IMG/VR virus record: IMGVR_UViG_3300031413_000624
DNA length: 64,000 nucleotides
Strand: one strand, 5' to 3'
From: a virus
Part shown: positions 1-64,000 of the stretch, piece after piece
Numbering within the stretch: the first letter of the stretch is position 1
Layout of the letters: each line of letters opens with the position of its first letter
Made by a program: the position numbers and the translations under genes
Notes under the pieces: model-generated
The model's input: only the letters and a program-made list of their open reading frames with translations
Told to the model about the DNA's origin: nothing
Databases searched by the model: none

Positions 1-228
1 CTAGCTTCTCATCTTTCGCTTGTTTGCTTTGTCTACAAGCTTGTTATATTCAACAACTTGTAGAAGCGCTGTACGGAGAGCATCTTCCAGGAATGCGCCG
101 TCCTGGTTGCGGTAGTCTGTGGTGACTGTGATGTGCTCACCATTCACAGTGAAACGAATGAAGTTCGCCTCTGGACGCTGTGAAGCGGGAGCGGTCTTGC
201 CGAGGTGGAGTGTTACGTTTTTTGACAT
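1..228 (-). CDS. small hypothetical protein (75 aa)
   Basis: Complete ORF; AAAGGA RBS 6 nt upstream of the ATG on the minus strand. Confidence 0.4.
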   Translation of the reverse strand: MSKNVTLHLGKTAPASQRPEANFIRFTVNGEHITVTTDYRNQDGAFLEDALRTALLQVVEYNKLVDKANKRKMRS

Positions 229-434
229 GGTTATCCTTTCAGTTGGTGGTAATTGACTGAAAAGATAAATTTGTTATTACATGTCGTTTATTGTAGCACT
301 TTCTGTAAGGACTCGTCAAGAGTCATCCAAAAGTATCGGCAAGAATTCTTGAAACTTAGTACAGTGCAAGCTTTCTCTCCTGAAAAAGATTCTTGCGATA
401 CGATAGATAAAGTACACGTCAAAGGAGAACTGAC

Positions 435-704
435 ATGACTTATCAAGGATTACATAACGCCGAAGCATACGAACGTGCAAAAGAAGCTGAGGAGAATGCC
501 GCTCGAGATGCTTTAATTGCAGCTGCTCGTAGTGAACTGACGTGGGAACCAATTTCGCTGGAGCAGTTCTTGTTCAGAGTGGCAAAGCATGCACAGGTTG
601 ATTTACTTGCTGCGAAACGAGCTCTGTCGTACCTGAGAAGCTACAATGAGGCTGACTACGTGTTCGGTGTTGGAGTAACCAAGAAAGTCCGTCAGAATGG
701 CTGA
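435..704 (+). CDS. hypothetical protein (89 aa)
   Basis: ORF with AAAGGAG RBS at 421-427. Confidence 0.45.
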   Translation: MTYQGLHNAEAYERAKEAEENAARDALIAAARSELTWEPISLEQFLFRVAKHAQVDLLAAKRALSYLRSYNEADYVFGVGVTKKVRQNG

Positions 705-1290
705 GAGCAAAAAGGTAAAAATTCCTACTGCTGGGTATTCATCTGAACTGATTCCTAAAATCTTCTTAGTTTTCTCTGCTGTGCTTCTTCTTATCGCAGC
801 ATCTATAGGGCACCCTTTTGACCTTGGCTGGACTATTGTTGCTGCTCTGAACTTCGTTTTGCAAACAGGGATGCTCATTTGGACATTGTTTTTCAAGTCC
901 ACACTTACTGTTGAAGTCGTTGACGGTAAACCTGTTGCGGTGCGGGAGAAGAAACAGCGGATTCTTTTGTCAGAGGTTACGAACATTCAATGGAAGAAGA
1001 TTGGTCGTTCTTTCCAATTGCATCTTACTAAACCCGGTTCAGATGATGAGATGACAAGTAAAGCAATTATCTATTTGAGTGGTGAATCAGGTGTGCATTT
1101 GGTTCGTAAAAACAAGCTTTCGTTACTGAGTGAAACAATGCAAGCTACATCAGCTCCTCGTTCTGGCATTGAATATAAGCATGAGAAGCCAGCGTATTTC
1201 TTCCCTGACCAGGCTGATTATCAGTGGGGACAGACAGCTTCTCTTGGAGTAAATGAAGCGATAACCGAGCTGGGTCGGTACGTCAAATAG
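697..1290 (+). CDS. membrane protein (197 aa, 2-3 TM)
   Basis: ORF; hydrophobic N-terminal segments. Confidence 0.45.
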   Translation: MAESKKVKIPTAGYSSELIPKIFLVFSAVLLLIAASIGHPFDLGWTIVAALNFVLQTGMLIWTLFFKSTLTVEVVDGKPVAVREKKQRILLSEVTNIQWKKIGRSFQLHLTKPGSDDEMTSKAIIYLSGESGVHLVRKNKLSLLSETMQATSAPRSGIEYKHEKPAYFFPDQADYQWGQTASLGVNEAITELGRYVK

Positions 1291-1320
1291 TCAGAACTTT
1301 TGAGTTCTCTGATAGAATAG

Positions 1321-1734
1321 ATGATTATGATAGATTTCAAAGACATCAATGTAGGCGATAAGATTGAACTGGTGTTCAATAATGGAGACCGTATCAGTGG
1401 CGAAGTCACAGTGCGGGTAATTTCAGATACTATGCGCTTACAAACATTATTTGGTGGCGACACGTTCATCTCTGTTCGTGAAGTTAAAGAAATCAATGTT
1501 CTGACCCCTCGTGTAAATCGAGAGCCGTTCGAACCAGAAGGTGAGGGTTACATCTGGGGGTATGTGGACTTAGGAAATGTTCGCCATGCCGTCTACCGTT
1601 CTCCTGATAAATGGTGGAGTTACAAAGGCAAGATGGGTTCATGGGAGCGTCTGTATGACAAGGTAACGGATGACAACTACGATAAGCCGTTTACTTTTGT
1701 TCGTCTGATTGAAGCTGAACCTGACACTGAATAA
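1321..1734 (+). CDS. hypothetical protein
   Basis: ORF; TAGAAT -10-like hexamer at 1313-1318 right before the ATG (leaderless-type). Confidence 0.45.
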   Translation: MIMIDFKDINVGDKIELVFNNGDRISGEVTVRVISDTMRLQTLFGGDTFISVREVKEINVLTPRVNREPFEPEGEGYIWGYVDLGNVRHAVYRSPDKWWSYKGKMGSWERLYDKVTDDNYDKPFTFVRLIEAEPDTE

Positions 1735-1856
1735 GTTATGTCGATGAAGCGCTTAGTCCAGCAGCTTGTTGGATTAAGCGCTTTTCTCTTTTCTGAGGTG
1801 TTTCACAGAACATTGCTATGGTTTATATACGTACAAAAACAAGTTAGGGGAAAACC

Positions 1857-2798
1857 TTGGTAGGTTTTATCATCTTCGCTATCCTCGCAGTCGTTGCGGT
1901 GGTTGTGTGGCTTAGATCAGCAAAGAAAAGCAACAAGCTTCAAACACGTGTCTCAGGTGGTGTCGCAGCAGCCTTAGGATTAACAGCATTCGGTATCCTG
2001 TTTGCTCATAGCGCATACACGCAGGACCCAGGTGAGGCTGTTGTTCAGCGTGACACTATTACAGGTAAGATCGTCGGTCAGACCGTTACAGAAGGTTTGT
2101 ACTTCAAAGCTCCTTGGGTTGACACAGTGATGTTCAACATCCGTAATCAGAAGGTTTCCTTCGCTGGTAACGCTCAGTCTGGTTATGCTGACAATACTGG
2201 TGGAGCTGCTGACGGTTCACAGATTACTGTTCAGGATGCTGATGGTGTTTCTTCTAACATTGATATCACTTTACGTTACTCTATCAAGGGTGACTCTGTA
2301 ACCGAGATTTACCGTCAGTTCAAGGATGAGGAGAACTTCAAGAACTCTTTCATCACGCAGGACATCCGTTCAGTAGTACGTAACGTCCCAACGAAGTTCA
2401 GCACGCTCGACTTGATTACTCAACGTGGCAAGATTGAGAAGCAGATTCTTGATTCCTTGGAAGACCGTTGGAAGAAAGAGGGAGTTGTCATTGACTCCAT
2501 CAGCTTGCAGGAAATCCGTGTCCCTGACAGCGTTCGTGAAGCATATGCGAAAGCACAGGAAGCTCAAATCAACGTTGAGAAAGAACGCTCTAACCTTGAA
2601 GCAGCAGAAGTCTCCGCCCAGCAGAAAGTTGCTAACGCAACAGCTGAAGCGAAAGCTAACAAGATTCTAGCCGCTTCCTTATCTGACCCTGTTTTGAAGC
2701 AGCGATACCTTGACGCTCTTTCCGAACTTGGTAAAGACGGTAATGTCGTGGTTGTTCCTGAAGGATTCAACGGAATGTTGAATCTTAACAAGAAGTAA
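1857..2798 (+). CDS. SPFH/band-7 (HflC/prohibitin-like) membrane protein
   Basis: TTG start with AGGGG RBS; N-terminal TM; band-7 core and C-terminal coiled-coil Ala/Glu/Lys region. Confidence 0.65.
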   Translation: MVGFIIFAILAVVAVVVWLRSAKKSNKLQTRVSGGVAAALGLTAFGILFAHSAYTQDPGEAVVQRDTITGKIVGQTVTEGLYFKAPWVDTVMFNIRNQKVSFAGNAQSGYADNTGGAADGSQITVQDADGVSSNIDITLRYSIKGDSVTEIYRQFKDEENFKNSFITQDIRSVVRNVPTKFSTLDLITQRGKIEKQILDSLEDRWKKEGVVIDSISLQEIRVPDSVREAYAKAQEAQINVEKERSNLEAAEVSAQQKVANATAEAKANKILAASLSDPVLKQRYLDALSELGKDGNVVVVPEGFNGMLNLNKK

Positions 2799-2810
2799 GT
2801 AAAACGTTAT

Positions 2811-2852
2811 AGAAAATGGCAGAACCTGTAAAGTCGGGTTCTGCCATTTTCT
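2811..2852. terminator. bidirectional hairpin terminator
   Basis: agaaaatggcagaacc / gggttctgccattttct perfect stem with T-run. Confidence 0.6.
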
Positions 2853-2868
2853 ATAAGCTGTATCGTTA

Positions 2869-3450
2869 TCAACGTCTACGCGGTGTACGCCGAGTTCTTC
2901 TCCGAGATTTCACTCTGGTTGACTCAGCGGCGAAGGCTCTCCATGCGAAGTATTTCATCATAGTAGGAGGGAACGGTTCAGGGTTTGGATTTGAGCGGCT
3001 TTTCTTCACAACAGTAATAACGCCATTATCGTACTCCCAAAGCCCACATCCCTCGGGTATTTCTTCGGGAGTGAGCAAACCTTTCGGAGTTAAGTACACA
3101 AATCTGTTCACAACAGATTTCCATGCTCGTCTTTTATCTTCGGTATCACGCCGAAAATCCGCTTTGGAAACTTTCATTTCAATAGCAGTGATAGCTTGAC
3201 CTTCAAACATGAGGAAGTCAATTCGTCGTGTGAGTTTCGCATCCTGCCAGTTGTATCCATCAGGAACTTCAGCATCGTAATCAAGCCCTGACTTGTCATA
3301 AATGCGCTTCATTCGTGGGTTACTCAACGCACGGGCAGCTCGGGAAAGTCTTTCAGCATGTAAATCAGGCATTGTTACTTCTGTAAGAATAGCTGCTTTG
3401 TTATGTTTCGCGCGAAGTGCTGCGTAGAAAATCTCTTCTTGTTCTCTCAT
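2869..3450 (-). CDS. PD-(D/E)xK nuclease-like protein
   Basis: D...EMK motif (RIDFLMFEGQAITAIEMKVSK). Start placed at the internal Met because the upstream Met lies inside the terminator hairpin. Confidence 0.45.
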   Translation of the reverse strand: MREQEEIFYAALRAKHNKAAILTEVTMPDLHAERLSRAARALSNPRMKRIYDKSGLDYDAEVPDGYNWQDAKLTRRIDFLMFEGQAITAIEMKVSKADFRRDTEDKRRAWKSVVNRFVYLTPKGLLTPEEIPEGCGLWEYDNGVITVVKKSRSNPNPEPFPPTMMKYFAWRAFAAESTRVKSRRRTRRTPRRR

Positions 3451-3455
3451 TAACC

Positions 3456-3498
3456 TAAAAATCCCGATAGTTGCGTATATTCTCAACTATCGGGATTT
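3456..3498. terminator. hairpin terminator for the upstream minus-strand gene
   Basis: aaaaatcccgatagttg / caactatcgggattt inverted repeat. Confidence 0.55.
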
Positions 3499-3511
3499 AG
3501 GCTGCCTGTGA

Positions 3512-4138
3512 TTAGGCGTTGTAAATCTTGTCGTATTCTTTCTCAATGATGTTCTGGTGCTCAAACTCATCGTATCCGTGTTCTTCCCAAGCCTGCTTGA
3601 CATCCTCAGCAGTGATGGTCTCTTTCTGCGGAAGAAGATGTCCGAAGCAGTAATCAAGTCCACCGTCTTCATCATTTGAGGTGAGTTCGTCAAACTTCTC
3701 ACCGTAATGCCATGCTCCGTCCGTGTACCAAAGAACTAAGCTCGTCGCAAAGACGTTAGTCCCGTCAGGGAGTTCAACGTTCAAGCCCCAGTAATTCTCT
3801 TCCTGGTTAGTAGCAAAACGAAGCAAATGCTCAGGGGTTCCTTCATACAGTGCTTCCTGCTGAGGAGCATCCTCATCAGTGCCGTAGAAGTTTGTTGAGA
3901 CTTCGTGGTCATAAACAAGAACCAAAGCGTCATCGTCAACGAAGAACATCTGCAATGTCTGCCCACCACCGTCATCCCAGTGAGCAACAGTAGCGCCTTC
4001 AACAGTAGTGAACAGCTCATCAAAGCTGTATGAGCTACCAACTTGGCTGTCAATAGCGGCTGTCAGTTCAGCTCGCTTTTTCAGTTCAGCTGGAGCTGGA
4101 AGGGTTTCAAGAAACTTTGCAATTTTTGTCTCAGTCAT
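3512..4138 (-). CDS. acidic hypothetical protein (208 aa)
   Basis: Long ORF, no recognisable motif. Confidence 0.5.
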   Translation of the reverse strand: MTETKIAKFLETLPAPAELKKRAELTAAIDSQVGSSYSFDELFTTVEGATVAHWDDGGGQTLQMFFVDDDALVLVYDHEVSTNFYGTDEDAPQQEALYEGTPEHLLRFATNQEENYWGLNVELPDGTNVFATSLVLWYTDGAWHYGEKFDELTSNDEDGGLDYCFGHLLPQKETITAEDVKQAWEEHGYDEFEHQNIIEKEYDKIYNA

Positions 4139-4194
4139 GTTGCTCCTATCGGATGTTTTTCGGTATGTCTATAAAGCTATGGTATCATACTTAC

Positions 4195-4470
4195 ATGAGA
4201 TTCTTACTCCCACTTATTTTCGTTATCGTTGTAGCATTCCTGGCTTGGGCTGCTTTCAATTTCATTCGTGGTTCTTCATCTGGTTCAGGTGGGAACAGAG
4301 GTGCAGGCGGTTCGGATGGAGGAAACTACACGAATAACTTTACCAGTGATTCCTCAGACAACCATCACAGCGGCCATTACGGAAGCTCTGGCGGTGGTGA
4401 CTTCGGCGGAGGAGATTCAGGCGGTGGAGACTCTGGTGGGGGCGACGGTGGTGGCGGAGGAGGCGACTAA
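4195..4470 (+). CDS. small membrane-anchored glycine-rich protein
   Basis: TM helix LLPLIFVIVVAFLAWAAF followed by GGDSGGGDSGGGDGGGGGGD repeats; start uncertain (4117/4153/4195). Confidence 0.4.
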   Translation: MRFLLPLIFVIVVAFLAWAAFNFIRGSSSGSGGNRGAGGSDGGNYTNNFTSDSSDNHHSGHYGSSGGGDFGGGDSGGGDSGGGDGGGGGGD

Positions 4471-4491
4471 GCTTCTCCTCACAAAATAGTT

Positions 4492-4527
4492 GAAGGCGGT
4501 AACAGCGTGATGTTGTTACCGCCTTCA
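4492..4527. terminator. bidirectional hairpin terminator
   Basis: gaaggcggtaacagc / tgttaccgccttc stem. Confidence 0.55.
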
Positions 4528-4532
4528 ACTAT

Positions 4533-5021
4533 TTAATACTCAGTGCGAGTTGTGCTTTCTTTCCACACATTGAAAGGACTTACAGCATTTTCAATTCTCA
4601 GATGCTCAGCAACATCTCCAGCTGCAAGCTTCTCGTAAAACGTTGCGTCATCAAAGCCAGCATCAGCTGCATCATGGCGGTCAGCAGCGAACACAATGCG
4701 GTCAACACGTGACCACAATGCAGCGCCTAAGCACATGGGACATGGCTCACAGGAAGAGTACAGAATGCATCCTTCCAGACTAAACGTTTCCAACTGACGG
4801 CATGCTTCACGAATAGTATTCACTTCTGCATGCGCAGTCGGGTCATTCGTTGTCGTAACTGAATTACCGCAAGCGATTACTTTGCCAGACGGAGTGACAA
4901 TAACTGCTCCGAACGGCCCACCATTACCTGAATAGACGTTATCCATTGCGGTACGAATAGCAAGCTGGATGTAGTAACCATCGTAGTCGTCATTCATTGT
5001 CATCACTCTCCACTTTGCCAT
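4533..5021 (-). CDS. CMP/dCMP-type zinc deaminase (TadA/cytidine deaminase-like)
   Basis: HAEVNTIREA ... SCEPCPMC zinc-binding motifs (H-A-E, PC-x2-C). Confidence 0.75.
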   Translation of the reverse strand: MAKWRVMTMNDDYDGYYIQLAIRTAMDNVYSGNGGPFGAVIVTPSGKVIACGNSVTTTNDPTAHAEVNTIREACRQLETFSLEGCILYSSCEPCPMCLGAALWSRVDRIVFAADRHDAADAGFDDATFYEKLAAGDVAEHLRIENAVSPFNVWKESTTRTEY

Positions 5022-6120
5022 TCAGGTTCCAGAAAGGCTTTTCAAACTCAGGCTGGATAAGCTTCCAGATGCTGTCAGAAATCTTCTTCTCAGAAGACTC
5101 ATTGTAGTGACCACCGCTATGACGGCTGAACAGCATACCTACAAGCTTCTTATCCTGCTGCTGCACTGCAAAAGCATAGTCCTTCTGAGTGAAGTCATCA
5201 GGAAGAGAGGTAATTACGCTGTTATACGTGTTCTCTACTTCCTCACGCAGAGCAGCGAACTCTGCCAGAAGGTTGTCACGGGTGCGCTCAACGAAGTCAA
5301 TGAACTCCTCAGGAAGGTCCTTCAACCAGCTGTCAAAGTCGTTACCACTGACAAGCATCTCCCAGATACGACGTGAAGATGCGCCAGTGATGATGCGATG
5401 AAGCTGAACGTAGTCGGCCTGCTTAATCTTCACACGAGTGTCAGTGTTCAGGAAGTGCACAACCATACCCTCAGCGTTCTCACGCGGAGTTGCAGTAAGC
5501 GCCTCAGCAAGGTTCGTGTACTGGAACTGCTCAACCTTGTTCCACTTCCACTCATCAATCTGGGATGCAGGCTCGCTGACACCAGTCTCAATGTTTACAC
5601 GGGCAATCAGGATAAGGTCATCCATCTCACCGTAGTTCAGCACAATACGGTTGGTCGGGTAGATAATCTCCCAAATGTACGTGTAGCCCTCAGCAGGCTC
5701 CCACTGACCGTCATACAGCTCCAAGTAACGCGCCGTTGCATGCTGAGCCTGCTCAGAAGCAAAGGAACCACGAGTGGAGATGTTCAGCGTGCCATCAGGA
5801 GTGCGGTAAGAGATACCCATGCTACCGTCAGCCTTATCGGAGACAATAGCAGGACCAGTCAGAAGAGCCTGGTCAACATCAGGCTCGTTGTGGTTGAAGA
5901 ACTTACCCAGAGGACGGGAAACAATTTCCTTTGTCTCAGCGTCGACAATAAGACCACGTGCTGCCAAAGTTGCAGGGTTCCAAGCGCGCTCAAACTGAGC
6001 GACCTGTGAGTAGTCGTAAATCTCCAACGGCAGAGTAGGGTGTACCTGCTTATTGATGTGCTTTGCCGCGAATGCTGCATCCCACATTTCCTTCGGAGCA
6101 ATGTCATAAATAGTTGACAT
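4990..6120 (-). CDS. RNA ligase family protein (paralog A)
   Basis: KxDG nucleotidyltransferase motif I (VSDKADGSMGISY); about 45% identical by eye to the 16133..17371 product. Confidence 0.7.
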   Translation of the reverse strand: MSTIYDIAPKEMWDAAFAAKHINKQVHPTLPLEIYDYSQVAQFERAWNPATLAARGLIVDAETKEIVSRPLGKFFNHNEPDVDQALLTGPAIVSDKADGSMGISYRTPDGTLNISTRGSFASEQAQHATARYLELYDGQWEPAEGYTYIWEIIYPTNRIVLNYGEMDDLILIARVNIETGVSEPASQIDEWKWNKVEQFQYTNLAEALTATPRENAEGMVVHFLNTDTRVKIKQADYVQLHRIITGASSRRIWEMLVSGNDFDSWLKDLPEEFIDFVERTRDNLLAEFAALREEVENTYNSVITSLPDDFTQKDYAFAVQQQDKKLVGMLFSRHSGGHYNESSEKKISDSIWKLIQPEFEKPFWNLNGKVESDDNE

Positions 6121-6260
6121 GGAAAATCGTTACTTTCTGTGCTTCTTCAATGGATCAATTCGTACTGATAATAGCAGATATAAGCATCTTCGTCAACTGG
6201 TAGGAGGTCTTTCCTGCTTTGACAATGCCTGAACTGATATACTTTAGTAGCAGTAGTGAT

Positions 6261-6303
6261 GTGACAATATTGTCACATTGGCCTCATGCAACAATATTGT
6301 CAC
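6261..6303. promoter_or_regulatory. pair of palindromic operator-like sites
   Basis: Perfect 16-bp palindrome GTGACAATATTGTCAC (6261-6276) and repeat ACAATATTGTCAC (6291-6303) in a divergent intergenic region. Confidence 0.5.
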
Positions 6304-6327
6304 TTGCAACCTATTGGAAAGGCTATC

Positions 6328-6819
6328 ATGTCCTTAGCAGAAGATGAACGAACACAACGATCCCGCGAAGCTGCCAGAGAGCGTTCTCGAGCGAAATCGA
6401 TAAAGTTTGCAAAGATGAATGCAGAGGCTCGTCGTCTTTCGCAGGAAATGCCAGAAGAAGGATTACCTCTCAGTATTTGGGCAGAAGAAATCAAACGGCG
6501 TTCAGGAGAACACGAGTACATTCTTCACATCCTTCATAATCTTGAAGGGGAAGTTCATTACTCTTTGTCTAATGTTACAAGACTTCCAGGCTTGCAAAGC
6601 GCAGACCCTCAGTATCTTTCAGAATACACGCCTTACTCCATCCCTAAGAGTGTTGAACTTGACGAAGAAGTACTACGCCAGTACAATAAGTGGTCAATAC
6701 TGAATACTCAGCGTGCATATGCTACACAAGCTTACATCCAGTCACAGCTTGATTCAGGAAACGAGATTCTCGTACGTAAGCCTGACGGAACAGTCGAAGT
6801 AGTTGGATTTTCTTCATGA
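6328..6819 (+). CDS. hypothetical protein
   Basis: ORF; GGAAAGG RBS before the ATG at 6328. Confidence 0.45.
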   Translation: MSLAEDERTQRSREAARERSRAKSIKFAKMNAEARRLSQEMPEEGLPLSIWAEEIKRRSGEHEYILHILHNLEGEVHYSLSNVTRLPGLQSADPQYLSEYTPYSIPKSVELDEEVLRQYNKWSILNTQRAYATQAYIQSQLDSGNEILVRKPDGTVEVVGFSS

Positions 6820-7172
6820 ATGAACCAACAACATTAACATTATGGAGACCTGTTGGTCCAAAAGAGTTAGCTCTCATTGCTCAATCAGGTTACCAAGAAT
6901 TTCCGCCTCGCTTACCAGACCAACCTATCTTCTACCCTGTTCTCAATGAGGATTATGCAAGGAAGATAGCTTCAGGTTGGAACGCTAAATATGATGGTGG
7001 CGGGTTCGTAACGCAGTTCCAGGTGGAAAAACGCTTCATTGACCGCTACAAGGTCCAGCAGGTTGGCGGAGCAACAATTTTGGAATACTGGATACCTACT
7101 GAAGACTTAGATGACTTCAACGAACATATCGTCGGATTCATTGAAGTCATCGCTGAATACCCTTCGGTTTAA
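6816..7172 (+). CDS. hypothetical protein (118 aa)
   Basis: ATGA start/stop overlap with the upstream gene. Confidence 0.5.
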   Translation: MNEPTTLTLWRPVGPKELALIAQSGYQEFPPRLPDQPIFYPVLNEDYARKIASGWNAKYDGGGFVTQFQVEKRFIDRYKVQQVGGATILEYWIPTEDLDDFNEHIVGFIEVIAEYPSV

Positions 7173-7174
7173 AG

Positions 7175-7193
7175 TTGAGCTGAGTCCACTCAA
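7175..7193. promoter_or_regulatory. HAIR-like inverted repeat (HspR operator-type) upstream of dnaK
   Basis: TTGAGC-tgagtcc-ACTCAA matches the actinobacterial CTTGAGT-N7-ACTCAAG consensus. Confidence 0.5.
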
Positions 7194-7196
7194 CTA

Positions 7197-7213
7197 TTTT
7201 TCGTCAAAATGAC
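7197..7213. promoter_or_regulatory. TTTTTCGTCA-N3-TGAC operator-like motif (copy 1)
   Basis: tttttcgtcaaaatgac; same motif recurs at 25069 and 56233. Confidence 0.45.
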
Positions 7214-7271
7214 CTCTATTGAAAAAATGGTGTATGCTGTCATCATAAGTTCAACGAAAGGGTAACATAAA

Positions 7272-9125
7272 ATGGCTCGTACAATTGGTATCGACCTTGG
7301 AACCACAAACTCAGCTGCTGCAATCCTTGAAGGTGGAGAAGCGACAGTCATTGCAAACGCGGAAGGTGTTCGCACCACCCCATCCATTGTCGCATTCACA
7401 AAAGATGGTGACACGCTCGTCGGTGAAACCGCAAAACGTCAGGCAGTCACCAACGTTGACCGCACCATCCGCTCTGTAAAGCGCCACATGGGTACCACTT
7501 GGTCAACCACCATTGAGGGTAAGAAGTACACTGCTCAGGAAATCTCTGCCCGTATCCTCATGAAGCTCAAAAAAGATGCAGAGACTTACCTTGGTGAAGA
7601 TGTTGACTCCGCTGTCATCACCGTTCCTGCCTACTTCAATGACGCGGAGCGTCAGGCAACCAAAGAAGCTGGTGAGATTGCTGGACTAAAAGTTCTCCGT
7701 ATCGTCAATGAGCCTACCGCCGCAGCAATTGCATACGGTCTTGACAAGGTAAAAGAGTCCGAAACTGTTCTCATCTACGACCTCGGTGGTGGAACCTTCG
7801 ACGTGTCCCTTCTTGACATTGACAAAGACTCTGATGACGGCTTCGCAACCATTGAGGTACGTGCAACCGCAGGTGATAACCGACTCGGTGGCGATGACTG
7901 GGACAAGGCCCTGGTTGATTACATCAACGAGCAGTTCAAGGCTGCTTCTGGTGTTGACATCACAGGTGACAAGATTGCTCAGCAGCGTATCCGCGAGGGT
8001 GCAGAGCAGGCTAAGAAAGAGCTTTCCAGCGGTAGCAGCACAAGCGTTCAGCTCCCGTATATCTCTCTCACCTCTGAGGGTCCTCTGAACTTGGATGTTA
8101 CTATTACCCGTGCGAAGTTTGAAGAGTTGACCAAACCTCTCCTTGACCGCACTAAGAAGCCATTTGAGCAGGTTCTTGCCGATGCTGGTATTACCACAAG
8201 TGACATTGCGAACGTTATTCTTGTTGGTGGTTCAACTCGTATGCCTGCTGTTGTTGACCTGGTGAAGTCTTTGACAGGCAAGCAGCCCTCCCAGAATGTG
8301 AACCCTGATGAGGTTGTTGCTCTCGGTGCAGCTGTTCAGGCTGGTGTTGTGACTGGTGAGCGTAAGGATATCCTCCTGATTGACGTTACCCCGCTGTCTC
8401 TTGGTTTGGAGACTGCGGGTGGAGTTATGACGAAGCTCATTGAGCGGAACACTGCTATTCCCACTAAGCGGAGTGAGACCTTCACTACTGCGGTTGATAA
8501 CCAGCCGTCTGTTGCTGTTCAGGTCTTCCAGGGTGAGCGTGAGTTTACTCGTGATAACAAGAAGCTCGGTCAGTTTGAGTTGACAGGTATCGCTCCTGCT
8601 CCTCGTGGCCTTCCTCAGATTGAGGTAACTTTCGACATTGACGCAAACGGTATCGTTCACGTCTCTGCGAAGGATAAGGGTACTGGCCGCGAGCAGAAGA
8701 TTACCATCACAGGTGGTTCTTCCCTTTCCCAGGCTGACATCGACCGTATGGTCCGTGACGCTGAGGAGCACGCTGCTGAGGACAAGGCTAAGCGTGAGTC
8801 CCAGGACCTTCGCAACCAGGCTGAGCAGTTGACCTACTCTGCTGAGAAGGTTCTTGTGGACTACGCTGACCAGGTTCCTGCTGATGTCAAAGAAGAAGTA
8901 ACCAATGATATCAACGCTTTGAAGAAGGCTTTGAACGAGGGTTCTGATGATGATGTGAAAGCTGCTGTGGAGCGTTTGAACCAGTCTCAGCAGAAGGTTG
9001 GTCAGAGCGTCTACGGTAACCAGGCACAGGCTGACTCAGCCCCTTCTGAGGAAGCTAACCAGGCTCCTGCTGGTGGTAGCGAGGATGAAGATGTTGTTGA
9101 CGCAGAAATTGTTGACGAGGACTAA
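7272..9125 (+). CDS. dnaK: molecular chaperone DnaK (Hsp70)
   Basis: [16 protein letters not shown] and other Hsp70 signatures; strongly actinobacterial-like N-terminus; 617 aa. Confidence 0.95.
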
Positions 9126-9136
9126 AATTTTGTAAT

Positions 9137-9177
9137 CAAAGAAGCGGCAACCCTGGAACTGGGTTGCCGCTTCTTTG
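9137..9177. terminator. bidirectional intrinsic terminator
   Basis: Perfect 17-bp stem caaagaagcggcaaccc / gggttgccgcttctttg. Confidence 0.7.
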
Positions 9178-9178
9178 A

Positions 9179-9568
9179 TTAATGACTTTGTAACTGCTCT
9201 AAAAGCTCAGGAACCATAAGGTGATGATAATGCAAGGGGTAGACATCAATTCGTTCATCTAAACGTATGAACTGCTTTGTGTGAAGAACCTTTGCTGGAT
9301 TTTTATATGGATTGATAATACCTTTAGTGTACTTGATTATTAAAGGTCGTTGCTGAACGTCAACGTATCCTGCATATTTTTGTTTATCATAAACAACTAC
9401 TTCATTTGTCCATCTATCGTGAACCATTGGCGAATACAGGATGGTTGCATAGTATGCTTCTTTATCTACAAAGAAAACAAGAAGCTCATGTGTTTCAGGC
9501 AACCATTCAAAATCGCTAATAACAGGATTGTAAAACATGCCTAAGTAATCGGTTGCACTTTGGACCAT
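9179..9568 (-). CDS. hypothetical protein (129 aa)
   Basis: ORF flanked by terminators. Confidence 0.45.
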   Translation of the reverse strand: MVQSATDYLGMFYNPVISDFEWLPETHELLVFFVDKEAYYATILYSPMVHDRWTNEVVVYDKQKYAGYVDVQQRPLIIKYTKGIINPYKNPAKVLHTKQFIRLDERIDVYPLHYHHLMVPELLEQLQSH

Positions 9569-9579
9569 TGTGAGCTACA

Positions 9580-10023
9580 ATGATCCTTATGGCTGATCTA
9601 ACCACGTCGAAATATTCTCGTTTTGTTCTCCCTGCTGTCGCTGAGAACATTGAGAAGCTTCTGAATCTCCGGTTTACTGATGAAGACGAGGATGAGTATT
9701 CTCTCGCTGATATGGCTGACCCTGTGAAAGCATCAGGGCATTGCTACGATTCAGCATTGCTAGTTCAGCAATCAGGTCTTGTATTTAACGATGGTCCTAC
9801 TGGTGAGATTCTGAGGGTCATTCCTGAGGGAGAAAATGACCCTGACGGTTGGTGGCATGCAGCGTTCTCTGTGCCAGACCATATCGGGGAGGATATTGTG
9901 TATGATTTCACTATGCGCCAGTTCCACCCTGACCTCCCGTTCCCCTATGTAGGGTTCGCTGACCAGTGGGCTAGCACTATTGAAAAATACGCAGGTCGTG
10001 GCCCTGTTGAGTTTCTTTGGTAG
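9580..10023 (+). CDS. hypothetical protein
   Basis: ORF. Confidence 0.45.
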   Translation: MILMADLTTSKYSRFVLPAVAENIEKLLNLRFTDEDEDEYSLADMADPVKASGHCYDSALLVQQSGLVFNDGPTGEILRVIPEGENDPDGWWHAAFSVPDHIGEDIVYDFTMRQFHPDLPFPYVGFADQWASTIEKYAGRGPVEFLW

Positions 10024-10056
10024 TATTACGAATGATTAAGAAAGAAGTGAATAATA

Positions 10057-10521
10057 ATGGTTGAAACACCTGTCCTCAAACTGGGTAACGAATTTGATGT
10101 ACGTGATTTACAGAAGAAGGTGGCTGAGCTGCGTACAATTATGGTTGAAAGCGTTGAGACTCCTGATGATGTTCGTTTACAGTTGCTGATTCTGAATGCT
10201 GGGTTGGAAAACTTCTTAGAAGGCGAATACGCCGCGGAAGAACCTTCCCGTGACCGTGATGAGGAAATTCGGTTTGCAGATGAAATCAGTGCAGGCTTTG
10301 CTGCTGTGGGAGATAACTATGATGTGAAGTTCATTCACTCATCTATGGTAGAAGAGGTTCTCCAAGAGCAGGCTGCATCTATGGGTTTCTTGGATTCTCT
10401 TCCAGATGTTATTGCGGATGCCATTGACTGGGATAAAGTTGCTGATGTTGCAGCAGCCTCCGAGGATGTTCAGGAAATGTTCATTGATACAGAAGTGTAC
10501 ATTTGTAACCTGTACCTGTGA
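10057..10521 (+). CDS. acidic hypothetical protein
   Basis: ORF. Confidence 0.45.
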   Translation: MVETPVLKLGNEFDVRDLQKKVAELRTIMVESVETPDDVRLQLLILNAGLENFLEGEYAAEEPSRDRDEEIRFADEISAGFAAVGDNYDVKFIHSSMVEEVLQEQAASMGFLDSLPDVIADAIDWDKVADVAAASEDVQEMFIDTEVYICNLYL

Positions 10522-10525
10522 TAAT

Positions 10526-10535
10526 CCGATAGAAT
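10526..10535 (+). promoter_or_regulatory. CCGATAGAAT -10-like promoter element (leaderless rnhA)
   Basis: TAGAAT at 10530-10535, ATG at 10542 (6-nt gap). Confidence 0.45.
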
Positions 10536-10541
10536 TCTCTC

Positions 10542-11066
10542 ATGAGCAACAAATTAGTTATCGCCTGTGATGGTTCGTGTTTGAAGAACCCTGGCGGTGA
10601 AATTGGATGGGCTTGGGCTGACAATAAAGGTCGTTGGCAATCTAACGGTGCAGCCACTGGTTCTAACCAGAAAGCTGAGCTGTTAGGTTTACTGTCAGTC
10701 TTCTATGCTTTCCCAAATACTAGCATGCATATCCAACTGGATTCTCAGTATGTGTTGAATATCGCAACTAAATGGATGTTCACATGGAAGAAAAACGGTT
10801 GGTATCGTGATGCTGAGAAAACGCAGGTTGTGAGTAACCTCAACTATGTCCAAGCTATCTATGAGGCGCTTCGTGTTCGGAAGCAGAAGAAGCTTGTCAC
10901 TACGTTTGAATGGGTCAAAGGCCACGCTTCAAACGGTTTGAACAACATAGCTGACAAGGAAGCCCAGGCTGCTGCTCGCCGTATAAAAGCAAGTAAACCA
11001 GGGTATGCGGACTCTGCAAAGAACACTTCCTCAGAACGCCAAAACAGAATGCTTGAATCCTTGTGA
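10542..11066 (+). CDS. rnhA: ribonuclease H (RNase HI family)
   Basis: IACDGSCLKNPGG... RNase H catalytic N-terminus; DEDD-type fold motifs. Confidence 0.8.
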   Translation: MSNKLVIACDGSCLKNPGGEIGWAWADNKGRWQSNGAATGSNQKAELLGLLSVFYAFPNTSMHIQLDSQYVLNIATKWMFTWKKNGWYRDAEKTQVVSNLNYVQAIYEALRVRKQKKLVTTFEWVKGHASNGLNNIADKEAQAAARRIKASKPGYADSAKNTSSERQNRMLESL

Positions 11067-11860
11067 ATTCTACAATCGTATCCTACAACATTCAAATCCC
11101 AGCAGCAAAAGAGGAGCTACATCCTTGGGCTGGGAGAAAGCATGAAGTGCTGGAATGCTTACCTCTTCTTGGCGACCTCATAGGTTTACAAGAAGTAGAT
11201 TACAATACTTCACAAGGACGTGAAGTATCTGAACGTCTCGCGGAGGCTGGATTTAGTAGTTTTCAACCAGGATACGGTGATTCAGAGTACACGGATGAGT
11301 ACCATACTCGTATTCCTGTGTTTTGGAAGAAAGAGCATTTCAAACTGATTCGCCAGGAAGTGCGAATGCTGACAACAGGAACAGTTGAGCAGCAAAAGTT
11401 GCTACCAAACATTGAAGCTCGGTATACTACATATGTACAGCTTGAATGCAAAGGGACACCGTTGCATTTCTTCAACCTGCATCAACAGCATGTCCCTATG
11501 GAGCTGTCCGATCAGAAACTTATTACAGGGTATCAAGCTGTCCAAAGTGCAGGGCTTCAATCCTTACATGACTTCATTCGGGAACTCAATCCAAATGGGG
11601 ATAGAACATTCGTTGTTGGTGACTTCAACGCTACTGATCCTCATGTGAATGGTTATCAAGACGCTTACCGTGTTGCACAGCATACTGAGCATTCAGAATA
11701 CAACAGCTACCATGGATATCAACCAAGCGGCGGCAGCGAAGGCGGGTACATCATCGACCATGTGCTTACAAACCTCACTCAGGCGAACGTGTTGAATGCT
11801 GAGACACTTATACAAGAAAGAGGCAGTGACCACTACCCGATAAGAGTCACCGTTACCTGA
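11063..11860 (+). CDS. endonuclease/exonuclease/phosphatase (EEP) family protein
   Basis: C-terminal SDHYPIRV motif typical of the EEP fold; ATGA overlap with rnhA. Confidence 0.7.
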   Translation: MNSTIVSYNIQIPAAKEELHPWAGRKHEVLECLPLLGDLIGLQEVDYNTSQGREVSERLAEAGFSSFQPGYGDSEYTDEYHTRIPVFWKKEHFKLIRQEVRMLTTGTVEQQKLLPNIEARYTTYVQLECKGTPLHFFNLHQQHVPMELSDQKLITGYQAVQSAGLQSLHDFIRELNPNGDRTFVVGDFNATDPHVNGYQDAYRVAQHTEHSEYNSYHGYQPSGGSEGGYIIDHVLTNLTQANVLNAETLIQERGSDHYPIRVTVT

Positions 11861-11905
11861 AAATATGGTAGGCTTACTCGTTCAACTTACCTTTGTATTG
11901 GAATC

Positions 11906-12601
11906 ATGAGAATCGTCGTCGCATCCTGCTCTGTCATCTACACCGGCCGTGGAGATACTAAACTCCCGCAAGCCGTGCGAGCTATCATCCTCAAAGATGA
12001 CGGATGTATCTCAATCCATAATGATAAGAGCAACAAGCCGCTGAATTACATGGGTAAAGGCAACGTTCACACTGAAACAAAGAACGGTGAAATTACGATG
12101 TGGACATTTGACACTCGTAAAGAGAGTCTACAAATTACCATGCATGAAGTTCTCTCAGACACCAGCTTTGAGATTGACTTGAATGACGCTGGTTTGATCC
12201 GTGACGGCACAGAAAAGCATTTGCAGGCATGGTTGGCAGAACACCCTGAAAGCCTCGGAGAAGGCTTTACATTCGTTGCCCGTGAGCATCAGACAGGTGC
12301 AGGGCCTGTGGACTTACTGCTTGCTGACAAAGATGACAACCTTATCGCTGTTGAAGTGAAACGAATTGCAATGACAGCTTCCGTAGACCAGATTCGTCGT
12401 TATGTTGAAGCGTTGCAGCAGGACGGTATGGAGAATGTCCGTGGAATGATTGCAGCTTTGGATGTTCGTCCAAATACAGTCAAAATGGCTGAAAGACGCG
12501 GCATTGACTGGGCTATTATCCCAACCTACTGGCGTGAAACTGCCTTCATTAATGAAGAAGCAGAATCCGACGAATCAGATTCTGCTTCTTCCGACGAGTA
12601 A
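11906..12601 (+). CDS. nucS: NucS/EndoMS-like endonuclease
   Basis: RIVVASCSVIYTGRGDT N-terminal domain and GPVDLLLAD...AVEVKR RecB-like nuclease motif; 231 aa. Confidence 0.7.
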   Translation: MRIVVASCSVIYTGRGDTKLPQAVRAIILKDDGCISIHNDKSNKPLNYMGKGNVHTETKNGEITMWTFDTRKESLQITMHEVLSDTSFEIDLNDAGLIRDGTEKHLQAWLAEHPESLGEGFTFVAREHQTGAGPVDLLLADKDDNLIAVEVKRIAMTASVDQIRRYVEALQQDGMENVRGMIAALDVRPNTVKMAERRGIDWAIIPTYWRETAFINEEAESDESDSASSDE

Positions 12602-12602
12602 A

Positions 12603-13187
12603 TTACATCGTATTGTCAGGATTCTTTAAATCTTGAGGAGCTACCTTGTATGCATACTCGCTGTTCGCTGATAGGTAGTAGACATACTCTACGTTTTTGT
12701 CTTTCGGATCAGTGACAAGAATGTAATGCCTGCGAGCATCCACATCAAGGTAGCCTGCGGTATCCATGATTTCTTTAGCCTCAGTGTCAGTAAGATTTAG
12801 GTATTCATAATGCTTGTGGAACCAGTTCAGATAGTTGTTCTGAACAGCTTCCACTCGCATCTGAGGCTGCACGAAAGCAATTTGCGTGAAGCTAACAACT
12901 GCGCCAACAACTAAAAGGGCGGCTCCACCAAAAGAAATCAGCGCAGGGATACGACGAAACGCAGGTAGAGCTAACCCGAGAATGAGCAGAGCCAGTGGAA
13001 TGGCGAAAAGCCAGTAGTTGAAATCCTCTAAACCTGTCGGATTGGATGGTACATGCCAACCATTGAGGTCAGAGAGTTTGATTTCGTTGTTCATAACGTG
13101 TAGGATTCCTTTTGTGTTTCTGTTCGCAACTTGACCATTGAACTTTCCTATGGTACCCTGTTTTAGTAAATGAGTAAGGAAAATCAT
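12603..13187 (-). CDS. membrane protein (194 aa)
   Basis: ORF with two TM segments. Confidence 0.4.
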   Translation of the reverse strand: MIFLTHLLKQGTIGKFNGQVANRNTKGILHVMNNEIKLSDLNGWHVPSNPTGLEDFNYWLFAIPLALLILGLALPAFRRIPALISFGGAALLVVGAVVSFTQIAFVQPQMRVEAVQNNYLNWFHKHYEYLNLTDTEAKEIMDTAGYLDVDARRHYILVTDPKDKNVEYVYYLSANSEYAYKVAPQDLKNPDNTM

Positions 13188-14088
13188 GTCTCAGCATATT
13201 AAAGTGTTACGCGGTGTTCAGGGTTCTGGTAAATCAACTGAAGCCTTGAAGTGGGTTCGTCAGGACCCTCTGAATCGCGCCCGCGTGAACCGAGATGACA
13301 TCCGTTTGACTAACTTCGGCTCATATGACCTTCCTCAGGAGTTGGAGTATGCTGTTACGAAGATTGAACATCAGCTGATTCGTACACTGTTGAAGGCGAA
13401 GAAGAGCGTTGTTGTTGACAACGTGAACTTGCGTGCAAAGTACGTGAAAGAGTACTTGCTGATTGCTGATGAGTTCAATGTTCCTGTTCTGTATCAGGAT
13501 TTTCCTGTGGAGCTGGAAGTTGCATTAGCTCGTAATGCTGCTCGTGAGCGTAAGGTGCCTGAGGATGTTATTGTCAAGACTCATAAGCGATACATCCAGA
13601 GAGGTAAGTTCCCTGAGTTCCCTCAGCTGAATTACGACATGTCTGGGCTGTACGTTCCCGATGAGACCCTCCCGAAGGCTATCCTGTTGGATGTTGATGG
13701 CACGGCTATGAAGATTGGCAAGCACCGCGGCCCTTATGATTTCGATAAGGTCATTGATGATGAGCCGAACTTCCCTGTCATTACCACTGTGCAGTCCCTT
13801 GTCGCACATGAAGGCTATAAGGTGATTGTCATGTCAGGTCGTGATGAGATTTGCAAGCAAGATACTCTATTCTCTTTGGAAGTTGCAGGTGTTCCTGTTG
13901 ATGAAATCTACATGCGTCCTCAGGGTGACCGCCGCCCTGATACTGTTATCAAGCGTGAGCTGTTTGATGCGAATGTTCGCAACCGTTTTAACGTGTTGTT
14001 CGCACTTGATGACAGAGATGTTGTGATTGACATGTATAGAAAAGACTTGGGCTTGACTGTTTTCCAGGTTGATTACGGGAACTTCTAA
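13186..14088 (+). CDS. polynucleotide 5'-kinase/3'-phosphatase (Pnkp paralog A)
   Basis: P-loop GVQGSGKST in the N-terminal kinase half; HAD phosphatase motif LLDVDGT in the C-terminal half. Confidence 0.8.
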   Translation: MSQHIKVLRGVQGSGKSTEALKWVRQDPLNRARVNRDDIRLTNFGSYDLPQELEYAVTKIEHQLIRTLLKAKKSVVVDNVNLRAKYVKEYLLIADEFNVPVLYQDFPVELEVALARNAARERKVPEDVIVKTHKRYIQRGKFPEFPQLNYDMSGLYVPDETLPKAILLDVDGTAMKIGKHRGPYDFDKVIDDEPNFPVITTVQSLVAHEGYKVIVMSGRDEICKQDTLFSLEVAGVPVDEIYMRPQGDRRPDTVIKRELFDANVRNRFNVLFALDDRDVVIDMYRKDLGLTVFQVDYGNF

Positions 14089-14099
14089 ATCAGTACAGA

Positions 14100-14158
14100 T
14101 AATGCCAGCATAGGAGACGTTTGACTTTCGTCAGATTGTCTGTTATGCTGGCATTATC
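14100..14158. repeat. 15-bp inverted repeat with 32-nt spacer
   Basis: gataatgccagcata ... tatgctggcattatc downstream of pnkp. Confidence 0.4.
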
Positions 14159-14178
14159 AATTAAACGCAACTATGTGA

Positions 14179-14394
14179 ATGGATGAAGGTTTCATGCCTG
14201 GAATGATGGCTTCCAACAAGAACCGTGCTGTTAACCACGTTGATGGCGCTATGTTCGATGATGGTTTCTGGCAGCACCGCCGCTTCAAGGGTAAGCGCAA
14301 GGCTGGCGCTCCTACTGGTAGTCGTGGTTGGCGACGTGTTCTCCGCGCCAAGGAGAAGGCCGCTACTCGTCGTGACATCGCTGACAACAGCTGA
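14179..14394 (+). CDS. small basic protein (71 aa), uncertain
   Basis: ORF on the dominant strand; overlapping alternative frames. Confidence 0.2.
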   Translation: MDEGFMPGMMASNKNRAVNHVDGAMFDDGFWQHRRFKGKRKAGAPTGSRGWRRVLRAKEKAATRRDIADNS

Positions 14395-14522
14395 TTTCAA
14401 AATACCTTATTTTCCCTGGTCAGAATGGGTTTAAGTACTCCATTTTATTGTAAAATGTCAGTACTTCATGATACAATTATGTAGTAACAAACACACAAAC
14501 AGACAACGTTGGAGATAGTATT

Positions 14523-15407
14523 ATGAGTTTAGGTTTTCGTTCTGAGGTGCATTACGATGCAAAGAAAGATACAACCTTCCTGACATCAGATTCGCCTGAT
14601 TTCAGCAGTCAGCTGAGGGTTGATTTCACTCGCGGTTCAGAGCAGGACGCAGGTGTCCGTTCGTTTCTTGAAGACCAGGGTGAGGTTTCCTTTATCCGTG
14701 ACACAGTGCGACTCAGCACTATTGGTCGCGCAGGTCAGTTTGGTGTGCTGGGTGACGGTACTGAGTCGGATTCCACCACTGATACAATCAAGAATCTTTT
14801 CCTCGTGGGGAAAGAAGGTTCAGGTATTATGAACCTTGTCCGTAACTATCTTCTGCGTGCGCTTGTAAACCAGGCAAATGTCTACGCTGTCAATGCTCCT
14901 GGTGACTTTTACGGAGCAAAAGAGTACTTTGACATGGATGAAGATGTCATTCTCATCAACTCTGATACACAGACTAACTGGACTGATATCAAAGAATGGA
15001 TTGAAGCTGACCTGGAAGATAATGAAGAGGTGCTGATTCTGGTTCGTCAGAACAAGCATTGGGACAGGCTTTCGTCGGAAGCTCAGACATTCTTCAGTAC
15101 TCTGGAAAGTCACCCTAACCTCCGCATTCTGACGTTCTCAACTGAGGTTGATTACAGTATTTTGTCAGATGAAAATGTAGGCGACCAGTTCTGGTTTATT
15201 GGTTCAGGCGTTTTCTTGGAAGAGCGTGTTGTAGGTTTCATTGGAAGCGTTGAGGAGTACATTGCTAAGTACCTCATGCGTGACCGCACTGATATTCCCC
15301 ATGAGAATTCACGAGGAGTATTGTGGTTGAGCCGCGCCGATGATGATTACGAACGTATTGTTACGTACATGGTTCCTCGCACGATGTGGACTGTGGCTAT
15401 TCAGTAA
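14523..15407 (+). CDS. hypothetical protein (294 aa)
   Basis: ORF. Confidence 0.5.
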   Translation: MSLGFRSEVHYDAKKDTTFLTSDSPDFSSQLRVDFTRGSEQDAGVRSFLEDQGEVSFIRDTVRLSTIGRAGQFGVLGDGTESDSTTDTIKNLFLVGKEGSGIMNLVRNYLLRALVNQANVYAVNAPGDFYGAKEYFDMDEDVILINSDTQTNWTDIKEWIEADLEDNEEVLILVRQNKHWDRLSSEAQTFFSTLESHPNLRILTFSTEVDYSILSDENVGDQFWFIGSGVFLEERVVGFIGSVEEYIAKYLMRDRTDIPHENSRGVLWLSRADDDYERIVTYMVPRTMWTVAIQ

Positions 15408-16074
15408 TTGAAGCAAGGCGTTGAAGGAGTTCAGGTTTGTTCACATTTGTGAAACCTGAACTCCTTTGCGTTTCCCAGATATGATTCAGCTTTTCTACCA
15501 CTGTTGCAGTTGGAATATGGGTTTTATTCAGAAGAAGGTAATTCGTGTTGGCGCTTCGACCTTCTCCACCAAGTCCTGCTTTACCCGCATTTCGCCCTGT
15601 TCGCTGTACAAAGAAATCCGGGTGAGTGGTGCAAAACTGGAACCCTTTTGCGATGGTTATAGATGCAACAGAGCGAACAATTTCCTGATATGACCATAGC
15701 TGAAAAATTCGCTTATCATACTGCCATGTTTGAGTAAGATGCAGTTGCGGATGGACTTTCCCTAATAGCGAAGGGCGGTCAAAAGCTAACGGTAGGAGGA
15801 AAGCTACTGCATCAGCGAAACTGGCAGCATGTCTAAAATACTTGATCGTTGTATGGTGATGTGGAAGCTTTGGTGGTTCACCTAACACCAACGTTTTCAT
15901 TACTCCTCTTTCCCAGGAGCTTCGGAGAAAATCAAGGGGTTCAGGTACCCAGATTGTAGCACCTGGGAACAAAGGAGTAACTGGGCTAATGTCAATAATG
16001 CGATCGTAGTCTGCAATGTGAATACGACTGAGACCTTCTGCTGGGTCCCATTGCTCAATGGGTTGTGGGTTCAT
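15397..16074 (-). CDS. hypothetical protein
   Basis: Start moved to the internal Met with AAGGA RBS. Confidence 0.4.
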   Translation of the reverse strand: MNPQPIEQWDPAEGLSRIHIADYDRIIDISPVTPLFPGATIWVPEPLDFLRSSWERGVMKTLVLGEPPKLPHHHTTIKYFRHAASFADAVAFLLPLAFDRPSLLGKVHPQLHLTQTWQYDKRIFQLWSYQEIVRSVASITIAKGFQFCTTHPDFFVQRTGRNAGKAGLGGEGRSANTNYLLLNKTHIPTATVVEKLNHIWETQRSSGFTNVNKPELLQRLASITE

Positions 16075-16132
16075 CGTTTCGTATCCTTTTTCACATGCGT
16101 TTCGTAACTTCTTCTTCGTTAGATATATCAGC

Positions 16133-17371
16133 ATGACTACCACTCGTAAACCACCTTATTTGCATGCTGACGGTTCAAATTGTTGGACAAAGCATTGCTC
16201 CCGCCGCACCAAGGAAAGCAATGATCGTGCTTCCTTCTTCAAGCAGGTTGAAAAGACCCCAGCTGCGAAGCTTCCTACCAACCTTCCTCCACTGTCAGCG
16301 TTCCAGAAAGCTCACGCTGAGGGCCGTATTGAGAAGTCTGAACACCCAAATTACCCTTACGTGACCTACAAATACGCGCGTACTACGCAGTTCGCTTCTG
16401 ACTGGGATGATGTCACACTTGCTTCTCGTGGAATCATCTTTAACAAGGAAACCGGAGAAGTTGTTGCACGTCCATTTGCAAAGTTCTTCAACTACAATGA
16501 ACCTTCCGTGCCTACTGATAAACTTCATGGTCGTGTGAGCGTCACTGACAAACTTGACGGTTCATTAGGTATTGGTTACGTTGATGAGGACGGTAAGTTC
16601 AACATTGCTACTTCTGGTAGCTTTATCTCTGAACAGTCTAAACATGCTACTCGCATATACCAAGAGAAGTACGAAGGTAAATGGAATCCAAATCCAAACA
16701 TGACATACATGTGGGAAATTATTTACCCTGAGAACCGTGTTGTTGTCAACTATGGTGATGAGGATGACTTACACCTTATTGGTGCTGTCAATAAGCGCAC
16801 GGGTAAGAGCGTCCCATTAGGTGATATCAAAGAGTGGAAGTGGAAGCGTGCAGAAGAGTACAAAAACATTTCTTCTCTTGACTCTGTGCTTGCCACTCCT
16901 GACCGTGAGAACCGTGAAGGTTTCATTGTCCACTACATTGATACTGACACTCGCGTAAAGTACAAGCATGAGCAGTACTTGAACATTCACCGTGTTGCTA
17001 CTGGTGTTACTTCTAAGACTATCTGGCGTAAGATGTCTTTGGGTGAAGATATGGACAGCTGGAAGAGTGGAATTCCTGAGGAGTTCACTGACTTCATTTC
17101 TGAACGTCAGAACAAAATCCGCGCAAACTACGATAATGAAGTCAGCAAAGTTGTTGCTGACCACGCAAAGTTCAAAGCTTCTATGCCTGCTTCATATGAA
17201 CGTAAAGACTTCGCTGTTACATTGAAGAATTCTTCTGTAGTTCCAGCTGAGAATAAACCATTCATCATGAATTATGAATTCAACGGTAAAGTAGCAACAA
17301 ACGAGGTGCAAGCTCGTAAAATTTGGGAGCGCATCAAGCCTACCGATGAGGATACTTTCTGGAACATGTAA
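16133..17371 (+). CDS. RNA ligase family protein (paralog B) with N-terminal Cys-His motif
   Basis: KLDGS motif I; paralog of 4990..6120. Start MTTTRK.. chosen by analogy with MTTTRE.. of the 38971 gene; NCWTKHC motif. Confidence 0.65.
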   Translation: MTTTRKPPYLHADGSNCWTKHCSRRTKESNDRASFFKQVEKTPAAKLPTNLPPLSAFQKAHAEGRIEKSEHPNYPYVTYKYARTTQFASDWDDVTLASRGIIFNKETGEVVARPFAKFFNYNEPSVPTDKLHGRVSVTDKLDGSLGIGYVDEDGKFNIATSGSFISEQSKHATRIYQEKYEGKWNPNPNMTYMWEIIYPENRVVVNYGDEDDLHLIGAVNKRTGKSVPLGDIKEWKWKRAEEYKNISSLDSVLATPDRENREGFIVHYIDTDTRVKYKHEQYLNIHRVATGVTSKTIWRKMSLGEDMDSWKSGIPEEFTDFISERQNKIRANYDNEVSKVVADHAKFKASMPASYERKDFAVTLKNSSVVPAENKPFIMNYEFNGKVATNEVQARKIWERIKPTDEDTFWNM

Positions 17372-17372
17372 A

Positions 17373-17657
17373 TCATCGGTGAAGTAGGTAGTACGCTGCT
17401 AAAACGATAATTCCAATAGCATTCAAAGACATCAGCCCGTATCCAATGTATTTCGCTGGACGGGCTGATGTCTTTTGGTATGACCAGCTGGATAGCGTTA
17501 TGAGAAGAGCCATCAGGAAGCCCGCTCCGCTGATGATCCATTCCTGGGTAGAGAATCCTACAATGGTGAAGAAAAGAAGCGCATCAGCGTAGAGGAAGCT
17601 TACCCAGTATAAGGTTCTGTCAGGTTTGACTGTTTCTACTTCCTTTACTGTATTCAT
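17373..17657 (-). CDS. small membrane protein, uncertain
   Basis: ORF with TM helices; contains an internal hairpin at 17427-17475. Confidence 0.3.
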   Translation of the reverse strand: MNTVKEVETVKPDRTLYWVSFLYADALLFFTIVGFSTQEWIISGAGFLMALLITLSSWSYQKTSARPAKYIGYGLMSLNAIGIIVLAAYYLLHR

Positions 17658-17695
17658 GTAAGTATTAATCGGCTAATTTTGAAAAAGGGGTCAAT

Positions 17696-17716
17696 TTATC
17701 GTCGTTATGACGATAA
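17696..17716. promoter_or_regulatory. palindromic operator-like site TTATCGTC-N5-GACGATAA
   Basis: Perfect 8-bp arms; a TAGAAT hexamer 7 nt downstream (17723-17728); start of the NAD operon. Confidence 0.45.
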
Positions 17717-17763
17717 ACATGTTAGAATATCCTCAGAAGATAATAACAAAGGACACCTTCCTC

Positions 17764-18717
17764 ATGAAAGTATACAACGACACAGTTGTAATGACTGACT
17801 CCCTGATCCGCATGCTTGATGGATATCGCGCTGAACGAGGTTTTAACGCCTCAGAATGGGTTGAGCGTAAAGTTGCTCTCATCAACGCTTACTTCGCGCA
17901 GAGCGGCCTGTCAGGGGCTGTTGTAGGGGTTTCAGGAGGTATTGACTCCGCTGTTGCTCTTTCTCTTGTCGTGAAAGCATCACAGGTGGAAGACAGTCCA
18001 ATCAAGAAGATTGTTCCGATTCTTCTCCCCGCATTTTCCTACACAGGAGCTACCCGTCAGAACGAAGCTACAAACCGAGCAGAAAGCCTGTGCACAAAAC
18101 TTGGACTCGAAGCAGTCATCTTCCATCAGCTCACACCAATGGCTGAAATGATGAATGCAGAATTAGAGAACGTTTTGGGAATTCGGGCAACCCCTTGGGC
18201 TAAAGGCCAGTTAGTTGCATACACCCGAACCCCAATCCTGTACAGCACCTGCTCCATTCTCACGGACGCAGGATATCCAGCCTTAGTCATTGGAACTACA
18301 AATCTGTCAGAAGGTGGATACTTAGGTTATGTCGGTAAAGCCGCTGATGGCATGGTTGACTTACAGGTAGTGAGTGACTTGTACAAATCAGAAGTGTACC
18401 AAGTTGCGGAACTGCTAGAAGTACCAAACCTCATTATGAAAGCAACGCCAACAGGAGACATGTTTGACGGTCGGGATGACGAAACAGTGTTCGGAGCTTC
18501 CTACGACTTCGTGGAACTCTATCACCTCTGGCTGCAAAATGGCTCCGACCCTGAACTTCTGAAAGATGAAACATTCGCAGCAGGAGCGGCGAACCTTGAA
18601 AAGATGCACGCTTACAATGGTCATAAATATCTGTACGGTACACCATCAGTTCATTTGGATATCCTTCGTGCAGACATTCCTGGTGGTTGGAATAACAAAG
18701 CTTGGAGCGCTAAATAA
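17764..18717 (+). CDS. PP-loop ATP pyrophosphatase (NadE-like)
   Basis: SGGIDSAV PP-loop motif; AAAGGA RBS before 17764. Confidence 0.6.
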   Translation: MKVYNDTVVMTDSLIRMLDGYRAERGFNASEWVERKVALINAYFAQSGLSGAVVGVSGGIDSAVALSLVVKASQVEDSPIKKIVPILLPAFSYTGATRQNEATNRAESLCTKLGLEAVIFHQLTPMAEMMNAELENVLGIRATPWAKGQLVAYTRTPILYSTCSILTDAGYPALVIGTTNLSEGGYLGYVGKAADGMVDLQVVSDLYKSEVYQVAELLEVPNLIMKATPTGDMFDGRDDETVFGASYDFVELYHLWLQNGSDPELLKDETFAAGAANLEKMHAYNGHKYLYGTPSVHLDILRADIPGGWNNKAWSAK

Positions 18718-19457
18718 TGGCGACCAAATTTGTCAACCAAATTGACTTCACTATTCCAGCTATCCAACATGAAGTTGAAGTGGAGCCACTTCCTGAGTTA
18801 GACCGTTCAGCAGTGGTTATCCCTAACCTTATCCCAAGCAAAGAACGAGTTCATATCCTCCAAGAACTCAGTAAAGCGAACTGGCAGCCAGTATCCATCA
18901 CTGGAATGTCAGGTAACTGGAAGCCAGGGGATGAAATTGGGTCTTACCGAGCCTCAAACTACACACCAGAATACGCCACTGTATTATGGGACAGAATCAA
19001 ACACGCTTTCCCAACGGTTCGAGTGTTCAATCAGGAAGACAATACTGATTTTGATGACCATGAACTCTGGGAACCTGTTGGAGTTTCTCCACTGCTTCGT
19101 TTCATCAAATACGAAGATGGAGGCTGGCTTGTTGTTCACTATGACGCTCCATATGTTGAAGATGAGGACACTAGGACACTACAAAGCTTTGTTATCTACT
19201 TAGAACAGAGTCCCACGATTGCAGGTGGAGCAACTCGATACCTGCGAGACCCGCAAGCAGGGATTCCTATTGCTCAACGTATTTTAGATGACCAGAAACG
19301 TGCAGCAACCGAGGATGAAGTCCGGCTTCGTTTCACCCCTGAAAATGGAACAGGTGTCATCTTTGACCACAGACTTCTTCACGATGCTGCGCTCGTTCAG
19401 GGCGAAGGTCACAAAATTATTATCCGTACCGACATTATGTACAGGAAAGTCCGATGA
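18717..19457 (+). CDS. 2OG-Fe(II) oxygenase superfamily protein
   Basis: HYDAP (HxD) ... DHRLLH facial-triad arrangement; start/stop overlap with neighbours. Confidence 0.5.
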   Translation: MATKFVNQIDFTIPAIQHEVEVEPLPELDRSAVVIPNLIPSKERVHILQELSKANWQPVSITGMSGNWKPGDEIGSYRASNYTPEYATVLWDRIKHAFPTVRVFNQEDNTDFDDHELWEPVGVSPLLRFIKYEDGGWLVVHYDAPYVEDEDTRTLQSFVIYLEQSPTIAGGATRYLRDPQAGIPIAQRILDDQKRAATEDEVRLRFTPENGTGVIFDHRLLHDAALVQGEGHKIIIRTDIMYRKVR

Positions 19458-20965
19458 AAACAGACCGCTATTTTGATGCGTTATACGAACGCACTCACAG
19501 TGAACAGGATTTAACAACAGCTGGTTGGTTAGAAAAGCCAACACAAGTGAACCAGCAGTTACGGTATTACACAACGCCAGTTGATGCTATCCGTGATGCA
19601 GGCAAGGAAGAAGTCTCTGTTCTGTTTTACCCAGGATGTTTCGCCCCAGTGCATGAAGGTCATATCACTGCAATGCGCTTAGCCAAGGAAGCTGTCGAAG
19701 CGACAGGCGAAACAGTGGTAGCTGGTTTCTTCACACCAGACCATGATGACTACATTATGCGTAAAACGCATGATGAACGTTTCACAGCAGCGAACCGGGT
19801 AGAGCTTCTACATGCAGTAACTAAAACAGAAACATGGATGCAGGTAGACCCTTGGGCTGCTCAGTATGCTCCTACTGATTTGAACTTCACCACATTGTAT
19901 GATCGTTTGAATCAATACCTCAAACGTTGGGTACCAAATGTCAAAGTAAAGCTCTACATGGTGTTTGGTGGAGACAACTACATGTTCGCTAATGCTTTCA
20001 CTGAATATGGGTATGGGGTTTGCGTTCCTCGTGAAGGAGTTTCTATTGACTGGACCACAGTCCATCCTGATGCTCAAAAGCGTGTAGTTCTCAGTACGAA
20101 AAGCAGCACAAATCATTCATCCACAGCGGCCCGAGCAATGTACTCAAACCCTGCTGAAAAAGGTGGTCGGAGTACGATGGGTAAGCGCTACGTCCTTCGC
20201 AACGATTTAGATGCAGCATTTGAGAACACTACGGAGTACCCGAATTATCTTATCGCTCAGACTCTGCAGATTCTCTTCCACTCACATCTTCCAGAGGATA
20301 TCAGTGTCCAAACAGTTGATATTCATGACCAGTTCCAGCATCATCAGGAAAAAGCTGGGATCATTTCAATGGATTCATTTTGGAAAGCTGAATACAATCT
20401 TGACATTACCAGACTCTTCAATGCAGCCGGTGGCCAGAATCATCCATTACGGTACATCAACCGCCCAGGTTCCGATGATTTGCAAACACAAATCAAACGA
20501 ATCCCAGAAGGTGAATATGTACTTGCAGATGACGACATCGCTACTGGTGAAACCATGAAATTTGTTTCCAATGTGTTAGGCACTCACGGCATCAGAATTG
20601 TGGACACTCTAAGTCTTATCGATGAACTCAACACTGACCTGTACGATTTAGCTGACATGAGAGACTATGTGTTAGGGGCAAAGAATGGTGGGTTGACCGT
20701 TGTTGCTCCAAACGGTCAAGTGACACGAATGCCGTACTTTGCTTCCTATGTGAACGTTTCAGCAAGAACACGTATTCAGCCTAATAAAGCTCGCAGTTTC
20801 TCTATTGAAATTTGGAAGCTCAATCGCTCTTTGTACAAGAACAGTAGCCTTACCGTAGGAGACATCAAAGAGCATCAAGATTTCACCCTCTTTGGGTTCT
20901 CAGAGCAGATGCGGCTTGTTGAATTATGTGAGAAGCATTTAGAGCTGTTAGGTGTGCAAAGCTGA
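19454..20965 (+). CDS. nucleotidyltransferase (NMNAT-like, HxGH) fused to a type I phosphoribosyltransferase domain
   Basis: PVHEGH motif N-terminal; VLADDDIATGETM PRPP-binding motif C-terminal. Confidence 0.6.
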   Translation: MKTDRYFDALYERTHSEQDLTTAGWLEKPTQVNQQLRYYTTPVDAIRDAGKEEVSVLFYPGCFAPVHEGHITAMRLAKEAVEATGETVVAGFFTPDHDDYIMRKTHDERFTAANRVELLHAVTKTETWMQVDPWAAQYAPTDLNFTTLYDRLNQYLKRWVPNVKVKLYMVFGGDNYMFANAFTEYGYGVCVPREGVSIDWTTVHPDAQKRVVLSTKSSTNHSSTAARAMYSNPAEKGGRSTMGKRYVLRNDLDAAFENTTEYPNYLIAQTLQILFHSHLPEDISVQTVDIHDQFQHHQEKAGIISMDSFWKAEYNLDITRLFNAAGGQNHPLRYINRPGSDDLQTQIKRIPEGEYVLADDDIATGETMKFVSNVLGTHGIRIVDTLSLIDELNTDLYDLADMRDYVLGAKNGGLTVVAPNGQVTRMPYFASYVNVSARTRIQPNKARSFSIEIWKLNRSLYKNSSLTVGDIKEHQDFTLFGFSEQMRLVELCEKHLELLGVQS

Positions 20966-20982
20966 TACGATAGAACTTACTT

Positions 20983-21576
20983 ATGTTCGCTGTACTCACC
21001 GCCTTAGGCTTATCTGTTTCCGCAGGACTCAACGCGTACCTGCCGTTACTTGCTGTTGGTCTTCTCACCAAATACACTGATGTGTTTCAGCTTCCCAACG
21101 GATGGTCCTGGCTGAATCAAGACTGGGTGCTGATTCTATTCGGGTTACTTGCATTAGCTGAGTTTGTCGCAGATAAAGTTCCAGCGATTGACACATTCAA
21201 CGACATTATTCAAACAGTAGTACGCCCTTCATCAGGAGGTGTCGTATTTGCAGTAGGAATAGGTTCACATACTACTCCTATCACAAATTGGGATGCGTTC
21301 ATTCATTCACAAGCGTTTCCTAGCATTGTTGTAGGTGTGGTGATTGCATTGATTCCACATTTGATGAAGATGCTCATCCGTCCAGTCTTAAATGCAACAA
21401 CTGCTGGGTTAGCTACTCCGTTAGTGAGTTTCGGTGAAGATGTCATTTCGGTAGCATTGATTGCATTATCCATTTTCCTTCCTATCCTTGTCCCAGTAGC
21501 AGTAGTGCTACTCTTCATCATCGCTGTGCGAGTTATCAAACGGTTGCGCAGTAGGACGCAGGTGCAAACAGCATGA
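20983..21576 (+). CDS. polytopic membrane protein (DUF4126-like)
   Basis: Four or more TM helices. Confidence 0.45.
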   Translation: MFAVLTALGLSVSAGLNAYLPLLAVGLLTKYTDVFQLPNGWSWLNQDWVLILFGLLALAEFVADKVPAIDTFNDIIQTVVRPSSGGVVFAVGIGSHTTPITNWDAFIHSQAFPSIVVGVVIALIPHLMKMLIRPVLNATTAGLATPLVSFGEDVISVALIALSIFLPILVPVAVVLLFIIAVRVIKRLRSRTQVQTA

Positions 21577-22247
21577 GAGCATGTCAAGCTAAAAATCCAG
21601 AGACCTGTAAATACCACGGCTATGCTGTGTATGAGCAAAAACGGAATATGCAATCTCCTTCATGGACTACAGAAGAATCTTATGATTTCTTGACGATGCA
21701 TGGAGTAAATCTTCTTCCTCTTGGAACAGTGAAGAAGTGGGACTCAGAGCAGGATTATAAAGCATCATTCTATGAAGTTGAAAATGAATTAACTGGATTG
21801 TTCTCTGGTGGTGGGAGTGGTGAAGAGAAGATAGCTCTTATTGACAAAGACCTTCCTTTTGTTGTGAAATTCGCTGGAGACCCAGATTACCAGAATGGTG
21901 CAGATGGTTTATCCTCCACCTTCCAAGAGTATGTCGCAAGCCGCGATGGTTTGAACGGTCATGATGTAATGGCAAGAACTGAACTATTCTGGCATAAGAA
22001 TGGTTTCCCTATTATTGTTCAAGAAAAGCTGACCCACCTGACCCGTAAAGTGGTAACAGAGCTTGCTGAGCAATTGCCCTGGTTGCCAAAATCTTTCCAC
22101 TCATATGCTCAGATAGGACAAGATGGTTCTGGTAAATGGCGTATTTACGATTTGGATGCGGGAACGCTTATGGACTTCTACCCTGAAGAAACAGGTCAGA
22201 AAGTTCTTGACCAAGTATGGGATGAGTTTTTCCAATTGAAGAAATAG
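21573..22247 (+). CDS. hypothetical protein with N-terminal CQAKNPETCKYHG motif
   Basis: Cys-His motif family member; overlapped start. Confidence 0.5.
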   Translation: MRACQAKNPETCKYHGYAVYEQKRNMQSPSWTTEESYDFLTMHGVNLLPLGTVKKWDSEQDYKASFYEVENELTGLFSGGGSGEEKIALIDKDLPFVVKFAGDPDYQNGADGLSSTFQEYVASRDGLNGHDVMARTELFWHKNGFPIIVQEKLTHLTRKVVTELAEQLPWLPKSFHSYAQIGQDGSGKWRIYDLDAGTLMDFYPEETGQKVLDQVWDEFFQLKK

Positions 22248-22347
22248 CGCTAAATTGGTCCATTGCCGATAGACTGGGTAAGCATGTACTCATGTCTGCC
22301 CTGGCAGTAAACCAGTTTATTCTATTTAGACAGTAAGGAAAACCCTC

Positions 22348-23604
22348 ATGGTTTCAAAACCAGAACGGGGTCGATACTTGACCCTAGAAGATGTCCGTGT
22401 TTCATATAAACACAAAGATGACACCATCCATCTCACCTCAGCTGACCCAGATATTCCAAACGGGTCATTCTACATTACTTTGAATCGTGATACTCCAACC
22501 GAAGAAGCTCTCAGAGAACTACTGATTGAGCACGGTTATATCAAAGAGAATGATGTTGTCTCTAAGCCAGAAGACACTCAACTGGATTCTATTTACTCAT
22601 ACCGCCCACGGAATCCATTACAGGATTTGCTTGTGGATAGTTTAGTAGGGAGAGGCAACGTCAACTTCCCTCGTTATGTCCATATTTCAGGACAGCCAGG
22701 ATGTGGAAAAACATTTTTAGCGGCTCAAACCGTGGAAGAAGCTTCTGCTATGGGAATCAATACATATATCATCTCTGCAGATGTACAAGCTTACCTTCCC
22801 AAAGTTCAAGGTACTTGTACAACTATAAATTTACCAGATTTACCAGAAGGCTCTCTGAACCCTTTTGCCTTAGGTTTGAATGTAGATGAGATACTGAATT
22901 TTTTGATTAACTTTATCCTACCTTTGAATATTGGGAATATTGATACGCCAGATGGTGCTTATTTTTACGCACAGTATCGTGATATACTACGAAAAAGTAT
23001 TGGTCTTGTAGCTACTTACGAGGAGCCTTCTTTAGATAAAATAGTAGAAAATTTAGAGTCAAAAGCTACATTTGATAGTAAAGTTCAGCTACAAACTTCA
23101 TTAAAAAGGCTAAAAAAGACAGAATTCGGACATCTTCTTTTTGGTACATCACTATACGTAAAAGATATGATTGTAGATAAACATATAATAATTGATACTG
23201 GGGCTTTGCCTTATGTTAGTGTGTCAATTTTGCCTGATACATACACCGTTGAACAATTGGCAGCTGTCCTTATCAAGAAAATAATTGTCAATATTCTCAA
23301 TAAGAAAATAAACAATTCAAGTCGTCCCAGTTTGTTCATTATTGAAGAGTCGATAGATTTAGCTGAGGAGATGATTCCTATAATTCGTTCAAAAAATATT
23401 ACGCTTATTACAATAAACCAAGAACCTATTACCCAGTCTAATCTCCGTTTAAGTTCTTCTGCAAATCAGATGATTGGTCGTTCGTCCGACCGAAGCACCC
23501 AAGATGCAGTAGATTTACCCTTAGACAAACTGAGCACAGGAGAATTCTTCTGGTACGACATCAACACAGGGAACACTGAGTTTTATAAATCTGCTATTGA
23601 TTAA
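22348..23604 (+). CDS. P-loop NTPase (418 aa)
   Basis: Walker A GQPGCGKT; the 3' half of the gene is markedly AT-rich. Confidence 0.5.
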   Translation: MVSKPERGRYLTLEDVRVSYKHKDDTIHLTSADPDIPNGSFYITLNRDTPTEEALRELLIEHGYIKENDVVSKPEDTQLDSIYSYRPRNPLQDLLVDSLVGRGNVNFPRYVHISGQPGCGKTFLAAQTVEEASAMGINTYIISADVQAYLPKVQGTCTTINLPDLPEGSLNPFALGLNVDEILNFLINFILPLNIGNIDTPDGAYFYAQYRDILRKSIGLVATYEEPSLDKIVENLESKATFDSKVQLQTSLKRLKKTEFGHLLFGTSLYVKDMIVDKHIIIDTGALPYVSVSILPDTYTVEQLAAVLIKKIIVNILNKKINNSSRPSLFIIEESIDLAEEMIPIIRSKNITLITINQEPITQSNLRLSSSANQMIGRSSDRSTQDAVDLPLDKLSTGEFFWYDINTGNTEFYKSAID

Positions 23605-23607
23605 TGA

Positions 23608-23652
23608 GTAAAGGCGGGTCAGAGTAAACATATACTCTGACCCGCCTTTACT
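23608..23652. terminator. bidirectional intrinsic terminator
   Basis: gtaaaggcgggtcagagta / tactctgacccgcctttac 19-bp perfect stem. Confidence 0.7.
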
Positions 23653-23660
23653 TTCATTTG

Positions 23661-24146
23661 TTACATCGTAGCAACAAACTCCTTATCAAACGCCTTTGCG
23701 TCAGCTTCGCTGATGCCATGAGCCTTCAACCATGCCAGGCGAGCTTCCTTACCGTTCTCAACGGAAACCACGGCCTGCTTGGAAAGCGCGAACAGCCCGC
23801 CATCACGAAGGCGAATGACATGGTAACGGCTACGGTTGACCTGAGTGACCCGGTATCGCTCGCCACCACGGACTGTTACAATGTCACCTTCACAAGCCCA
23901 CGGGGCCATTACCACAGGGGTAGGAACAGGGGCAGAAACCTGAGCATTGGTACCAGCAGGCTCAACCTTCTCAATCATTTCATAAGGAACGTTGAACCGC
24001 TTGTTCGTTCCCCGCTCAATCACAATAACGTTCTTCGGGTTCGGCTTCTCAATGGTGCCAATGATACGCTTGCCACCTCGGCTCGGAGCGCTGGTAAGAA
24101 CCTGGTGCTTTTTAACAGTCTTCTGAGTGTAAATAGTTGCAGACAT
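23661..24146 (-). CDS. hypothetical protein (161 aa)
   Basis: ORF. Confidence 0.45.
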   Translation of the reverse strand: MSATIYTQKTVKKHQVLTSAPSRGGKRIIGTIEKPNPKNVIVIERGTNKRFNVPYEMIEKVEPAGTNAQVSAPVPTPVVMAPWACEGDIVTVRGGERYRVTQVNRSRYHVIRLRDGGLFALSKQAVVSVENGKEARLAWLKAHGISEADAKAFDKEFVATM

Positions 24147-24258
24147 AATTTTCTCTCTTATCTCTCAATGAAGTGTTCTGTAACACGAACAAACACCACT
24201 ATACAAAACCCCACTGACATTTGTCAAGCTTGAGATAACAAGATGATATAGTGGGCCT

Positions 24259-25035
24259 ATGAGTTATATTAGTCTGAGTACACGAGAAAACGAAACCATC
24301 GCCTACGGCACAGGATCAGATAGGGCGAATTTTAGCTTTCTTGCTGAGCGAATGTTCGTAGGATTGTTTGCTATGGACGACCCGTATATCTGGGAGAAGA
24401 TTGTTCCTCACGTCAAAAATGACCCATATGTGGACAAACGAACTGCGCTCATGAATGATATCAAAGGGTACAGTTTTGAAAGTTCAGTTTTGCATGTGGA
24501 TGGAGAGCCTATTGACCTGTTTACTGCAAAATTGAATACAGCTCTTCGATACGGTTCTGATGTAATGAAGCTTGCTGCTCGCCTGCATGGGCAAAGCGAA
24601 CTACATTGTTGGGTTGCGGGTAAAAACCGTGCATGGCTTGCTGACATCATGGAAAATGCTCCAACCACAGTATTCCGCGTCAATACTGAAACAGGTGAAA
24701 GCTACTGGAAACCCATCATTGATGCTCTCCGTGAAACAGATGAAGGGGATGCGGTTTTCTCCTATTCCGTTAGTTCTGGCTTCCCTCTTGTCCAATACGA
24801 TAAGAAGTTCCTTGCTTCGTTGAAAGAAATTGAAGATGAAGAAGATTACGACGAAGGAGAAGCGCGATATCTGTGGAATGAGAAACCTCTTGAAGAACGC
24901 TGGGAGAATACCATTGAAGTGTTCAAAGAGGAAACAGAGTCGCAAATGTTAGAGCTGACTCCTGATAATTGGGACTCGTACTACTTTGGTCAAGGCGCAG
25001 ATGCTTTGAGCATCCTTGAAAAACTGGGTGTTTAA
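24259..25035 (+). CDS. hypothetical protein (258 aa)
   Basis: ORF. Confidence 0.45.
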   Translation: MSYISLSTRENETIAYGTGSDRANFSFLAERMFVGLFAMDDPYIWEKIVPHVKNDPYVDKRTALMNDIKGYSFESSVLHVDGEPIDLFTAKLNTALRYGSDVMKLAARLHGQSELHCWVAGKNRAWLADIMENAPTTVFRVNTETGESYWKPIIDALRETDEGDAVFSYSVSSGFPLVQYDKKFLASLKEIEDEEDYDEGEARYLWNEKPLEERWENTIEVFKEETESQMLELTPDNWDSYYFGQGADALSILEKLGV

Positions 25036-25068
25036 ACTGGTTGAAAAATAAAATCGCAAAATCTGACC

Positions 25069-25093
25069 TTTTTCGTCATTTTGACGATATAAT
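25069..25093. promoter_or_regulatory. TTTTTCGTCA-ttt-TGACGA palindrome abutting a TATAAT -10 box (copy 2)
   Basis: tcgtca(25073-78)-ttt-tgacga(25082-87) followed by tataat 25088-25093, upstream of nadE. Confidence 0.5.
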
Positions 25094-25128
25094 AAGTTAG
25101 GAAAGGTTTTAGGAAGGAAACCAACATC

Positions 25129-25974
25129 ATGACCACTTTACAGAAGCACATCATTGAAACCCTCGGAGTGAAAGCGAAAGTCAACCCAGAGGAAGAGTTC
25201 CGCACTCGTGTAGACTTCCTCAAAGCTTTCACTAAAAATGCAGGAACACGTGGATTCGTCCTCGGGATCAGTGGAGGGCAGGATAGTGCTCTGGCTGGAT
25301 ACGTTGCTCAGACAGCTGTTCGTGAACTCCGTGATGAAACAGGCAAAGACTATGAATTCCTTGCCCTGCTCCTTCCATACGGTACACAGCGGGACGGGGA
25401 TGAAGCAGTAACCATCGCAAAAGACTTTATCAAAGCCGACCAGGTAATTGAATACAACATCAAAGACACTGTAGACGCTTTCGCAAACACCTTCAACACT
25501 ATTGCAGATGCTGACCCTGCAAACGGTGACAACCTTGCCGACTACCACAAAGGTAACGTCAAAGCACGTGTTCGCGCCATCACACAGTACGCATATGCTG
25601 GACAGCGACAGCTTCTGGTTGTTGGGACCGACCATGCAGCAGAAGCTGTCAGCGGCTTTTTCACGAAGTTCGGAGATGGTGCTGCTGACATTCTCCCTCT
25701 TAGCGGTTTGAACAAACGCCAGGGAAAAGAAGTGCTTCGCTTCCTGGGTGCTCCTGAGTTTGTTATCACTAAGGCTCCTACTGCTGACCTTTTGGACACT
25801 AACGCAGGTCAGGCTGATGAGACTGAACTTGGCATCACCTACGATGTGCTGGATGACTACCTTGAAGGCAAGACTGTCGCAGAAGCTGCTCAGCAGAAGA
25901 TTGAACTTCGTTACCTGGTGACTGAACACAAGCGTCAGCAGCCTGTTGACCCTTTTGCTGACTGGTGGAAGTAA
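25129..25974 (+). CDS. nadE: NH3-dependent NAD+ synthetase
   Basis: [12 protein letters not shown]-loop; length and overall pattern of NadE. Confidence 0.85.
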
Positions 25975-25982
25975 ATTTCAGT

Positions 25983-26024
25983 AAGTGAAGAAAAACTCTC
26001 ATACTCGAGAGTTTTTCTTCACTT
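25983..26024. terminator. intrinsic terminator
   Basis: agtgaagaaaaactctc / gagagtttttcttcact stem. Confidence 0.65.
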
Positions 26025-26063
26025 AAGCGGATTTATAAGGTCATCTGATAAAGGAGACCTCTC

Positions 26064-26387
26064 ATGACTACTTTCTACAAAGTGTTAGGGCCAGAAAATG
26101 AACTTGCCTGGATTGCCGCTATCCGGGATGAACAACGGAATCAAATAGTTGTCTGGGTAACAGATACTGCTCAATGGCATCACCATGTCATGTTGGAAAG
26201 TGATTATTACTCTCTTGGACCGTTTGAACCATTCATGCATTTCGTTGAAGTACATGCTGATGAAGTTGACCAGCTGTTGGAGAATGTTCCCAGCATTGTA
26301 GGAACCTTCTCGGAGCAGTACCTTCGGGATGCAAAAACTTGTTCCAGTGAAGAGCTTGGGTTAGGCAAAACCCCTATCCTTGCTTGA
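26064..26387 (+). CDS. hypothetical protein (107 aa)
   Basis: ORF. Confidence 0.4.
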   Translation: MTTFYKVLGPENELAWIAAIRDEQRNQIVVWVTDTAQWHHHVMLESDYYSLGPFEPFMHFVEVHADEVDQLLENVPSIVGTFSEQYLRDAKTCSSEELGLGKTPILA

Positions 26388-26423
26388 ATGAGAAGTTTTC
26401 CTTCTCTGTGATACACTTCCGAG

Positions 26424-27212
26424 ATGCTTCGGAAAGTCATTATTCGCACCCTGCTGTCCATCGGTGTAGTCTATTTACTCAACGCTGCCATTTTGTTCTT
26501 CTTCCAGCCTGTTGATGTTCAAACAGGAACTGCCTCCGTTGTCAAAACGCAGGAGTTCGGTGGGTTTAAAATTCTCACTGTTCCTCATCTGCGTTCAGGC
26601 GGAATCGGGGGTTGGTCAGCGGAAGCAGGAGGTTATGTAGATATGCTTTCTCCTGACGAAACCGCATACGTGAATCCTCATATTGCTGGGGACAACCTCA
26701 CGCAAACATCGTACTTATACCGGCATGAGTTTACTCACGTGTTACAGAAACAATTAGTTGCAAAAGTATCTGGCGGATATCCAAGTGCATGGAACCCTGT
26801 CCGATCAACTATTTACTACGTGAATCTTATTCGTTTGAATAATGATTTGGAAAAGCTGATGCCAAAGATGAATGAAGATCAGCAAGTTGTTGCAAAAGGG
26901 TTGGAATCTGCTGCAGAATGTTACGCTCAACCGTATTCAGAGAAGAGCGAAGAAGCTGTTTACTATAAAGCCCCTTATATCTTTCCTCGATACTGCAATG
27001 CTGAACAAGTCGCTATTGCAACGAAGCTATTCTCAGGAAAATGGCCTAAACCTTTGACTGTTGAGGAGAAGAAAAAACTCACTCCAGTTAACATCACAAC
27101 AGTAGACCCACAGAAGCTTGCAGAGAAAGAGCATCAGCAGTTCTTGAAAACTATGAAGCAGCTTATCAATTCAGCGCAAGACCTTGCGGACAAAGCGAAG
27201 CAGCAGAAATAG
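26424..27212 (+). CDS. membrane-anchored HExxH zincin-like protein (DUF4157-like)
   Basis: N-terminal TM; HEFTHVLQ motif. Confidence 0.45.
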   Translation: MLRKVIIRTLLSIGVVYLLNAAILFFFQPVDVQTGTASVVKTQEFGGFKILTVPHLRSGGIGGWSAEAGGYVDMLSPDETAYVNPHIAGDNLTQTSYLYRHEFTHVLQKQLVAKVSGGYPSAWNPVRSTIYYVNLIRLNNDLEKLMPKMNEDQQVVAKGLESAAECYAQPYSEKSEEAVYYKAPYIFPRYCNAEQVAIATKLFSGKWPKPLTVEEKKKLTPVNITTVDPQKLAEKEHQQFLKTMKQLINSAQDLADKAKQQK

Positions 27213-27213
27213 C

Positions 27214-27627
27214 TTACGCGTTATCCCAGTTCTGAACAGCTTTTTTGTCAGTCACACGACGTTCGTGGCGCTTTTGTTCTTTCCCTGAACGGTCTGTGCA
27301 CATCCAACATCCACACAAACCATGTCCTGTGTAGGCGAAGTGCCAACGGCAGGTCAAATCGCGCCATTCCTTGTTCGTCAACTTCAACTGGTCAGTAGGA
27401 GACTCAGGTAATGTGCATTCACCATTAGCGTGATCGTGGTCAGCTGTAGCTCCGACTCCTTTATCAGACTTGTCAGCCATTCTTACTTCAATAGGGCGTG
27501 TTTTTCTTGTACGACTCATAGTATTTATCTTATCGGAAAAAAGAAGCTCAGCGAAGAAACAAAACGTTGAGAACATTTGTTTACATAAATGACACACTCG
27601 GAAGCAACTGAGTTTGAGTTTCATCAC
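27214..27627 (-). CDS. Cys-rich small protein, uncertain
   Basis: ORF with many Cys/His. Confidence 0.35.
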   Translation of the reverse strand: MMKLKLSCFRVCHLCKQMFSTFCFFAELLFSDKINTMSRTRKTRPIEVRMADKSDKGVGATADHDHANGECTLPESPTDQLKLTNKEWRDLTCRWHFAYTGHGLCGCWMCTDRSGKEQKRHERRVTDKKAVQNWDNA

Positions 27628-27643
27628 AGATGTGTGTTATGAT
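27614..27643 (+). promoter_or_regulatory. sigma-70/SigA-like promoter for the clp gene
   Basis: TTGAGT-N18-TATGAT, 34 nt upstream of the start. Confidence 0.45.
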
Positions 27644-27676
27644 AGGTTAGAACCACGTAGAAAGAAGTAAAGGTTT

Positions 27677-37489: not shown

Positions 37490-38971
37490 TTAGGCAGTTG
37501 CAATGCGAGCACGAGTGATAACAGTCTGCTCATCGCCATTGAATGTGTCCAAGTCTTTGATAGTTGCACTGGATACAGTAAGCATGTCGCCGGCTTTGAA
37601 CTCTTTCTCTCCGCTTGCCCACCATTTAAGTTCTTTTCCTTCATCAGTGGTCATAATAAGGAGAGTCTTGTAGCTGTCTCCGACATTAGGGATGTATGTT
37701 GGGATGAGCTGAGCTCGCTTTACTGTTACTGGCACGTTTCTGAGCTTATCGCCAATTTGACCAACATAACCTTGGGCTCTTGGTCGACTTTCACGTTCCT
37801 GGCGAGCTTGCTGCTTTTTCGCAGCAGCAATAACGGAAACAACGTAGCCAACATGTTTGTAAGAAACATACTCTTGTGAGAGAAGCGTCTTCATGTTACG
37901 ACCGTAATCATTATCCGTGTCAAAATGAGTGGTCTCTATTACGGAAGTCGCCGCGGCCTCATGGTCTTCAAGGTTGATATCGTTGTAACGGTTGTTATTG
38001 TTGGATGAGAAGAAGAAACTTTTCACTTCGGAGGCAGTAGAGTCTTGGCCTGTTTCTCTTTCAAGCATACGGGAACGATACTTCTCACCATTGTCTGAAA
38101 TGGCCAGAGCTGCGGCTACAACGGATTTTGTTGGCAGCATGCTGTCCTGGCCACCCCAACGACGTTCACCGCGGTCTAAGTAATCGTCACCTTCTTCTGG
38201 GTCATAGTTGAGCGCCCACAAAGCTTTCGGACGAACTCCTGAAAATGACTCTAAGCAGTTAGAACCGACCTGCTTGTATTCACCTGTGTCTTTGTTGCGA
38301 AGCAGGTAAGTTGATGAACGTCTACGATTACTTCCACAGTGGTCACATTCAAAATGTTCAGGGGCATAACCGTTGAGTTCCTGACCAGGAACAACACGGG
38401 TGAGCATGGCTCCATCTTCTGTTTTGTCTACAGCAGCAACAAAATCCCATCCTCCAACATGAAGCTCGGGATAAGTAAGGCTCATACGAACCATGTTAAA
38501 ACGGTGACCTTCGTTGTCTTCTTCAACGAAGTGTTCAACTTCATAGTCGAACCGCTCTTCAACTCCTGCGCGGGTCAGTTTTCTGTTCGCAATATCAATA
38601 CGGTGAACTGCTTCATCTAGCCTGGAAGCAGGGAAAACTGAAACGCCTTCTACCTTCTCTTCCACTGAGGCACGTAAACGTTCGCCATCTTCTAACAGCT
38701 GCTGGTATTTCTCTTTCTCAGTCCAGTCGTTGGTCTCAGCAACTTTGTTAGTGAAGAACTCTTGACCACTGTCTGTGGCTGCGTACTCTACGGAGGCTTC
38801 TTTGAGTTTTTCTGATAGAGTGTAACGATCTTGGATGTCAGTGGTCTCTTCTAACTGGGAAGATAAAGCACGGAACTTCTCTTCAACGCGATCTAAGTAA
38901 GAAGCGTGTGTTGCACCATGGTAGCGGCAGGCAGCTTTATTGATTGCTCTGCATTCACGTGTAGTAGTCAT
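37490..38971 (-). CDS. hypothetical 493-aa protein with N-terminal CRAINKAACRYHG motif
   Basis: Cys-His motif family; internal C-x2-C (HFECDHCG). Confidence 0.5.
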   Translation of the reverse strand: MTTTRECRAINKAACRYHGATHASYLDRVEEKFRALSSQLEETTDIQDRYTLSEKLKEASVEYAATDSGQEFFTNKVAETNDWTEKEKYQQLLEDGERLRASVEEKVEGVSVFPASRLDEAVHRIDIANRKLTRAGVEERFDYEVEHFVEEDNEGHRFNMVRMSLTYPELHVGGWDFVAAVDKTEDGAMLTRVVPGQELNGYAPEHFECDHCGSNRRRSSTYLLRNKDTGEYKQVGSNCLESFSGVRPKALWALNYDPEEGDDYLDRGERRWGGQDSMLPTKSVVAAALAISDNGEKYRSRMLERETGQDSTASEVKSFFFSSNNNNRYNDINLEDHEAAATSVIETTHFDTDNDYGRNMKTLLSQEYVSYKHVGYVVSVIAAAKKQQARQERESRPRAQGYVGQIGDKLRNVPVTVKRAQLIPTYIPNVGDSYKTLLIMTTDEGKELKWWASGEKEFKAGDMLTVSSATIKDLDTFNGDEQTVITRARIATA

Positions 38972-39094
38972 GTTCTATTTCTAACCAGCGAATCTCACAA
39001 AAAACCTTGATTAAGGTGTTTCGGTACGATATTATAAAGGTTGCCGTTATACATTTGTTATAATTATTTCCAATTATCCCTACAGAAACAATTT

Positions 39095-39808
39095 ATGAGT
39101 ACCACTTTACTGTCACCTATTTTTGCCATTTCGACTATTATTTCCACTGCCACTGTTCCGATCAACACTGTTCCAGCCCAGCAAGAAGTACCGACTGTTG
39201 ATACCAGTGTTATTTACCAGACAACCGAAGAAGACGCTCAAACATACAACGTCGCTTCAAACGTTACAGAAGAAGACACCTCCCGTGATTCTTATACAGT
39301 GAAAGAAGCCCCTAAGCCTGTCACAGCTACTCCGACAGCCGTTTCTTCCAAAACTACTTCTATTCCTATTCAACACTCAGCGTTGACACAATCTACTGCT
39401 GCTCAGCAGACAACCACTGCCGCCTCAGCATCTGGTACTACAAAAGAACGCATTGTTCAGTTAGCCCTTCAATATAAGGGAGTTCCATATGTGTTTGGTG
39501 GAGAGAACCCATCAGGTTGGGACTGCTCTGGTTACGTCAAGTGGGTTACCGCTAATGTAACTGGTATCAACTTCTCCCATGGTGTTAGTGCAGAAGCTCA
39601 CTCTCAGTACACTCACGAGGTAACTCGTGCAGCTGCACAGCCAGGTGACTTTGTTGTCTTCTCTGGCACCGGTGGTTCTGAATACCACATTGGAATTTAC
39701 TTAGGTAATGGACGTATGGTACATGCATCCAAGCCTGGTGATTTCACCAAAGAATCCATCATTGACTGGCCTGGAAGCAGTGTGCGTTTCTACTCATTGA
39801 ACGGCTAA
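39095..39808 (+). CDS. NlpC/P60 family peptidoglycan endopeptidase with signal peptide
   Basis: GWDCSGYVKW ... YHIGIY catalytic Cys/His; TATAAT at 39059 argues for the start at 39095. Confidence 0.7.
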   Translation: MSTTLLSPIFAISTIISTATVPINTVPAQQEVPTVDTSVIYQTTEEDAQTYNVASNVTEEDTSRDSYTVKEAPKPVTATPTAVSSKTTSIPIQHSALTQSTAAQQTTTAASASGTTKERIVQLALQYKGVPYVFGGENPSGWDCSGYVKWVTANVTGINFSHGVSAEAHSQYTHEVTRAAAQPGDFVVFSGTGGSEYHIGIYLGNGRMVHASKPGDFTKESIIDWPGSSVRFYSLNG

Positions 39809-39828
39809 CAACTCGTTAGTAATAGTGT

Positions 39829-40731
39829 ATGAGTACACAAACAAATCGCTGCCGAGCAAAGCACCCAGAAACATGTTGGAAGCACGGAACCGGGTTAGGC
39901 TTTGATGCCAACCGTGAAATCCGTCTTGTTATGAAACAAGATCAAGCTTTACACAGCAAGCATGACATCTTCATGAAAGCCATGAAAACATATGACAGTA
40001 CCCATCTGGCATCTGTTCTCATGGCTTTTGCTGAAAACTCCTCCACCGTCAATACCGAACGTTTCAAGAAAGCATTGCTTCTTGCTACTGATCTTCACAA
40101 GACTGACACTCGAGCTAACCGTGCGCATCATGACCGCACACCATACATCGAACACCCTCTTCGTAACACTCTTCGTATCGTACGATACGGCTGTAAAGAA
40201 GAAAGTGTCCTTGTTGGATCACTCCTCCATGACACCGTAGAGGACCATCCTTGGGAAATTGCACGTAACTACGCAAAAGAAGAACCACGTGATGAACACC
40301 ATGCTCGTGAAATTGCTTACGACTACATTCGTAAAACATACGGTAAACGAGCTGCAAAAATTGTTGAAGGCATGTCTAACCCAATTATTGAGAACAAGTA
40401 TATGCCAGCTGGTGAAAAGAACGTCATCTACCGTGACCATGTTCTTGAAGCAATTGAAGACCCAGATGTCGCTATCCCAAAGATTTCTGACTTCACTGAC
40501 AACGCTCTTTCCTTACACCACACCGAAGCTGGCATGTCAGCTACATCATTGTACAAGAAATCCACTAAGTATTTGATGGTTATTGACGGCATGATTTCAC
40601 GAGTCAAGCGAGGATATGTAACAAAAGACCTTCCTATCTCAGAAGAAGGTTATAAGAACATTCTCTTCCAGCTTGAAGAAGGCAAGCTACGTTTGCTGTT
40701 CCTTAATAGAAAATATACTCCTGTCAAATGA
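39829..40731 (+). CDS. RelA/SpoT-type HD hydrolase (small alarmone hydrolase-like) with N-terminal Cys-His motif
   Basis: TPYIEHPLRNTLRI and LLHDTVEDH match the SpoT/Mesh1 HD core; N-terminal CRAKHPETCWKHG. Confidence 0.7.
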   Translation: MSTQTNRCRAKHPETCWKHGTGLGFDANREIRLVMKQDQALHSKHDIFMKAMKTYDSTHLASVLMAFAENSSTVNTERFKKALLLATDLHKTDTRANRAHHDRTPYIEHPLRNTLRIVRYGCKEESVLVGSLLHDTVEDHPWEIARNYAKEEPRDEHHAREIAYDYIRKTYGKRAAKIVEGMSNPIIENKYMPAGEKNVIYRDHVLEAIEDPDVAIPKISDFTDNALSLHHTEAGMSATSLYKKSTKYLMVIDGMISRVKRGYVTKDLPISEEGYKNILFQLEEGKLRLLFLNRKYTPVK

Positions 40732-40961
40732 TGAGTATACTCCTTCATACAGATGGGCACGGTTCGTTCTGGCAAGAGTTTATCTCAATTGCTACGGACC
40801 CTGCCCATCTGTTATTCGAGCTGATCTTCTCAGTATTATTTGATGTAGTATTAGTCTCAGTCATTTGGGGTGTCATCATCAAGAAAATCATTATCCCCAA
40901 ATTAAAACGCGATGTTCATCGTGAAATTGATGCTGAACATGGGTTGAAGCCTCACGATTGA
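40728..40961 (+). CDS. small membrane protein
   Basis: ORF with one TM helix. Confidence 0.35.
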   Translation: MMSILLHTDGHGSFWQEFISIATDPAHLLFELIFSVLFDVVLVSVIWGVIIKKIIIPKLKRDVHREIDAEHGLKPHD

Positions 40962-42400
40962 TGAGCAGCTTTACTTCGTATAATTCCCCAGATGAATAAA
41001 CCTGTGGCAGTAACAGTGAGCAACAATCCAGTTACTGTAATAGCGGAATGGAATTGCAAATGGATGAGGGTACTTTCCATGGCTTTTCCAGTGAATACGT
41101 TAGCTGGGATGAAAGCAGATAAGATAGCTCCGGCTACTGTAATGCTTACAGCTGCACATATCTGTGAAATGGTATCAACCAGCGCCGAGCCTGTTGATGT
41201 GTGAGTATGGGGCAGTCCTCGGAAAACACTCATACCAGCAACTAAACCATTCACACGCACTCCTGCTGCGATGAGGATAAGGGATACCGCGATCCAGCCA
41301 TAGCTGATAGGGCTACCGAACGTGTAAACCAGCATGCCTACGATAATGGATAGCCCACTGTATAAAGAAGCTTTTTGATTACCGAAACGTTCTACTATTT
41401 TGTTGACCAGTGGACCAACAGCCAGCAACGTAATCACTTGTGGGAGTAGCCCTAATGCAGCGAGTACTGGACTCCAATGATAATCCAGTTGCAGTTGTAA
41501 CATCACAACATAGCCCAGTCCAGCTGTAATGATGCTGGTGCTTGCTTTGTACAGCAATCCACTAGAAACTAATGGTAGTCTCAAAAGACTAAATGGGATT
41601 AGAGGGTTTTGAGATTTTTTCTCTTGCTTTACGAAAAAGGCTCCAAATAACACTGCGCTTGCTGTGAGACTCCAGAATTCCCATGAGATAGCACCATACT
41701 GTGCAGCAGCGTCAAGGAGTAGCAAAACTGATACGATTGCTAATGTGCCAAAGGTACCTCCAGCTACATCTAAGGGCTTCCGAATACTTTTTTGATTTCG
41801 CCATTCAGGAAGGCTGAGATATAAACTGAGGAATGCTACAGCTGCAATAGGAATGTTGACCAGTATCAGAAACTCCCATGATGCAACTGCTAACACAGCC
41901 CCGCCAATAGTTGGTCCGATGCTCAGTCCGACCAACCCGACTGTTGAGATGAAAGTCATCGCCCGCATTTGCAGCGATTCACTATTGAACAGCTTGAAGG
42001 TTAGCGACAAAGTAAGAGGAGTTGTCATTGCTGCGGCTAAGCCCATCAGCGCCCTCACCGCTATCAGTTCATAGATGTTCGTGACATCTAAGACTAATAA
42101 GCTTGACACTCCGAGAAGTGCTAACCCACTCAGCATGAGCTTTTTGGGGCTGAATTGGTCAGCGATAGACCCGAATAACAGCATAAGACTTCCGAAGATG
42201 ACAGAGTAGGCACTAGTAGCGAGACTTAATGAGGAGGTAGAAGCATTGAGAGTTTTCCCAATAGTCGGTAACGCTACTGTCAATACTGAATTATCAAGCA
42301 TTTCAAACAGGAACACGATGGATAACCCTGTAAGAGCAAGCCAGTTCTGTTTGAGAGATTGGGGTTGTTCCACAATAAAATGTTTTTGGAGACGGTTCAT
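40952..42400 (-). CDS. MFS transporter, 14-TM DHA2-type
   Basis: MFS motif LDNSVLTVALPTI; 482 aa, about 14 TM helices. Confidence 0.8.
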   Translation of the reverse strand: MNRLQKHFIVEQPQSLKQNWLALTGLSIVFLFEMLDNSVLTVALPTIGKTLNASTSSLSLATSAYSVIFGSLMLLFGSIADQFSPKKLMLSGLALLGVSSLLVLDVTNIYELIAVRALMGLAAAMTTPLTLSLTFKLFNSESLQMRAMTFISTVGLVGLSIGPTIGGAVLAVASWEFLILVNIPIAAVAFLSLYLSLPEWRNQKSIRKPLDVAGGTFGTLAIVSVLLLLDAAAQYGAISWEFWSLTASAVLFGAFFVKQEKKSQNPLIPFSLLRLPLVSSGLLYKASTSIITAGLGYVVMLQLQLDYHWSPVLAALGLLPQVITLLAVGPLVNKIVERFGNQKASLYSGLSIIVGMLVYTFGSPISYGWIAVSLILIAAGVRVNGLVAGMSVFRGLPHTHTSTGSALVDTISQICAAVSITVAGAILSAFIPANVFTGKAMESTLIHLQFHSAITVTGLLLTVTATGLFIWGIIRSKAAHQS

Positions 42401-42529
42401 TAGTATGCACCTTAGAAATTTTGTAAGGTGACAGAAATACTTTGACCGTGTACGTGGATGTGCTTTTTCTTCACATCTTTTTACCTTGTAGTTATTATTC
42501 TAACATGAATAGTGAAGAGAAATGTAATA

Positions 42530-42551
42530 CGCGTGAAAAACGCGTGAAAAA
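42530..42551. repeat. tandem 11-bp direct repeat cgcgtgaaaaa x2
   Basis: Seen in the divergent promoter region between the MFS gene and 42619. Confidence 0.5.
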
Positions 42552-42618
42552 CACAACCTTTGGTTTATATTTTTACCGATAATATTAGCACTTTTAGCAG
42601 TGTCGTAAGGGGAAGCGT

Positions 42619-44025
42619 ATGATTGCTAAGCTTATTAAATCGTCACGAGGTGCTATTGACCTGGCCTCTATACTCGTAGCGGTCATTATTGTTGGCCTTA
42701 TTTCTGGTGTTGTTTCTGTTAGCGTCTTTGCTGTCATTCCATGGACTCATGATAACGCCGCTAAGACTCATCTTGGCTCTATCGCTGTAGCGCAAGCTTC
42801 TTACAAAGGAGCCTATGAAAAATACGGGGACTATAAAGAATTAGTCAAAGAAGAGCTTCTTCCTGTACGAGAAAAAACTTGCTCAGTTACTTCAAACCAA
42901 GGTAGAACCTATACCTCAGCCACACAATCACCTACAGGTAAAGTCTTCATCAATACGAATACTGTTTCTCAGCCATGGCAAGCAGCGGTCGGTGAAACTA
43001 CCTGTTTAGGGACAGTGAAAGAAAACAACGAATTAGAGCCACTGCCACCAGCTACTGAACCAACTCCTACGGTTCCAACGGTAACTCCGAAACCAGGTAC
43101 GGAAAGCAGTTTTACACTGCGTTGCGATAAAACAACTTCAATGCTTTTACCAACAGCATCAGTAAATGCATCAGCGCAATGGAGTGATGGTGTGGAACAG
43201 TCCGCGACAACGGGTTCGTTCAATCAACGAACACTTGCCGCAGGCGTGACCTATAAAGTTACGATTACTGGGACGTTTGGGGTGCTGAGTATGCTTCCCC
43301 TGAATATTGACCAAAAGAATTGTGTTCGGTCGATGGATTTATGGGGTTCTGCCAGTGCTACTGTTGTAGCTGATTATGCTTTTGCCGGGGCTAATAATTT
43401 GACTTCTATCCCTCAGAACATTCCAGCAACAGTCACCTCAGTAGCGGGTATGTTCCAATCTAATAAGACATTCAATCAGGATTTGAGTACATGGGATACT
43501 GCAAACATCAAAAATATGAGCAATATGTTCAATGACTCAATATACACGAAGTCATTGAATAGTTGGAACGTTTCTAATGCTACAAATCTCAGTTTTATGT
43601 TTGCAAGTTCCTCCTACAACCAACCATTAGATAATTGGAAAACGGCTAATGTTCTTAGCATGGAGGGGATGTTCCAGAACAATCTTGTGTTCAATCAAAA
43701 TATTTCCAGCTGGAATACCACAAATTTGACTTCCACTGCATCTATGTTTGCAGGAGCTAAACTGTTCAATCAGCCATTGAACACTTGGACCGTGAATAAT
43801 GTTGTCAATATGAATAGCATGTTCAAAAATGCTACAAGCTTCAATCAGCCATTGAACAACTGGAATACATCTAAGGTGACAAACGTCAGTGGTATGTTCT
43901 TGAATGCCTCATCATTTAGTCAAAATCTTAGTGGATGGAAACTCCCTAATATTCTTGTATTCCTTGATTTTGCTCTGGGAAGTAAACTCAACATACTTCA
44001 ATTACCAAAACTGCCAATCTTATAG
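42619..44025 (+). CDS. surface protein with pilin-like N-terminal anchor and six tandem DUF285/BspA-like 26-aa repeats
   Basis: N-terminal hydrophobic helix; FNQ-L-W-T-N-MF repeats x6. Confidence 0.55.
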   Translation: MIAKLIKSSRGAIDLASILVAVIIVGLISGVVSVSVFAVIPWTHDNAAKTHLGSIAVAQASYKGAYEKYGDYKELVKEELLPVREKTCSVTSNQGRTYTSATQSPTGKVFINTNTVSQPWQAAVGETTCLGTVKENNELEPLPPATEPTPTVPTVTPKPGTESSFTLRCDKTTSMLLPTASVNASAQWSDGVEQSATTGSFNQRTLAAGVTYKVTITGTFGVLSMLPLNIDQKNCVRSMDLWGSASATVVADYAFAGANNLTSIPQNIPATVTSVAGMFQSNKTFNQDLSTWDTANIKNMSNMFNDSIYTKSLNSWNVSNATNLSFMFASSSYNQPLDNWKTANVLSMEGMFQNNLVFNQNISSWNTTNLTSTASMFAGAKLFNQPLNTWTVNNVVNMNSMFKNATSFNQPLNNWNTSKVTNVSGMFLNASSFSQNLSGWKLPNILVFLDFALGSKLNILQLPKLPIL

Positions 44026-44035
44026 AAATTTAATT

Positions 44036-44062
44036 CTCTGCCCCCAGTAGGAGGGGGCAGAG
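44036..44062. terminator. GC hairpin
   Basis: ctctgccccc / gggggcagag. Confidence 0.5.
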
Positions 44063-44146
44063 TGTCATTATCTTATGTCGTGCCCGATACTCCAAATATG
44101 TGAGCTTCCCTCTATTTTCACTTATCCTTGAAAGGACCCGAGCACC

Positions 44147-45268
44147 ATGGATAGTGTACCATCCCCAGTTAAAACAATTTCATTAGTATTTCAAAGTTCC
44201 CGCGCTGCCATAGACTTAGCCTCCATCATGGTTGGTGTCATCATCATTGGCCTTATTGGTAGTGTCATTGGCGCAACGGTTTTTGCAGTCATTCCCTGGG
44301 CGCAGGACAATGCAGCCCGAGCCTCCCTTTCCCAAGTCCGAACAGCAGAAGATGCTCAAAGAGGACTCAAAGAAAAATATGCTGGGCATGAAGCACTCAG
44401 CGATAATGGATTTTTACAAAGCCAACCAGGTCTAGCTGTTCGCACTAACGACGCTGGTACCTGCTATGTTGGCGTTATTGTTTCAGCAACAGGAAACATG
44501 TTCTGGACTTCGGACAAAACAGGCATAGCTGCTTATAAGAGCACAGCGCTACCAACCAGTCCTTGCTTAGATGTCACAGGACCAGGTAACTTAGCTGCTG
44601 TAACTTCACCTACTACTGGTGGGACAGCTGCTTCTATTGCTTCGAAAGTTACAGAAGACGGTGCTGGAAGTTATGAAACAAACGGTTCAGGCGGTTCTTC
44701 AACCTCATTATCTGGTCGTGCATGGTATGCCTACTATCGTGGCTCTTTCAACGAAAAGCAAAATGCTTCTCTTCCCTTACTCAAACAGCTTACTGGAGAA
44801 CAAGTAACACCAACAACATCAGCTCAGCATACAAACTTGTGGCTCAACGTCTACCACGTTCATGCTTATGCTGATGGCAAAGAACTGAAAGTATCCGGAG
44901 ATAATGATGCAGTAGACCATCCATACACAGGGTTTGACATCAATATTTCTTACGATAAAATCAATAACACCATTTTGTATTACTTCCATAACAACGCAGG
45001 GACTTCTGTGATTGGTGATAATAGCGATGCAACTATGACCAGGTTATGGAAAAATGGCTATGTTACATTTGAAGTGCCAGGATACACAGGAACAAACGTA
45101 TTGCATTTCAATGCTCAAAACCCTCGTTCATCTGACCCAAGTAACACTAACCGTCTTTCCGATTGGACAGGAACACTTAAGTGCGGTGAGGGATACGGTA
45201 ATGATAATAACTGTGCAAGTTTGAGCAGTTACGGATACAACTGGCAGAGCATTATTCCTAAATCCTAA
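44147..45268 (+). CDS. secreted/anchored protein, paralogous N-terminus to the 42619 product
   Basis: AIDLASIMVGVIIIGLIGSV... about 60% identical to the N-terminus of the upstream gene. Confidence 0.5.
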   Translation: MDSVPSPVKTISLVFQSSRAAIDLASIMVGVIIIGLIGSVIGATVFAVIPWAQDNAARASLSQVRTAEDAQRGLKEKYAGHEALSDNGFLQSQPGLAVRTNDAGTCYVGVIVSATGNMFWTSDKTGIAAYKSTALPTSPCLDVTGPGNLAAVTSPTTGGTAASIASKVTEDGAGSYETNGSGGSSTSLSGRAWYAYYRGSFNEKQNASLPLLKQLTGEQVTPTTSAQHTNLWLNVYHVHAYADGKELKVSGDNDAVDHPYTGFDINISYDKINNTILYYFHNNAGTSVIGDNSDATMTRLWKNGYVTFEVPGYTGTNVLHFNAQNPRSSDPSNTNRLSDWTGTLKCGEGYGNDNNCASLSSYGYNWQSIIPKS

Positions 45269-45274
45269 GCATCT

Positions 45275-45335
45275 CAGCATGTCTTCACTATACTTGACAA
45301 CTCCAATAACTCTGTGGTATAGTGAAGACATGCTG
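45275..45335. promoter_or_regulatory. 18-bp perfect inverted repeat enclosing a TTGACA-N18-TATAGT promoter
   Basis: cagcatgtcttcactata ... tatagtgaagacatgctg; -35 at 45294-45299, -10 at 45318-45323. Confidence 0.55.
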
Positions 45336-45457
45336 AATGTTTGACATATTTCTTGATTAGATAACCTCTCCATATAAGAGATGGTTCACTCGCAAACCCT
45401 GCGTTGAGGTACCCTCCGCAGTGATTGAGCTGTCTCGATTAAGAAAAGAAGTATGTT

Positions 45458-46066
45458 TTGGAACAGTACCCTTCAATTGATAAGATTATTCGCAATACTC
45501 ACATCTATGCTTACGATAAGTTAGATGGCTCCAACATTCGTGCTGAGTGGACTCGTAAGACTGGGTTCACAAAATTCGGTTCCCGCCGTCAGCTCATTGA
45601 CGAAAGTCACAGTTTGCTGGGTGAAGCTATCCCGTTGTTTAACGACAAATATGCAGATGCCTTAGATGAAATTTTCAGAAAGCAGAAATATCAGAAAGCA
45701 ACAGCATTCTTTGAGTTCTATGGGGAGAACAGCTTCGCAGGATTCCATGAAGATGAGCCTCACGATGTGACACTTTTCGATGTACATATTTATAAGCAAG
45801 GTCTGATGTCACCTCAGGAGTTTAACAAGGTCTTTAAACACGTTGATACCGCGCCCTTGCTTTTTCAAGGGAAGCCAACTGCTGAGTTTGTTGAGTCTGT
45901 GCAGGCAGGCACCTTAGAAGGCATGACCTTTGAGGGTGTTGTCTGCAAAGCAGGTTATGATAATCGGAACAAGTTAGCTTCATTCAAAATCAAGAATAAA
46001 GCTTGGTTAACTCGCTTGAAAGATAAGTGTGGGAATGATGAGAAAATGTTCACCGCGTTAGCATAA
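45458..46066 (+). CDS. small KxDG nucleotidyltransferase (RNA/DNA ligase-like)
   Basis: YDKLDGSNIRAEW motif I; 202 aa. Confidence 0.5.
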   Translation: MEQYPSIDKIIRNTHIYAYDKLDGSNIRAEWTRKTGFTKFGSRRQLIDESHSLLGEAIPLFNDKYADALDEIFRKQKYQKATAFFEFYGENSFAGFHEDEPHDVTLFDVHIYKQGLMSPQEFNKVFKHVDTAPLLFQGKPTAEFVESVQAGTLEGMTFEGVVCKAGYDNRNKLASFKIKNKAWLTRLKDKCGNDEKMFTALA

Positions 46067-46082
46067 AGTTGCTGTGTGAAAA

Positions 46083-46120
46083 GAACCCCTTAGCCAGAGC
46101 TAAGGGGTTCTTTTCTTCTT
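46083..46120 (+). terminator. intrinsic terminator with T-tract
   Basis: gaacccctta...taaggggttc followed by ttttcttctttt. Confidence 0.7.
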
Positions 46121-46165
46121 TTACTACTGATAGTATATAGATGGGACATAGAAGAAGGAAACCCA

Positions 46166-47605
46166 ATGTGTAGAAATAAAGAAGAAGGCGGTCGCCGCTG
46201 TACCGATCACAATGCATTCGGACAGCAGATCAGAAACCTTCAAGCGAAAAAGCAGTATCATGCAAAATATGGTCACACTGACAAAGTAACTTCGGTTGTT
46301 GAAGAAATGGATGCTCTTCGTGACAAGAAGCAGCATCTCTTAGAAGATGGAGGAACTGTTCTTCCATACACGATGCCATTGACCCCGAATGCGGAAAGAG
46401 TCCTCAACCAGCTCCGTGAAGACGGGTATGAGCCTTATGTTGTTGGAGGAAGTGTTCGTGACGCTCTTCTCGGATTAGACTCAAAGGATGTTGACATTGA
46501 AGTCTATAAAGCTACACCAGAAGAAGTCATTGCTTCCCTTCGTAAAATTGGTCAAGTGGATGAAGTGGGTAAATCATTTGGTGTCTTGAAAATCCAAATT
46601 GGGGGAGAAGACTTTGATGTCTCTCTTCCTCGTAAAGACTCTAAAATTGGTGACGGACACAGAGGGTTCACTGTTGAAGTAACTCCTGAACTCTCACTCC
46701 ATGAAGCAACTGCTCGTCGTGATTTCACCATCAATGCTCTCATGTATGACAACGAAATGGGATTCATCGTTGACAAGCACGGTGGTTTGAAAGATTTGGA
46801 GAAAGGTCATCTCCGTCATGTTTCAGAAGCTTTTGATGAGGACCCACTCCGTGTTCTTCGTGGAGTACAGATGGCTTCACGTTTTGATATGGAACTCCAC
46901 CCAGACACAGTAGTCAAAGCTCAAACACTGAAAGACCAGTTCGGTGATTTGGCTCGAGAGCGAGTCCAAACTGAATTCCAGAAGCTGTACCAGAAAGGTA
47001 AAGCTCCTCACAAAGCGTTCAAGCTTTTGCAGGATACAGGTTGGGACGCAAACTTCTCTGGTGTTGCAGAAGTGAATGGAAAATCTCTGCGTCGTAATCT
47101 GCAAAGAACTCAGGAGTTGACTGACCAAGGAGTCATCCCTAAGGAGAAAGGTGCATACATCCTTTCAGCGAACATTGCATCTCATCTGAATGATAAAGAT
47201 GCAAGAAACTTCTTGACATACACTACTGTTGGTGATGATTTGAAGAACAAGTCATACAACCTTTCTCGTGTTGAGCTACCAGTGAAGCAAGGAAAAGCTT
47301 CTTTGCGAGCATGGGCAAAAGGCATGCCTCGCCACGTCACCATTCAAGACTGGGTTTTACTCAGTAAAGCCAAAGGTGACAAGGAAGTAGCAGAGCGTAT
47401 TGAACGCAAAGCAGAAAAACTTGGCATTTTGCACAGCCCTGAATCTGACATGGTATCAGGAGATGATGTACTTGCTGCTTTCCCTGAACGTAAACCAGGT
47501 CGTTGGATGAAAGAAGCCTTAGATGCAACTCGTAACGCTCAGTACTCTGATGTGTTCCGTGACCGCGAAAAAGGTATTGCCTGGGTCAAAGCAAACATTA
47601 GCTGA
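46166..47605 (+). CDS. cca: CCA-adding tRNA nucleotidyltransferase with N-terminal Cys-His motif
   Basis: GGSVRDALLGLDSKDVDIEV polymerase-beta motif; RRDFTINAL; N-terminal MCRNKEEGGRRCTDH. Confidence 0.8.
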   Translation: MCRNKEEGGRRCTDHNAFGQQIRNLQAKKQYHAKYGHTDKVTSVVEEMDALRDKKQHLLEDGGTVLPYTMPLTPNAERVLNQLREDGYEPYVVGGSVRDALLGLDSKDVDIEVYKATPEEVIASLRKIGQVDEVGKSFGVLKIQIGGEDFDVSLPRKDSKIGDGHRGFTVEVTPELSLHEATARRDFTINALMYDNEMGFIVDKHGGLKDLEKGHLRHVSEAFDEDPLRVLRGVQMASRFDMELHPDTVVKAQTLKDQFGDLARERVQTEFQKLYQKGKAPHKAFKLLQDTGWDANFSGVAEVNGKSLRRNLQRTQELTDQGVIPKEKGAYILSANIASHLNDKDARNFLTYTTVGDDLKNKSYNLSRVELPVKQGKASLRAWAKGMPRHVTIQDWVLLSKAKGDKEVAERIERKAEKLGILHSPESDMVSGDDVLAAFPERKPGRWMKEALDATRNAQYSDVFRDREKGIAWVKANIS

Positions 47606-47690
47606 CCTAAAAGAATGAACACATGTGGGAGCAACTAAAGCTATACAGTTGCTCCCACATGTGTTATAGTAGAGTTTTCTATAAGAAAGA

Positions 47691-48179
47691 TTGATCCATA
47701 TGCTCACAGAGTATCTCCGAGGTGAAAACAACGAGGCCGCTCTTGCTGCCCTTGCTATGCAGGAAGCGTTCAAGCTTCCCCGTGATGATGAAGCAATGGA
47801 AGCATTATATACAACAGTAGACCATGATTCACTTATCAAAGGATTAGTGTTCATTAGCTCTTGTATTGCTGTTGCTGTCACTAAAGATGAAACCCCGCAT
47901 CGTTTCTACTCATTCTTCCGAGCAGCTCTTAATGGTGGTCCTCCTCTGGAAACTTATGAAGATGATGCTATTACGCTGATGGAAGCTTCCTTAGAGGATG
48001 ACGAAGCAATCTTTGAGTTAGTGCTCTGCTCAGTAACAAGCAAAGTGGAAGTCATTGCTGCATTATGCGCAACGAACGTTCACTTTGTTCAGAACTCTCC
48101 GTATGGTGATTTTAGTCAGAAGGTTTTCGATGCTATTCGCTCAACCCTGATTCAGGATTACCTGAAGGAAGACCTCTAA
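47691..48179 (+). CDS. hypothetical protein
   Basis: ORF. Confidence 0.45.
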   Translation: MIHMLTEYLRGENNEAALAALAMQEAFKLPRDDEAMEALYTTVDHDSLIKGLVFISSCIAVAVTKDETPHRFYSFFRAALNGGPPLETYEDDAITLMEASLEDDEAIFELVLCSVTSKVEVIAALCATNVHFVQNSPYGDFSQKVFDAIRSTLIQDYLKEDL

Positions 48180-48196
48180 TCCGTTAGATATAATGC

Positions 48197-49012
48197 ATGG
48201 CGTTGTTCTCTCGGAAACATAAATGCAAAGCAGCTAATCCTGCTGCTTGCACTGATCCTCGTTGCCCAGATAAGAAAGTTCTTCTGCAAGCCTTTGAATC
48301 AGCTTTATCAGAAGGCGATTACCAGAAGATGTTCAACGCAAGGGACGAGATGGAAAAATTCAAGCCTATCTCTATTACTCCTGCGAGAACTCCTGAGGAC
48401 TGGGACACGCTTCTTGTCAAGTCAGATGAGAACGAGTATAAAACTGTCAGCATTATGCCAAAGAAGCAAGCTGCTTCCTATGATACCAGTGTCATTCCTC
48501 AGTTCGATTCTTTCTCCGCCATTCAGGAGTACTTTTCCAAGGATAAGAATGTCTTGTTGAAATTGAAAAATTTGGATGAGCAGATGCCAGAAGCACAATG
48601 TATCTCTCTGAGAGAGTTCTATGTTTCGCCTGCATTGAGAGGGCAAGGTGTCGGCAAATGGATTCTCAACATCATCACAAAGCATGCTGATGACCATGGA
48701 GCTATTGTCTTTTTGACTCCTACCTCGTCAGGTGACAATAAGCTTTCACCTGACCACGTGGATTATGTAAAACGTGCAGTTCAGCATCGTTCTCGTATCA
48801 CAGACTTCTACTCCAAGCATGGTTTCCAACAGAATCCTTTCTGGTTTCCTTGGGGTGGCAAAGATGAACTCACCAACGAACCATGGAATCCTGACAAGCA
48901 GGCTCAAACACAATTCTCAGAGACAGCAAAGAACTATCTGAGCAACTACACTGTCGCCCAAATGATGAGAAAGCCAGCAGCGGGTTGGCCAAAGTCCTGG
49001 GTAACCCTCTAA
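48197..49012 (+). CDS. GNAT-like acetyltransferase with N-terminal Cys3 motif
   Basis: RGQGVGKWIL motif A; N-terminal CKAANPAACTDPRCP. Confidence 0.5.
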   Translation: MALFSRKHKCKAANPAACTDPRCPDKKVLLQAFESALSEGDYQKMFNARDEMEKFKPISITPARTPEDWDTLLVKSDENEYKTVSIMPKKQAASYDTSVIPQFDSFSAIQEYFSKDKNVLLKLKNLDEQMPEAQCISLREFYVSPALRGQGVGKWILNIITKHADDHGAIVFLTPTSSGDNKLSPDHVDYVKRAVQHRSRITDFYSKHGFQQNPFWFPWGGKDELTNEPWNPDKQAQTQFSETAKNYLSNYTVAQMMRKPAAGWPKSWVTL

Positions 49013-49051
49013 AAGCTTTTACCATAGCTTATTCCGATAGAATGAGCTGAC

Positions 49052-50512
49052 ATGAGTATCCAGAATTCAGCAGCCGTTAAAACCAGAGTGCTTTCCTTAT
49101 GGGAGCAGCCTCGTTTCTTTGTTGGCCTCATCCTTATTCTCATTACTTCATTCAGCTTGATCCGAGCCAGTTATTTCCCTGAAACAGATGTGTTATGGGG
49201 AGCCCGTAATGGGGAAGAACTTGTCAAAAATGGGTTTCATGTTTACATTGCAGATACTTGGAATCTTACAACATTAGGACGAGTCTGGTCGCCAAATTCC
49301 TGGCTATGGAATGTTATTCTATTCCTCTTTTACCATGCGTTCGGAACTATAGGGTTTGTGATCCTCACTGCCATCACAAATTTCTTAACATACCTGTTTA
49401 TTTTTCTGACAACCAGAAAGCTCAAAGTTCCAGCTACCTGGCAGTTCCTCATTCTCATAGCTTCATGGATTGTGTTGACTGCATATATGAACGGTAGATC
49501 AAACGCCGCAGACGTGTTGATCCTGACAGGGTTTGTCTATCTGTCTTCTTTCTTACGCTTCAAAAACCCATTCATTACAGCATCCAGCATTATCGTAGGT
49601 TCTTTCCTCATCCAAGTACTGTGGCTGAATATCCATCTGACTGCAATATTAGGGTTAGTACTTCTTCCTGCTATCACATTTATTCTACAAAAAGGCAAGC
49701 CTTTCTGGAATAAGGCAGGCTTGGCAGTAGCTTCGCTTATTGGAACCGCGTCAGCTATGCTAGTTTCTCCTTTTGGGTTAGAAGGATTAGCGAAGACTCT
49801 GCAGACTCGAAACGAGTCAGTGAACTTCTTTGTAGAATGGTCCAACATTTTCTATACAGGAGAGCCGAACTGGCCAGTTATTATCATGCTGCTCATCGGA
49901 GTTGGGTTGAGTGTATACCTCTTTACTCAGAAACAGTATCTTGTTGTAGCACTGTTTGCTGTGTTTATTTATGAATCGTACACCGCTATTCGGTTTGCTC
50001 CGTACCTGCTGGTTCTCTCATTAGCTTGTCTTGTCTACATCAAACGATGGAGTGAACCGAAATGGTTTAGTTTGTTGAAGTTTGTAGGCATTGTCATCTC
50101 AGTGATTATTATGGTGGTTGCGTTGGGTGTTGGGGCAAAAGCTGTTATTAACCCGAATAGTACTGTACCTGTGAATCCTATCCTTTTCAAGGAAATCCCA
50201 CAGAATGCTCATGTTGCAACAACGTGGCGTTCCAGTGCTGAACTTATTTTGTACCGCCCTGATACGAAAATCATTATTGACGGTAGGAATGATTTCATTG
50301 GGAAGAAGCAGTATAAAGAAGCAAATGATGTTTTCGCAAAGACAAGCACATTATACATCAAGAATTGGTTCGCCAAGTATGACATTGATACTGTTTTCGT
50401 ACCTGACTCTTCTTTGCCTGAGTACGAGAATATCATCAAACAGATGAAGAAACTTGGTTGGTCTGAACACCAGTATCAGCAATCAGTTACTTTTGTCGAA
50501 GTAAGCAAGTAA
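49052..50512 (+). CDS. polytopic membrane protein (possible GT-C-like glycosyltransferase)
   Basis: About 12 TM helices; TAGAAT 8 nt before the ATG. Confidence 0.5.
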   Translation: MSIQNSAAVKTRVLSLWEQPRFFVGLILILITSFSLIRASYFPETDVLWGARNGEELVKNGFHVYIADTWNLTTLGRVWSPNSWLWNVILFLFYHAFGTIGFVILTAITNFLTYLFIFLTTRKLKVPATWQFLILIASWIVLTAYMNGRSNAADVLILTGFVYLSSFLRFKNPFITASSIIVGSFLIQVLWLNIHLTAILGLVLLPAITFILQKGKPFWNKAGLAVASLIGTASAMLVSPFGLEGLAKTLQTRNESVNFFVEWSNIFYTGEPNWPVIIMLLIGVGLSVYLFTQKQYLVVALFAVFIYESYTAIRFAPYLLVLSLACLVYIKRWSEPKWFSLLKFVGIVISVIIMVVALGVGAKAVINPNSTVPVNPILFKEIPQNAHVATTWRSSAELILYRPDTKIIIDGRNDFIGKKQYKEANDVFAKTSTLYIKNWFAKYDIDTVFVPDSSLPEYENIIKQMKKLGWSEHQYQQSVTFVEVSK

Positions 50513-50559
50513 ACCCTCTAAAAATCAATGGTTGTGGGTCCGATAGGGATAAGTATAGC

Positions 50560-51786
50560 TTGTCGAAAAGAAAGATTTTTAGATCATCCATGGTTACTCA
50601 CACACTAATACAGCAGGACAACTTAGCATTTCTCAATGAAGAGGTTGAGAAGAACGTTTACGAGTTGCAACGCAATGTTGACACCATCTACATTGATCCT
50701 CCTTATAACACAGGGAACCATGAGGCAACAGGCTTCACATACAATGACGATTTTGGTAAAAATGCTGACCGTCATACTGCCTGGTTACAATTCATGAAGG
50801 AACGCCTCGTTCCAGCTCGCACCTTACTGAAAAACACAGGAGTTGTTGTTATCTCCATTGATGATTCAGAGGTCCATCGTCTTCGCGTTCTCATGGATGA
50901 AATTTTCGGTGAACAGAACTTTATCGCCCAGATCGTTGTTGATGGTGGAAATCCAAAGAACAACGCTCGTTTCCTATCTACTACTCATGAATACATGCTG
51001 GTATATGCCCGTTCAGCTCATGCGTTATATAAGTCAGGCGTGAAATGGCGTAAACGACGCGAAGGTATTGACAAGCTTCTCAAAGAGTATGAGCGCTCTA
51101 AGAAGCGCTACAAAGAAGACTACGAGCAGGTCACAGCTCATTTGAAGCAGTGGGTCAAAGGTCAGAAGCTTACCAAACGTCTGAAAGTGTTTTATAACGC
51201 TGATGCGAAAGGTTTGTACACCTATGCTGACTTGTCTGCGCCAGGAGCTGGGTTGCGGTACGAAGTTTTGCATCCAGTAACTGGTAAGCCTTCCCAGGTT
51301 CCTTCTCGAGGCTGGGGTTTGAGTGAAACCAAGTTCAAAGCGTTAGACGCTGCTGGTTTAGTACTGTACGGGAAAGATGAGACGGCACAGCCTTTGAAGA
51401 AGTTGTATTTGCAAGATAAGAAAGACCAAGTGCAGAAAAGCATTCTTGAATACCCTTCACGCTCCTCAACTCATTTGTTAGAGAAGTTATTAGGTCGTCG
51501 TAGTTCATTCAACAACCCGAAGAATTTGCAGATGATGACAGATTTGATTGACCTCATCACACCTGAAGACGGAACCGTTCTGGACTTCTTCGCGGGTAGT
51601 GGAACAACAGGACATGCTGTTCTTGCATTGAACAATAAAGGTTCAAAGCGTAAGTTTGTTCTGGTTACAAACAATGAGAACAACATTTTCTACGATGTCA
51701 CAAAGCCTCGGTTAGAGAAAGCTGTTGAAGCTCTGAAATCAGAAGATGTTGTTAAAACTGTTGAACACGTCAATCATTTATCCTAA
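50560..51786 (+). CDS. N6-adenine/N4-cytosine DNA methyltransferase (beta class)
   Basis: IYIDPPYNTG (motif IV) upstream of FAGSGTTGHA (motif I); TTG start. Confidence 0.8.
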   Translation: MSKRKIFRSSMVTHTLIQQDNLAFLNEEVEKNVYELQRNVDTIYIDPPYNTGNHEATGFTYNDDFGKNADRHTAWLQFMKERLVPARTLLKNTGVVVISIDDSEVHRLRVLMDEIFGEQNFIAQIVVDGGNPKNNARFLSTTHEYMLVYARSAHALYKSGVKWRKRREGIDKLLKEYERSKKRYKEDYEQVTAHLKQWVKGQKLTKRLKVFYNADAKGLYTYADLSAPGAGLRYEVLHPVTGKPSQVPSRGWGLSETKFKALDAAGLVLYGKDETAQPLKKLYLQDKKDQVQKSILEYPSRSSTHLLEKLLGRRSSFNNPKNLQMMTDLIDLITPEDGTVLDFFAGSGTTGHAVLALNNKGSKRKFVLVTNNENNIFYDVTKPRLEKAVEALKSEDVVKTVEHVNHLS

Positions 51787-51822
51787 ACCGATTGTAGACA
51801 GGTATATAGAAAGAGAATTATT

Positions 51823-52425
51823 ATGAGTATTATCATCACTCCTAACCAGGTAGCTTCACGAGACAATCGTGCTCCTGCTCCTGCTACAAAGCCAGACGGT
51901 TCAGGTTTCCAATGGCGCATGTTCTACCAAAGCAACAGCATGATTGCTGATGTTGACTCAACCGCTGATGCTCTTGAAGTTCTTAGTTCAGGCTATGCTT
52001 CATTGAGTACAGAAGAGAAGCTGGAAGACCGTATCCGTTTAGCTCAGACTGTCCAAATCAATGCCCGTAGCATCATCGCTTCACGCATTTCTCAGAAGAC
52101 TGCTTCCGAACTCAAAGACTGGGAATGGGAGGTTCTCCTATATCAGGGTGACCCATATGGTTGGGGCAATGGTACAGGTAAACTGGGTGAGCAGGATGAT
52201 GAGAGCTTAGATATTTGGTCTTCTGACATTCCATTAGTCCTCGTGTCAACCTCTTATGCGCCTCATACGGATATCATCAAACCCATTTCCATTGAAGGTG
52301 ATTATAAGGAAGTAAAGAACCTTATCTGGCTCCGTCCAGAGCATGAGTTAGAGTTTCTGCAAACACTTTCTCGCATTGGTTATATTACATTTGGCCGTCC
52401 AGCTGTAGAAGACGTTTACGCTTGA
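51823..52425 (+). CDS. hypothetical protein
   Basis: ORF. Confidence 0.45.
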   Translation: MSIIITPNQVASRDNRAPAPATKPDGSGFQWRMFYQSNSMIADVDSTADALEVLSSGYASLSTEEKLEDRIRLAQTVQINARSIIASRISQKTASELKDWEWEVLLYQGDPYGWGNGTGKLGEQDDESLDIWSSDIPLVLVSTSYAPHTDIIKPISIEGDYKEVKNLIWLRPEHELEFLQTLSRIGYITFGRPAVEDVYA

Positions 52426-52502
52426 AGCATTTTCTGTAAAAGGACCAAAGTACACGCTTTACTTGATAGCTATAAAGCAAGCTAAACCCAGAAGGAAAAT
52501 AC

Positions 52503-55500
52503 ATGTGTAATGCGATCCGTGATGGCGGTCAACGTTGTGCCGTCCACCAACACACAAGCACAGCTGCTATTCGTACAGTAGCAGCTCATACCGGATTAGA
52601 AGTCCGACAGGTTGAAAGTGTCTTCCGTGAACTCCGCCGTGAAGGTGGACGTAACGCTGCACCAGTGCCGCAATCAACCTTAGATGCCATTCAGACAGAG
52701 TTTCGCACCATTGCTGAGGCTTTACCTGTTCACGCTTTATATGAGCGTCAGATGGCTTCTGCTGCAGAAACCAATGAAGAACAGACTCCTCAGACTCACT
52801 ACGCTTTACAGCGTTTACTGACGCGTTCTACTGAACGTGCTGCGAGCTTACAGGATGCTTTCAACGACTTAGCAAACCGGACAGGATATGCCGCTGAGGA
52901 ACTTCGTTACCGGTATCAGACAGAGTATGCTGCTGTTCCAACAGGTAACGGTGTTGACATCCCAGAGGAAATGACCCCCGCAAACCGAGCACGAGCTCGC
53001 CGGTCAGGTCTTCCTTATGACCGTCCATCAGTTGTTGCTTTCGAACGCACTCGTGAGCTTGCAGAGAGAAATCATGTTTACGAGGAAGCTAACCGTCGTA
53101 TAACATCATGGGAATCTCCTAACGCTGAAAACTCAAGCATTGCAGTCATGGGTTATGATGAAGGGCGTTTGGAACTGTATTTCACAAACGCCCCTGAACA
53201 GCTATACTCTTACCAGAATGTTCCAGAAGACTTGTGGAACCGTCTACGTGAATCTCCTCGTCCAGGAATGATTTATTCACGTAGCATTAGTGGTAATGAA
53301 GAGTTCCAGTATGCCTCAGCAGCAGAAGCTGGACGCGATGCTTACCGTGTTCGCTGTGCAGCTTGTGGACAGTTCCGTGCCGCAGTTCATTCCTGCCCAG
53401 AACGCGCTCATCGTGAGCGCTTAGTCCGCGCTGGATACACAACTGAGGAAATCGTTGAAGCTTTGGCCAACGGCACTGATGTTGTAGAAGAATCAGTTGC
53501 TTCTGAAACTTCTCATGAATTATTTGCTCGTATTCCTCAGGCCGATTCTGCCGATGAGTCGTCTGTCAGAGAGTTTATTGCTTCTGAACACTTCCAGGAG
53601 AGAATGCCATTCGGTCAAGCTGTCCAAACTGAAAATGGCCGTTGGGTCGTTGATTTAGTTGACTACTCAAACGAAGAGCAATCTGAGAACCCCTTCGGCG
53701 ACAATCGTTTCTTTGACTCTCGTTACAGCTCTATCAATAACCGTGGAACGTCTCGCTGGACTCATGACTTTGCAGACCGTGATAATCCTACCTCAGATGA
53801 ACTCATGGAAATTAGCCAGTACCATACTGCGTACAGAAGTTTATCTGGTGTTAGAACACTGCATTATGTTAACGTTGTGCGCGATAATTTACAAAGCATG
53901 GATTTCCGCATGCCAGTTCAGGCAAGTTTCACAGGACTTAACTCTCCTGATGATTCAGGCCGCTACCTTCCCTCAGGTACAGTAACTGGGTCTTTGACTC
54001 TTGGACGTTTAGAAGAAGGAGAACGTCTTGAAGATGCTGTTGCCCGTGAGCGGAACTTGCGTTGTGATTGTGCCGACTACCAGGAAAATTACGACTGTAT
54101 TCATGTTCGTACAGTAACTCGTAACCCTTATGTCTTCTTAGCAAACCGCAGTAACCAGTTTATTGAAGGTGAACACCTGCGCGATTACCGTTCAGGTTTC
54201 ATCACTGCGATTTCTGAAGAAGAAAGTATGCGCAGTTACATGCGTGATAACGGCATGACTCGTGAAGAAGCATCGGCAGCGATTGAAGCCGAACGCGCTG
54301 AGCGTCGCCGTATTGAAGAAGAGCAGCAAGCATATTACCAGGCTTCTCTTGCTGACCGTCGCCGTATTGACATGGAACGTGGTACTCGTAATGCACAACG
54401 TTTAGCTACAACTAATGCTGCGGTTATTGCTGAGAATGATGCTCATCGTGCTCGTATGGCTGCTCGTTGGGAAGAAGTTGAACCAGGTTACTCTGATAAC
54501 GTGGATGCTTTGTACGAAGACTATGTGACCACTATGCGTCGTCGTCGTGCAGGTGAAGAAGTTCTTGATTACCGTACTGAGAATGTCACTGATGGTATTT
54601 GCTCTCCAGAACCTGGTGGACGTGCGTTTGGTGTTGAGTTAGAGTTCGATATTGACCCAAACACTAACCGTTATCAAGCTCTGCAAACAATTGCTCGTGA
54701 ACTCCACGAAGCAGGTCTTACTGAAAATGACTACCAGACCAGCTACCATTCTGCTCGCAGAAGTGGATGGGGTTCTTGGTCATTTGAAGAAGACTCCACT
54801 GTTTCAGGTGAACTCGTTTCTCCTATCATGCGAGATACTCCTGAACATTGGCAACAGTTGCAGACAGCTCTTGAAATCATCAAGCGTAATGGTGGAATCT
54901 CAACAACACGTACTGGTTCCCACGTTCACATTTCAACAGCATCATACGAATCCTCACCAGCAAAGCACATGGAACTTATTCGTCAGGTAAATGCTAACGA
55001 AGAAATGATGTATCGTTTAGCTTCTAGTCCCGAGCGTGGAAATCACCGTGGTATGCAATGGTGTGGTCCTAACGTAAATACAGGTGTAGATGATATCTCA
55101 GCTGATGTTTCCAGTGCGCATAACGTTATGCATGACCATGTTGGACATGGCTATGCTATGAACTTCGAGTCCACATATCAGCAGGATTACCGTCGTTCAA
55201 ACGTTGAATTCCGTATGTGGGACGGTACCCTTGATGCAGCTGTTATCCAGCGTCAAGTTATGGTTTCTGCTGCTATGACAGACTACGCTGAGCGTAATGT
55301 CATTGAAAACGGTAGAACTTCTGCTGTTCCTCGTCAAACTGTCGGTGGAGAAAGAGAAGTTCAGCGACAGATTCATACTGGACGTGGACGGTTAAGTCGT
55401 GAACACTTTGAACAAACAATGGGAAACGCTCCTCAATTTATGGACAACCTATTCCGTCGTCAAGAGGACCGTCGTCGTGTAGCTGAGCTGTTCTCCATTA

Positions 55501-55550
55501 CCAATTGGGCTGATTACAGTGACAATTACGAGGAAGACTACGATTACTGA
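52503..55550 (+). CDS. 1015-aa multidomain protein: N-terminal Cys-His motif, SWIM-like zinc finger, C-terminal amidoligase-like domain
   Basis: MCNAIRDGGQRCAVHQH; CDCADYQENYDCIH; GVELEFDI ... TGSHVHIS, as in the glutamine-synthetase-like amidoligase fold. Confidence 0.55.
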   Translation: MCNAIRDGGQRCAVHQHTSTAAIRTVAAHTGLEVRQVESVFRELRREGGRNAAPVPQSTLDAIQTEFRTIAEALPVHALYERQMASAAETNEEQTPQTHYALQRLLTRSTERAASLQDAFNDLANRTGYAAEELRYRYQTEYAAVPTGNGVDIPEEMTPANRARARRSGLPYDRPSVVAFERTRELAERNHVYEEANRRITSWESPNAENSSIAVMGYDEGRLELYFTNAPEQLYSYQNVPEDLWNRLRESPRPGMIYSRSISGNEEFQYASAAEAGRDAYRVRCAACGQFRAAVHSCPERAHRERLVRAGYTTEEIVEALANGTDVVEESVASETSHELFARIPQADSADESSVREFIASEHFQERMPFGQAVQTENGRWVVDLVDYSNEEQSENPFGDNRFFDSRYSSINNRGTSRWTHDFADRDNPTSDELMEISQYHTAYRSLSGVRTLHYVNVVRDNLQSMDFRMPVQASFTGLNSPDDSGRYLPSGTVTGSLTLGRLEEGERLEDAVARERNLRCDCADYQENYDCIHVRTVTRNPYVFLANRSNQFIEGEHLRDYRSGFITAISEEESMRSYMRDNGMTREEASAAIEAERAERRRIEEEQQAYYQASLADRRRIDMERGTRNAQRLATTNAAVIAENDAHRARMAARWEEVEPGYSDNVDALYEDYVTTMRRRRAGEEVLDYRTENVTDGICSPEPGGRAFGVELEFDIDPNTNRYQALQTIARELHEAGLTENDYQTSYHSARRSGWGSWSFEEDSTVSGELVSPIMRDTPEHWQQLQTALEIIKRNGGISTTRTGSHVHISTASYESSPAKHMELIRQVNANEEMMYRLASSPERGNHRGMQWCGPNVNTGVDDISADVSSAHNVMHDHVGHGYAMNFESTYQQDYRRSNVEFRMWDGTLDAAVIQRQVMVSAAMTDYAERNVIENGRTSAVPRQTVGGEREVQRQIHTGRGRLSREHFEQTMGNAPQFMDNLFRRQEDRRRVAELFSITNWADYSDNYEEDYDY

Positions 55551-56180
55551 TTAGCGTAGGGTGGTTTCCAACGCTGACACAGAGTTCAGGTATTCTTCAA
55601 CATCGGAGAACAAACCATCTGTGAACGCTGCGGAAACCATCCTTGCTTGTAATTGCAGCCCCATCTCGTCACCTGAAAGCTTTTTTGCTAACCCTGTCAG
55701 AGTGTAATCCTCTTTTGAAGGCACGCCCAAGTTGTGGATCAATTCTACTGCTGCTTGAATCTGTTTTTCATTGAGAGCTTTATCCTCTGACAGGGTTTTG
55801 TGCATCCATGAGGTGACATCAGCTTTCAATACGGCGTTTTGCTCGATGTAGTCTTCTTCTGTGGTAAGAAGCCAAGAGAAGCTACCTTCATTCTTCCACT
55901 CATTGAGATTATGCTGGACTCCGATTGTATCAAGTCGCTCAATGAGTTCCGCTCCTGCAATGATGACAACATCGTTGATTGTTCCTGCTGGCTCAACCTC
56001 AGGCTGCCAAACGTACAGGTCTTCGCCTGGTTGCAATTCAGCTACTTCCCCGTTGTCGCCTTTGTAGATTGTTGTTCCATCTTCTTCTTTGTAGAAGGGT
56101 ACTGCGGTAACGAGCGTGCCTACATTTGCAACTTGATTTGGAACGAACCCGTAAAGTGGGCGAGTGGTTGTATCTGTCAT
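55551..56180 (-). CDS. hypothetical protein (209 aa)
   Basis: ORF. Confidence 0.45.
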   Translation of the reverse strand: MTDTTTRPLYGFVPNQVANVGTLVTAVPFYKEEDGTTIYKGDNGEVAELQPGEDLYVWQPEVEPAGTINDVVIIAGAELIERLDTIGVQHNLNEWKNEGSFSWLLTTEEDYIEQNAVLKADVTSWMHKTLSEDKALNEKQIQAAVELIHNLGVPSKEDYTLTGLAKKLSGDEMGLQLQARMVSAAFTDGLFSDVEEYLNSVSALETTLR

Positions 56181-56232
56181 GAGAGAAGACTACCAAACTG
56201 TTGATGTTTAGAGGATTTTGAGAACTTTAATT

Positions 56233-56249
56233 ATTTTTCGTCAATTTGA
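56233..56249. promoter_or_regulatory. TTTTTCGTCA-att-TGAC motif (copy 3), next to TTGCCG-N17-TACACT
   Basis: Seen at 56233-56249; promoter hexamers at 56258 and 56281. Confidence 0.45.
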
Positions 56250-56346
56250 CTGAAAAACTTGCCGATACTCTTTAAGAGTGATACACTAAGAACATAACGA
56301 ACGGGGTTACTTGAACGCCCGAGAAAAACAACAAGGAGCAAAAATT

Positions 56347-56970
56347 ATGTGGTACATCATCCACACCAATTATGACCTCACCGAAGGTCGCGGCTGGGAA
56401 ATTCCCACCACTATTACTCAGGACCGTAACGTCGCCCTCTGGTACGCTCACACCTATCGCCCATTCTACGGCCAGGTGCAGGGCATCCACGCTGTACATG
56501 GTGCCGACAAGCTGACTTATGACCGTGAGCATGAATTCTTGAAGACCTACCCTCGTGGTGAAATTGTTGACCCTGAGTTGAACGCTCAGTGGAAGCAGTA
56601 CGAAAAGACTTTCACTGACCAGGGCAGGAAGTTGCCTGAACCTCCCATGAACCCTCAGACAGTGTATGTCGTCGGTTATGTAACGGACCCAGGTATTGGT
56701 GGGACAGTCATTCGGAACCAGTTCATGCCTGCCCAGTTCTTCACGGATTATAACGAAGCACAGCAGGCAGCTATTGCAGGTGCTGATGCAGGTAATAAAA
56801 TCTGGCACATCATTGCATTGGAAACAGACACCTACTGTGGGACTCGTGCTATGGCGAAGGAACGTATCTTCACCTACCCTGTTCCGAAGCCCGCTATTGT
56901 TGAAACTGAACAGATTCAGCAGTATGATATTGATGAACTGACAGACCTGTTCACAGTAGGAGCGAAGTAA
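56347..56970 (+). CDS. hypothetical protein
   Basis: AAGGAG RBS before the ATG at 56347. Confidence 0.5.
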   Translation: MWYIIHTNYDLTEGRGWEIPTTITQDRNVALWYAHTYRPFYGQVQGIHAVHGADKLTYDREHEFLKTYPRGEIVDPELNAQWKQYEKTFTDQGRKLPEPPMNPQTVYVVGYVTDPGIGGTVIRNQFMPAQFFTDYNEAQQAAIAGADAGNKIWHIIALETDTYCGTRAMAKERIFTYPVPKPAIVETEQIQQYDIDELTDLFTVGAK

Positions 56971-56971
56971 C

Positions 56972-57175
56972 ATGGCAAACAATAACGAATTCACAGTTGA
57001 GAATCTGCAACGGATTATCAACTTGATGAATCACGGAAAAACTGACTTGACAGGTGTGTCGGAAATGAACATTAAGTTCGCTCCGAATGTTTCAGGGCGA
57101 ATTGTCGCTAAGAATGATGACACATTTGTTTTCGTTCCCAACAGTCACCAAGACATTGACCAATTCGGTCGCTAA
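56972..57175 (+). CDS. small hypothetical protein
   Basis: ORF, start adjacent to the upstream stop. Confidence 0.35.
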   Translation: MANNNEFTVENLQRIINLMNHGKTDLTGVSEMNIKFAPNVSGRIVAKNDDTFVFVPNSHQDIDQFGR

Positions 57176-57191
57176 GATTTAGGAGAATATC

Positions 57192-57779
57192 ATGACAAAG
57201 GGTTTGCTTATCGTTGACGTGCAGAACGATTTTATTGAAGGGGGTAGCCTGGCAGTCGCAGGAGGAGAGAAAGTCGCTCTAACGCTTGCAGAGCACCTCC
57301 TGGATGCTGATTACCATGCGCTCATCACCACTCAGGACTGGCACATTGAGCCTGGAAACCATTGGGCAGAAACTCCCGACTATGTGGACACCTGGCCTGT
57401 GCATTGCGCTGCAAACACTGCTGGTGCATCGGTACGCCCTGAGCTGGCGGCTGCCATTGTTTCCAAGGTCAGCGAACAGCGAAGCCTTCGGTATTTGCGC
57501 ATCGTCAAGGGTGAGTATGAAGCAGCTTACTCAGGTTTTGAAGGCCGCGACTTTCTTGGAGGGAATGAGAAGGTTCCTACCCTTATCCGTGAGCTTGGTG
57601 TAGATGAACTGGACATTGTAGGACTGGCGACAGACCATTGTGTTCGCGCTACTGTTCTGGACGCTCTGAAAGCGGGATTCAAGGTAAACGTCCTCACCGA
57701 CTATGTTGCAGGTGTCGACCCTGAGCGCTCCAAAGCAGCTCTTGCTGAAATGGAAACAGCAGGCGCAACTCTCGTCTAA
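57192..57779 (+). CDS. pncA: isochorismatase-family hydrolase, nicotinamidase (PncA)-like
   Basis: LLIVDVQNDF; catalytic GLATDHCV. Confidence 0.7.
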   Translation: MTKGLLIVDVQNDFIEGGSLAVAGGEKVALTLAEHLLDADYHALITTQDWHIEPGNHWAETPDYVDTWPVHCAANTAGASVRPELAAAIVSKVSEQRSLRYLRIVKGEYEAAYSGFEGRDFLGGNEKVPTLIRELGVDELDIVGLATDHCVRATVLDALKAGFKVNVLTDYVAGVDPERSKAALAEMETAGATLV

Positions 57780-57847
57780 ATCAAGATAACGAAGAAGCTG
57801 ACTGGCATGAAATACGCCAGTCAGCTTCTTCGCGTTAGGAATGAATT

Positions 57848-64000: not shown

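Follow-up and report, generated by a model that had tools for sequence, protein, structure and literature searches.

The 64,000-nucleotide stretch of DNA analyzed here (the window, taken at its full length) belongs to a phage-like replicon of approximately 880 kb. A short DNA signal, (C)CG(A/T)TAG, stands before many of its genes and before many genes of its relatives. This motif is probably a clade-specific promoter that lacks a −35 element and resembles an extended −10 element, producing leaderless mRNAs from start-proximal sites and leadered mRNAs elsewhere. We infer the promoter role, the position of the transcription start and the leaderless mode of translation from the DNA and its comparison with relatives.

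A sequence-only reading of the window had proposed a genome-specific promoter class driving leaderless transcripts. The promoter class is well supported, since the motif is intergenic, directed toward genes, found after hairpins and conserved in relatives. The leaderless part needs narrowing. The geometry agrees at roughly 15–17 start-proximal genes, about half of the copies, where the motif lies 6–8 nt from the ATG and leaderless transcripts would be expected, but approximately 14 other genes have the motif 25–110 nt upstream together with a Shine–Dalgarno sequence. Because it also stands upstream of Shine–Dalgarno genes, the motif would be a general promoter rather than a marker of leaderless genes only.

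Sequence and Placement of the Motif

The consensus is (C)YG(A/T)TAG, often followed by nnAT. When the A of the start codon is numbered +1, the register is G at −14, W at −13, and T, A and G at −12, −11 and −10. All the copies listed in the sequence-only reading are present, including the looser ones (22266, 46126/46128, 50539/50540, 58694/58695 and 58958). Every aligned site has a G two bases ahead of the TA. The sixth hexamer position is T in about 14 of 29 CCGATA sites (0.3 bit); in the GTTAG class A predominates at this position, and a conserved T lies one position further downstream. The two may be different elements. The conserved core of 6–7 bp is short for a stand-alone promoter. As had been claimed, no conserved −35 element accompanies it: information content was at most 0.3 bit at every position from −45 to −1 across 29 anchored sites. 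Matches to generic sigma-70 −35/−10 pairs were not enriched.

In a test that made no use of start codons, CCGATA ranked first among intergenic-enriched 6-mers (approximately 35-fold, p ~ 6e-13). Sixteen of its 20 copies are intergenic and four are coding, with non-coding DNA making up 10.4% of the window. The four coding copies compare with about 11 expected, and the antisense strand of genes is likewise poor in the word. A same-strand start follows 14–117 nt downstream of 13 of the 16 intergenic copies. Raw counts in the window were not above chance, either for CCGATA (20 vs. 12.6 ± 3.8 expected) or for the 9-mer CGATAGAAT with up to one mismatch (10 vs. 10.8 expected). The sequence-only reading had named equal frequency inside genes as the finding that would speak against it; CCGATA does not behave that way in the window, but CGTTAG alone is common inside genes, so the GTTAG class is defined by position only.

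The position relative to start codons is sharply fixed. TAG stands at offset −12 in 11 of 66 genes, where about one was expected (p = 4e-9; Bonferroni-corrected, 2e-7), and at every other offset in at most 4 of the 66; the in-frame offsets −3, −6, −9, −15 and −18 show no TAG peak. In the window's gene set, each gene was taken to start at the first ATG that follows an in-frame stop. TAG-N9-ATG opens 13 ORFs of at least 80 aa, and the other spacings from 3 to 15 open one to five each. Eleven sites have a 6-nt gap between hexamer and start, three have 7 nt and one has 8 nt. The 6–8 nt gap first proposed for four genes holds for those at 10542, 49052 and 63660, and the gene at 20983 has a 6-nt gap as well; it fails for ATG 1321, which is only 2 nt away, and an 8-nt gap at this site is valid only for the second in-frame ATG, 1327. 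Coordinates are collected in Table 1.

A home-made EM motif finder run on upstream regions was excluded from the evidence. Unseeded, it settled on purine-rich Shine–Dalgarno sequences; seeded, it became degenerate (gamma rising to 0.9) and absorbed weak A/T-rich sites.

Table 1. Motif copies in the window. Start-proximal sites come first; sites further upstream of their genes begin with 46128..46136. SD, Shine–Dalgarno sequence.
Sequence	Position	Strand	Gap to start (nt)	Start codon and gene	Remarks
CCGATAGAAT	49034..49043	+	8	ATG 49052, 486-aa membrane protein	leaderless-type; originally flagged site; conserved in L001 and L015
CCGATAGAAT	10526..10535	+	6	ATG 10542, RNase H	leaderless-type; no SD (dG +0.2)
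ACGATAGAAC	20967..20976	+	6	ATG 20983, DUF4126	leaderless-type
CCGTTATAGAAT	63641..63652	+	7	ATG 63660, lipoprotein	directly after 21-bp hairpin
CTGATAGAAT	1309..1318	+	2; 8	ATG 1321; in-frame ATG 1327	TGnTAnnnT form
CGTTAGATA	48182..48190	+	6	ATG 48197, GNAT	leaderless-type
CGTTAGGAA	57833..57841	+	6	ATG 57848	overlaps 3' end of 17-bp hairpin
CGTTAGTAA	39814..39822	+	6	ATG 39829, HD-domain protein	
CGTTAGAGA	34424..34432	+	6	ATG 34439, PNKP	first gene past strand switch
GTTAGATAT	32371..32379	+		ATG 32385, ADP-ribosyltransferase	TAG 12 nt before ATG
GGTTAGAAA	38978..38986	-	6	ATG 38971 (-)	first gene of minus-strand unit
CGTTAGATA	16117..16125	+	7	in-frame ATG 16133, Rnl1-like	gene listed as 16058-17371
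CCGATAGGAG	4143..4152	-	4	ATG 4138 (-)	also readable as SD AGGAG, ambiguous
CCGATAAGAT	27527..27536	-	7	ATG 27519 (-), ~101-aa ORF	ORF outside gene set
TGATATAGT	24244..24252	+	6	ATG 24259	canonical extended -10
CGATAAAGA	59012..59020	+	6	ATG 59027, gyrB	variant, A replaces G; identical in L015
GGTAGTCT	56187..56194	-	6	ATG 56180 (-)	weak variant
TGATAGTAT	46128..46136	+	29	ATG 46166, CCA-adding/poly(A) polymerase	
TGATAGCTA	52464..52472	+	30	ATG 52503, KTSC-amidoligase	SD present
CCGATAATAT	42576..42585	+	33	ATG 42619, DUF285	SD present
CCGATAGACT	22266..22275	+	72	ATG 22348	SD present
CCGATACTCC	44084..44093	+	53	ATG 44147	
CCGATAGGGA	50540..50549	+	10; 40	TTG 50560; ATG 50590, DNA methylase	conserved in L001 and L015
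CCGATACTCT	56262..56271	+	75	ATG 56347	conserved in L002 and L015
CCGATAGGAA	58695..58704	+		gyrB	within 339-nt region upstream of gyrB
CCGATAGCTG	58958..58967	+	59	ATG 59027, gyrB	
CGATAGATA	401..409	+	25	ATG 435	SD present
CCGATACTTT	330..339	-	101	ATG 228 (-)	upstream of canonical TTGACG-N18-TACAAT promoter
CCGATAGTTG	3484..3493	-	33	ATG 3450 (-)	one arm of palindromic terminator-like hairpin
CCGATAAGAG	11837..11846	+	59	ATG 11906, NucS	in last codons of upstream gene
CCGATAATTT	37219..37228	-	107	ATG 37111 (-)	

Translation Signals and Gene Starts

The earlier statement that the core sites have no Shine–Dalgarno sequence stands, with predicted pairing to the anti-Shine–Dalgarno close to zero for the genes at 10542, 20983, 48197, 32385, 39829 and 63660. 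Across the start-proximal motif genes the pairing was weaker (median dG −1.7 vs. −3.4 kcal/mol, p = 0.03). The contrast in Shine–Dalgarno strength is thus of modest significance, and a Fisher test on strong Shine–Dalgarno sites was not significant (p = 0.26). A second class of genes in the window has clear AAGGA/AGGAG sites. The TAGGAG/TAGGAA sequences at 4138 (minus strand), 57192 and 57848 could function as weak Shine–Dalgarno sites. Many of the start-proximal sites lie 17–20 nt past the stop codon of the upstream gene, which makes translational coupling possible there.

Protein evidence confirms three of the motif-adjacent ATGs as true starts. The GNAT protein encoded from 48197 has an N-terminal Cys-rich domain that is conserved from Met1 in its orthologs, ATG 49052 agrees with the N-termini of homologs, and the product of 63660 opens with MRKTIIRSVLAITAGSALLFSLSSC, a lipobox-containing signal peptide. 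Automated gene callers miss such starts: one left 44 conserved residues off the GNAT protein, and the lipoprotein was called without its signal peptide. The motif predicts that ATG 16133 is the true start of the Rnl1-like gene.

Transcript Boundaries and a Proposed Mechanism

Perfect hairpins of 17–21 bp (z −5 to −10) end 15–22 nt before ATGs 57848 and 63660, which leaves space for no promoter other than one that gives next to no leader. Terminator-like hairpins also precede motif copies, and a canonical terminator with a T-run at 46078–46115 is followed by the motif; the order at the gene starting at 46166 is terminator, motif, a conserved GGGACATAGA, Shine–Dalgarno sequence and ATG. The motif also occupies −12 in the first genes past strand switches (34439 and 38971, the latter on the minus strand). 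At such first genes, and past the T-run terminator, a new transcript must begin.

In the mechanism that we propose, RNA polymerase would open the DNA at the TA and start approximately 7 nt downstream of the hexamer. From a motif 6–8 nt from the ATG, the transcript would start at the AUG or no more than a few nucleotides away and be translated as a leaderless mRNA; from a motif 25–110 nt upstream, it would have an ordinary leader bearing a Shine–Dalgarno sequence. Candidate readers are the sigma-A holoenzyme of the host, which a factor of the replicon might modify as happens in Thermus phage P23-45, a sigma factor encoded by the replicon, and a polymerase encoded by the replicon. Among approximately 60 ORFs (Pfam) and ten unannotated ORFs (PHROGs) of the 64-kb window, none matched a sigma factor or an RNA polymerase, and neither a split beta/beta' gene nor a gp55-like gene was seen in this part of the ~880-kb replicon. 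Canonical TTGACA-N17/18-TGnTAnnnT promoters coexist with the motif in the window.

We consider it possible, though doubtful, that a sigma-like factor or polymerase encoded by the replicon reads these approximately 7 bp at −10, and that leaderless translation is a major, conserved mode across a whole clade of phage-like replicons of 0.58–0.88 Mb that is absent from current viral catalogues.

Conservation among Relatives

The motif is conserved under selection. It is retained in the orthologous intergenic regions of relatives whose proteins are only 40–86% identical, and its core is 96.2% identical compared with 85.3% for other intergenic DNA (p = 0.0025). It is present in relatives of 782 kb and 582 kb. 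Two alignments, of the regions ahead of the PolyA_pol and amidoligase orthologs, show no change in the GATAG core, and the hairpin before the motif changes in sequence while keeping its structure. Comparison of the window with relative L015 shows the G at −14 to be fully conserved; position −15 alternates between C and T among orthologs.

Distance to the ATG is retained among relatives while the spacer sequence diverges. Orthologs of the GNAT gene at 48197 keep GTTAG at the same spacing, and the spacing at the HD-domain gene at 39829 is kept in its orthologs L002 1125 and L006 3141. The −12 placement of TAG is likewise found in relatives, where gene calls were made independently (JGI, ENA).

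Comparison with Known Promoters

Leaderless genes in Deinococcus-Thermus and Actinobacteria have a −10 box, TANNNT, that ends 6–7 bp before the ORF and has its first T some 12 bp ahead of the start codon, and the box coexists with a second, Shine–Dalgarno class of genes (Zheng et al. 2011, PMC3160421; Zhong et al. 2025, PMC12340547). The start-proximal sites resemble this box in having the first T 12 nt before the start codon, a 6–7 nt gap, no Shine–Dalgarno sequence, no −35 element and a coexisting Shine–Dalgarno class, as well as in the way automated callers mis-start the genes. They differ in that the third base is almost always G, the sixth T is not invariant, there is a conserved 5' extension, (C)CG(A/T), and leadered genes use the motif as well. 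The carrier is also different, being a giant mobile replicon of 45% GC and not a high-GC cellular genome.

The sixth T of the sigma-70 −10 hexamer is normally almost invariant. For a −10-like element, it is unusual to have G at −10 and a last T that varies. The motif resembles the extended −10 element (TGnTATAAT), which is similarly independent of a −35 and has an invariant G at −14; the copies at 1309, 24244, 46128 and 52464 are literal TGnTAnnnT sequences with T at −15. The differences are the C that mostly occupies −15, the additional C before it, and TAGnnn in place of TATAAT. As in the extended −10 system, a phage-like replicon has canonical −35/−10 promoters alongside, which suggests a temporal switch, but no factor resembling gp39 or gp76 was identified here.

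Short phage-specific promoters with no −35 include T4 late TATAAATA, which depends on gp55, AACA-N6-TA/G for the nvRNAP of AR9, and TATG for the nvRNAP of phiKZ (PMC5312081). These, too, are very short, close to the start site, lineage-specific and placed before many genes, but the sequence of the motif is unrelated to them. AR9 leaders are 26–491 nt long and thus not leaderless (PMC5312081). T4 late TATAAATA occurs once in the window, inside a gene, and the AR9-type sequence is only 1.8-fold enriched in intergenic DNA. An ECF-sigma promoter (GGAAC-N16/17-CGT) was likewise rejected, since there is no conserved −35 containing AAC. In SPO1 late promoters (sigma gp33/34), CGTTAGA is the −35 element, whereas in the window this heptamer occupies −15 to −9 relative to the ATG.

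Alternative Explanations

The strictly fixed distance between motif and ATG would also suit a signal acting in polycistronic RNA, such as an endoribonuclease processing site or a ribosome-recruiting element other than Shine–Dalgarno; in one variant, RNase III perhaps cuts the long intergenic hairpins. Perfect 17–21 bp stems with no clear U-tract, similar to RNase III substrates, do adjoin several copies, genes for RNA processing and RNA repair are abundant in the window, and the purine-rich bases past the TAG (TAGGAA, TAGAGA, TAGGAG) are partly Shine–Dalgarno-like. However, about half of the copies lie 25–110 nt before genes with a good Shine–Dalgarno sequence of their own, where a signal defined by distance to the start codon would make no sense. 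Most −12 sites have no anti-Shine–Dalgarno complementarity, the motif occurs at the first genes past strand switches and after the terminator at 46078–46115, and YGnTA fits known −10 elements in both sequence and geometry, all of which make an RNA-level signal unlikely. We give about the same small weight to binding of a repressor or activator of the replicon at sites that overlap various promoters. A core of 6–7 bp with flanks that hold no information would be in keeping with a regulator, as would the minus-strand copy at 339, which lies upstream of a canonical TTGACG-N18-TACAAT promoter, and the one pair of copies that forms a palindrome (3462–3493). But the copies are strongly directional and single rather than dyad-symmetric, their fixed register to the ATG is exactly the position of a −10, and the start-proximal cases, with hairpins 15–22 nt before the ATG, leave no other promoter-like element.

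Two further explanations are very improbable. CGTTAGA is identical to the −35 consensus of SPO1 late promoters (PMC3601020), and the motif might be the −35 half of a phage-sigma promoter of that type, CGTTAGA-N17-19-GATATT. The window holds three loose bipartite matches, but all are coding and none is at a motif site; no GATATT-like sequence lies 17–19 nt past the start-proximal CGTTAG sites, and transcription would start approximately 25 nt inside the ORFs. The pattern could also be a by-product of composition and ORF definition, in which A/T-rich words that contain stop codons would collect between genes and an in-frame TAG sets the first ATG. The 9-mer's raw count is at chance, some sense-frame depletion is expected of TAG as a stop codon, and the gene set took as start the first ATG past an in-frame stop. 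This explanation is largely refuted: the most enriched word, CCGATA, holds no stop codon and is depleted on the antisense strand too, other in-frame offsets have no TAG peak, independent JGI and ENA gene calls agree in relatives, and motif cores are conserved above the surrounding intergenic DNA.

The Replicon and Its Possible Hosts

At approximately 880 kb, the replicon exceeds every described phage; the largest one up to mid-2026 is 735 kb (PMC13282480). Scans of IMG/VR with the 49052 protein, GyrA, Hsp70 and an amidoligase profile yielded no relatives, and neither a DNA search of INPHARED nor tblastn with the amidoligase and the ADP-ribosyltransferase gave a match. Neither Rfam nor tRNA scans of the window gave a hit.

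An actinobacterial host, as had been suggested on the strength of the leaderless genes, is not established. The GC content of the window is 45%. Good TTGACA-type promoters in the window speak against such a host, and in a single scan of a genome collection the best match of the MFS transporter was a Bacillaceae MAG at 28% identity. The hints toward Actinobacteria are weak: a NucS homolog in the window, and a protein encoded at 37490 (minus strand) whose best phage matches, at 31% identity, are Rhodococcus and Gordonia phages. NucS itself matches only gut metagenome phages and a haloarchaeal virus, and the CCA-adding enzyme matches jumbo phages of Proteobacteria. Gordonia phage Stormageddon, considered for comparison, has 65% GC and does not have the motif. 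These lines of evidence do not converge on a host.

Implications

It is already known that a −10 box beside an ORF gives leaderless mRNA and that phages can have lineage-specific promoters with no −35. In genomes of approximately 0.9 Mb composed mostly of unknown genes, a dependable signal for promoters and gene starts is of material help to annotation. The coexistence of the motif with canonical −35/−10 promoters suggests at least two promoter classes and hence, probably, a temporal program that could be read from sequence alone. How far bacteria use leaderless expression depends strongly on lineage, so its prominence in this replicon limits which hosts are possible. If the replicon does encode the system that reads it, the motif would map the transcription program, correct gene starts and narrow the range of hosts.

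Placement of the Motif

The motif is real, conserved and under selection, and its signal is the location of its copies, not their number. As a bare word, CGATAGAAT is not over-represented in the window (10 matches with at most one mismatch versus 10.8 expected), and CCGATA occurs 20 times against 12.6 ± 3.8 expected. However, when 6-mers were ranked by intergenic enrichment, a test that does not use start-codon positions as input, CCGATA came first (about 35-fold, p~6e-13), followed by CGATAG, TATAGA and ATAGAA. With 16 intergenic and 4 coding copies, CCGATA is not equally frequent inside genes, and a same-strand gene start lies 14–117 nt downstream of 13 of the 16. Of 66 genes, 11 have TAG precisely 12 nt ahead of the ATG, whereas no other offset has more than 4 (p = 4e-9; Bonferroni 2e-7), and the ORF-opening arrangement TAG-N9-ATG is found in 13 real ORFs versus 1–5 at each other spacing. 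We rejected an artefact of ORF definition as the source of this peak because other in-frame offsets show none.

All of the copies listed in the sequence-only reading are present where it placed them. The gap between hexamer and ATG, which it put at 6–8 nt for its first four copies, measures 6, 8, 7 and 6 nt for the starts at 10542, 49052, 63660 and 20983; the copy at 1309–1318 departs from this, ending 2 nt before ATG 1321 and 8 nt from an in-frame ATG at 1327. A start-proximal variant, (C)GTTAGnnA-T, was also found, and the consensus over both classes is (C)YG(A/T)TAG, often followed by nnAT. Only position defines the GTTAG class, since CGTTAG by itself is frequent within genes.

Coordinates of features in the window
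Feature	Position (nt)	Strand	Remarks
Start-proximal (C)GTTAGnnA-T	ATGs 16133, 32385, 34439, 39829, 48197, 57848
Start-proximal (C)GTTAGnnA-T	ATG 38971	−
Canonical promoters	14448–14477, 31433–31461, 36295–36323, 45294–45323	+
Canonical promoters	319–290, 6196–6168, 24227–24198	−
Long perfect intergenic hairpins	23606–23653, 33309–33350, 35490–35528, 46078–46115, 47618–47665, 57789–57833, 63591–63638		Stems 17–21 bp; z −5 to −10 in the four folded
Terminator-like palindrome	3462–3493	−	CCCGATAGTTG...CAACTATCGGG; then T-run
Palindrome containing divergent starts	9566–9582		CATTGTGAGCTACAATG; starts 11 nt apart
Overlapping divergent starts	13186/13187
CCA-adding/poly(A) polymerase leader, with conserved element	46137–46165		GGGACATAGA
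Region upstream of gyrB (339 nt)	58688–59026		Possible 26-codon ORF (MMINERLF...)
Motif copies upstream of gyrB (four or five)	58695, 58871, 58958, 59012		TGTTAGAGA at 58871
RNA-repair/NAD-salvage segments	4533–6120, 11906–14088, 16058–20965, 25129–25974, 34439–35482, 45458–47605, 57192–57779
NucS/EndoMS homolog	11906–12601
Block missing from the 858-kb relative	about 40952–45268

Start Codons and Proposed Leaderless Expression

Published work recognises bacterial leaderless genes by a TANNNT box whose first T is some 12 bp away from the start codon, which leaves a 6–7 bp gap, and finds them alongside a class that uses Shine-Dalgarno sequences (PMC3160421; PMC12340547). The start-proximal copies share this geometry. 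Anti-Shine-Dalgarno pairing is weaker for their genes (median −1.7 vs −3.4 kcal/mol, p = 0.03), and in the core examples it is near zero. No longer ORF is possible, because TAG lies in frame 12 nt upstream of the ATG. Three motif-adjacent ATGs are confirmed by protein evidence: the GNAT protein (48197) is conserved from Met1, ATG 49052 agrees with the N-termini of homologs, and the 63660 product opens with a lipoprotein signal peptide. One automated caller bypassed two of these three in favor of internal ATGs; the ENA-contig calls have 48329 for 48197 and 63756 for 63660, so that 44 conserved residues at the N-terminus of the GNAT protein and the signal peptide of the lipoprotein are lost. For the Rnl1-like gene, the motif predicts a start at 16133, not 16058.

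Promoter or Translation Signal

ATGs 57848 and 63660 each follow the end of a perfect 17–21 bp hairpin (z −5 to −10) by 15–22 nt, the motif copy at 46128 follows a canonical terminator by 12 nt, and the motif is also found at −12 in the first genes after strand switches. A translation signal is argued against by about half of the copies, which lie 25–110 nt upstream of genes having their own Shine-Dalgarno sequence; that placement points instead to a general promoter. A few sites (TAGGAG, TAGGAA) could act as weak Shine-Dalgarno sequences, and translational coupling may operate where an upstream stop codon is 17–20 nt away. The motif is most likely a general promoter that would yield leaderless mRNAs for a subset of copies only, those with the start-proximal geometry. 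The earlier proposal of a leaderless class thus fits these copies but not the half that serve Shine-Dalgarno genes.

The sequence-only reading saw no −35 with the motif, and information stays at or below 0.3 bit from −45 to −1 across 29 anchored sites. In position, gap and lack of a −35, the motif resembles the ORF-adjacent −10 box of Deinococcus-Thermus and Actinobacteria, but its sixth-position T is not invariant and is shifted by one base in the GTTAG class. It also shares G at −14 and −35 independence with the extended −10 promoters of Thermus phage P23-45 (PMC7403470), but not the T at −15 of the extended −10 class. Patterns for SPO1, T4 and AR9 late promoters and for ECF-type promoters gave negative results. 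Our literature search found neither the motif described as a promoter nor leaderless expression linked to huge phages. We think it most likely that the motif is a known promoter architecture in a lineage-specific variant. The actinobacterial host proposed earlier is weakly supported, with some features pointing elsewhere.

Generic sigma-70 −35/−10 matches are not enriched relative to shuffles. The window does contain a handful of very good intergenic TTGAC(A/G)-N17/18-(TG)TAnnnT promoters, most with the TG extension. Since these stand beside the CCGATAG type, the replicon seems to have two or more classes of promoter, which may be used at different times in the replication cycle. Searches of the window found no gene for a sigma factor or RNA polymerase.

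The long intergenic hairpins may serve as terminators, RNase III sites or RNA 3′-end stabilisers, and several lack a clear U-tract on the coding strand. In one terminator-like hairpin, two inverted motif copies lie in the arms. Elsewhere, divergent genes start so close together inside a palindrome that each promoter is necessarily inside the other gene.

Conservation in Relatives

Syntenic metagenomic contigs were found via homologs of the amidoligase and of the gene downstream of the 49034–49043 site. The source databases' own, independent gene calls likewise place CCGATA in intergenic DNA and in sense orientation in these relatives, and ahead of orthologous genes the motif keeps its position while the flanking sequence changes. 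The orthologous site in relative L001 carries ttCCGATAGAATgagctgtcATG; GTTAG-N9-ATG is retained ahead of GNAT and HD orthologs at 40–45% protein identity; PolyA_pol orthologs have AACCGATAG about 35 nt before the start; upstream of the amidoligase, GATAGCTATAAAG does not vary; and the 782-kb and 582-kb relatives still carry the motif. Against the 858-kb relative, motif-core identity is 96.2% versus 85.3% for other intergenic sequence (p = 0.0025), with coding nucleotide identity at 82%; the core changes are solely C-T exchanges at the first position.

Upstream of PolyA_pol, the aligned order is hairpin, invariant C-GATAG, conserved GGGACATAGA, Shine-Dalgarno and ATG, with the hairpin conserved in structure and not in sequence. 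GGGACATAGA is kept in all four aligned lineages amid diverged surroundings, so a role as regulatory RNA element or initial transcribed sequence is possible. Across window 45269–64000, intergenic identity to the 858-kb relative (85.9%) exceeds coding identity (82.3%), which suggests that the short intergenic stretches are densely constrained by regulation. The region upstream of gyrB is near-identical in that relative.

The Carrier Replicon

The window has 45% GC and a coding density of about 90%, with genes mostly on the plus strand and no tRNA genes or Rfam matches. Its gene set resembles that of a very large phage's auxiliary region: two T4 Rnl1-type RNA ligases and a further RNA ligase, two PNKPs, a CCA-adding/poly(A) polymerase, two NAD synthases, a nucleotidyltransferase, a nicotinamidase, an ADP-ribosyltransferase, dCMP deaminase, NucS, RNase H, DNA methylases, GyrA/GyrB, Hsp70, a Clp ATPase and a 1015-aa KTSC-amidoligase protein. 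RNA-repair and NAD-salvage genes (two NadE) are unusually concentrated. A block missing from the otherwise collinear 858-kb relative, an insertion or deletion, holds a minus-strand MFS transporter gene of atypical codon usage, a gene for a DUF285 repeat protein and an unknown gene of 373 aa. In relative L012, the giant KTSC/amidoligase protein has six tandem paralogs (about 900–1330 aa each) at 1–15939, several with CCGATAGACAT ahead of them.

No close relatives were found among deposited phages or IMG/VR contigs, and the clade is absent from both. The amidoligase protein is identical on two independently assembled contigs of 883,042 and 880,603 bp (the latter ENA ERZ27247428 k141_538707), and its homologs are located on 858-, 782- and 582-kb contigs (L015, L011 and L012). 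These matches place the window in a replicon of ~0.88 Mb, one of a clade of giant replicons. It is phage-like, with no phage structural genes seen in the stretches read. According to a June 2026 review (PMC13282480), the largest phage genome known measures 735 kb. The carrier replicon is a larger surprise than the motif itself.

Follow-up and report, generated by a model that had tools for sequence, protein, structure and literature searches.

A predicted glutamine-synthetase-like amidoligase with SWIM and KTSC modules, and its conserved partner gene, on mobile DNA

Locus and layout of the 1015-aa protein

The window, i.e., the whole 64-kb stretch of DNA analyzed here, carries an ATG-initiated ORF encoding 1015 aa, followed from its N- to its C-terminus in Table 1. 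A Shine-Dalgarno-like AAGGA lies ~7 nt 5' of the ORF, whose coordinates include the stop codon and whose product ends in ...DYDY*. Upstream lies a conserved 200-aa partner gene, itself immediately preceded by an N6_N4 MTase gene (50560-51786). A promoter and terminator scan of 50400-56400 gave counts near the shuffled expectation. An identical protein (P0001) is found on contigs of up to 883 kb. The ORF and all motifs quoted in the original prediction are present in the translation, and the size, described there as giant, is ordinary for a family with members of ~800-1500 aa. Eight of the ten cysteines fall within three motifs, which together with their conservation in a 42-member family alignment places these motifs beyond chance. 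Visual inspection of the sequence indicates a highly charged, soluble protein that lacks any signal-peptide- or membrane-like hydrophobic stretch.

Table 1. Features of the amidoligase locus, in window coordinates
Feature	Position	Strand	Basis or remark
Conserved 200-aa partner gene	51823..52425	+	77 nt upstream of ligase ORF, co-directional
Whole ORF, 1015 aa	52503..55550	+	Translation
N-terminal motif MCNAIRDGGQRCAVHQH, aa 1-17	52503..52553	+	Cys at position 2/3 >=90% conserved
Conserved N-terminal region, aa ~18-209, ...SGL..Q.E..F..LRREG...	52554..53129	+	Family consensus
KTSC domain, aa 210-264	53130..53294	+	Pfam PF13619
CCHC zinc knuckle, C285-x2-C288-x7-H296-x-C298	53355..53396	+	4 residues invariant, 42 members
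Variable acidic linker and pre-SWIM module, aa ~299-514	53397..54044	+	Length and copy number differ among paralogs
SWIM zinc finger, aa 515-538, C521/C523/C532/H534	54045..54116	+	CxCxnCxH signature
Charged Arg/Glu-rich linker, aa ~539-706	54117..54620	+	Sequence composition
Amidoligase_2 / GS-like carboxylate-amine ligase domain, aa 707-924	54621..55274	+	PF12224, PHROG 2443
C-terminal helical tail, aa 925-1015	55275..55547	+	F.D.LFRR.EDR..A..LF..T.W motif; helical in model

The N-terminal motif had been proposed as a family motif, and this is true of its first cysteine (C2, at least 90% conserved in the 42-member alignment), but not of the second, since C12 is missing from a large sub-branch starting with MSCRxT. 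The same 15-aa motif, with its near-invariant Cys, heads an unrelated CCA-adding-enzyme-like ORF in the window (46166-47605). The region at aa ~18-209 has no Pfam family match. It is followed by a KTSC domain scoring 27.2 bits against a curated cut-off of 25 bits, and a PDB entry of a KTSC protein (7x8c) was matched weakly (E 0.26). The zinc cluster at aa 285-303 (CAACGQFRAAVHSCPERAH) is present, but the ligands differ from the C-x2-C...C...H first suggested: C285, C288, H296 and C298 are invariant and form a CCHC knuckle, while the trailing H303 is not conserved and is excluded. One relative (P0007) has up to three copies of the knuckle.

The SWIM-like finger was borne out by its signature, which is exact at aa 521-534 (CDCADYQENYDCIH; C521-D-C523-x8-C532-I-H534), and each of the four ligands is at least 90% conserved among the 42 members. 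The fragment from the window protein scores just below the PF04434 cut-off of 19.6 (16.6 bits, E 0.0057, aa 515-538), but homologs exceed it (P0003, 27.0 bits; P0020, 30.9; P0059, 20.0; a C. perfringens plasmid protein, 21.1). Family members have one to three SWIM modules each, and the best-scoring stretch of P0003 is its amidoligase-proximal copy, where the single SWIM of the window protein sits. Nucleic-acid binding is predicted for KTSC and SWIM (PMC9503650, PMC7824862), and the zinc fingers may likewise bind nucleic acid. The charged linker that follows ends with a conserved W.E..Y...F..DY..A..R...GE...P..TENVT.G, a consensus common to stand-alone plasmid homologs, and the tail motif is kept as far as the homolog on a Clostridium perfringens plasmid. 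A candidate match of the tail to Pepco (PF24393) was rejected, being below threshold (E 0.085) and absent family-wide.

The amidoligase domain

The C-terminal domain matches PF12224 (Amidoligase_2) with 49.5 bits (E 6.6e-13) over model positions 3-243 of 245, well above the curated cut-off of 22 bits, and PHROG 2443 'amidoligase enzyme' with an E-value of 1.1e-11. The three motifs of the original prediction are found at aa 710-717 (GVELEFDI), 768-775 (SGELVSPI) and 804-811 (TGSHVHIS), and a further motif, NVEFRMWDG (E-x-R), lies at aa 900-908. Eight residues (E712, E714, E770, H807, R849, E902, R904 and D907) are invariant across the 42-member alignment and H809 is at least 90% conserved, as expected of metal- and ATP-binding residues. 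A model of the C-terminal 337 aa is confident (pLDDT 80.7, pTM 0.85), has a GS-like catalytic fold and places the ExE, E770, HxH and ExR motifs in predicted β-strands. The original prediction was to be dropped if no GS-like fold was detected or if the catalytic positions were displaced; neither was the case. The domain is thus a member of the GS-like carboxylate-amine ligase superfamily (Amidoligase_2), catalytically intact by its residues, and we consider it very probable that the whole protein is an active GS-like ligase with SWIM and KTSC modules.

The acidic, His and Arg motifs follow the same order as in GS, glutamate-cysteine ligase and YbdK, at 9-14% identity, and the GS N-terminal β-grasp domain is absent. 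From this motif order, ExE, E, HxH and ExR are likely equivalent to E129/E131/H269/E357/R359 of GS; TGSHVHIS presumably corresponds to 'GSGMHxH' of GS and EFRMWD to its 'E-x-R-x-x-D'. Single-sequence and profile searches of the PDB returned no related chain for the amidoligase. For PF12224 we found neither a biochemically characterized member nor a solved structure, and no literature assigning a function to the SWIM–amidoligase family was found. A paper on a 'CfmP amidoligase' was set aside as a comparison, as it concerns an ATP-grasp enzyme. The window protein shares the ExE / E / HxH / ExR signature with PF12224, PHROG 2443 and the NCBI 'amidoligase family protein', but differs from them by ~700 additional N-terminal residues (Cys motif, KTSC, CCHC knuckle and SWIM) and by a conserved partner gene of unmatched fold.

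The family, its partner gene and its carriers

The 1015-aa protein belongs to a large uncharacterized family. At least 186 cluster representatives match its N-terminal 678 aa (E<=1e-3); of the 149 hits listed and inspected, nearly all have the knuckle, SWIM and ExE motifs. Pfam detects Amidoligase_2 in 42/42 members, KTSC in 38 (best E 4.1e-12) and SWIM in 6. The fusion is therefore not the one-off novelty it was first taken for, as the architecture is widespread in the family. Searches of a phage collection with the whole protein (megablast and tblastn) gave no match, and the catalytic domain alone retrieved only three records with up to 26% identity, so the sub-family is essentially absent from sequenced phages. 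An IMG/VR scan returned only distant relatives (up to 31% identity), and PADLOC and NCBIfam gave no match for the ligase, the partner, DUF4417 or the γ-glutamyl-cyclotransferase-like (GGACT) neighbor described below.

A shorter SWIM–amidoligase core is found on Streptomyces linear plasmids and in 101 Clostridium plasmid records, nearly all of those listed being C. perfringens. These stand-alone proteins, e.g., WP_015141756 on C. perfringens pNetB-NE10 and three paralogs on Streptomyces NZ_CP109456, are 380-540 aa long, without the KTSC/knuckle module or the MC... start; their amidoligase domains are 27-43% identical to that of the window. The C. perfringens protein has the core of SWIM, charged linker, amidoligase and F..RR.(E/K)D(R/K) tail in common with the window protein, while the Streptomyces paralog P0012 has the same linker, amidoligase and tail but no SWIM signature. 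Streptomyces plasmids have three amidoligase paralogs each, and one 581-kb element has eight in tandem. Catalytic motifs are intact in the five tandem paralogs checked, SWIM copy number differs among these, and tandem paralogs differ from one another in the number and sequence of their SWIM, KTSC and knuckle modules. Such paralog diversification is typical of conflict systems.

In 38 of 77 genome loci, the partner gene adjoins the amidoligase in the same orientation, and the two genes are also neighbors in four further related metagenomic contigs, of which three span 0.58-0.78 Mb. Homologs lie directly upstream of orthologous amidoligases in L007 (54% identity), L010 (35%) and L103 and upstream of an amidoligase array in L102, and one homolog (BLASTP E 4e-13) has amidoligase paralogs on either side of it on a Streptomyces plasmid contig. 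The partner has no match in Pfam or PHROG, and its confident model (pLDDT 89) matches no solved fold. Its N-terminal arm is conserved (N8, R13, D14, R16, P18, P20) at lower confidence (pLDDT 68 for residues 11-20). Streptomyces plasmids carry this same gene, whereas Firmicute stand-alone versions pair with DUF4417, which also takes the place of the partner in many members of the Clostridia and Dormibacterota branch; hhalign found no relationship of the partner to DUF4417 or to the downstream 209-aa ORF. The C-terminal half of the partner is also known from Arthrobacter-type and Dietzia plasmids that have no annotated amidoligase close to it, so the partner is not obligate everywhere. We nevertheless regard a functional ligase and partner cassette on mobile elements as highly probable.

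The family travels on mobile DNA. Its carriers are linear plasmids of Streptomyces, Tcp-type plasmids of C. perfringens and metagenomic contigs of 0.58-0.88 Mb whose gene content resembles that of phages and of actinobacteria. The label 'phage' given to the amidoligase is not established: its closest relatives are plasmid-borne, and the 880-kb contig may or may not be a phage. These large contigs might be small cellular genomes, which fits the presence of Hsp70, ClpB, gyrase and DnaG. However, several features favor an actinobacterial giant phage or plasmid: the Rnl1, PNKP and NAD-synthase genes are duplicated, there is an ART toxin-like gene, and many ORFs lack a family match. A PHROG 2319 gene with best matches in Rhodococcus and Gordonia phages, and the lack of any tRNA in the 64-kb window, also argue against a cellular genome. 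An Rfam scan of the window gave no hit.

The genes around relatives of the amidoligase include those for a GGACT-like protein, a class-II glutamine amidotransferase (GAT-II, GATase_6), DUF4417 and ParB. The GGACT gene adjoins the amidoligase in L007, L010 and L102, and is joined by GATase_6 on a Streptomyces contig (L002); plasmid L003 has homologs of both genes, annotated as γ-glutamylcyclotransferase family protein and hypothetical protein. This association is shared with other PF12224 / PHROG 2443 members, as described independently for Clostridium prophages, where the amidoligase lies beside a γ-glutamyl cyclotransferase (PHROG 2520) (PMC11318856). Replic_Relax, ParB_N and DUF4417 precede the amidoligase on Streptomyces plasmids, and pNetB-NE10 has the order dcm, DUF4417, amidoligase, adjoining tcpH. 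An ART-PolyVal gene lies near one relative. The original prediction proposed a search for GAT or peptidase partner genes; GGACT and GAT-II do flank relatives, but tblastn found no homolog of GGACT, GATase_6 or DUF4417 inside the window.

Proposed function and alternatives

We favor, at a probability of roughly 45%, an establishment or conflict enzyme of mobile elements, by which a macromolecule would acquire a γ-glutamyl-type amide. To our knowledge, all characterized members of the GS-like fold activate a carboxylate with ATP to an acyl-phosphate and then join it to an amine, and the ligase would do the same. The bond made is most likely a γ-glutamyl-type amide, because relatives are repeatedly flanked by GGACT-like and class-II glutamine amidotransferase genes. 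This argument rests on relatives, since the window has no such homologs, and GGACT is found within 10 kb in only 17 of 77 genome loci (GATase_6 occurs in 15 of 77), which speaks against it; we put γ-glutamyl-type chemistry at slightly below even odds. The SWIM, KTSC and knuckle modules would most likely deliver the enzyme to its target, a protein or protein-nucleic-acid complex of the host or the element, with the partner protein probably as cofactor, adaptor or first substrate. Its likely role would be establishment or counter-defense after entry of the mobile element. Protein-directed members of the same fold exist, which we count in favor of this reading, but a macromolecular target with a role in conflict is still somewhat short of an even chance.

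In its strongest form, which we consider rather unlikely, the cassette would represent a previously unreported way in which mobile elements tag macromolecules. Interchangeable SWIM modules would guide the GS-like ligase, a protein of unmatched fold would serve as its cofactor or acceptor, and γ-glutamyl-type marks would be placed on host defense or housekeeping proteins or on protein-bound nucleic acid to secure establishment. Arrays of up to eight paralogs would be a diversified targeting repertoire. More speculatively, the near-invariant N-terminal Cys (MC.../MSC...) could mark proteins that are themselves acylated at Cys1 by thioester-to-amide chemistry. Polyvalent proteins (Iyer et al., 2017, PMC5512222) are likewise large multidomain proteins of mobile elements in a conflict-type context. 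However, only one catalytic domain was detected in the window protein, with no MuF, portal, relaxase or T4SS-coupling fusion, and it does not qualify as one. Amidoligase, COOH-NH2 ligase and KTSC domains were not found in the text of that paper, where SWIM appears only with SNF2 ATPases.

Nucleic-acid binding by the accessory modules would also suit hypermodification of DNA nucleobases, with the zinc fingers and KTSC holding the ligase on DNA while a modified base bearing a carboxyl or amine group is amidated or extended for protection against restriction. KTSC and SWIM are predicted to bind nucleic acids (PMC9503650, PMC7824862), DNA methyltransferase genes are found close to the amidoligase in the window, in pNetB-NE10 (dcm) and in a Streptomyces plasmid, and in viral metagenomes thymidine-hypermodification clusters are accompanied by amidoligase and amidotransferase genes of unassigned role (PMC8989533). 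However, the window ORFs scanned include no 5-hmdU kinase, aGPT-pyrophosphorylase or dUMP hydroxymethylase, and the family is common on conjugative plasmids, which draw on host nucleotide pools and have no known hypermodified bases. As tandem arrays of up to eight paralogs also suit target diversification better than a single step on DNA, we find this explanation unlikely.

Most characterized enzymes of the fold (GS, GCL, YbdK, γ-glutamylmethylamide synthetase, 1-naphthylamine GS) use small molecules, and the product could be a soluble γ-glutamyl-amine or short peptide, e.g., a γ-glutamyl-polyamine as made by GlnA3/PuuA, with the N-terminal modules serving regulation or oligomerization. Free γ-glutamylamines are the substrates of GGACT-type enzymes, and a GAT-II neighbor could provide glutamate or ammonia. 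Yet a metabolite enzyme would have little need of ~700 aa of conserved zinc-finger and KTSC modules, duplicated or triplicated SWIM units and paralog arrays, and the cassette is surrounded by genes for plasmid transfer and partition, not by metabolic operons, which makes a small-molecule ligase improbable.

The adjacent, co-oriented ligase and small protein also recall PafA/Pup, in that the 200-aa partner might be a tag or obligatory first acceptor joined to target lysines, with GAT-II in a Dop-like deamidase role and GGACT in removal. The conserved N-terminal arm of the partner could enter the active site. Unlike Pup, however, the partner is folded rather than a disordered tag with a C-terminal Gln/Glu, beyond the conserved FGxP its C-terminal tail varies and lacks a conserved terminal Glu/Gln or Gly-Gly, and it has no invariant Lys or Glu. 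There is also no proteasome context, and the replacement of the partner by DUF4417 in many members further makes Pup-like tagging very unlikely. Modification of the cell envelope or receptors, in which amino acids on peptidoglycan or surface polymers would give superinfection or entry exclusion, follows an idea for the phiEco32 amidoligase (attributed to Iyer et al., 2009 in PMC11318856) and fits the NlpC/P60 genes near some relatives, but is highly improbable for a soluble, charged protein with domains of cytoplasmic types (zinc fingers, KTSC).

Collectively, our results define a coherent large sub-family whose architecture is fixed and whose catalytic set is invariant, together with a tightly linked partner gene whose fold is unlike anything solved and recurrent γ-glutamyl-processing neighbors. 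Annotations of Amidoligase_2 genes on phages and plasmids date back to 2009. With tractable homologs on plasmids of cultivable Streptomyces and of C. perfringens, the question of what mobile-element amidoligases modify is therefore directly testable. If the target is a host defense protein or a nucleic-acid-associated protein, the family would be a new class of counter-defense or establishment enzyme.

The amidoligase protein and its domains

The amidoligase ORF at 52503-55550 (+) comprises 1015 codons from an ATG start, with a Shine-Dalgarno-like AAGGA approximately 7 nt 5' of the start codon. All motifs quoted in the original prediction were found at their positions in the translation, and eight of the ten cysteines lie within the three Cys motifs. 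Metagenomic contigs, the longest of 883 kb, encode an identical protein, and an 858-kb metagenomic contig encodes one with 86% identity, which shows that the gene is real and conserved.

Features of the window and motifs of the amidoligase (nucleotide positions unless marked aa)
Feature	Position	Strand	Remark
MCNAIRDGGQRCAVHQH	aa 1-17		Amidoligase motif
CAACGQFRAAVHSCPERAH	aa 285-303		Amidoligase motif
CDCADYQENYDCIH	aa 521-534		Amidoligase motif
GVELEFDI	aa 710-717		Amidoligase motif
SGELVSPI	aa 768-775		Amidoligase motif
TGSHVHIS	aa 804-811		Amidoligase motif
NVEFRMWDG	aa 900-908		Additional amidoligase motif, beyond the original list
N6_N4 DNA methyltransferase	50560-51786	+	Immediately upstream of partner
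Partner, 200 aa	51823-52425	+	77 nt upstream of amidoligase, same strand
Unannotated ORF, 209 aa	55551-56180		Convergent, flanks amidoligase
Hsp70, ClpB, NucS/EndoMS, GyrB + GyrA	7272-9125, 27677-30175, 11906-12601, 59027-63579		Cell-like housekeeping
Two T4 Rnl1-type RNA ligases, two PNKPs, CCA-adding-like	4990-6120 (-), 13186-14088, 16058-17371, 34439-35482, 46166-47605		RNA-repair set
Two NAD synthases, cytidylyltransferase/NMNAT-like, isochorismatase/nicotinamidase-like; ADP-ribosyltransferase exoenzyme-like	17707-18717, 19454-20965, 25129-25974, 57192-57779; 32385-33293		NAD+ set, plus exoenzyme-like ORF

The C-terminal domain had been predicted to adopt the glutamine synthetase (GS)-like amidoligase fold, and this is borne out. 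Pfam Amidoligase_2 matches aa 707-924 with 49.5 bits (cut-off 22), PHROG 2443 (“amidoligase enzyme”) matches with E 1.1e-11, and the AlphaFold2 model of aa 679-1015, based on an 18-sequence alignment, is confident (pLDDT 80.7, pTM 0.85). In both the domain alignment and the alignment of 42 full-length members, E712, E714, E770, H807, R849, E902, R904 and D907 are invariant and H809 is conserved in at least 90%. The prediction depended on a detectable GS-like fold and on conserved catalytic positions, and both were found. The predicted β-strands hold the ExE, E770, HxH and ExR motifs, in the order of GS (ExE ... E ... GxHxH ... ExRxxD); the catalytic residues of the two were matched by this motif order. 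Sequence searches of the PDB with the amidoligase, as single sequence or profile, matched no chain, and the chains searched included no solved structure of the Amidoligase_2 family. The domain is a bona fide Amidoligase_2 member. It is followed by a helical tail whose motif F.D.LFRR.EDR..A..LF..T.W is kept as far as Clostridium.

The N-terminal ~700 residues contain a KTSC domain (aa 210-264; 27.2 bits against a cut-off of 25), which was found in 38 of 42 relatives. The first Cys cluster, proposed as C-x2-C...C...H, is better described as a CCHC knuckle, since C285, C288, H296 and C298 are invariant in the 42-member alignment while H303 is unconserved. The SWIM-like finger is upheld by its signature, C521-x-C523-x8-C532-x-H534, which is at least 90% conserved in the same alignment, although the PF04434 score of the window fragment itself falls below the cut-off (16.6 bits, E 0.0057, cut-off 19.6, exactly aa 515-538). 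Homologs pass this cut-off, namely the proteins P0003 (27.0 bits), P0020 (30.9) and P0059 (20.0) and a C. perfringens plasmid protein (21.1); the best stretch of P0003 is the SWIM copy proximal to the amidoligase domain. By signature and homology, we consider that the amidoligase carries a SWIM finger. The region from knuckle to SWIM is acidic and variable, relatives have one, two or three SWIM modules, and between SWIM and the ligase domain lies a charged linker. The high-GC ortholog P0007 (10001-14074 of the 60-kb contig L010) has the knuckle CxxCGx[FWY]...HxC in three copies and two SWIM modules, which indicates that the zinc modules act as independently duplicating units.

The 15-aa N-terminal motif MCxxxxxGGxRCxxH also heads the CCA-adding-enzyme-like ORF 46166-47605 (+) (PolyA_pol; 7/15 identical), which is otherwise unrelated to the amidoligase. 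A start of the form MC......RC..H was also seen on a 307-aa ORF near P0007 (L010 19617-20540, -). The shared motif might form a short zinc knuckle, serve as a signal for targeting or packaging, or be the site of a modification. Two N-terminal variants occur in the family, MCxAxxxGGxRCxxH as in the window protein and MSCRxTxxGSAxT..ARLxSGL, which have just the Cys at position 2/3 in common.

Partner gene, neighbours and tandem arrays

In a 782-kb (54% identity), a 60-kb high-GC (35% identity) and a 696-kb contig, the giant amidoligase is immediately preceded by an ortholog of the partner; in a 581-kb contig, one lies upstream of an amidoligase array. On a plasmid-like contig of Streptomyces avermitilis, a 180-aa gene that separates two amidoligase paralogs is also homologous to the partner (E 4e-13). 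Across 77 genome loci a homolog is present in 38, always adjoining an amidoligase gene and co-oriented with it. The C-terminal half of the partner was also seen on plasmids of Dietzia and of the Arthrobacter type, where no amidoligase is annotated nearby. These findings mark the 200-aa gene as a conserved partner of the amidoligase. Its product has a conserved N-terminal arm, N8...RDNRAPAP.

DUF4417, a domain of unknown function for which phage fusions to ParB-CTPase folds are reported, is found near the amidoligase in 40 of the 77 genome loci (L025-L101) and also at 6423-7406 of locus L004. Outside Actinomycetota, SWIM–amidoligase genes have DUF4417 as their most frequent neighbour, and in Clostridia and Dormibacterota it is the usual one; in Streptomyces it occurs together with the partner. 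DUF4417 and the 200-aa partner seem to alternate; they showed no homology in hhalign. Other neighbours among the 77 loci are ParB_N (19), Replic_Relax (18), γ-glutamyl(amine) cyclotransferase-like GGACT (17) and the class-II glutamine amidotransferase GATase_6 (15), and on pNetB-NE10 the gene order is tcpH ... dcm, small ORF, DUF4417, amidoligase. The suggested search for partner genes of the GAT or peptidase type thus gave a divided result: tblastn found no GGACT, GATase_6 or DUF4417 homolog in the 64-kb window, but GGACT and GATase_6 do occur near relatives, with GGACT immediately adjoining the amidoligase in the 782-kb, 581-kb and 60-kb contigs. In Clostridium prophages, an amidoligase (PHROG 2443) is likewise next to a γ-glutamyl cyclotransferase (PHROG 2520) (PMC11318856).

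Two N6_N4 methyltransferase genes (398-408 aa), one in the window at 50560-51786 and one at 21775-22971 of L001, lie ~12 kb apart and flank the cassette. Plasmid homologs likewise have methyltransferase genes close by: dcm on pNetB-NE10 and an N-6 methylase on NZ_CP109456.

The 581-kb contig Ga0540640_0000002 (L102 11348-20633 and L008 1-15939) contains eight tandem paralogs in ~27 kb (1329, 1309, 1333, 1316, 927, 911, 967 and 985 aa), which follow single copies of the partner and GGACT genes. In the five paralogs checked, the catalytic motifs are complete and the SWIM copy number differs. Two ClpP genes lie just downstream of the array.

Family distribution and the nature of the replicon

A word-indexed search gave only seven full-length relatives. 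When aa 1-678 were searched exhaustively with HMMER, 186 cluster representatives passed E<=1e-3 and 116 passed E<=1e-10; most are 800-1400 aa long. Nearly all of the 149 matches listed have a knuckle, one or more SWIM signatures and a downstream ExE. The proposed fusion of zinc fingers to an amidoligase is real and, among these matches, a widespread family architecture. The catalytic domain alone retrieved “amidoligase family proteins” of 380-540 aa from Streptomyces, Actinomadura, Flindersiella and a Leuconostoc MAG, several with an upstream SWIM-like finger.

In PLSDB, a homolog is found on 112 plasmids, including 101 Clostridium records (C. perfringens nearly throughout among the matches listed; 99 typed mobilizable) and nine Streptomyces plasmids with three copies each. 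The 77 loci in GTDB representative genomes are mostly from Actinomycetota (Streptomyces, Nonomuraea, Kutzneria and Embleya plasmids, Nakamurella), with Dormibacterota, Chloroflexota and Clostridia represented as well. Sequenced phages and IMG/VR gave distant relatives only. The data give no firm basis for the designation as a phage amidoligase: the sub-family is borne by plasmids and giant elements and is not typical of phages.

The ~880-kb source contig, ERZ27247428 k141_538707, may be a huge phage, a giant plasmid or a small cell. A DnaG gene lies just past the window edge, and the window also encodes RNase H and an Rv2179c-like exonuclease; many of its ORFs have no family match. No tRNAs or Rfam matches were found in the 64-kb window, and no structural or conjugation genes were seen in its gene content. 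The 493-aa ORF 37490-38971 (-) matches PHROG 2319 of unknown function (E 1.7e-57), and its best sequenced-phage matches, Rhodococcus phage Finch and Gordonia phage Stormageddon, hint at an actinobacterial host. Overall, the gene repertoire resembles that of an actinobacterial huge phage or giant plasmid. The duplicated RNA-repair set suggests defence against host systems that cut tRNA or RNA.

Proposed function and relation to known systems

To our knowledge, all characterised members of the fold use ATP-dependent acyl-phosphate chemistry, and by analogy the ligase would do the same. GGACT and GAT-II enzymes both act on γ-glutamyl amides, and given these neighbours the product would be a γ-glutamyl-type amide. 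The variable SWIM and KTSC modules would target the ligase to a macromolecule. Hypermodification of DNA by the amidoligase seems unlikely to us, and we are similarly doubtful that it is a ligase for small molecules. Pup-like tagging, in which the partner would be the tag, is less probable still, and the absence of a Pup-like tag sets the amidoligase apart from Pup-ligase systems. Envelope modification is very improbable.

On mobile elements, where an intact GS-like ligase fused to KTSC, knuckle and SWIM modules is kept in a conserved partner cassette and has diversified in tandem, macromolecule-directed amide ligation would serve establishment or counter-defence, as suggested by the paralog arrays and the neighbourhood of ParB, DUF4417, methyltransferase and transfer genes.

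The catalytic family, Amidoligase_2, and the domain types are already known; the KTSC domain, knuckle, SWIM finger and partner gene are additions to it. The published definition of polyvalent proteins (PMC5512222) does not fit the amidoligase, which has a single catalytic domain, and term searches of that article gave no mention of amidoligase, COOH-NH2 ligase or KTSC. We found no functional study of the family in the literature, where annotation is generic only. We found no earlier description of the conserved architecture, of the partner with its unmatched fold or of the paralog arrays. While no great surprise for specialists, the family provides a concrete, testable handle on the function of mobile-element amidoligases.
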